Shown here: piece after piece, positions 1 to 27,247 of the stretch | How the letters are laid out: each line of letters starts with the position of its first letter | Position numbering within the stretch: position 1 is the stretch's first letter | IMG/VR virus record: IMGVR_UViG_3300005517_000038 | Location: 1 to 27,247 of that record | DNA length: 27,247 bases | Strand: one strand, 5' to 3' | DNA from: a virus | Lineage: Duplodnaviria; Caudoviricetes | The notes under the pieces: generated by a model | What the model was told of the DNA's origin: nothing | What the model saw: the letters and a program-made list of their open reading frames with translations, nothing else | Database searches by the model: none | Made by a program: the position numbers and the translations under genes

Positions 1-52
1 GAAACACTATCTAAATATGTAAACGATATAGTGCTCTCCTTATTAAAGTCTA

Positions 53-739
53 TTGAAAAGTAAAAACCTAAATGTAATAATGATTATGAAAACACAAGAA
101 CAATTAAAGACAGAGCTATATGCTCCACTACCTGCTGAGGCAATCAAACCTCACCCTACTAAAACATTCCTAAGCACCATCAAGCCTATCTACATTACAG
201 ATAGAATGAATGAGGTGTTCGGTATTGGGCAATGGCAGACAAGAACAGAGAACATATTAGTTAATGACAACGGAACCGTAGTTAACAAAGTTGTATTCAC
301 AGTACCTGAGTACAATATCTACTACGAGTGCTTCGGTGGTAATGACAATGGTGGCTCAGGCTCCAAAGGTTTTGACCTTGGTGATGCATTCAAGGGTGCA
401 ACTACAGATGCCCTTAACAAGATTGCTAGTTACTTAGGTATTGGTATTGATGTGTATCGTGGCAAGCAGTCACACGCAACAAACAATTACTCTAAGCCTG
501 CACCTGCACCTATGCAACCAAGCAAATCTTTTGATGATAGTGCTGAACGCAAAGCAAAGGCTCTCGGAGCTCTTAAGGTTGCAGATAAGGTAGCTACCGT
601 GAAAGGGTTGATAGCTCAACAGAAAGCATTTAAAGGTACTCCTGAAGGAAAAGACTTCCAAAGTGGTGCAAGCCTAGATGATGTAGTTAAGAACAATAGT
701 ATTGAATTAGTTGGAGCATTTTATAATTTCGTAAAGTAA
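53..739 (+). CDS. Rad52/Rad22 (Sak-like) single-strand annealing recombinase; true start probably ATG at 80 or 86
   Basis: Motifs 'IYITDRMNEVFGIGQW' and 'KGATTDALNKIASYLGIGIDVY' match the Rad52/Sak core, followed by a Pro/Ala-rich linker and a C-terminal domain. Confidence 0.8.
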   Translation: MKSKNLNVIMIMKTQEQLKTELYAPLPAEAIKPHPTKTFLSTIKPIYITDRMNEVFGIGQWQTRTENILVNDNGTVVNKVVFTVPEYNIYYECFGGNDNGGSGSKGFDLGDAFKGATTDALNKIASYLGIGIDVYRGKQSHATNNYSKPAPAPMQPSKSFDDSAERKAKALGALKVADKVATVKGLIAQQKAFKGTPEGKDFQSGASLDDVVKNNSIELVGAFYNFVK

Positions 740-1398
740 TGTATTATACCGATGAGAATAAGTTCACGGAGGATGAACGTGAAGCGATGGATGGATTAGC
801 TAGAGTGGTAGCCTTTGTATGTGAGATATCATACGAGGCTATTCGCTCTGCCTCACGCAAGAGACCTGTTACAGATGCTAAGAAGATAGCTTGTAAGTAT
901 GCGTATGACAACATACCTAACTCCAAGCTTATTTGTGAGAAGAACTTGGCTTTGTGTTCTTGGTACTTTAAGCAAGACCACGGAACCATTCACTACACCA
1001 TATCAAAAGCACAAGAGTTGTATGAGACCGAGCCTAACTTTGCAAAGTTATATGATGCTGTTGTTAATATAGTAGATAACCCTGAGTACGAGCCTGACTT
1101 TACATACACCGATTTGTATAAAGGTCAGACAGATTGGGAGGGTGTTCGTATGAATATCAATGAAAGGCATTGGGCTAGATACAGATGTATGCCTCAGTAT
1201 GTTAAGGATGATATTGTATTGCTGTTTAACAAGGGTTATGGTGAGCTCTCCATAGCTAAAAAGGTACAAACTACTTTTGATTTCATTAACTACTTCATCA
1301 AGAGAGAGGGCCTGAAGAAAGATAAGATGGCCAAGATAAGAAAGGCTATGAAGAGAAAGAGAGATAAGTTTGGATTCAGTGAACTAGCAGTATACTAG
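739..1398 (+). CDS. Protein with a DnaA C-terminal (domain IV)-like HTH and a possible second HTH
   Basis: 'IRSASRKRPVTDAKKIACKYA...FKQDHGTIHYTISKAQELYETEPNFAKLY' resembles the DnaA domain IV pattern (R.R....AR.IAMYL...RDHTTV). No AAA+ domain. TAATG coupling to the upstream gene. Confidence 0.7.
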   Translation: MYYTDENKFTEDEREAMDGLARVVAFVCEISYEAIRSASRKRPVTDAKKIACKYAYDNIPNSKLICEKNLALCSWYFKQDHGTIHYTISKAQELYETEPNFAKLYDAVVNIVDNPEYEPDFTYTDLYKGQTDWEGVRMNINERHWARYRCMPQYVKDDIVLLFNKGYGELSIAKKVQTTFDFINYFIKREGLKKDKMAKIRKAMKRKRDKFGFSELAVY

Positions 1399-1425
1399 AA
1401 ACGGTATTTGTGTAAAATGGTTAAG

Positions 1426-1453
1426 TGCGAGGTAAAAAAGCCTCGCATTTTTT
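1426..1453 (+). terminator. Intrinsic terminator
   Basis: TGCGAGG-N8-CCTCGCA followed by T6, just after the 739..1398 stop. Confidence 0.7.
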
Positions 1454-1466
1454 ATTATATTAGTCT

Positions 1467-1898
1467 ATGAAATTAAAAGAGTGTAGCATCTGCCACAAGG
1501 AAACAATACTATGGAAGGCAAACCCTAAGGCTTGTAAGGAATGTTGGCTTAAATACAAGGCTTCTGAGACACTATCTCAACCGAAGACATACAATGTATC
1601 CAAAACGAAACAAAGTCCCGCATATCGCATTAAAAGTGTGTCTACGAAGAAGCTATCTGAATTGAATGATTATAGGGTGGTTAGGGATGGGTATTTAGAT
1701 ACTCATAAGGTTTGTGAGCATCCCGAGTGCAGTAATCCTTCTGAGGACTTGCACCACGCTAAGGGAAGGGTAGGTAGTTTGCTCACCGATGTGAGGTACT
1801 TTAGGGCATTGTGTAGGAAATGCCATAGGTGGGTAGAAGAAAACCCCACCGATTCTAAATCAATGGGGTTAAGTTTTAGTAGGCTCGATATAGATTAG
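1467..1898 (+). CDS. HNH-family endonuclease-like protein with N-terminal zinc finger
   Basis: CxxC...CxxC at the N-terminus; 'CEHPEC...DLHHAKGR...ALCRKCHRWVEENP' HNH-like C-terminus. Confidence 0.7.
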   Translation: MKLKECSICHKETILWKANPKACKECWLKYKASETLSQPKTYNVSKTKQSPAYRIKSVSTKKLSELNDYRVVRDGYLDTHKVCEHPECSNPSEDLHHAKGRVGSLLTDVRYFRALCRKCHRWVEENPTDSKSMGLSFSRLDID

Positions 1899-2143
1899 TT
1901 CCAAAGTTCTTCTAGGACTTTCTCTACATCCTCCTTGAGGTCATCAATGTCAGAGCCTACGTTCCGCTCTAGGATACGGAAGGCATTGTTACTTGCTCCC
2001 CGTAGCTTTGCTAGTTTGTCATCTAGCTTACCTGCATCAGCATCTCTGCTCTCCCTCATCTCGAGGACTGCTACCTCTAGGTTATCCTTGAGCAGTTGTG
2101 TTAGCACGTAGGATAGTGCTAGGGCTTTCTCTTTAGCGTTCAT
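1895..2143 (-). CDS. Hypothetical protein (82 aa)
   Basis: ORF in a tightly packed minus-strand cluster; overlaps its neighbour. Confidence 0.7.
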   Translation of the reverse strand: MNAKEKALALSYVLTQLLKDNLEVAVLEMRESRDADAGKLDDKLAKLRGASNNAFRILERNVGSDIDDLKEDVEKVLEELWN

Positions 2144-2369
2144 AGTCCGAAATCTTTTTTAGTAATAATTCTCCTACCTCTAGCCAATAATCGTATCTTC
2201 CACTATCTAGGCTATGTAGCAGGGATTCTTCTGCTCTCCCGATGGCATACTCTTTTGCTATTAGTAGCCCTATAACTAGGTGTGAGCCATTGAATATAAT
2301 CGTATTGAATACCTCTGCTTTCTTGCAGTTTATTGCTTCTAGTTCGTCTGCTTTTTCTTTTGGTGTCAT
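2133..2369 (-). CDS. Hypothetical protein, MTPKEKA...YWxEV type
   Basis: ORF packing; shares motifs with 2377..2598. Confidence 0.7.
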   Translation of the reverse strand: MTPKEKADELEAINCKKAEVFNTIIFNGSHLVIGLLIAKEYAIGRAEESLLHSLDSGRYDYWLEVGELLLKKISDYER

Positions 2370-2376
2370 ATCATTT

Positions 2377-2598
2377 TTATTTTTCGTATTCCCACATTAA
2401 TTCGGTGTAATTATTATCTCTTAAGTTCTCAATAACTTCATCCCAATACTTAACTCTATCCTCACTCTGTGCTTCATCTCTTGCTATAGCTGCACACATC
2501 CAAGCGGATGAAATCGCATTTACATAGGTTGAATTTAGGATTCTGAAATCTTTTGCCATTTGCCAAGATTTTTCTTTTGGTGTTAATTTTTTGTTCAT
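2377..2598 (-). CDS. Hypothetical protein, probable paralog of 2133..2369
   Basis: 'LTPKEKS' and 'YWDEV' motifs; ATGA overlap with the upstream gene. Confidence 0.7.
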   Translation of the reverse strand: MNKKLTPKEKSWQMAKDFRILNSTYVNAISSAWMCAAIARDEAQSEDRVKYWDEVIENLRDNNYTELMWEYEK

Positions 2599-3029
2599 AT
2601 CATTTTCTTAATTAGGTTTACATATTGTTTGTTCTCTGCGTAATTCTCGTGAAGGTATCTAAGGTACGCTCTACGGCTCTTTACTTTGGTGAGTACCTTA
2701 TCCTGCCAGAGTTTGTAGTCAACTACTGACTGCCTCCAAGAGGTATACTCAGCGTGGTTGTATTGCTCCCCGATAGCAGTAGTGCTACGTTGTCTAGGTA
2801 GCTTCATACCGAATAGGTTATGGTTATCTCTAAATACCTTCGAGGTAAAGTGTCCCGTCTCTATCTTGGCTTGAGCCATAACGATATCGGGGTACACTAT
2901 TCCTACCTCGTTCATTGTCTTTAACATATTAGTCGTGGAGAATGGCATCTCTGCTCTCCGTGTGAAAGAAGCACTGCCTACCTCCAAGGAGATAGACAAT
3001 GCTATTAGTGTTAGGGTTATACATTTCAT
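2595..3029 (-). CDS. GH73-like (glucosaminidase/muramidase) peptidoglycan hydrolase with N-terminal hydrophobic/signal segment
   Basis: 'MAQAKIETG' (catalytic Glu), 'NHNLFGMK', 'YTSWRQSVVDY', 'YAENKQY' (YAxxxxY). N-terminus MKCITLTLIALSISL. Confidence 0.8.
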   Translation of the reverse strand: MKCITLTLIALSISLEVGSASFTRRAEMPFSTTNMLKTMNEVGIVYPDIVMAQAKIETGHFTSKVFRDNHNLFGMKLPRQRSTTAIGEQYNHAEYTSWRQSVVDYKLWQDKVLTKVKSRRAYLRYLHENYAENKQYVNLIKKMI

Positions 3030-3253
3030 TAATACTGCATTTGGTGAACATTCAGTTGCAACTTACTAAAGTCGGCAACCATATCAAAGTTATCCAAGAT
3101 GTAATTAACATCTACCTCTTCAGTGTACGGGATAACATCGGTGTCTTGTGTGTTTGTGTAGTACACAATGCAACCATCCTGCTCAAACTGAATGCGTACC
3201 TCGTACTCATTAGTTAGTTCTATTAGTTTGCTTCTATTGTTTCTCATAATCAT
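3029..3253 (-). CDS. Hypothetical protein
   Basis: ORF with TAATG coupling on both sides. Confidence 0.6.
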   Translation of the reverse strand: MIMRNNRSKLIELTNEYEVRIQFEQDGCIVYYTNTQDTDVIPYTEEVDVNYILDNFDMVADFSKLQLNVHQMQY

Positions 3254-3351
3254 TATTTTTTGTTGTTAAAAATTCCGTGAATAATATCTGATAGCATACT
3301 TGCAGTAAAACCGAAAGCAAATACGCATACGATAAAAAATAGTGTTTCCAT
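3253..3351 (-). CDS. Small membrane protein (32 aa, METLFFIVCVFAFGFTASMLSDIIHGIFNNKK); not in ORF track
   Basis: Translated by hand; fills the gap exactly; one hydrophobic helix. Confidence 0.6.
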   Translation of the reverse strand: METLFFIVCVFAFGFTASMLSDIIHGIFNNKK

Positions 3352-3352
3352 A

Positions 3353-3595
3353 TTACTTATTTGTTAGCATTGAGTTCATATTAAGGAATGAGTGTGACCT
3401 ATTAGAGGTCATACCCAAGTCCATTCGGTCGTAGTATTCGTTAACAAAGTCCCAAGCCACTCGGCTACTTATATCAGCCACGTACATCAAGGTACGCACG
3501 GCTACGGGTCGTTTGCTCTCCGAAGATACCATCTGTCTAAACTGCACTATACTCTTAGCATAGGTGAGCAGTTCATTGTATTGTAACTCGTTCAT
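3353..3595 (-). CDS. Hypothetical protein
   Basis: ORF packing, ATGA overlap. Confidence 0.65.
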   Translation of the reverse strand: MNELQYNELLTYAKSIVQFRQMVSSESKRPVAVRTLMYVADISSRVAWDFVNEYYDRMDLGMTSNRSHSFLNMNSMLTNK

Positions 3596-3822
3596 TTCAA
3601 AAGGTCGTTTATCTGCTCATCCATTTCAATATCATTACAAGTTGCTACATACATACCGAAACAAAATGCGGGGTATGTTAGAACGTATAACACATTATCG
3701 TATGGTGTTTTCTCTGCGACATACCTCTTGTACTTATTGTAGTCTTCCTTCAGGGATGAGTCTGCTCTTGACATAAAGAAGCTAAACTCATCTTGTATCT
3801 GCTCTAGGTTATCTCGTTTCAT
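3592..3822 (-). CDS. Hypothetical early protein
   Basis: ORF preceded by the AACCCTTAA motif. Confidence 0.7.
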   Translation of the reverse strand: MKRDNLEQIQDEFSFFMSRADSSLKEDYNKYKRYVAEKTPYDNVLYVLTYPAFCFGMYVATCNDIEMDEQINDLLK

Positions 3823-3840
3823 TGTTATTTGTTTAAGGGT

Positions 3841-4029
3841 TTAAAAGATTCTAATTAATATATTATTTGAATTGATATTCATATCGTTAAATTGCTCGGC
3901 AAATCCTTGCAATGACCATACGAGTCCGTTTTCTTCTGCAATATCTATCCATTGCTCATCGCTTACATTTCCCAAGTTTTCCAATTCGATATTGCTTACA
4001 TCAATACCATATACTCTGATTTCTTCCAT
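3841..4029 (-). CDS. Hypothetical acidic early protein
   Basis: ORF preceded by the AACCCTTAA motif. Confidence 0.7.
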   Translation of the reverse strand: MEEIRVYGIDVSNIELENLGNVSDEQWIDIAEENGLVWSLQGFAEQFNDMNINSNNILIRIF

Positions 4030-4144
4030 TGTTTTATTTGTTTAAGGGTTAAAAATAAATCAAGGCCTCTAACCTATTCGTATGTTTAATAGTTAACATA
4101 TAACCTACATTGTTTCATCGCCACTTATGTTATGGTGAAGAATA

Positions 4145-4312
4145 TTAGCTGACAATTTTAACATTGTAGCCCCATTCTTCGTAGGTCTTTATCCAGTATT
4201 CTAACTCTGCTATCTCAAAATACTTGTTCCAATCTTCACCACTATGGCTAAATTGTACTACGGGCTTCTGCCATCTGCCGAAGGTACCGAATCTAAAATG
4301 TATCTGCTTCAT
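4145..4312 (-). CDS. Hypothetical protein (55 aa, MKQIHFRFGTFGRWQKP...); not in ORF track
   Basis: Translated by hand; ATG lies 1 nt after the stop of 4314..4703. Confidence 0.6.
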   Translation of the reverse strand: MKQIHFRFGTFGRWQKPVVQFSHSGEDWNKYFEIAELEYWIKTYEEWGYNVKIVS

Positions 4313-4313
4313 A

Positions 4314-4703
4314 CTATCCGAATATTACCTCTTTTAAAAAAACCGTCTGAAGTATTACATCAGAGGTAACTGCATCGTCTCGCTCCTCTATCATATCTAC
4401 TAGGTGGCTTAACTCGGTGTTGGCTACACGCTCGTGAACATCTGCTAGAGTGATAATGTTATCCTCTTCGCTCTCAGCATCATATAGGTTCAACTCTCCG
4501 CCATCTCTCAGTATCTGCATAAGCACATCCTCGTAACAGATAGATTCATCTGGTTTAAGTGCCTCTAGGTTAGCCACTGCTTGTTCTCTATCTTTTTTCT
4601 TTTTCTTGATGTAAAGTCCGTAGCCTTGTACATAGTCTAGTCCGTTGCATAATGCGTTGTAAAAATACTCTTCTGATTCTTGTGGTGTTAAAATGATTTT
4701 CAT
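4314..4703 (-). CDS. Hypothetical acidic early protein
   Basis: 129-aa ORF ending 'DAVTSDVILQTVFLKEVIFG'; upstream motif variant. Confidence 0.75.
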   Translation of the reverse strand: MKIILTPQESEEYFYNALCNGLDYVQGYGLYIKKKKKDREQAVANLEALKPDESICYEDVLMQILRDGGELNLYDAESEEDNIITLADVHERVANTELSHLVDMIEERDDAVTSDVILQTVFLKEVIFG

Positions 4704-4719
4704 AATTTAAGGTTTTAAA

Positions 4720-4739
4720 GGGGGTGATTGCTCACCCCC
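4720..4739 (-). repeat. Intergenic GC hairpin A, copy 1 (GGGGGUGA-GCAA-UCACCCCC-UUU), weak terminator-like
   Basis: Perfect 8-bp stem with a GNRA loop on the minus strand; near-identical copy at 5003-5023. Confidence 0.75.
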
Positions 4740-4745
4740 AAGTGA

Positions 4746-4985
4746 TTAATCTTGTTTGTTAAGTTGTTTATCTTCAGCAGTATAATCTATGGCCAACCAT
4801 ATCTGCTCATACGTTGCTTCGTTTGTTAATGCACGATACAATACATCTTGGGCGGTTTCATCATCGCATACAAACTTGTTTTGCACATCTCCTACGCTCC
4901 ATAGGTTATCTACAAAATAGCCATTCTCTCTTAGTATTGATTTGGCCAATTGAATTTCGGTAAATTTAGTTTCTTGTGGTGTCAT
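4746..4985 (-). CDS. Hypothetical early protein
   Basis: ORF bracketed by the two hairpin A copies. Confidence 0.75.
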   Translation of the reverse strand: MTPQETKFTEIQLAKSILRENGYFVDNLWSVGDVQNKFVCDDETAQDVLYRALTNEATYEQIWLAIDYTAEDKQLNKQD

Positions 4986-5002
4986 ATCATTAAGGGTTTA
5001 AA

Positions 5003-5023
5003 GGGGGTGATTTGCTCACCCCC
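5003..5023 (-). repeat. Intergenic GC hairpin A, copy 2
   Basis: GGGGGTGA-N5-TCACCCCC. Confidence 0.75.
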
Positions 5024-5030
5024 ATAGTGA

Positions 5031-5402
5031 TTAAATATAAATTGTCTCCTGCTTTCCGTTATCGTAGTAAGCCTTCTGACCATTGTCTCTAGCTATACGC
5101 TCAGCCTCTTCTCGGGTGGTTACCTTGGTAGATACATCTAAGTATAACTCATCGTTCTCTACCCAAGCCCCGATAAAGTAGCGTTGGTTTGTTAGGCCAC
5201 CGCAGAGGATGTGTGCCTTCTCTTTAATGTAGGATGCAATGTGGTATTGCAAGCCCGTCATCCAATTCTGCTTAAGGATGGTCTCGTGGTCTGCTATGCT
5301 CACCATAAAGCCATCGGTAGGGTTAAGTTGTCCGTTCAGTAGGTTGTAACTTCCACCTCCGTTGTTAAGAATTGATTTTCTGAATTGAATTAAGTTACTC
5401 AT
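5031..5402 (-). CDS. Hypothetical phage protein (GGGSY...GFMVS...IGAW...LYLDVS...GQKAYYD)
   Basis: 123-aa ORF with a motif pattern typical of conserved early phage proteins; function unknown. Confidence 0.75.
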   Translation of the reverse strand: MSNLIQFRKSILNNGGGSYNLLNGQLNPTDGFMVSIADHETILKQNWMTGLQYHIASYIKEKAHILCGGLTNQRYFIGAWVENDELYLDVSTKVTTREEAERIARDNGQKAYYDNGKQETIYI

Positions 5403-5446
5403 AATTTTAGGTATCGGTTGGCCTATACTCCGAAAGGTTTTAGGGG

Positions 5447-5548
5447 TTATTTTTTAAGTGATTTGATAAAGATTGTAATTAATAAGCCGTAGAACAATAC
5501 CACGTTAAGGGCAAAGAATAGGGCTAAAATTGTTTTGATAGTTTCCAT
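5447..5548 (-). CDS. Small single-TM protein (33 aa); not in ORF track
   Basis: METIKTILALFFALNVVLFYGLLITIFIKSLKK, translated by hand. Confidence 0.6.
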   Translation of the reverse strand: METIKTILALFFALNVVLFYGLLITIFIKSLKK

Positions 5549-5552
5549 CGTG

Positions 5553-5699
5553 TTAGTTTTTAAAGGTGTTTTTAGGTTTGGTTTGTTTGCTTGGTTGTTT
5601 CTCTACTTGCTTTGCTCCCCAATCTATTAGGAAAGCAACGGCTAAGATACTAGTTATTACTACAAATGCAAATTCTGAGATTAAAATAAATTCTTTCAT
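5553..5699 (-). CDS. Small single-TM protein (48 aa); not in ORF track
   Basis: MKEFILISEFAFVVITSILAVAFLIDWGAKQ...; doubled AACCC(C)TTAA upstream. Confidence 0.6.
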   Translation of the reverse strand: MKEFILISEFAFVVITSILAVAFLIDWGAKQVEKQPSKQTKPKNTFKN

Positions 5700-5723
5700 T
5701 TTTAAGGGGTTAAGGGTTAATAA

Positions 5724-6014
5724 TTACTCGGCACATAGTGACCAAGACTCTTGTTTGTATAATTCATTTTTAGTTAGACCTAGGTAGCCTAGGATAAAGT
5801 TAGCCAACCTCGTGCGGGTGGTTTCCTTTGTGAGGTCATTAGAGCCTATCTGAGACACTAAGTAGCTAGGTGACATACCTAGTACCCGACTGCAAAACTT
5901 TGCGTCCTGCCCTAGGTAAAACGCTCTGTACGTGCCATCAGATTTTGTTAAGGTCAATGTCCAAGTGTGACCGAAGCCGTAGCTTCCACGTTCGATTTGA
6001 ATTGTTGCTTTCAT
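5724..6014 (-). CDS. Hypothetical early protein
   Basis: 96-aa ORF with upstream motif. Confidence 0.75.
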   Translation of the reverse strand: MKATIQIERGSYGFGHTWTLTLTKSDGTYRAFYLGQDAKFCSRVLGMSPSYLVSQIGSNDLTKETTRTRLANFILGYLGLTKNELYKQESWSLCAE

Positions 6015-6016
6015 TG

Positions 6017-6211
6017 TTACTTGTTTAAGGGTTTGATAGTTAGGTTAAGTTTACTCATTCGATGAGATGTTGTTCTATTGAATTGCTCATCGGTATCGTA
6101 TAGGATACCATTCTCGTAGATGTAGATAGTGCTACCATCTTCTGAGCATAGCACATCTTCTTTGCCGTTAGATAGACTCTCTATCTTTAGTAGCGTTAAG
6201 TCTTTGTTCAT
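6017..6211 (-). CDS. Hypothetical early protein
   Basis: ORF with upstream motif. Confidence 0.65.
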   Translation of the reverse strand: MNKDLTLLKIESLSNGKEDVLCSEDGSTIYIYENGILYDTDEQFNRTTSHRMSKLNLTIKPLNK

Positions 6212-6229
6212 AATTGTTAAGGGGTTTAA

Positions 6230-6255
6230 GTTAAGGGGAGCAGTTACGCTCCCCG
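6230..6255 (-). repeat. Intergenic hairpin B, copy 1 (26-nt exact repeat; 7-bp stem GGGGAGC/GCTCCCC)
   Basis: GTTAAGGGGAGCAGTTACGCTCCCCG, identical at 6989-7014. Confidence 0.85.
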
Positions 6256-6264
6256 TGTTAATGA

Positions 6265-6486
6265 TTAAACTAATTGTCTATGGCCTTCTGCATATTCTAT
6301 TTCGACAATGTGGCCTTCTTGTCTCTTCCACTCTACCCATTCTTTTAGGTCTTGGGCGAATACAAAGTTTCGTTTACTGCCATCATCCTCAATAATCCAA
6401 AAAGCACGCTTGCCATAATCTTCATTACCATAGTAATCTTGTCTAAGTTTGTAGTGCTCTTGGTAGTTGTCAATTGTTGTTTCCAT
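6265..6486 (-). CDS. Hypothetical early protein
   Basis: ORF with doubled upstream motif. Confidence 0.7.
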   Translation of the reverse strand: METTIDNYQEHYKLRQDYYGNEDYGKRAFWIIEDDGSKRNFVFAQDLKEWVEWKRQEGHIVEIEYAEGHRQLV

Positions 6487-6507
6487 TGTTTTAAGGGGTT
6501 TTAAGGG

Positions 6508-6681
6508 TTAAAAAAATAGTGCTATTGTGTTCTGCTCATCGTCTGATACCTCGATGCTTAGGCAGTCCTTAGAAGCTAGGATAAGTTTAGCTACCTCGAT
6601 AGCATCTTGCCTAGAGTAATTCGTTGCGTGGGTGTATACATCTCCATCGATGTCGGTCACCACAATGTTGTGTACTTTCAT
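6508..6681 (-). CDS. Hypothetical protein (57 aa, MKVHNIVVTDIDGDVY...); not in ORF track
   Basis: Translated by hand; AACCCTTAA upstream; directly downstream of hammerhead 2. Confidence 0.65.
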   Translation of the reverse strand: MKVHNIVVTDIDGDVYTHATNYSRQDAIEVAKLILASKDCLSIEVSDDEQNTIALFF

Positions 6682-6697
6682 AATTGTTAAGGGTTTT

Positions 6698-6747
6698 GGT
6701 TAATGCGCCCGTAGGCGTTTCGGATACTCAATCCTCGTCAGTTAACC
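6698..6747 (-). ncRNA. Hammerhead ribozyme, type I, variant cleavage triplet GCA
   Basis: Minus strand: GGUUAA CUGACGA GGAU-UGAGU-AUCC GAA A-CGCC-UACG-GGCG-C A UUAACC. All three stems and the CUGANGA/GAAA core are present; position 16.1 is C instead of U. Confidence 0.8.
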
Positions 6748-6973
6748 TATAGTAATCAGATTCGTAGAATTGTCTGTCCGAATCTTTGGCTTCTGCCTTG
6801 CAAGATTTCATCTCAGAGCGAAAGTCGAAAGCTAGGCTTCTAATTCCATACTCTGTTTCATCACCAACAAGCCCCCAATCTTGGGCTTCGGTTTCGTCTA
6901 GTGGCTCTATGTCCCAATTGATTAAAAAGTGGTTGAACATAGCTAATGCTTCTTGAAATTGTGTATTTTCCAT
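6728..6973 (-). CDS. Hypothetical acidic early protein whose 3' end overlaps hammerhead 2
   Basis: 81-aa ORF with upstream motif; last codons RLTDED* encode the ribozyme's 5' half. Confidence 0.7.
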   Translation of the reverse strand: MENTQFQEALAMFNHFLINWDIEPLDETEAQDWGLVGDETEYGIRSLAFDFRSEMKSCKAEAKDSDRQFYESDYYRLTDED

Positions 6974-6988
6974 AATTTTAAGGGTTTG

Positions 6989-7014
6989 GTTAAGGGGAGC
7001 AGTTACGCTCCCCG
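6989..7014 (-). repeat. Intergenic hairpin B, copy 2
   Basis: Exact copy of 6230-6255. Confidence 0.85.
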
Positions 7015-7022
7015 ATTAATTG

Positions 7023-7253
7023 TTAAAACATTTTAAATAGTAATTTACCATCTTTCCACCACTCGTGTATAAGTGGGTCATCATCTGTACCCAAATATAT
7101 CTCTACTTGGTCGTATCCTTTTAGAGATAATCTTTCGGCTTCTTTCCTTGCTGATTTTAATACTACTCGATTATACTCCTTATGAACGTACCATTGTCCG
7201 TTTGGTACTTCTTCAGCAGATTTTAATCGATAACTAATTGTTAGCTTTTCCAT
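7023..7253 (-). CDS. Hypothetical early protein
   Basis: ORF with doubled upstream motif. Confidence 0.7.
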   Translation of the reverse strand: MEKLTISYRLKSAEEVPNGQWYVHKEYNRVVLKSARKEAERLSLKGYDQVEIYLGTDDDPLIHEWWKDGKLLFKMF

Positions 7254-7298
7254 TTTGTTAAGGGTTTTAAGTTAAGGGGTTTAAGTTAATAAATTGAT

Positions 7299-7358
7299 TA
7301 CGCTGTGTAGCGTAGAACCTACTTGCTGAATCGAACAGCAATACAACCATTGTAGGTT
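7299..7358 (-). ncRNA. tRNA-like mini-element (acceptor-like stem plus T-arm) followed by a small hairpin
   Basis: AACCUAC-AAUGGUUGUA-UUGCUG-UUCGAUU-CAGCAA-GUAGGUU, then UACGCU-ACAC-AGCGUA. Canonical T-loop; no anticodon arm or CCA. Confidence 0.6.
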
Positions 7359-7365
7359 AGGGGCA

Positions 7366-7713
7366 TTAAACTTCACCAGTTAATCTTTTAGACTCTTCTC
7401 TGATGGCTGATATTAGTGCCTTTCTAATTATACTAACATTGTACTTCAACTCAGCAAGGCCGTTATCGGCAAACTCATCGGTCTTGGTGATGCAGTATCT
7501 CTGCTTCTTAATGTAGTCATACTTGTTAGGCTTAACCGATTCGATGGTCACAAACTTGCCGTTAACTCTAATTGGCTTGATGTCTATAACATATGGCCAA
7601 GTGCCACCAGCATAGGTCGTAACGTATATAAACTCATCCGTTGCGATTTTGATTAGGTCGTTAACTTCGTTGATTCTCTCGGCCAAGGCCTTTGGTAATT
7701 TGATAGTTTTCAT
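7366..7713 (-). CDS. Hypothetical protein, first ORF of the early transcript
   Basis: 115-aa ORF directly downstream of hammerhead 1. Confidence 0.75.
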   Translation of the reverse strand: MKTIKLPKALAERINEVNDLIKIATDEFIYVTTYAGGTWPYVIDIKPIRVNGKFVTIESVKPNKYDYIKKQRYCITKTDEFADNGLAELKYNVSIIRKALISAIREESKRLTGEV

Positions 7714-7726
7714 TTTGTAAGGGTTT

Positions 7727-7782
7727 ATCGTTTCGGTGTGTACTGCTCACCTCATCAGTATAGGAACTTACCTATATACGAC
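7727..7782 (-). ncRNA. Hammerhead ribozyme, type III, GUA cleavage site
   Basis: Minus strand: GUCGU A UAUAGG-UAAGUU-CCUAUA CUGAUGA GGUG-AGCAGUACA-CACC GAA ACGAU. Perfect core and stems I-III. Confidence 0.93.
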
Positions 7783-7783
7783 T

Positions 7784-7798
7784 AATATGTCAAAGAAC
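7784..7798 (-). promoter_or_regulatory. boxA-like antitermination element
   Basis: GTTCTTTGACATATT matches the rrn/nut boxA consensus GYTCTTTAANA at 10 of 11 positions and is preceded by a hairpin. Confidence 0.55.
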
Positions 7799-7991
7799 GT
7801 TTACATCTACTCGTGCAGTCCAGAGGTCGTATACTCGATACCTTTACTGGAAGCGTAGATACTGGTAGCATCTACTCGGACATTTCGAACACCAGTCTTC
7901 ACTGGGAGCACGCCATCTCGGAGTGCTAATTTCTTTAGTATTTCATTGCTAAGATTCTTAGCATTTTGGGAAGCATCGCACTTCCGACCCC

Positions 7992-8023
7992 CAAATATGG
8001 GAATAAGGTTTTACATACACAAT
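7992..8023 (-). promoter_or_regulatory. Probable early promoter (Bacteroidota sigmaA type)
   Basis: ATTG-N20-CATATTTG, one mismatch in each element versus TTTG/TAnnTTTG; A/T tracts upstream. Confidence 0.55.
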
Positions 8024-8099
8024 AGCTAGGTGAAAATAATTTTGGCTAAAAATAAAAAATAGCCTCACGATAGTTTAAACGTGGTTTTTCAATGAAAAC

Positions 8100-8890
8100 T
8101 TAACAATTTCTTAACATTGGAGTATGCTGAAGCATAGCAGATGTGCAGGGTATTTATAGTGTATATGCACCAATGCTCACCGAATAGTGAACCCTATATA
8201 CTACTACTAGGATAAGAGAGCAGACAAGGTGCAGGGCGAAGCCTCGGGGGGTAAGGACTAACTACACGGAATACCCACCCACGGGGGTATTTACCCTAGG
8301 TATCTATAGCCCAATATGTTACACCTGCGAAAACACTACCGCTAAGGCCGTTTTATACCCCTAAATTGCGTCTAAGCGATTATCTCACCTACGGCAATAT
8401 AACGAGTCCACTAAGGGGGGTTATTTCCTTAGAGAGCCTCTAAATGCCCTTAAACGGGAAATGCCAAAAACCCCCTCAGAATGCGTTTAAAAGGGGTTTG
8501 CTAGACCTTAGTGTATTTAGGGATGAAATGTGAGCTAACCACCCAAGGGGAATAAAGTGCATTTAAAGGTACGTGAGTACACACTCTCCACCACGTGGAG
8601 ACAAGCACCTTAGTGTACATAGTGTTTATGTAGAATGATTCTAAATAAGTGTATTGGTCAGAGCAGACTAGCCAAGGTACTATGTAATGCAAGGTACTGC
8701 CACCCGAATCGGAGCAGATGGTATCCATATGGCTATGGATGGTACTAGGTGATGCAAGGTACTCTCGAAGCCATTCTATTTCTAGCCATCCCGAGGTGTG
8801 CAGGTAGGCTTAGTGTACAATGTACACTATCTAGGGGGGCGGGGTGTGGGATATCGGGTTATCTCGGGGTCGGCGGTCGGTTGTGTGTGG
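8100..8890. other. Non-coding repeat/palindrome-rich region; candidate genome terminus or packaging region
   Basis: No credible ORF; CTTAGTGTA x3, CAAGGTACT x3, palindrome at 8811-8829, G-tracts at 8834-8869. Confidence 0.45.
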
Positions 8891-8894
8891 GCGG

Positions 8895-9260
8895 TTATCC
8901 CCTCACTCCACAATCACGAACTAAATCAACCACAGGCACCAGAACGCCTTTAGATGTATTGTTATCCCCTCCGAGCACATCACGTTTAGTATTTAGGTAT
9001 TTACGAGCTATAGACTTGAGCTCAGTTGTGGTTTTGAGGATTATTGTTTCCCCTACTACTATGGCGTAGTAGTCTGCTTGGGTTGTGGCTATGCCAGATG
9101 GTTTGTTTCTTGAGCTATACTCAATGAATACGTTACCTGTCTTTAGTGTGAGCAGGTCTGTCTTAACTTCTATCCTCTTATGGTGGAGGATTTCTGATAG
9201 CTTTTGTTCACTTAGTACCCCTAGCTCTAGGTCGTATTTAAAATCACTGTTATAGTTCAT
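8895..9260 (-). CDS. PD-(D/E)XK nuclease-like conserved phage protein
   Basis: 'IEVKTD...TGNVFIEY.SR.KPSGIATTQADYY' motif. Confidence 0.65.
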   Translation of the reverse strand: MNYNSDFKYDLELGVLSEQKLSEILHHKRIEVKTDLLTLKTGNVFIEYSSRNKPSGIATTQADYYAIVVGETIILKTTTELKSIARKYLNTKRDVLGGDNNTSKGVLVPVVDLVRDCGVRG

Positions 9261-9969
9261 ATAGGAAATCTCTTGCTAACTTGTCCTCTATATCGTTATG
9301 GTTGTGTACTTCTCTCCACTCATAGTCGTTCTTTATATGAGCATCTGCTCTGCCTCTATCGCATTTGTCTTTGAACTCCTGAATTGTTCTGGAGTAGTAG
9401 TGGTTTAGTTGGGCTATGTTATCGTCTCCCTGTGGGTTGTATGGTCCTACGACTTTCCTTCCGTTAGTGTCTGTAGCTGGGACATCGTATGGGTTATGTA
9501 CATCCATACGTGAGCTATTGTTAGTTAGGTTTAAGATACACTTTATATGCTCATTAACGCCTTTCTGTCTTTTAGTGAAACGTCTTAAGTAAGAGTAATC
9601 GTCTGTTACTTCGGTGAGCTCATTATCTCCAAACATAACCCAGTTAATAGCTACTGCTTCTTTACCTTCATAATCTTCTAGAAACTCCCTTATGGTGGGG
9701 GATTTTTTTAGGACTAGGTATTCATCTACATCAAAGAATGCTGCCCAGGTGAATGCTTTCCTGTAGTGAGATAGGAAGTATGCGTATGCATCTCTTTGCT
9801 TATTCTCTCCTGGGTATGGGATAATGCTTACCTGACGATGTGGGTATTCAAATTCCCAGTTGTTTGCATATATGAAGATATGGTCAAATCCTAGCTTTAG
9901 GTGATATTCTATCCACTCCTCTATATAGTGGTCTTCATTCTTAGCTATGCAGACGAGGGCTGTTGTCAT
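9250..9969 (-). CDS. GT-A fold glycosyltransferase (GT92/GT2-like)
   Basis: 'CIAKNEDHYIEEWIEYHLKLGFDHIFIY', 'WAAFFDVDEYL' (DxD), 'AQLNHY'. Confidence 0.85.
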   Translation of the reverse strand: MTTALVCIAKNEDHYIEEWIEYHLKLGFDHIFIYANNWEFEYPHRQVSIIPYPGENKQRDAYAYFLSHYRKAFTWAAFFDVDEYLVLKKSPTIREFLEDYEGKEAVAINWVMFGDNELTEVTDDYSYLRRFTKRQKGVNEHIKCILNLTNNSSRMDVHNPYDVPATDTNGRKVVGPYNPQGDDNIAQLNHYYSRTIQEFKDKCDRGRADAHIKNDYEWREVHNHNDIEDKLARDFLYEL

Positions 9970-10154
9970 TACAGTTCGAATTTCTTTTCTATCTTATTGT
10001 ACTCTTCTTCTGTTATATCTACAAGGGTGTACTCGCTCTGTCTGATGAGCTCACATATCTCTACACGCTGTGGGAAGGATACGGTGTCATCGAAGAGCAC
10101 AGCACCTTCTACCCCATCGCTATTATTCATCACCTTCAGGTATCTCGTTATCAT
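9969..10154 (-). CDS. Hypothetical protein
   Basis: ORF coupled to the GT gene by TAATG. Confidence 0.55.
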   Translation of the reverse strand: MITRYLKVMNNSDGVEGAVLFDDTVSFPQRVEICELIRQSEYTLVDITEEEYNKIEKKFEL

Positions 10155-10284
10155 TGGGCTTTATTCTAATGGTTACTGTTTCATCCTCTAATGTGAGGTA
10201 AAGGCTTGCGAGCTCCTCATAGGAGAAAATGAATGACTTCCCCTCTATGTAGATGATAATGTCTTTAATTGCTTCTATCTTCAT
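10123..10284 (-). CDS. Hypothetical protein (53 aa); not in ORF track
   Basis: Translated by hand; ATGA coupling. Confidence 0.55.
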   Translation of the reverse strand: MKIEAIKDIIIYIEGKSFIFSYEELASLYLTLEDETVTIRIKPNDNEIPEGDE

Positions 10285-10445
10285 ATTCCGTATGTGTCTC
10301 TAATGTACTTGCGAGCTTCTCCATAGCTTGAGAATATTCTAAGGTAGTCAAACTCTCCTGGGCTTGATATGGTATAGGAAATCTTTATAATCTCCCCATC
10401 TAAGTCAAGCTCTGTTTTTTCTGTTATTGTTATAAGGTCTTTCAT
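10281..10445 (-). CDS. Hypothetical protein (54 aa); not in ORF track
   Basis: Translated by hand; ATGA coupling on both sides. Confidence 0.55.
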   Translation of the reverse strand: MKDLITITEKTELDLDGEIIKISYTISSPGEFDYLRIFSSYGEARKYIRDTYGI

Positions 10446-10603
10446 AGTATTTTAATTAGTATAATGCCAAGGAATGCAGCAACTAAGGTGAGCATAGCTG
10501 CTGTGAAATAAAAAAATGCACGTGGTAGTGGCTCCCTGTGCTCTCTGAAGATGTGGTCATACACCTCAGATGATGAGTTCCTGTTTTTACTCTTCTTTTT
10601 CAT
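10442..10603 (-). CDS. Small protein with C-terminal TM helix (53 aa); not in ORF track
   Basis: MKKKSKN...AFFYFTAAMLTLVAAFLGIILIKIL; ATGA coupling. Confidence 0.55.
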   Translation of the reverse strand: MKKKSKNRNSSSEVYDHIFREHREPLPRAFFYFTAAMLTLVAAFLGIILIKIL

Positions 10604-10737
10604 CGTTTTTGAATTACTTTTCTTAGTGCAGCTCTAATCTCTTTAAGCTCTTTCTCTTTTACTTGTTTCATCTTCATTAAAGCATCAATCTGCTTCTGTC
10701 TTGATATTTCGTGTGCTAGTGCTTCCAATACTCTCAT
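10600..10737 (-). CDS. Small coiled-coil protein (45 aa); not in ORF track
   Basis: Translated by hand; fills the gap after the lysozyme gene. Confidence 0.5.
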   Translation of the reverse strand: MRVLEALAHEISRQKQIDALMKMKQVKEKELKEIRAALRKVIQKR

Positions 10738-10743
10738 TGTTTT

Positions 10744-11193
10744 TTATTTAATATATAGTGCGTACTCTCTTTTTCTTCTGTTTAGAAGGATTGGCTTACC
10801 ACCAGCGTTCTTCCACATTAGGAATGCTGCTTCTATGTCAGCTGCTTTTGGGTCCTTGTTCACTCGTTTAATCAACGTAGACTTCTTTAATGCATTAGTT
10901 CCAATATTAAATGCTAAACTAACAAGGGAGTCAAACTGGTTTTGGTTGATGTCATCTCTTGTGCAGGTATATACGCACATCTCGTAGTGTTTTAACACAT
11001 TCTCAAATAGGACATAAGCTCTTTCTCTTGTTATAGGACTATCTGTCATCTTAACCTTGGTCCCGTCTTCGTAATACGTAGAACCAATCCCTATAGTAGG
11101 TACCCCTGCACTGCACTTGTAAGGCTTAAGGACCACTCCTTCTTCCCTTGCGATGAAGTCCATACCACTCTTAGATACTTTTTTAATTTCCAT
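10744..11193 (-). CDS. GH24 phage lysozyme (endolysin)
   Basis: 'EGVVLKPYKCSAGVPTIGIGST' (E-x8-C-x5-T triad), 'NQNQFDSLVSLAFNIG', 'LLNRRKREYALY'. Confidence 0.92.
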   Translation of the reverse strand: MEIKKVSKSGMDFIAREEGVVLKPYKCSAGVPTIGIGSTYYEDGTKVKMTDSPITRERAYVLFENVLKHYEMCVYTCTRDDINQNQFDSLVSLAFNIGTNALKKSTLIKRVNKDPKAADIEAAFLMWKNAGGKPILLNRRKREYALYIK

Positions 11194-11199
11194 ATTATT

Positions 11200-11424
11200 T
11201 TATTTCTTGTTGATTAATACAGTCACCCTAAATACAAATGACAGGCTTGATATTATAGTTGTGATGGTTATTAGTGGTAGTGACCATATAAACATCACTA
11301 ATATTACAAGTATGTCAGCAACTTTTGTTGGTGCATCGTTTACAATAAACAGTAGCGGCTTTACTGAGTAGGTTAATCCAAAGTCAAGTACAGCCTTCTC
11401 AAACTTATTCGCTCTCTTCCTCAT
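11200..11424 (-). CDS. Small hydrophobic membrane protein, holin candidate
   Basis: Long hydrophobic stretch with basic termini, immediately upstream of the lysozyme. Confidence 0.4.
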   Translation of the reverse strand: MRKRANKFEKAVLDFGLTYSVKPLLFIVNDAPTKVADILVILVMFIWSLPLITITTIISSLSFVFRVTVLINKK

Positions 11425-11599
11425 CGCTTATTTGGTCTCTTAGATGCATAATTGATAATACGTGGGAGAGCATATTAGCTGTGCATCGCTCTCTTAAGCC
11501 CTCAGTCTCGCTTGAGTCTCTTTCGGCTCTTAATCTTTGGACCTCATCATCCAAGATTTTAATGGCATTTAGTATGCTTTCTTTATAGTTCTTTTCCAT
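11405..11599 (-). CDS. Hypothetical protein
   Basis: ORF packing. Confidence 0.6.
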   Translation of the reverse strand: MEKNYKESILNAIKILDDEVQRLRAERDSSETEGLRERCTANMLSHVLSIMHLRDQISDEEESE

Positions 11600-11600
11600 A

Positions 11601-11879
11601 TTAGTCTGTTTTCTTCCAGTTTAACGTGCATTGGCGAACTATTTCGCTTTCATATGCTTCAAATGGGCTTAATGTTAACATTACTTTATCGTCTTTTATT
11701 ATCTGCTCAGGGAACCTGTCAAGGGTATATAGTGGTTCCTTTAGTAGCTTCTTGTATTCATCACGAGTAGATACATTAGATACTATAAAGAACCCTTCAC
11801 CATTGGTAAATGTGTCCCCAACATTGTATTTACAAACTACGTCTTTCAGCTTTTTACTAGCAGCCACCATAATTAGCAA
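11601..11879 (-). CDS. Hypothetical protein (start probably the ATG near 11870)
   Basis: ORF packing. Confidence 0.6.
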   Translation of the reverse strand: MLIMVAASKKLKDVVCKYNVGDTFTNGEGFFIVSNVSTRDEYKKLLKEPLYTLDRFPEQIIKDDKVMLTLSPFEAYESEIVRQCTLNWKKTD

Positions 11880-12060
11880 GTTTTTCTAACCTTTCGGCAA
11901 GTTCAACACAATTTTCCTTTACTAAATACCTCTTACCACCATCCATTACTATAAAGGATAGTGAATCACTGCCAGTGTAAGATTCAATCTGTGCCACATA
12001 TTTTGGGTTGATTGCAATATCTAATCCTGCTTCGTCTTTTGTTTTGTAGAATTGTAACAT
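11857..12060 (-). CDS. FlbD/SwrD-like small protein
   Basis: 'IAINPKYVAQIE...SFIVMDGGKRYLVKENCVELAERL' fits the FlbD pattern (lN.d.I..iE...dTvI.l.nGkky.VkEs.eev). Confidence 0.55.
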   Translation of the reverse strand: MLQFYKTKDEAGLDIAINPKYVAQIESYTGSDSLSFIVMDGGKRYLVKENCVELAERLEKLANYGGC

Positions 12061-12064
12061 AACG

Positions 12065-12112
12065 CTAAGGTAAGGACTTATTTTGTTATATCAAAATTTA
12101 TTTATACTTTTG
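12065..12112. promoter_or_regulatory. Overlapping divergent Bacteroidota-type promoters at the strand switch
   Basis: Plus: TTTG(12082-85)-N19-TACTTTTG(12105-12). Minus: TTTG(12095-92)-N19-TACCTTAG(12072-65). Confidence 0.65.
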
Positions 12113-12136
12113 TTTAATTAATAATCATTATAAATA

Positions 12137-12409
12137 ATGAACATCAAAAAAAATACGGAGTATATCCTTCAGCATCCATATACAAAGAAGGCTATAGAAG
12201 AATATGTGCAGGGGGATACAAAGATGCTGGAGCAACTTATCTTCGAGATTCAATTTCATACCTTTGATAAAACAGCTTTGCTGTGTTCGCAAGTATATGG
12301 ACTGAATAAATGGAACAACACTTGCGTTATCAAGGACTTAATAAGAAACGTAGAGCCACCTAATAATTTATCTATATCACTTTCTATTCCAAAGAAGAGT
12401 AGTAAGTAA
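12137..12409 (+). CDS. Hypothetical protein
   Basis: ORF downstream of the promoter. Confidence 0.6.
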   Translation: MNIKKNTEYILQHPYTKKAIEEYVQGDTKMLEQLIFEIQFHTFDKTALLCSQVYGLNKWNNTCVIKDLIRNVEPPNNLSISLSIPKKSSK

Positions 12410-12481
12410 AAAACTGAATTATTTATTGTTTATCTTTGCATATCAATTGATATTTATTTATTAACTCAAACATTTTATAAA

Positions 12482-13063
12482 ATGGCAAAATTATCTTTAA
12501 ATCCATCTAAATTAGAGATGGTTAAAAAAACATTAAGCGTTGCTGCTCCAACTGGTGGCACAATGGGTGGTGCTACAAAAGCTACACAAGGAACAAGTGG
12601 ACCTATATCGGATGAGGGTGTACAAATGAAAATGGGTGGACCTCTAAATGAAGTTGTAGTATCAAGCATAAGAAAACCTAAATTTAACGAAAATCAGTTA
12701 GATGATGTTGTTAGAGTTGGTGGTGGATATGTTTCCAAGCAAGCTTTAGAAGATTATATGCCTTATCTTGAAAAACAATTAGCTGGAACTCGTTTTGAAA
12801 AAGACTTAAATGAAATTAAATCATTATTTAATAGCAAGCCATTAGTATATTCAGAAGATATAGAAGGAAAAGATAAGTATGATGTTCAATCAAACATTCA
12901 GAATGTTTATGGTGGTATTCGTGGAACAAGTTATGGTAGTGAAGAAAAAAATTACATTTTAGACTTGTTACGAAAAAAGGGAGTTAAATTAGCAGAAAAT
13001 TTAGAAGAGGAAAGAAGTAGAACAAACCCTAATAAACCAAGAAATATTAGCTTGTTAAAATAA
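12482..13063 (+). CDS. Hypothetical protein
   Basis: 193-aa ORF; TATCTTTG at 12431-38 upstream and a terminator downstream. Confidence 0.75.
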   Translation: MAKLSLNPSKLEMVKKTLSVAAPTGGTMGGATKATQGTSGPISDEGVQMKMGGPLNEVVVSSIRKPKFNENQLDDVVRVGGGYVSKQALEDYMPYLEKQLAGTRFEKDLNEIKSLFNSKPLVYSEDIEGKDKYDVQSNIQNVYGGIRGTSYGSEEKNYILDLLRKKGVKLAENLEEERSRTNPNKPRNISLLK

Positions 13064-13085
13064 TTTTTACTATTAATACTAAGAG

Positions 13086-13113
13086 AAGCTCACCAAAACG
13101 GTGGGCTTTTTTT
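13086..13113 (+). terminator. Intrinsic terminator
   Basis: AAGCTCACC-AAAAC-GGTGGGCTT followed by a T-tract. Confidence 0.8.
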
Positions 13114-13148
13114 ATGTAATTTTGTATTATAATCTTTAAGAAATTAAT

Positions 13149-13661
13149 ATGGCACAGAAACCAGACCCTAAAAAATTTGCTACAATTGGCAAATTAAAAG
13201 AAATTATTGCTAAGAACAATAAAGATAAGGATAATATTGAGCAAAGAAGAAAAGCTTATGGAACCGATTTATCTGTAATGAGTCCAGAAGATGCTAAAGA
13301 CCAAATTCGTTTAGACCAAATTGAGAGCCAAAACTTTCGTTATGGTAATTTAATTAAAAAAGCAGATAAAGAGGCAGATGCTAAAGCTAAAAATGTAAAA
13401 AAAGTTCCAGCACAAAGAGCTCTTGATATTGCTGACTCTTTAACGGTATCTGCAAGTCGTAAAGAAGGTAGTGCTCAATCATTAAGTAAATATGGATTTA
13501 ATGTTAAAGATAGGTTGAAATCAGCTAAAGCGGATGAAACTAAAGCTAATTTAATTTTTGATAGATTGAATAAAGCTGGCTCAAACTTAGAATCTTATTA
13601 TCGTACATTATATAATAATAGATACTATAATAGTAAATATATAGAAAAAAATAAAAAATAA
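13149..13661 (+). CDS. Hypothetical Lys-rich protein
   Basis: 170-aa ORF; TAATTTTG at 13117-24 upstream. Confidence 0.7.
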   Translation: MAQKPDPKKFATIGKLKEIIAKNNKDKDNIEQRRKAYGTDLSVMSPEDAKDQIRLDQIESQNFRYGNLIKKADKEADAKAKNVKKVPAQRALDIADSLTVSASRKEGSAQSLSKYGFNVKDRLKSAKADETKANLIFDRLNKAGSNLESYYRTLYNNRYYNSKYIEKNKK

Positions 13662-13804
13662 TGGCAAAGGCTAAAACCCAATCAGTCGTTAAGAAAATAG
13701 AGAAGCATAAGGTTTCAAGACCTGGTGTGCACTCTAAGAAGAAGGCGAGCAAATTAAAAGGCTCTAAGAATTACCTTAAGAAATATAATAGTCAAGGAAA
13801 ATAA
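13661..13804 (+). CDS. Small very basic protein (47 aa, ...RPGVHSK...KNYLKKYNSQGK); not in ORF track
   Basis: Translated by hand; TAATG coupling. Confidence 0.7.
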   Translation: MAKAKTQSVVKKIEKHKVSRPGVHSKKKASKLKGSKNYLKKYNSQGK

Positions 13805-13805
13805 T

Positions 13806-13997
13806 ATGGCAACTGCAAAAACACCAAAGAGTAAGGTTAATGCTGCTGGTAACTATACAAAACCAGGTATGCGTAAAACAATATTTGAAAAAGTAAAAGC
13901 TGGTAGTAAGGGTGGAAACCCTGGTCAGTGGAGTGCAAGAAAAGCACAGTTAATGGCTAAGGAATACAAGGCTAAAGGTGGTGGATATAAAAACTAA
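13806..13997 (+). CDS. Small basic protein (GSKGGNPGQWSARKAQ family; probably N-half of DUF5872-like)
   Basis: Recognisable conserved motif; family name from memory. Confidence 0.7.
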   Translation: MATAKTPKSKVNAAGNYTKPGMRKTIFEKVKAGSKGGNPGQWSARKAQLMAKEYKAKGGGYKN

Positions 13998-14002
13998 TCA
14001 CT

Positions 14003-14272
14003 ATGGCATTAGCTAAATCACAACAAAGTCTTAAAAGCTGGGGCGAGCAGAAGTGGATGACTTCTGGAACAGCAGCCAATAAAAAGAAAGGTTCCTCTAA
14101 AGAAGTTAAATCTAAAGGAACTAAAAGATATTTACCTGAAGCGGCTTGGAGTTCTTTGTCAGCTGGTGAAAAAGCTGCAACTAACAAAGCTAAAGCTAAG
14201 GGTAATGCGAGTGGAAAACAATTTGTTAAACAGCCTAAAAGCATAGCTAAGAAGGCATCTAAATTCAGGTAA
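14003..14272 (+). CDS. Small basic protein (QSLKSW...RYLPEAAW...KQFV; probably C-half of DUF5872-like)
   Basis: Recognisable conserved motif; family name from memory. Confidence 0.7.
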   Translation: MALAKSQQSLKSWGEQKWMTSGTAANKKKGSSKEVKSKGTKRYLPEAAWSSLSAGEKAATNKAKAKGNASGKQFVKQPKSIAKKASKFR

Positions 14273-14273
14273 T

Positions 14274-14417
14274 ATGAAAACTATGAAGACAATGAAAGTT
14301 AAAACTATGAAAGTTACCAAGGGTAAATCTTTTCCAGACTTAAACAAGGATGGTAAGGTTACTAAAGCTGATATCCTAAAAGGTAAAGGTGTAATTGGTA
14401 AAATGAAGAAGAAGTAA
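14274..14417 (+). CDS. Small basic protein with a single EF-hand/dockerin-like loop (47 aa); not in ORF track
   Basis: 'FPDLNKDGKVTKADIL' (DxNxDG); TAATG coupling to the next gene. Confidence 0.7.
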   Translation: MKTMKTMKVKTMKVTKGKSFPDLNKDGKVTKADILKGKGVIGKMKKK

Positions 14418-15046
14418 TGACTTTAAACATCGGCATAGACTCGTTCAAGTGTTACGTAAGACTTAGTCATTTAACAAAGAATGATGAGGATGCCGATGTT
14501 TACCACAATGCTTATGCTTTCGGTATTCAATCTATTGATGGAAAGATTTTAACTTTTCACATAATGACTGATTACGGAATGCTTAGAAGTAGAGTTCCTA
14601 TCAGTGAGATATTTTTAAAGGAACCAACTAAAGATATACCAAGCCACTACAAGCAGCTTTGGGATTGCTTCTCAGAGAATGTTACATTTACAAAGTTTGA
14701 TTACCTTGTAGATAAGAGATGCCAGGTTGTTCTAAAAAATGGTGAGAAGGTTTGGTGTAAGTATATGTTTACTATTGACTGGTTTAACAATCCTTACTCA
14801 GACGAACCATCAGATTATAAGTGTGGGCATATTTTAGTTTCTGATGATGGATACTTACTATGTCAGCCTAACAATAGAATATATTGGAAAGATTGCAACT
14901 TTGTAACAAAAGAGTTCCCAATCAATCCCAAAGACTTTAAGGTTGATAATAAACTTGAATCAGTTGAATCTTACTCAGATAGATGGGTAAGTAGCGATAG
15001 TGATTCTTTTTACTACGAAATAAAAGAAAATGAAGAAGACGACTAA
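14417..15046 (+). CDS. Conserved phage hypothetical protein
   Basis: 'QLWDCFS', 'YMFTIDW', 'YSDEPSDYKCGH', 'QPNNRIYWKD' motifs; function unknown. Confidence 0.75.
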   Translation: MTLNIGIDSFKCYVRLSHLTKNDEDADVYHNAYAFGIQSIDGKILTFHIMTDYGMLRSRVPISEIFLKEPTKDIPSHYKQLWDCFSENVTFTKFDYLVDKRCQVVLKNGEKVWCKYMFTIDWFNNPYSDEPSDYKCGHILVSDDGYLLCQPNNRIYWKDCNFVTKEFPINPKDFKVDNKLESVESYSDRWVSSDSDSFYYEIKENEEDD

Positions 15047-15311
15047 AACAGCAGCTTGGACCAGAAAAGAGGGTAAGAATCCTACTGGTGGTCTTAATGC
15101 AAAGGGTGTAGCATCATATAGAAAAGCTAACCCTGGAAGTAAGCTTAAAATGGCTGTAACTACTCCTCCGTCTAAGTTAAAGGCTGGTAGCAAAGATGCT
15201 AAGAGACGCAAGTCTTTTTGTGCAAGAATGTCTGGTATGCCTGGTCCTATGAAGGATGATAAAGGGAGACCTACTAGAAAGGCTTTGTCATTAAGAAAGT
15301 GGAATTGCTAA
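15030..15311 (+). CDS. Small basic protein (AWTRKEGKNPTGGLN...RRKSFCARM...KWNC; DUF6321-like)
   Basis: Recognisable conserved motif; family name from memory. Confidence 0.7.
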   Translation: MKKTTKTAAWTRKEGKNPTGGLNAKGVASYRKANPGSKLKMAVTTPPSKLKAGSKDAKRRKSFCARMSGMPGPMKDDKGRPTRKALSLRKWNC

Positions 15312-15319
15312 TGTGGGCT

Positions 15320-15650
15320 ATACTTTTTAAACTCTGGTTAGTTTTGTTTCTTTTGATGCTTTCTTCGTTGTAAGGCATACCTTCTCTATATCCCAGCAGT
15401 TCTACAAACCACCAAGTTTCGTTAACATTAACAGTGCGTACCCCAGAACTGAGATTCCCTCAGACAAGCCCATCTACCAAGCTTTGTTTTCATACCACCC
15501 AATTGTTTCTATCTGCTGGTCGAGAGTTCAATGCTTATTCCTTGATTGCTCCCACTTTGACAATTGTTGTTAGTGCTTTTATAGTCATATTTTTGATTGA
15601 GCTATTCACCCCTATGCACTTCTCAGTAGTAGACTTCTGAACTGAGTAAG
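15320..15650 (-). ncRNA. Candidate structured non-coding RNA
   Basis: Consensus promoter at 15655-15685 (-), no credible ORF, nested complementary segments; 3' boundary approximate. Confidence 0.4.
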
Positions 15651-15654
15651 GTTA

Positions 15655-15730
15655 CAAATCTAAGCATAAGTTTTCAAAAAACAAAATAAAAAAATAAATT
15701 TGCATATGTCAATAGTATTCCGTAGCTTTG
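15655..15730. promoter_or_regulatory. Back-to-back Bacteroidota sigmaA promoters
   Basis: Minus: TTTG(15685-82)-N19-TAGATTTG(15662-55). Plus: TTTG(15699-702)-N20-TAGCTTTG(15723-30). Confidence 0.75.
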
Positions 15731-15749
15731 GATATTGTTAAATAATTAA

Positions 15750-16040
15750 ATGATTAAAGAAATGAGTACACAACAAAATGAAAAAGTCTACGTGAACGGT
15801 ATGTTCGTAAAGACACAAAAAACAACATTCGGTGACATTATCAAAATCTCTATCAAGGTAGATGATGTTACTAACTTCCTAAAAGAAAACAGTAATAATG
15901 GTTGGTGTGATATTGACTTGTTGCAGAAAAAACAAGTTGATGAAAAAGGTCGCACACATACTGCTGTATTGAATACTTGGAAGCCAAACAAGGTATCAGC
16001 ACCAGTTGCAGCTGCTGAATCAAGTGATTTACCGTTTTAG
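15750..16040 (+). CDS. Putative single-stranded DNA-binding protein
   Basis: Beta-rich core, flexible linker and SSB-type C-terminal tip 'SSDLPF'. Confidence 0.55.
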   Translation: MIKEMSTQQNEKVYVNGMFVKTQKTTFGDIIKISIKVDDVTNFLKENSNNGWCDIDLLQKKQVDEKGRTHTAVLNTWKPNKVSAPVAAAESSDLPF

Positions 16041-16042
16041 AG

Positions 16043-16270
16043 ATGGCAATCAAAAGAAGCCTAAAGGCTCAAGCTAAGAAGGCAAGAGAGAATCAGATTA
16101 AAGAAGTTAATAGTGTTATTCGTAATGCAGTTAAGAACTTTGATTTTTTAAGCTCTCTACTTGTTGAAGGCAATCCTGAAGAAACATACTATAAGATTAT
16201 GGACTTCAGAGAGGCTGTTGAGAAAATGGTGGAGGAGATTAATGCAGAAACAAAAAAAGGGGAAGCTTAA
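16043..16270 (+). CDS. Hypothetical protein
   Basis: ORF 2 nt after the SSB-like gene. Confidence 0.65.
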   Translation: MAIKRSLKAQAKKARENQIKEVNSVIRNAVKNFDFLSSLLVEGNPEETYYKIMDFREAVEKMVEEINAETKKGEA

Positions 16271-16303
16271 CGCAACCCCTTTCTCTTTGTGTTCAAACTA
16301 AGA

Positions 16304-16546
16304 TTAAGCAGAAGCAGCTGCTAAGATAGCAGATACAGCTTGAGTAACATAGTAAGAACCATTTTGCCAGTTGTTGGCCTGGTTGTAAGTGTAATCAATT
16401 GCAGAAGCGATTGTCGGAATATTAAAAGCAGACGCAGCAGCTTTAACACCTTGAATACGGTCAGCATTGATTAACACTTGTGCAGTTGCTGCCAGTTCGC
16501 CTTCTAAAGGAGTAACCCAAGCAGATACAGAAATAAGTTTAGCCAT
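16304..16546 (-). CDS. Ala-rich small protein (80 aa, MAKLISVSAW...); ORF track over-extends it to 16789
   Basis: TATCTTTG at 16597-90 just upstream; codon style like the capsid gene; the extension is antisense to the GT gene. Confidence 0.7.
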   Translation of the reverse strand: MAKLISVSAWVTPLEGELAATAQVLINADRIQGVKAAASAFNIPTIASAIDYTYNQANNWQNGSYYVTQAVSAILAAASA

Positions 16547-16605
16547 TTCGGTTAAATTTAATAGGTTAATAAATAAATTAATGAATACACAAAGATAAGC
16601 ATAAT

Positions 16606-17607
16606 ATGATACGAATTTTAACATACGCACCCGTACTAGCAGATGGTACAAGTTTTTATAGATTAGGGGGTGTTTTACCGTACCTAGAAAAAGAATATCC
16701 TGATATTTACATAAAAGATATTTCTGGCAAGGACCCACTAGACTGGCACGATTACATATCATTCGATGTTGTGGTTTTTCAAAGACCATTCATTCCACCA
16801 CACTTAAGTACAATTAATATGCTTAAGTTGATGGGTATTAAAGTTATTATTGACTATGATGACGATGTGTTGAACGTACCAATGCATAATCCATTTCATA
16901 GTAACTACGAAGCAAACAAAGAAACGATAAAAAAAATATCTAAAGTTGCTGATGAGATTTGGGTATCTACAATTGGATTAAAAGAAACATTTTCAGAGTT
17001 TAATAAAAATATAAAAGTAATACCAAATGCTCACAATGACTATCTATTCCCTGTAGAAAAGAAAATACCATTTAATGATAAATCACAAACAGTTGCATAT
17101 AGAGGTGGAAGTACACACGAAATAGATGTTTATTCTCAACTAAACGATTGGATTGAAATTATAAATAAAAACAAAACAACTGAATTTTATTTTATGGGTG
17201 CAAGATTCCCGTATTTAGAAAGCAGATGTGGAGATAACTATATTATTATTCCTGGTACTCACATTCTTGATTACTTTAGAAATATGCATAAAGTAAATCC
17301 AAACATATTTATTTATACCTTAGAATACAATAAATTCAATGTAGGTAAAAGCAATATATCTTGGATTGAATCAACGTATGCTGGAGCCGCTGTAATTGCA
17401 CCTGAATTTTTAACAGAATTTATTAGACCAGGTATATCTAATTTTACAGGTTCATTAAAAGATACATTTGATAAGATAAAAAAGGATAATAAGTTATTAA
17501 AAAAAATGAATGATTTATCTTGGGATTACATACAAGCAAAACTACTTTTATCTTACGTAAATAAAGAAAGATACAATTCTATTGTAGAAGTAAAAAACCG
17601 TAAGTAA
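16606..17607 (+). CDS. GT-B fold glycosyltransferase-like protein
   Basis: 'SFYRL', 'DVVVFQR', 'IIDYDDD', 'ADEIWVST', 'VIPNA', 'FNVGKSNISWIE' motifs. Confidence 0.8.
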   Translation: MIRILTYAPVLADGTSFYRLGGVLPYLEKEYPDIYIKDISGKDPLDWHDYISFDVVVFQRPFIPPHLSTINMLKLMGIKVIIDYDDDVLNVPMHNPFHSNYEANKETIKKISKVADEIWVSTIGLKETFSEFNKNIKVIPNAHNDYLFPVEKKIPFNDKSQTVAYRGGSTHEIDVYSQLNDWIEIINKNKTTEFYFMGARFPYLESRCGDNYIIIPGTHILDYFRNMHKVNPNIFIYTLEYNKFNVGKSNISWIESTYAGAAVIAPEFLTEFIRPGISNFTGSLKDTFDKIKKDNKLLKKMNDLSWDYIQAKLLLSYVNKERYNSIVEVKNRK

Positions 17608-17643
17608 AATTGTGTTACATTTGCATATACAAAAAGGAAGAAA

Positions 17644-17835
17644 ATGTCTTGGAATACAAAAACAAGTAAAATTTACCCACTTCGTATCAAAAACTCACAA
17701 AGATACAAAGCACAGGTAGTGGCTAACAGCAAGGGAAGGAAGCTCTCCGAACACTTACATTGGTTAATTAATCAATCGATTACTAATTACGAGATGGAAC
17801 TTGGAGAAATTAATGTACCAAAGGAAGAAGAATAA
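17644..17835 (+). CDS. Small putative ribbon-helix-helix DNA-binding protein
   Basis: 'IYPLRI' strand followed by two helices ('A..KGRKLSEHLHWLI'); TACATTTG at 17616-23 upstream. Confidence 0.5.
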   Translation: MSWNTKTSKIYPLRIKNSQRYKAQVVANSKGRKLSEHLHWLINQSITNYEMELGEINVPKEEE

Positions 17836-18431
17836 TGAAAACACACGGAGAAAACTTTATCATTCAATACGATAAGGGTTCAATTAGGAACTATGATTTA
17901 GGTTCTGGCATTGTAATTGAGATTTCAGCAGAATGTAATGTTGATATTAGAGGCAACTCTGACCAAGTAGGTACTATTGTGTCTGCTCCAGCTGATGAAA
18001 AGTTTTTTAAAGATGGTGACAAGGTACTCACACATTATTTAGCATCAGCAGATAGTAACTGTTTTAGCTACGGTGGTAAGGATTACTACAGGGTTACTAA
18101 AGCTCAAATGTTTGCAAAGATACACGAAGATGGAACACTTGAACCAGCAGAGGATATTTACTTCTGTGACGATGTAGTTGTTGACTCTACTACCGAATCT
18201 GGGATACTAACAACAATTGATGGTAAAAAGAATGAGTTATTGAAACTATCGGTTACACATATACCATCATCTATTAGTAAGGTATGGGCAGATGACAAGA
18301 TAAATATCGGAGATGTGATTATGCCATTCGATAACTACAACTACAGATTTACATACAACAAAAAAGAATATGTAAAAGTTGAGCACAAGTTTATATCAGG
18401 TGTATATTTAGATGAAAAAAAATCTACCTAA
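17835..18431 (+). CDS. Tandem GroES-like (co-chaperonin) domain protein
   Basis: 'GTIVSAP...KDGDKVL' and 'TTESGIL...INIGDVI...YNKKEYVKVE..I.GV' GroES-like repeats. Confidence 0.6.
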   Translation: MKTHGENFIIQYDKGSIRNYDLGSGIVIEISAECNVDIRGNSDQVGTIVSAPADEKFFKDGDKVLTHYLASADSNCFSYGGKDYYRVTKAQMFAKIHEDGTLEPAEDIYFCDDVVVDSTTESGILTTIDGKKNELLKLSVTHIPSSISKVWADDKINIGDVIMPFDNYNYRFTYNKKEYVKVEHKFISGVYLDEKKST

Positions 18432-19047
18432 ATCAATTGATGATATAGAGTTTGTTCCATTTGTAGGTAGAGATATTGATTTAAACACAAAAGGAAAACC
18501 ATCTGTATATCTTAGAAATGTAATAATCCCTTACTATAGGAAGGTGGTAAGGGGTCTTGAAAAAGAAATAACAGAATTAAGGAAATCAAAGAAAGACCTG
18601 CTTGATAGGAAGAACAAGCAGATTAGTGCAAAAAGGTGGCTAAAATACAAGAGTAATCAAGAAAGGTTTGCTGTCCAACAGAAGAAAGTAAGAGAAAAGG
18701 CTGTTGAGATAACAAAAAGTAAAGTAAGGAAGGCTGCATTTGAGAAGGCAGATTTGCTCGCTAGTATATACTACTTACCTGTATATATTAAGCTGGCTAA
18801 AGAATCTGGTTTAAGGTTACAGGAGTTCGTATATATAGTATACACTAGTAACTTTAAATACCTAACACTTGCAGATTACAAGGAGTTCTTTGGCGAGTCG
18901 TTCAGTATGACGCATTTTAACGCCTGTAGAACGCTTCAATTTATTGATTCGAGTAAGAACATAACTAACAGTTATTTCTTGTCTCTGAAGGGCAGAAATT
19001 TGATTAAAAGGGTACAAGAAGAAGTAGAAGTATTTAAGGATGAATAG
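18412..19047 (+). CDS. Basic coiled-coil protein with possible C-terminal winged helix
   Basis: 'YFLSLKGRNLIKRV' MarR-like wing; Lys-rich helix. Confidence 0.55.
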   Translation: MKKNLPKSIDDIEFVPFVGRDIDLNTKGKPSVYLRNVIIPYYRKVVRGLEKEITELRKSKKDLLDRKNKQISAKRWLKYKSNQERFAVQQKKVREKAVEITKSKVRKAAFEKADLLASIYYLPVYIKLAKESGLRLQEFVYIVYTSNFKYLTLADYKEFFGESFSMTHFNACRTLQFIDSSKNITNSYFLSLKGRNLIKRVQEEVEVFKDE

Positions 19048-19390
19048 ACCAGATTTAAAAGGATTAAAACAAGGGCAATTAGGATATGTTGAATATTTGG
19101 AAAGCGAATTGGCATCATTTAAAAACGATGGTGCAAAAAGGTTACTATTTGAGCTATCTGGTATTGCTGGAGACTTTGCCAATGATATCGCTTCTATTCG
19201 AGGTGGGGCTATTGCAGGCAAGTATATTAATGACGATAAGTCTGATGCGATGATTGATAAGGTGATGAAGCTTGTTGACAAGATGGATAAGTTTAAGTTA
19301 CTTGCACAGCTCACCGAACCAGAAGAAGAAGATAAGGCTAAAGCCAAGAAAATTATTAGAAGACCAGAGGACTTGATACGTGCCAGTTAA
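19040..19390 (+). CDS. Hypothetical protein, positional candidate for terminase small subunit
   Basis: Helical 116-aa protein overlapping the TerL start. Confidence 0.45.
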   Translation: MNRPDLKGLKQGQLGYVEYLESELASFKNDGAKRLLFELSGIAGDFANDIASIRGGAIAGKYINDDKSDAMIDKVMKLVDKMDKFKLLAQLTEPEEEDKAKAKKIIRRPEDLIRAS

Positions 19391-21392
19391 TAATGATTTA
19401 ATAGATAGTGCGTTAGATAAGTTTGAACGCAAGCGTATGTGTGGGGAGATTAGTGTTGAACTTCCTGCAACTCCTCTATTCAGAGAAATAGCAAATTACG
19501 ATAAGGATAAGAAGGACCAAAAGTTTGATTACATAAAAGTTCCATTAGATTACGATGAGCTTGATGATGATGAGCAAGGGGATATAGCTATACGTGAATA
19601 CGATAGAATAAAGAATGGCTATTGGTTTTTTAATAATGGTAATCTTGAATATATAACAGGATACCATTACGCTTTTTTAAACTATATGATTATCGATGGT
19701 GAGCAGCCTTTGTTCACCGATGCACAAAGAGATTTCTTTTATGTGTGGGATGCGGTGGAGAAAGACCCAAGTTGTTTCGGATTATGTTTAACTACACCAA
19801 GACGATGGGGAAAAGGAGAGGTGTCAATCATCATCGCATACCTACGAACAATTTTAAATCAGTTCTCGCATTGTGGTATTCAGTCTAAAAACCTTGATGG
19901 TGCTAAAGACTTATACGCAAAGCTTGTACAAAGATGGCAGCGTTTACCCGCATATCTTAAACCAATAGATGAGGGTGAATCTAATCCTAAGTCTGCTCTC
20001 CGTTTCTTCGAACCAGGAAAGAGAAGTACAAAAGCACAGAAGAAGGAATATACTACAGCATTAAACTCTTGGATAGACTATGCAGCAACAGTTAAGACTG
20101 CATATGATGGCCAGAAGTTAAAGACATACATATTTGATGAGGCTGCAAAGGCCGAGAACGTGGATGTAGAAGAATGCTGGAACGTAGTAAGATTCTGTTT
20201 GCTTAATGGCTCACGAATTATAGGTAAAGCATTAATAACAACAACAGTAGAAGATGGAGACTCATTCGAAGCATCAGTTCAATATAAAAACATATGGGAC
20301 AAATCAAACCCTACAGAAAAGCTTGAAAGCAATAAAACGCAGTCTGGATTATGGCGTTATTTTAATCCTGCGTATATGGGCTATTACGGAGAAGATGATA
20401 TTACAGGTGTTTCCTTTATAGACGATTATGGTTACTCAAGACAAGAGTTAGCAAAAGAATATATTATGCGTAACAGGCAGGGTCTTGATGACCGTCAGTT
20501 AGCATCTGAAAAAAGAAAGTTACCACTGACCGTAGAAGAAGCTTTCCAAACGGATTCAAGTCAGTGCCACTTTAACTCTATAAACCTTAATGACCAGCTC
20601 ACCTACTTAAGAGAGTACGCACCTAAGGGATTAGTAAACCGTGTTACATTTTATAGGGGTATGGATGGAAAGGTAACCTGGAGACCAGACCCTAAAGGAA
20701 AGTTCCAAATGTGTTGGGATTTTAAGGGTAGAGATGAGGTTAATAAAAACGTGGTCGAGAATGGCCTTAAGAAGCCGTCTAACACATCATCTTTTGCAAT
20801 TGGCGTTGACCCCTTTGCCAGCACGATTATAACGGGAGAGCAGGGCTCTAATGGCGTGGCATACGTATATAGAAAGCACGACCATCAAGACCCAGAAGAT
20901 AGCGGTCTATGCGTTATTAGATACTCTGATAGACCACCACTAAAATCCATATTCCACGATAATGTTATTATGCTGTGTGAATACTTCGGATGTAAGGCTA
21001 ATTACGAAAGTGATGTAGAAGATTACTACGAATATTTTATTAATAAAGGATATAAGAACTATGTAATGTGGAGACCTAAATCCACTATAGACCCAAATAG
21101 AAAAAATAAAAAAGTAAAATATGGCACCCCATCAAAAGACCCGTTTGCTCTTCAAAAGCACTTTGACACTGTTTATGATTACGTTGAGCTCCATTGTGAT
21201 AAAATTTATTTCACAGAGCTTATAGAAGATTTAATAGGATACAAACACGCTAAACGTACCAAGTATGATGATACTGTTGCTTTTGGTATGAGTTTATTAG
21301 CTGGGACCGAGAATGTCAAAGTTGAAAACGGAAAAGAAAAAAAACTTGTTTTTATGAAATTTGCCCAACCAGTAAAGGGTATAGGTCATTGA
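19380..21392 (+). CDS. terL: Terminase large subunit
   Basis: Walker A-like 'TTPRRWGKG', Walker B 'YIFDEAAK', coupling motif 'ITTT', RNase H-like 'IGVDP' and 'YDDTVAFGM'; upstream of portal. Confidence 0.92.
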   Translation: MPVNNDLIDSALDKFERKRMCGEISVELPATPLFREIANYDKDKKDQKFDYIKVPLDYDELDDDEQGDIAIREYDRIKNGYWFFNNGNLEYITGYHYAFLNYMIIDGEQPLFTDAQRDFFYVWDAVEKDPSCFGLCLTTPRRWGKGEVSIIIAYLRTILNQFSHCGIQSKNLDGAKDLYAKLVQRWQRLPAYLKPIDEGESNPKSALRFFEPGKRSTKAQKKEYTTALNSWIDYAATVKTAYDGQKLKTYIFDEAAKAENVDVEECWNVVRFCLLNGSRIIGKALITTTVEDGDSFEASVQYKNIWDKSNPTEKLESNKTQSGLWRYFNPAYMGYYGEDDITGVSFIDDYGYSRQELAKEYIMRNRQGLDDRQLASEKRKLPLTVEEAFQTDSSQCHFNSINLNDQLTYLREYAPKGLVNRVTFYRGMDGKVTWRPDPKGKFQMCWDFKGRDEVNKNVVENGLKKPSNTSSFAIGVDPFASTIITGEQGSNGVAYVYRKHDHQDPEDSGLCVIRYSDRPPLKSIFHDNVIMLCEYFGCKANYESDVEDYYEYFINKGYKNYVMWRPKSTIDPNRKNKKVKYGTPSKDPFALQKHFDTVYDYVELHCDKIYFTELIEDLIGYKHAKRTKYDDTVAFGMSLLAGTENVKVENGKEKKLVFMKFAQPVKGIGH

Positions 21393-21444
21393 AAAACAAA
21401 CGATTTAATTGGTTAATTTTGTAAAGAATTTATATTAAGGATTA

Positions 21445-23910
21445 ATGGCTCAACAAAACTACTACGGACTTCCAAATCCCCTATCTCCAGACGCTGAAAA
21501 AAATGCCCCAGAATTTGGGTTGAAAGTAATGAAAACATCATACTCTCAATGGTTAAATGGATATGGTGGAGTTAGTCAAAAACAAAGACAAGTTCGTTTC
21601 GATTATAACAGAGCTTATGCTACTGGGCAACAGCCTATGCAAGAGTTCTTGGATTTCTTAGATATTAACGGTCAGCAACCATACTCAAATCTTGATTATA
21701 CTCCGCTACCTATTGCTATATCTATAATTCAGCGTATAAAAGATAGGTTTAACCAACGTATTGAAAAGATTCGCTGTAATGCTATTGACCCCATTAGTGT
21801 TTCTAAAAAAGATAAAGAAAAAGCTGAAGCTAAATTTAGAATGCAATTCAAAAATGAAATTCAGCAACTTCAACAAAGCACTGGCGTTCAATTAGAAGAC
21901 CCAGATGCATTTACTCCAGAAGATAATGATGAAAACGAAATATATTTTGGTTTCAATTATAAACAACGTGAAGAAATAATGATGGAACAAGGTATTGACC
22001 TTGTAATGTATGATAATGATTGGACTGAGTGCAAGAATGGAATGCTTGATGATTTAATTACTTTTGGTATCTGTGGAACTAAAACTTTCATTGATGCTAA
22101 TGGTAAAGTAAGAATCAGAAAGGTTAATCCATATAACTTAGTATTATCTTATAGCGAGCGTGATGACCTTAAAGATTTAGAATGGGCTGGTGAAATTGTG
22201 TATATGAGCATTGCTGATGTACGCTTAACATACCCAGGAAAAATATCAGAAGAAGAGCTGTTTAATATAGCAAGAAGTGCTACATCTAAATACAATAACC
22301 CTGCTGCCTGGACATTTACCTGGAACTACCAATATGCAAATGCTTTTGCAAGACCATATGATGCTTTCCGTGTTCCTGTTATGCAGATGTCATATAAAAC
22401 TTTGTACAATCTTAAATATGAGAAAAACCAAGATAGATTTGGTAAAACTCTTTTAGATAGAACAGAGAAAATGAAAGATGGTAAAGATTATGTTAAATCT
22501 AAACCGTACTATGTAGAATATGATGGTGCTTGGATTTGCGATACTGACTATTTATTAAAATGGGAGATTGCAAATAATATGCTTAAGCCTAACGAGAACT
22601 TACAGGAATGTTTGTTACCGTTTTCTTTCTATATGTACAACAATAATAGAATGACTAACAAGCCTATTATTGAAACAATGATTCCATCTATTAAACAGAT
22701 GCAGTTAGCTCACCTTCAAATGCAGAAGATTGTAGCACAGGCTGCACCAGATGGTTACACTGTAGATATTGCTGGTATGAGTGATGTAGATTTAGGTAAT
22801 GGTAAAGGTGCATTACAACCTATGGAATTAATCCGTATCTACAAACAAACTGGTGTTATATTCTATAAAGGCCAAGTAGATGATATGGAAGGAAGTAATA
22901 GACCTCCAATCACTCCGTTAAATGTACCATTTACAGCAAAACTACAAGCGTTCATTGAATTATATAATTTTGAGTTAAACAAACTTGAAAGAACTATTGG
23001 CTCTAACTCGTTAGACCAAGGTATGATTTCTAATCAAGCTGTAGGTGCAAAAGTATTAGACTCTGCTCGCCAAATTGGAGAGAGTTCTATTAACTATATA
23101 TATAACGCATACTTAAACGTATTCGAAAGAACAGCAAAACAATCATCAATGAGATTGTGGGATATTTTGGTTTTTGGAGAAAAAGGTGGTTATGAAGGTT
23201 ATAAATATGCATTAGGTGCTGATAGAGTTGAATATATTAAATTAGAAGCAACTGATGGTTTTGAAAAAATAAACTTTGATGTAAAGATTGAAGCTATAAA
23301 AGACGAGGGCGAAAAAATGCAACTAGAGCAAAATATTCAAATGGCTTTAGCTCAGCAAACAATTGAACTTGAAGATGCTATTCAGGTACGTTTATTAGAC
23401 AACCCTAAAGCTGCTAACTACTATTTAGTTTCTGCACAGAAAAAACGTAGAAAAGAAAGAATGGATGAAGCTCAACAAAATAGCCAAATGCAAATGCAAC
23501 AAGCAGTACAAGCGGCTCAAGCCAAATCTCAAGGTGAAATGCAATTAGAACAAGCTAAATCTCAATTCAAATTACAGCAATATGAGATAGAACTTGAAAA
23601 TGAAAAAGAAAGAGAAACACTTAAATACTTTAATATACTACGTGTTAAGACACTTGAAGAGTTACTTAAACAAGGAACTCCTATAGACCAAATGCCATCT
23701 TATATATTTGATGGTATTGATGGTGTTGTTCAAACTCAAAAGCAATTAATACTTGAAGAGCTTAATGACCAACAACAACAAGCTATGCAAGAGCAACAAG
23801 AACAAATGCAACAAGAAATGTTAGCTCAACAGCAACAGCAAGAAGGTCAAGAAATGACTCAAGAAGCTGGTGAAGAAGGAGCTGTACAAGCTGAAGAACA
23901 ACCAATGTAA
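21445..23910 (+). CDS. Portal protein
   Basis: 821 aa between TerL and scaffold/MCP; 'NLDYTPLPI', 'QLAHLQMQKIVAQAAPDG', 'IYKQTGVIFY'; Gln-rich barrel-like C-terminus. Confidence 0.85.
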   Translation: MAQQNYYGLPNPLSPDAEKNAPEFGLKVMKTSYSQWLNGYGGVSQKQRQVRFDYNRAYATGQQPMQEFLDFLDINGQQPYSNLDYTPLPIAISIIQRIKDRFNQRIEKIRCNAIDPISVSKKDKEKAEAKFRMQFKNEIQQLQQSTGVQLEDPDAFTPEDNDENEIYFGFNYKQREEIMMEQGIDLVMYDNDWTECKNGMLDDLITFGICGTKTFIDANGKVRIRKVNPYNLVLSYSERDDLKDLEWAGEIVYMSIADVRLTYPGKISEEELFNIARSATSKYNNPAAWTFTWNYQYANAFARPYDAFRVPVMQMSYKTLYNLKYEKNQDRFGKTLLDRTEKMKDGKDYVKSKPYYVEYDGAWICDTDYLLKWEIANNMLKPNENLQECLLPFSFYMYNNNRMTNKPIIETMIPSIKQMQLAHLQMQKIVAQAAPDGYTVDIAGMSDVDLGNGKGALQPMELIRIYKQTGVIFYKGQVDDMEGSNRPPITPLNVPFTAKLQAFIELYNFELNKLERTIGSNSLDQGMISNQAVGAKVLDSARQIGESSINYIYNAYLNVFERTAKQSSMRLWDILVFGEKGGYEGYKYALGADRVEYIKLEATDGFEKINFDVKIEAIKDEGEKMQLEQNIQMALAQQTIELEDAIQVRLLDNPKAANYYLVSAQKKRRKERMDEAQQNSQMQMQQAVQAAQAKSQGEMQLEQAKSQFKLQQYEIELENEKERETLKYFNILRVKTLEELLKQGTPIDQMPSYIFDGIDGVVQTQKQLILEELNDQQQQAMQEQQEQMQQEMLAQQQQQEGQEMTQEAGEEGAVQAEEQPM

Positions 23911-23960
23911 AAACACATTGAATTAATAGTTAATTTTGTAAAACAAGAAAGGAAGAAAAA

Positions 23961-25073
23961 ATGGAACAAAACGTAAACAAAGCTGCGTCTTGGGAGGATG
24001 TGCTTTCGGATAATTATAATGCCGAGCCACAAGCCGAACAGGTGCAAGAAACAGTACCGCCTACTGGAGAAGAAACTCCTCAAGCTGAAAATACTACCGA
24101 TGCTGCTGGAAATCCAGTAGAACATCAAGAACAAATCGAAGAACAAGCTGAGGAGCAAGTTGATGAACAACAATACCAAGCTCCGCAGTACGAAGAAGAA
24201 GATGATTACTATGAGCCACAATATCAAGCTCCAGTAACATTAGAAGATTTAGATGAGGATACTATTTATGAGTATCTATCTATTAAAAAAACTAATTATG
24301 ACGAGGTAAATGATATCGATGTCGTAGCTGGTTTTATATCTTCAGAAAATCCTAAATGGGATACTGATGATATTGAGTTTGAGCTTGAACAAAAATATGG
24401 TTCAGCTCTATTTGAGGATAAGGTTGATTTGCAAGAAATTGATAAAGATATTTATCCAGATGAATACAAAGAGGCTGTTAAAATCAATAAAGAGATTGAC
24501 AGAGCTCAAAAACTTTTAAAACGTGATGCGTTAGATAAACGTGCTGAATTAGAAGAATTAAAACAGAACATTCAATTACCAACATCGGGAAATAAACAAA
24601 CCGATAATAATGTTAGCAAAACTTCGGCAGAAGAAACTCATCAGGGTCTAAGTCCAGAGCAAATTCAATATTTGCAAAAACAATGGGTTGATTCTGTTGA
24701 AAGAGATGTTCCAAGTGTTAACGAGTTCAAGTTTAATTTAGGAGACGAGGAAGTTTCCTATAAAGTAACAGAGGACGAACAACAACAATTGGTTCAGAAA
24801 ATGAGAGATTTCAATGCTGAAAACTATTTAGTGGACCGTGGATGGGTTAACCAGGATGGAACTCCAAATGTTAAGAAGATTACCGAGGATGTGTATATTC
24901 TTGAGAATGCGGAGAAAATGTTCAAGTCTGGTTGGACGCAAGCTAAAGAAAAGGCAAAGATGGATATTATCGGAAAGGATATTAAAAACATTAACCTTGG
25001 CTCCCCTAACACTTCATTTGATGCTAAAGGTGGAAACCCTTATGATTTTGGTGATTACGTGTTAAGCTTATAA
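23961..25073 (+). CDS. Acidic head scaffolding-like protein
   Basis: E/Q/D-rich low-complexity N-terminus and coiled coil; between portal and MCP. Confidence 0.65.
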   Translation: MEQNVNKAASWEDVLSDNYNAEPQAEQVQETVPPTGEETPQAENTTDAAGNPVEHQEQIEEQAEEQVDEQQYQAPQYEEEDDYYEPQYQAPVTLEDLDEDTIYEYLSIKKTNYDEVNDIDVVAGFISSENPKWDTDDIEFELEQKYGSALFEDKVDLQEIDKDIYPDEYKEAVKINKEIDRAQKLLKRDALDKRAELEELKQNIQLPTSGNKQTDNNVSKTSAEETHQGLSPEQIQYLQKQWVDSVERDVPSVNEFKFNLGDEEVSYKVTEDEQQQLVQKMRDFNAENYLVDRGWVNQDGTPNVKKITEDVYILENAEKMFKSGWTQAKEKAKMDIIGKDIKNINLGSPNTSFDAKGGNPYDFGDYVLSL

Positions 25074-25105
25074 ACATAATATTAACAATTTAAAAATTTA
25101 AAAAA

Positions 25106-26443
25106 ATGGCAACTACTCCAAGTACCTTTAGTACCGCGTCTGCAACCAGACAAGGTACGTTAATCTCGGAACTTAATATCGTTGTACCACGTGCGTACAA
25201 AGAATTTATAGATAAGTTTCAATTCGTTCCATATGTAATGATGAACGAGCTTGCTGGTAACACTATGGCTACCGACAACAAATTATTTTACCACTACGAA
25301 TCAAAAGGTCGTCAAATGTCTTTTGTTACTTCATCTAACGCTGCAACTCCTGCTGCTGGTGCTTCTACTACAGTAAATATTGCTGCTGCTGATACCTATG
25401 CTTCTGGAACTAAATCTTTACCAGAAGTTGGTATGATTATGTACAACTCACGTACTGGTGTTGAATCTCGTGTAACTGCTGTCAATAAAGCAACTGCATC
25501 TGCTCACACAATGGCTATTACTCCAGTTATCTCAACCGAGGCTGCAACATTTGTTATTGGTGATACATTCCAGGGTCGTGGTTTTAAATATGTTGGTGAA
25601 GCATCTGATTACACAACTACTCAGGTTCAAACTATCGACAAATTTACTAACTTCGCTTCTCAAATCCGTATTGACTCTCGTTTTACTGACTTGAACTTAG
25701 CTGAAGCAATTGACTTTGAATATGATGGTCAACGCTACTACAAGTACAAGCAATTAGCTGATGATAACAAAAAATTCTTGTTACAAAAAGAATTGATGTT
25801 AATGGACTCTAACTTAACCGACAACTTAGGTTATACTGAGACTGGTTCTGCTGGTGTTATCCAACAGACTGAAGCTAACGGTTTAAACATCGGTTATAGC
25901 ACTTTTGGTGCTCAAACTACTTTCGCAGACATCGAGCGTCAATTAGACTCTCAAGGTGCTCCTGCTGAGTACGATTGGTTATGTGATGTAAACCAAGATA
26001 TTGCTATCCAAAATGCTTTGGGTAATGATTTCAACAACGGTGCTATTCTTTACGCACAAAACCAAGATTCATCTAACTTAGATTTAGGTCGTGGTTTTAA
26101 ATCATTCCAACCTTATCACCGTAAGTTTAACTTCACTCGTTACTTGCCTTTCTCTGACGCTGCTTTCTACGGTTCAAATCCTGCTGGTAGCTTGCGTAAG
26201 AACTTCGGTTTATTGATTCCAAAAGGAACTTCAACCGATGCTAAGACTCGCAACGTAGTACCTCGTTTCAACATCCGCTACCAAGATATTCTTGGAAACG
26301 GACAGAAAGTTCAAATTGCTGAAACTGGTGCATTAGCAAAAGTTCCAACTTCTGCTAAGATGGAGTTAACTGTTTCTCAAGTTGGATACTTCGGTGTTCA
26401 AGTTATGGGTGCAAATCAATATGCTATCGTAAAAGGTGCATAA
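25106..26443 (+). CDS. Major capsid protein
   Basis: 445 aa, highly biased codons, position after scaffold, strong terminator after; Ala/Thr-rich insertion domain. Confidence 0.85.
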   Translation: MATTPSTFSTASATRQGTLISELNIVVPRAYKEFIDKFQFVPYVMMNELAGNTMATDNKLFYHYESKGRQMSFVTSSNAATPAAGASTTVNIAAADTYASGTKSLPEVGMIMYNSRTGVESRVTAVNKATASAHTMAITPVISTEAATFVIGDTFQGRGFKYVGEASDYTTTQVQTIDKFTNFASQIRIDSRFTDLNLAEAIDFEYDGQRYYKYKQLADDNKKFLLQKELMLMDSNLTDNLGYTETGSAGVIQQTEANGLNIGYSTFGAQTTFADIERQLDSQGAPAEYDWLCDVNQDIAIQNALGNDFNNGAILYAQNQDSSNLDLGRGFKSFQPYHRKFNFTRYLPFSDAAFYGSNPAGSLRKNFGLLIPKGTSTDAKTRNVVPRFNIRYQDILGNGQKVQIAETGALAKVPTSAKMELTVSQVGYFGVQVMGANQYAIVKGA

Positions 26444-26451
26444 TTAATACT

Positions 26452-26478
26452 GGGGGAGGGTTCGCTCTCCCCCTTTAT
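26452..26478 (+). terminator. Intrinsic terminator after MCP
   Basis: GGGGGAGGG-TTCG-CTCTCCCCC followed by TTTAT. Confidence 0.8.
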
Positions 26479-26513
26479 ATTTTAAATAAAAAAGGAAGAA
26501 AAATTAAATTATT

Positions 26514-27247
26514 ATGGAAGAGACACAAGTAAAGAAAAAAGGTAACCCAAATTTTGTAAAGAAACAAGATGATGGTTTAAATGATTTTAACAAAGTATAC
26601 ACCTTTGTTTTAACAAAGACATACGAAAAGTATAAACCAGTAGATGGTGAAACTGGTCAGAGATATCTGAACCCATATCCACCAATATACAAGCTACCAA
26701 GTGAAGGCAGAACAATTGATGATGCTACTGGTAAAAATAGAATGTGGAGATGTATTAAGGGTTTTGATTCTATCTGGCAAGATGAACAAGAAGGAATTGA
26801 AGTAGTAACATTAGATGATTTAGAGGATTTGATATTTATTGATGGTAGAATGATTGTTAAAGGTTTTGAAAAAAACAAATTAGCAGCACTATTCAATCAA
26901 GATTCTTATCAAGGTAAAAAATACAAAAAGAATGATGTACCATCTGCTTTCAGATTGGTTGACGAAGATTTAGACATTAACAAAGCTTTAGATAGCTTAG
27001 ATTCTGAATACGAAGCATTGAAAATTGCTAAAGAATGTAGTAATGAAGAAATGTTGCCATTTGCACACGTATTAGGTATTAATACAGATGCTGCAACAAA
27101 TTCAATAAGAAGAGACTTCATTATGAAGGCAAAGTCAAATCCATTATACTTTGTTAAGTATTTTGTTGACCCTAAAAATGAAATCGTATACAACGTGTTT
27201 AAAGCGTTAAATGAAAATATCATTTCAGCCTCAGCAATTGAAGGTAA
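26514..27247 (+). CDS. Conserved post-MCP protein, truncated by the window end; not in ORF track
   Basis: Open from ATG 26514 (MEETQVKKKGNP...SIWQDEQEG...LIFIDGRMIV) to the end of the window. Confidence 0.8.
   Translation, partial: MEETQVKKKGNPNFVKKQDDGLNDFNKVYTFVLTKTYEKYKPVDGETGQRYLNPYPPIYKLPSEGRTIDDATGKNRMWRCIKGFDSIWQDEQEGIEVVTLDDLEDLIFIDGRMIVKGFEKNKLAALFNQDSYQGKKYKKNDVPSAFRLVDEDLDINKALDSLDSEYEALKIAKECSNEEMLPFAHVLGINTDAATNSIRRDFIMKAKSNPLYFVKYFVDPKNEIVYNVFKALNENIISASAIEG

Follow-up and report, generated by a model that had tools for sequence, protein, structure and literature searches.

What becomes of a phage ribozyme that carries a mismatch at the hammerhead fold's best-conserved base pair, and does it matter that the same ribozyme also holds the stop codon of a gene? 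Both questions are raised by a hammerhead at positions 6747 to 6698 (minus strand) of a virus record, here called the window and analysed over its whole length of 27,247 bases. Among the genes of the record are two endolysin-like ones and those for a terminase, a portal and a virion structural protein. The terminase matched 89 phage records, including those of 68 Flavobacterium and 15 Cellulophaga phages, with 25.9% identity at best; from these matches the host is likely a member of the Bacteroidota. No DNA match to the window was found among annotated phages. The region is present in 24 listed sequencing runs, 22 of which are labelled freshwater metagenomes, and eight of the 24 were compared letter by letter with the window; X1-X9, which match every sampled word and may be its source, were left aside. 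A protein-based scan for orthologous loci returned none in viral contigs and two in metagenome contigs; one of these, L148, is identical to the window, has the same length and was not counted as independent. Around the hammerhead site, small orphan genes form a minus-strand block that runs from about 7713 down to 3029, and we read this block as an early operon. The features needed below, all on the minus strand, are the following.

7725..7784: type III hammerhead, canonical, GUA triplet (RF00008, 27.3 bits; predicted cut 7777/7776)
6994..7013: GC-rich hairpin at the previous junction, in the equivalent position between stop codon and leader
6728..6973: orphan ORF of 81 aa, overlapping the ribozyme with its last six codons and its stop
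6742..6747: stem I, 5' strand, pairing with 6703-6698
6735..6741: catalytic core C3-A9, CUGACGA, canonical (sequence and covariance model)
6734-6731 with 6725-6722: stem II, 4 bp (sequence and folding)
6730-6726: loop II, 5 nt, UGAGU, whose first three bases are the UGA stop of the ORF (6730-6728)
6718..6721: core G12-A15.1, GAAA, canonical (sequence)
6706..6717: stem III, 4 bp, 6717-6714 with 6709-6706, loop UACG (sequence and folding)
6704..6705: C16.1 (6705, variant) and A17 (6704) (sequence, L149 and run X10)
6698..6703: stem I, 3' strand, which would be the 5' end of the downstream RNA
6682..6697: A-rich leader, repeated ahead of many small genes of the same operon
6508..6681: downstream orphan ORF of 57 aa, starting 22 nt past the predicted cut (family median 25)

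The first-pass annotation had proposed a hammerhead with A15.1 opposite C16.1 and a GCA triplet, and every element of it was recovered base by base between 6747 and 6698 on the minus strand. All three stems form when the 50-mer is folded, with stems II and III closed and stem I open, which makes it a type I hammerhead. The core positions C3 U4 G5 A6 N7 G8 A9 and G12 A13 A14 A15.1 all match. The A15.1-U16.1 pair is absent owing to the C at 6705, so that the copy departs from the strict consensus and was classed as a variant. Position 17, where any base but G is allowed, is the A at 6704, and a GUA triplet, with the same A17, occurs in 16 of 127 kin among the matches listed. From the hammerhead numbering, the cut is predicted between 6704 and 6703. 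A descriptor that left N16.1 free and asked for stems of 6, 4 and 4 pairs matched the window once and matched one of 2000 dinucleotide shuffles; a relaxed version with 4, 3 and 3 pairs matched 6 of 2000, and a smaller shuffle test of the window fold gave 0 of 400. Against a covariance model trained on 48 other copies, the window copy scored 65.7 bits, with 15.1-16.1 flagged as the sole deviating pair. The conserved flanks and the loop II pattern of the family are present as well, including the A before stem I that is found in 302 of 312 copies. Another register, which would pair A15.1 with a U, was rejected on inspection, as it disrupts stem I beside the core.

The C itself is genuine. The same base is found in the contig L149, which aligns to the window over 4,502 nt at 99.7% identity (9 mismatches, 2 gaps), and in a contig of the independent 2017 run X10, which spans 6200-7022 without a single differing letter; the contig of run X13 ends 2 letters from 6705 and was not counted. 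That a sequencing or assembly error conceals a canonical ribozyme, a caveat attached to the original proposal, is thus barely credible: the evidence consists of contigs, and Logan contigs lose rare variants, but an identical C would have had to arise in both L149 and X10. We also considered a coding constraint behind the C and rejected it, since 6705 lies outside every ORF of at least 50 aa. Rescue by A-to-I editing at 15.1 was likewise set aside: no evidence for it was found, the bacterial deaminase wants a UACG context, and A15.1 does not lie in one.

A search with the core and stem II pattern found at least 139 loci (about 170 estimated), often several on one contig. Among the matches listed, 135 are distinct, the window included, and 128 of these were called type I, with 110 GUC triplets, 16 GUA, one miscalled hammerhead of another type and the GCA of the window. 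Typically stem I spans 6 bp and stem II 4 bp, loop II has 5 nt and stem III varies; among the matches listed, the next start codon lies a median of 25 nt past the cut (22 nt in the window), and the loop II of the window recurs in four other copies. Sequence comparison places the site firmly within a very common and widespread family of intergenic type I phage hammerheads. Conservation of the stems in homologs, proposed earlier as a check, was found: the stems covary, with two-sided changes in 13 of 15 pairs (0 of 500 shuffles). The underlying alignment has 51 rows of equal length, two of them mis-registered, and 98.8% of its cells are paired, a percentage inflated because rows were chosen for pairing.

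It had also been claimed that strict-consensus searches would miss the site. Rfam does miss it: the models RF00163, RF00008 and RF03152 describe the same core, yet the window copy falls below their gathering thresholds and is unreported even at an E-value of 10. However, canonical copies in the five loci tested are missed too, among them copies that share the stems of the window copy, so that the mismatch is not what causes the omission. Some family copies match RF00163 below its gathering score, and at its thresholds Rfam leaves the family uncaptured. Two side observations concern the composition of the family. A U4C core variant recurs in five distinct copies that have one stem II in common, and there is one U3-A8 swap (these variants are located in L349, L351, L359, L363, L418, L047:1665-1722 and L451). 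One 17-nt word comprising core and stem III serves many type I and type II hammerheads on unrelated contigs (L283-L326).

How exceptional, then, is C16.1 within this family? Among the matches listed, U16.1 is present in 126 of 127 other copies called type I, the exception being the miscalled hammerhead. A complete scan of viral contigs for copies with a base other than U at 16.1 returned eight stretches and no real case (seven canonical copies matched accidentally and one non-member), against an estimated 580 or so stretches when the same pattern was given U16.1. A scan of half the collection with the core left free gave 101 distinct matches, of which 83 are real hammerheads (77 perfect, five U4C and one U3-A8 swap), and none of the 83 departs from U at 16.1. 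All 14 distinct type I copies that carry the exact stem III of the window have U16.1 directly after it; matches to the family model in 94 chosen loci have U16.1 in 97 of 98 distinct copies, the remaining one being without its 3' half. A scan of GTDB for C16.1 produced ten stretches, none real and all chance matches. A further scan for a minor subclass with a 6-nt loop II, which would not match the window copy, gave seven stretches, of which six are real and all six have U16.1; it was given no weight. These sets overlap, and several fix letters of stem I or II, so that C16.1 copies with other stems would escape those scans and the bound on frequency holds for the main subclass. The triplet tally of 312 copies was not used as a denominator for U16.1, since one of its source scans forced U. 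C16.1 was found solely in sequences at least 99.7% identical, the strain cluster of the window; within the scanned sets U4C recurs, and C16.1 does not recur in independent lineages.

This distribution bears on the two readings of the mismatch offered in the first-pass annotation. A tuned timer receives no comparative support, the variant being confined to one strain cluster; a decaying copy is supported as a candidate. The accompanying argument, that NCH triplets cleave slowly under the NHH rule, was probably misapplied. NCH cleavage was reportedly shown with inosine at 15.1, not A. Engineered I15.1-C16.1 hammerheads likewise have a C at 16.1, but their activity reportedly depended on the inosine, whereas the window copy has A15.1.

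The overlap with the gene was confirmed in its geometry: the ORF at 6728..6973 ends in RLTDED, and its UGA at 6730-6728 opens loop II. As a special feature of this locus it did not hold up, since such overprinting is routine in the family. Among the matches listed, with the longest upstream frame taken and stem I unforced, 55 of 114 upstream stops fall inside the ribozyme (33 in stem I, 13 at the UGA of the core and nine in loop II). In a larger set of 242 clear upstream frames, where the search patterns inflate the stem I class, the earliest stop lies at -31 and the latest at +11, counted from C3; by these heuristic frame calls, no frame among the 242 extends beyond loop II. Of the frames that enter the ribozyme as in the window, 15 of 15 end in loop II, against a stop in 98 of the 227 loops otherwise, a contrast with a probability of about 1e-5 if the copies were independent, with kinship uncorrected and frames called heuristically. 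U16.1 is present in every one of the 14 other distinct copies that share the frame of the window copy and its stop in loop II, so that overprint and variant are not linked. The simplest reading of these positions is that the upstream ORF has to end before the cut site, because an ORF running past it would leave the 5' piece without a stop. The absence of any upstream ORF past loop II in 242 cases would be an indirect sign that the family cuts mRNA in vivo, and we consider this family-level pattern more useful than the single variant site.

A ribosome at the stop codon would, from the geometry, cover stems I and II, as it would in most of the family. In a folding model of longer naked RNA, upstream sequence competes with the same two stems (pair probability 0.22-0.37). 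The context folding of the window lies within the family range, 156 of 249 copies being at or below it for stem I and 37 of 249 for stem II.

The 81-aa ORF itself has no PHROG family and no look-alike in the Atlas. Among its five homologs, three end in RLTDED (P0002-P0004), and one further cluster member, P0007, ends in RLTDEA; the RLTDEA end, judged from the protein, would match the family's other frequent stem II. These four orthologs, known from protein alone, share 83-89% protein identity, and the homologs P0005 and P0001 end 7-8 residues earlier. To judge from these homologous proteins, the overlap of ribozyme and ORF is older than the demonstrated age of C16.1. In a separate case, the C-terminal half of the 130-aa protein P0008 is a homolog of the 81-aa ORF, fused to another small domain, which is consistent with shuffling of small genes.

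The junction varies among relatives. In runs X16 and X21, position 6668 is joined to 6977, so that both the 81-aa gene and the ribozyme are absent and the 57-aa gene directly follows a plain GC-rich hairpin and leader. The syntenic genome G001 has one canonical GUC copy at a different junction, identical to the window copy in stem I, stem II and loop II, and the syntenic fragment G006 (15% complete) gave no match to the core pattern. From these three cases, the junction elements look interchangeable. Junctions of the minus-strand block have the A-rich leader in common and often a GC-rich hairpin too. Such hairpins are repeated between stop codon and leader at 6234-6254, 6993-7013, 4719-4740 and 5003-5024, and G001 has at least four similar ones; a stabiliser, a nuclease site and a weak terminator are candidates for their role. 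A sigma-70 scan stood at the level of chance (13 against 16.8). Contigs of the RNA run X24 cover 7061-7297 and 7360-7744 and none covers 6698-6747, though contigs cannot show ends or expression.

Phage hammerheads of this kind have precedents. Perreault et al. (2011; PMC3088659) describe hammerheads that sit beside single genes in the transcripts of phages and prophages. Those are also type I, with canonical C3-A9 and G12-A15.1 segments, lie between small variable genes, can number more than one per transcript, and were proposed to process it into gene-length mRNAs. They differ in that the variant named there at the pair in question is U15.1-A16.1, which cleaves weakly, and not A15.1-C16.1; the filter of that study threw out any 15.1-16.1 mispair, and mutants at 15.1/16.1 are stated to lose at least 10-fold in activity relative to the wild type. 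In an MS2 system, selection against cleavage yielded U16.1G among other changes (PMC4075628), and the ion-selective phage A6C variant of Bcep176 cleaves at 0.31 per min in 1 mM Mn2+ versus 0.0041 in Mg2+ (PMC7151607). Like the window copy, the phage hammerheads with A6C, U3-A8, U4C and U15.1-A16.1 each deviate once and are intact elsewhere; the change is a different one, however, and U4C and U3-A8 were seen again in the family while C16.1 was not. A full-text literature search, with older subscription papers outside its scope, returned no natural A15.1-C16.1 hammerhead, and the literature searched gave no rate for this combination; the available portions of PMC9901934, PMC9521606, PMC544870, PMC12192606 and PMC2238771 contained no C16.1 data.

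On balance we favour, as probable though by no means assured, the explanation that the window holds an mRNA-processing ribozyme which was crippled recently and with nearly neutral effect, a U-to-C change at 16.1 leaving the RNA mostly uncut at little cost. Intact family members would cut a long early transcript just past the stop codon of a gene, some 22-25 nt before the next start, and would thereby yield gene-sized RNAs from a polycistronic early transcript, the upstream ORF ending ahead of the cut. With its A15.1-U16.1 pair recently lost, the window copy would likely cut slowly or not at all; the junction at 6747-6698 would stay mostly uncut, and the element would act as a passive structured spacer, like the plain hairpins at neighbouring junctions. 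Loss of function is suggested by the otherwise invariant U16.1 in a family where tolerated variants such as U4C recur, and a low cost by the relatives X16 and X21 that do without gene and ribozyme, by G006 without a match and by the copy of G001 at another junction. Two observations stand against it. Everything else in the copy is intact (65.7 bits), with no second lesion. Relics also seem to be purged quickly, given that broken copies are otherwise absent (0 of 83 real hammerheads with an unexplained core defect), and yet C16.1 is the sole allele in two assemblies and the 2017 run.

The same observations would suit a variant retained because it cuts slowly or under particular ionic conditions, so that a useful fraction of transcripts is cut within their lifetime and the downstream gene is tuned. 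Every other family position is kept, C is fixed in the assemblies compared, and natural slow variants exist (U15.1-A16.1, PMC3088659; A6C, PMC7151607). We find this doubtful, since C16.1 never recurs among hundreds of kin although U-to-C is a single transition and U4C does recur, and since the junction content is interchangeable among relatives. Near-normal cutting, with tertiary contacts between loop II and the stem I flank offsetting the lost pair, could draw on the strong conservation of the flanking A and the loop II pattern, both intact in the window, but a harmless C should recur, and its absence against some 580 stretches with U makes this quite improbable. The translation switch proposed in the first-pass annotation, in which a terminating ribosome unfolds the ribozyme, cleavage reports translation of the 81-aa gene and C16.1 slows cutting into a useful range, fits the predicted ribosome coverage of stems I and II (a geometry built into the folding model), the competing upstream sequence and the overlap kept in homologs ending RLTDED or RLTDEA. 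It seems very unlikely to us: the 14 copies with the same frame and stop all have U16.1, stop positions are scattered from -31 to +11, context folding is within the family range, and an ORF obliged to finish ahead of the cut explains the stop without any regulation. The broader proposition that an A15.1-C16.1 hammerhead was selected as a slow or metal-conditional cutter, with ribosome traffic over the stop setting the processed fraction, we regard as unlikely. Whether crippled or not, the site holds a natural mismatch, verified by sequence, at the pair that hammerheads conserve most, and offers a ready test of how far a tertiary-stabilised core tolerates it; if dead, it would capture a rare moment of loss, broken copies being otherwise unseen in the family.

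At the head of the operon stands the type III hammerhead, which precedes the first gene by 63 nt; the region of this hammerhead is also covered in the relatives X16 and X21 and is absent from the part of G001 compared. Between it and the ribozyme under study, the intergenic stretch 7370-7280 (minus strand) belongs to a structured 110-nt region with three hairpins (z -2.55) and no Rfam match. The 19 nt before the predicted type III cut, 7796-7778 (minus strand), are fully complementary, with one G-U, to 2936-2918 (minus strand), a stretch inside the endolysin-like ORF 2595..3029, which has the same orientation. When the 214-nt leader was shuffled 200 times, 2 shuffles reached complementarity of this extent, in a comparison made post hoc. 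The 5' piece released by the type III cut could be an antisense RNA; G001 is without both partners. Two short motifs are common to the window (about 8025-7990 and 7803-7786, minus strand) and G001 (L470, about 1610-1640 and 1770-1790) in leaders that otherwise differ: one resembles a Bacteroidota promoter consensus, and the other a boxA antitermination site.

Follow-up and report, generated by a model that had tools for sequence, protein, structure and literature searches.

The window analysed in the present study, a stretch of 27,247 nucleotides, is a 27-kb virus record with terminase, portal and structural protein genes on the plus strand. The terminase and portal have relatives (~24-30% identity) in phages of Flavobacteriaceae (Elemovirus, Pachyviridae and Pervagoviridae), which points to a likely host in the Bacteroidota. 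On the minus strand, a promoter-like site followed by ~20 small ORFs suggests an early operon, and the label "first early gene", which a previous sequence-only reading had given to the ORF starting at 7713, depends on this layout. The predicted Bacteroidota host-type promoter (7992..8026; -7 element at 7992-7999, upstream element at 8014-8026) was assigned using what we take to be the consensus of that phylum; it resembles the promoter upstream of a Flavobacteriaceae 16S gene (L493), is identical in the homologous locus L501, and was not listed in a sigma-70 scan of the window. Downstream on the same strand lies a non-coding leader of short hairpins (7799..7986; fold z -3.14, with 0/200 shuffles as stable). 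The first of these hairpins (7969..7985) occupies a boxB-like position and has a five-base GCGAN loop, which by direct stem count recurs on a 5-8 bp stem with differing letters in 9/10 homologous loci. The leader ends in a stretch directly 5' of boxA (7799..7812) that is nearly invariant in the window, L501, L604, L573 and L509; a 25-base pattern for the sequence before boxA gave no match in viral contigs. The distance from promoter to boxA varies among homologues from 57 to about 200 nt. A boxA-like 15-mer (7784..7798) and a hammerhead ribozyme (7727..7782) follow, and then an A/C-rich translation initiation region (7714..7726; repeat families D1, D3, D7 and D9), of a kind that also precedes other small ORFs. 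The first ORF after the ribozyme (7366..7713, 115 aa) had no PHROGs or Pfam match and one weak relative only, outside a leader context, and the rest of the predicted early operon (1895..7365), delineated from the ORF list, PHROGs and sequence, comprises ~20 small co-oriented ORFs. No DNA relative of 7300-8500 was found among GenBank phages. In the RNA run X1, near-identical contigs were observed at 7360-7744 and 7061-7297, covering the first two ORFs, and 21 records were observed over 8000-27247; none crossed 7777/7776 or lay over the leader, a gap that is uninformative, as such contigs show neither strand nor ends.

Several other features of this region were also observed. A glucosaminidase-family muralytic gene lies within the predicted early operon (2595-3029, minus strand), separate from the endolysin at 10744-11193. 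The stretch 5' of the promoter (8000-8900) is GC-richer and largely non-coding, and a 75-aa ORF in it (8501-8728, minus strand), for which no family match was obtained, may not be a gene. In addition, a 15-base motif upstream of the early promoter (~8633-8648, minus strand) is common to L501, L604 and L573 and is possibly linked to a genome end or packaging site.

The element at 7727..7782 (minus strand) has the complete anatomy of a type III hammerhead. Stem III's 5' strand (7782-7778) pairs with 7731-7727 (5 bp, counting U16.1-A15.1) and its outer end is open; the GUA triplet (7779-7777; NUH, H not G) ends in N17, A7777; stem I (7776-7771/7764-7759, 6 bp) is closed by the loop UAAGUU; and stem II (7751-7748/7738-7735, 4 bp, with G10.1-C11.1) carries the loop AGCAGUACA. 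Both core segments, CUGAUGA (7758-7752) and GAAA (7734-7731), are intact. In other words, the features that define the class are all present, namely a CUGANGA plus GAAA core, an NUH triplet with U16.1-A15.1, loops on stems I and II, and an open stem III. Cleavage is predicted between 7777 and 7776, 63 nt 5' of the ATG at 7713, and the sequence-only reading, which had named the same ribozyme at the same coordinates and the same cut, agrees with these results. A structural descriptor matched once in the whole 27-kb window, at this element, and dinucleotide shuffles gave stems of at least 6, 4 and 4 bp in 0/500 cases and any loose match in 3/500. No second hammerhead or tRNA was found in the window.

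The Rfam search that had been suggested as a check gave a divided answer. The hammerhead model RF00008 (clan CL00010) shares with the window the full core, the NUH triplet and three stems with stem III open, and it was matched with an E value of 0.0027; however, the score of 27.3 bits lies below the gathering cut-off of 48.5 bits, and no Rfam model reached its gathering score anywhere in the window. The window also differs from that family in being a phage leader rather than a viroid or satellite context. Because other phage hammerheads also fall under the RF00008 cut-off (24-36 bits), the low score reflects the training set of the model more than the element itself. The hammerhead is the minimum-energy structure of a 71-nt piece, the stability of which is not unusual (z -0.40); in longer pieces, upstream pairing is predicted to displace stem III (probability of the stem 0.00-0.13). 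The first base of loop I is U and the last base of loop II is A in the window and in its closest homologues, L501 and L573, as pointed out before for the window; these letters may make the tertiary contact of fast hammerheads.

The conservation of the element was examined in a metagenome scan of 40/64 parts, which returned 118 loci. The strict type III test was passed by 6 of the 118 (5 distinct, one of them the window's own record, L557), and 12 passed when a mismatch, a bulge or an extra base beside the core was allowed. Nine Bacteroidota-type sequences (the window, L501, L573, L509, L497, L508, L530, L579 and L601) were aligned, and L604, L613 and L015 were excluded as duplicates. Stems I and III are paired in all nine sequences (100%), with two-sided changes in 5/6 and 3/5 pairs, respectively, in a set biased to structure since the homologues were chosen by patterns requiring these stems. 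The covariation score was reached by 0/500 shuffles and the number of changed pairs by 72/500. Stem II is 76% paired in the alignment, a value that partly reflects misalignment and core variants. The gene after the ribozyme is exchangeable between relatives, and swaps while promoter, boxA and ribozyme persist: in L501 the 115-aa ORF of the window is the second gene, L604 has its ribozyme in common with L501 and a different first gene, and L573 and L509 also have other first genes.

An alternative is that the match arose by chance, or that the element is a relic which has lost its cleavage activity. The score under the Rfam gathering threshold, the lack of special stability and the weakness of stem III in context are consistent with this possibility. 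However, all core bases are intact, the anatomy was reached by none of the 500 shuffles, two-sided changes occur in close homologues, and control phage hammerheads have a weak predicted stem III just as often (probability below 0.5 in 32/45). A chance or relic origin is therefore regarded as extremely improbable. By anatomy and conservation, the element is a genuine type III hammerhead whose cleavage is predicted.

Variant forms were also observed. Many of the hammerheads linked to boxA have core variants (L497, L508, L530, L579, L601, L563, L141 and L128), in which the first pair of stem II is mismatched (U-U or A-A) or A9 is followed by an additional base. In L494, in over 60 gut loci nearly identical to it, and also in L625, a boxA-like element precedes a hammerhead-like core with stems III and I and no canonical stem II; loci of the L494 type fail both descriptors and lie in a mobile-element-like context.

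The sequence-only reading had overlooked the element immediately upstream. The 15-mer at 7798-7784 (minus strand) resembles the boxA of rRNA operons, and this identification was checked in genomes. With one position left open, the boxA pattern occurs in 52/81 Flavobacteriaceae genomes, compared with 2 for a reversed control; of 16 places retrieved, 13 are within 16S-23S rRNA spacers, and additional copies were found upstream of 16S genes. The window agrees with the commonest Flavobacteriaceae form in 14 of 15 letters, although, of 4 genome places inspected for its exact spelling, only 1 was within an rRNA spacer, and the exact 14-mer gave no match in 5 genomes. The first 14 columns are invariant across the nine homologues. 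A rhizobial form was found in 23/61 Rhizobiaceae genomes and in 0 controls, upstream of 16S in 9/10 loci; a 16-mer from Alphaproteobacteria was found in 2 of 5 genomes, in neither case adjoining rRNA. Among 21 Flavobacteriaceae genomes taken as proxy hosts, all 21 have a NusB gene. These results suggest that the 15-mer is likely a boxA of the rrn type and a putative NusB-S10 site. From the end of its 9-base core to the predicted cut is a distance of 11 nt, and the ATG at 7713 lies 70 nt from boxA. The resemblance to the rrn leader (boxB-boxA-boxC) thus extends over both the promoter and the 15-mer, which are like those of Flavobacteriaceae rRNA operons, whereas behind the boxA of the window come a ribozyme and protein genes in place of rRNA.

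The Rfam motif DUF2693 (RF02956) was considered in the same connection. Its consensus opens with the same boxA-like letters as the window; however, 7717-7798 (minus strand) is rejected as a member (16 bits, E 2.6, cut-off 81.3), the remainder being unmatched. The main text of PMC5737381 makes no mention of DUF2693; the motif may itself be a phage boxA leader, given how its consensus starts.

To determine how widely the pair of boxA and hammerhead occurs, viral contigs were scanned completely for a boxA core, a gap and a hammerhead core, a first viral scan (4/119 loci passing) having been judged too loose. A true type III hammerhead was present in 11/30 loci, or 13 with variants, and in 0/27 loci when boxA was reversed (Fisher p 0.0004, or 0.0009 without L134, probably a chance hairpin; some of the loci are relatives and hence not independent). 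The distance from the boxA core to the cut is 10-15 nt in all strict matches, comprising 10-11 nt in Bacteroidota and 12-15 nt in the others; two loose matches have 9 and 19 nt. The non-Bacteroidota pairs are GC-rich and have genome copies in Caulobacter, Rhizobium and Shinella records, and a tree with no well-supported branch was used for host names only. In the cultured rhizobial phages RHEph01 and RHEph21 (Autographiviridae), the pair lies 500-700 nt from the start of the record. A terminase gene lies just upstream in 6 of the 11 viral loci; the remaining non-Bacteroidota viral loci are probably T7-like, judging from this terminase and from the placement in RHEph01 and RHEph21. A scan of GTDB gave 2/120 strict and 3/120 loose matches, two of which are identical in sequence to viral matches.

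A second set of controls was obtained from phage hammerheads sampled irrespective of boxA (4/64 parts, 122 loci, 45 type III hammerheads). An exact boxA within 25 nt was found in 0/45 and a boxA with one mismatch in 1/45, while an ATG lay within 40 nt in 42/45; a boxA is therefore not needed to explain a hammerhead before a gene. Among 80 loci sharing the gene at 8895-9260, 3 have a type III hammerhead, none behind boxA and all after a gene and a small hairpin. The pair is thus a real but minor subset of a common pre-gene arrangement. A hairpin lies just upstream in 29 of the 45 control hammerheads. Hairpins of the same kind were noticed between the early ORFs of the window, as two pairs of near-identical small GC hairpins (6994-7013, 6235-6254, ~5007-5024 and 4722-4740, minus strand), each followed by an A/C-rich initiation region and without a U tract; these may be cassettes without a ribozyme.

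Hammerheads in phage genomes have been described previously. In the available part of the report of Perreault et al. 2011 (PMC3088659), hammerheads flanking single genes of prophages are active in vitro and in E. coli, the HHphage of haloviruses HF1/HF2 lies 13 nt before the first ORF of the early transcript, and the role proposed is the cutting of long phage transcripts. The element of the window is likewise a ribozyme that closely precedes a start codon, in a probable early region; it differs in being a single copy directly behind a boxA-like element, and boxA is not mentioned in that part of the report. An engineered hammerhead described in the accessible text of PMC10250234 is placed at the 3' end of 16S and not behind boxA. 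No paper on a tight pairing of boxA and hammerhead in phages was found in a search of mostly open-access papers. Hammerheads before phage genes are already known; less ordinary is that the ribozyme keeps a constant place behind boxA in two phage groups that are not related, paralleling boxA and R0.3 of T7.

The order of promoter, boxA, processing site and first gene is the same in the early leader of T7 and T3 (A1-A3, boxA, R0.3, gene 0.3). In T7, promoter A3 lies at 750, a boxA-consensus 11-mer at 813-823 and gene 0.3 at 925, with a long hairpin between the 11-mer and the gene, and in T7M this hairpin, which begins 30 nt after the same 11-mer and precedes gene 0.3, is annotated as the RNase III site R0.3. 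We take the 11-mer to be a boxA from its identity with the E. coli consensus; the T7 records consulted carry no boxA annotation. In RHEph01 and RHEph21, which belong to the same family as T7, the hammerhead occupies the position of R0.3 in the T7 group. In contrast to T7M, where the R0.3 stem starts 30 nt after boxA, the RNA of the window would cut itself, at a distance of 10-15 nt across pairs. Membership of the window element in the R0.3 type was rejected, as only short stems and no long imperfect duplex lie between boxA and the ATG; it is an analogue by position. The lambda PL leader (nutL, RNase III site, N) and suhB also place boxA upstream of a gene within the range of translational repression. 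The window differs from lambda in its rrn-like order (hairpin, then boxA) and in processing by a ribozyme, and no N-like gene or lambda-type boxB was identified in it.

The two elements are separable, and their link is not obligatory, as relatives carry either alone. Among five GenBank relatives of the window phage, MW202828 and phi19:3 have the promoter and boxA with no adjoining hammerhead, Gundel_1 has the promoter and a one-mismatch boxA with no adjoining hammerhead, elemoA_7-9A has a hammerhead in the leader but no boxA, and phi38:1 has neither; in Atu_ph02, neither was found within 900 nt of the matching promoter. A long imperfect hairpin lies immediately 3' of boxA in MW202828 (L655, 43604, plus strand) and is a candidate RNase III site in the hammerhead slot. 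Further sub-threshold hammerhead matches lie between early genes in RHEph01 (L648; 658-715, 2078-2148 and 2544-2605) and in L126 (4007-4075), where T7-group phages have more RNase III sites such as R0.5. Unannotated hammerheads were also found in the cultured phage elemoA_7-9A (L666 and L669; 19083-19139 and ~17317-17341, minus strand) and in phi19:3 (L667; 21783-21827, minus strand), a group whose hosts are Flavobacterium and Cellulophaga, and these are usable for in vivo tests.

The reading offered previously was an ordinary leader hammerhead acting through its end. Such a ribozyme would strip a long leader and leave a uniform 5'-OH hairpin end, and boxA would be its neighbour because both share the first leader and little space, with no functional link. 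The control hammerheads, which so often precede an ATG and never with an exact boxA, are consistent with this explanation, as are the relatives with one element alone and the prophage hammerheads that flank single genes and cleave in vitro and in vivo, according to the part of PMC3088659 available. RNase E/G was found in 21/21 of the proxy-host genomes, whereas RNase J passed its cut-off in 0/21, a nuclease set that would also suit such an end. However, two unrelated groups of phages keep the spacing at 10-15 nt although the upstream leader varies from 57 to about 200 nt, and hammerheads were found in 11 of the 30 viral loci against none with boxA reversed. An ordinary leader hammerhead is possible, although rather unlikely as the whole explanation. 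The previous interpretation was correct in identity, coordinates and cut site, and it had missed the boxA-like element, the promoter and the recurrence of the pair; these change the likely reason for cutting at that spot.

Herein, we propose that the hammerhead is a self-contained stand-in for the RNase III site behind boxA, cutting the leader off the message of the first gene, a proposal to which we give about an even chance. It is built on the anatomy of the element, its conservation, its recurrence, the fixed spacing and the position equivalent to R0.3. First, host RNA polymerase would initiate near 7986, as the promoter-like site suggests. Second, NusB-S10 of the host and its partners would load at boxA and, by analogy with E. 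coli, raise the processivity of the polymerase across ~6 kb of small foreign genes. The Nus complex loops RNA in other systems and could here block translation of the first gene, with the ATG at 7713 within range at 70 nt. Third, after 7727 has been transcribed, the hammerhead, with its intact core and conserved stems, is predicted to cleave at 7777/7776. BoxA and complex would then part from the message: the Nus complex would retain boxA with the 11 bases behind it, and the coding RNA, set free, would begin with a 5'-OH stem I hairpin, be open to translation and serve poorly as a substrate for RNase E/G.

A hammerhead cut leaves a 5'-OH, and an RNase III cut leaves a 5'-phosphate. RNase III cleavage reportedly relieves the repression of lambda N. 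In E. coli suhB, boxA represses translation even with 100 nt inserted, the whole Nus complex is needed, and an RNA loop accounts for the repression, as it does for lambda N, according to the available part of PMC5725501. The same text states that Nus factors promote termination at suhB and are dispensable against Rho at rRNA, and because of this the benefit of boxA to the phage is uncertain. A difficulty for the proposed stand-in is that the linker after boxA, which NusA and SuhB contact in the rRNA complex of E. coli (PMC8632103, in the part available), would here be part of stem III. The hairpin-protected 5'-OH end of the sequence-only reading stands in part: in the predicted 3' product, the first base already belongs to the stem I hairpin, but a 5'-OH is not always protective. 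RNase E prefers a 5'-monophosphate, and RNase J1 can attack a 5'-OH end, degrading glmS mRNA, as described in the available text of PMC3997798. In a host with RNase E/G and without RNase J, protection by the 5'-OH end is plausible.

Two further possibilities bear on what boxA might do beside the cut. First, a protein bound at boxA might gate the ribozyme, turning it on by removing a competing hairpin or delivering a strand of stem III, or off by covering it, and so couple the early genes to the supply of Nus factors. In the context 7720-7800, forcing boxA to be single-stranded raised the predicted probability of stem III from 0.06 to 0.77, and stem III's 5' strand falls within the stretch contacted by NusA and SuhB in E. 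coli, according to the part of PMC8632103 available. However, with 40 nt of upstream sequence the probability rises only from 0.00 to 0.15, and the mean over 23 boxA-hammerhead loci is 0.37 free and 0.43 masked. The switch was suggested by one short fold and is unsupported across loci, where masking raised the probability by more than 0.2 in 3/23, compared with 6/45 controls; such gating is regarded as very improbable. Second, the released leader of ~210 nt, ending in boxA, might act as a free RNA that titrates NusB-S10 and damps host rRNA synthesis, or as another small RNA. The strong fold of the leader (z -3.14), the conserved GCGAN-loop hairpin and the position of boxA, which the cut leaves very near the 3' end of this RNA, are consistent with this role, whereas the length and content of the leader vary widely, down to ~50 nt in L508, L579 and the rhizobial phages, and a single-stranded 3' tail of boxA would be exposed to exonucleases. 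An acting leader RNA thus seems improbable.

If the hammerhead does stand in for the RNase III site, a broader proposal may be considered, which we hold tentatively and at somewhat less than an even chance. The boxA and a hammerhead cutting 10-15 nt behind it would form a two-part cassette through which unrelated phages make use of the host's rRNA antitermination complex before cutting their mRNA loose from it. The Nus ring would be kept on an 11-nt stub, the first gene would escape repression, and no host RNase III would be required. The cassette would be a natural replacement of the lambda and T7 step, reached independently in Bacteroidota phages and in alphaproteobacterial Autographiviridae.

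Most phage hammerheads have no assigned job; in the present case a specific candidate role can be proposed, which is testable in the cultured phages RHEph01 and RHEph21 and in reporters. Should the link with boxA fail, the element would be one more ordinary phage leader hammerhead. If the link is true, the pair would offer a ready-made part, a boxA plus an insulator, for Bacteroidota and rhizobia, and a natural test of whether the Nus antitermination complex stays on the polymerase once its tether has been cut 11 nt behind boxA. Moreover, a ribozyme and a protein nuclease would then be interchangeable parts of one regulatory layout.
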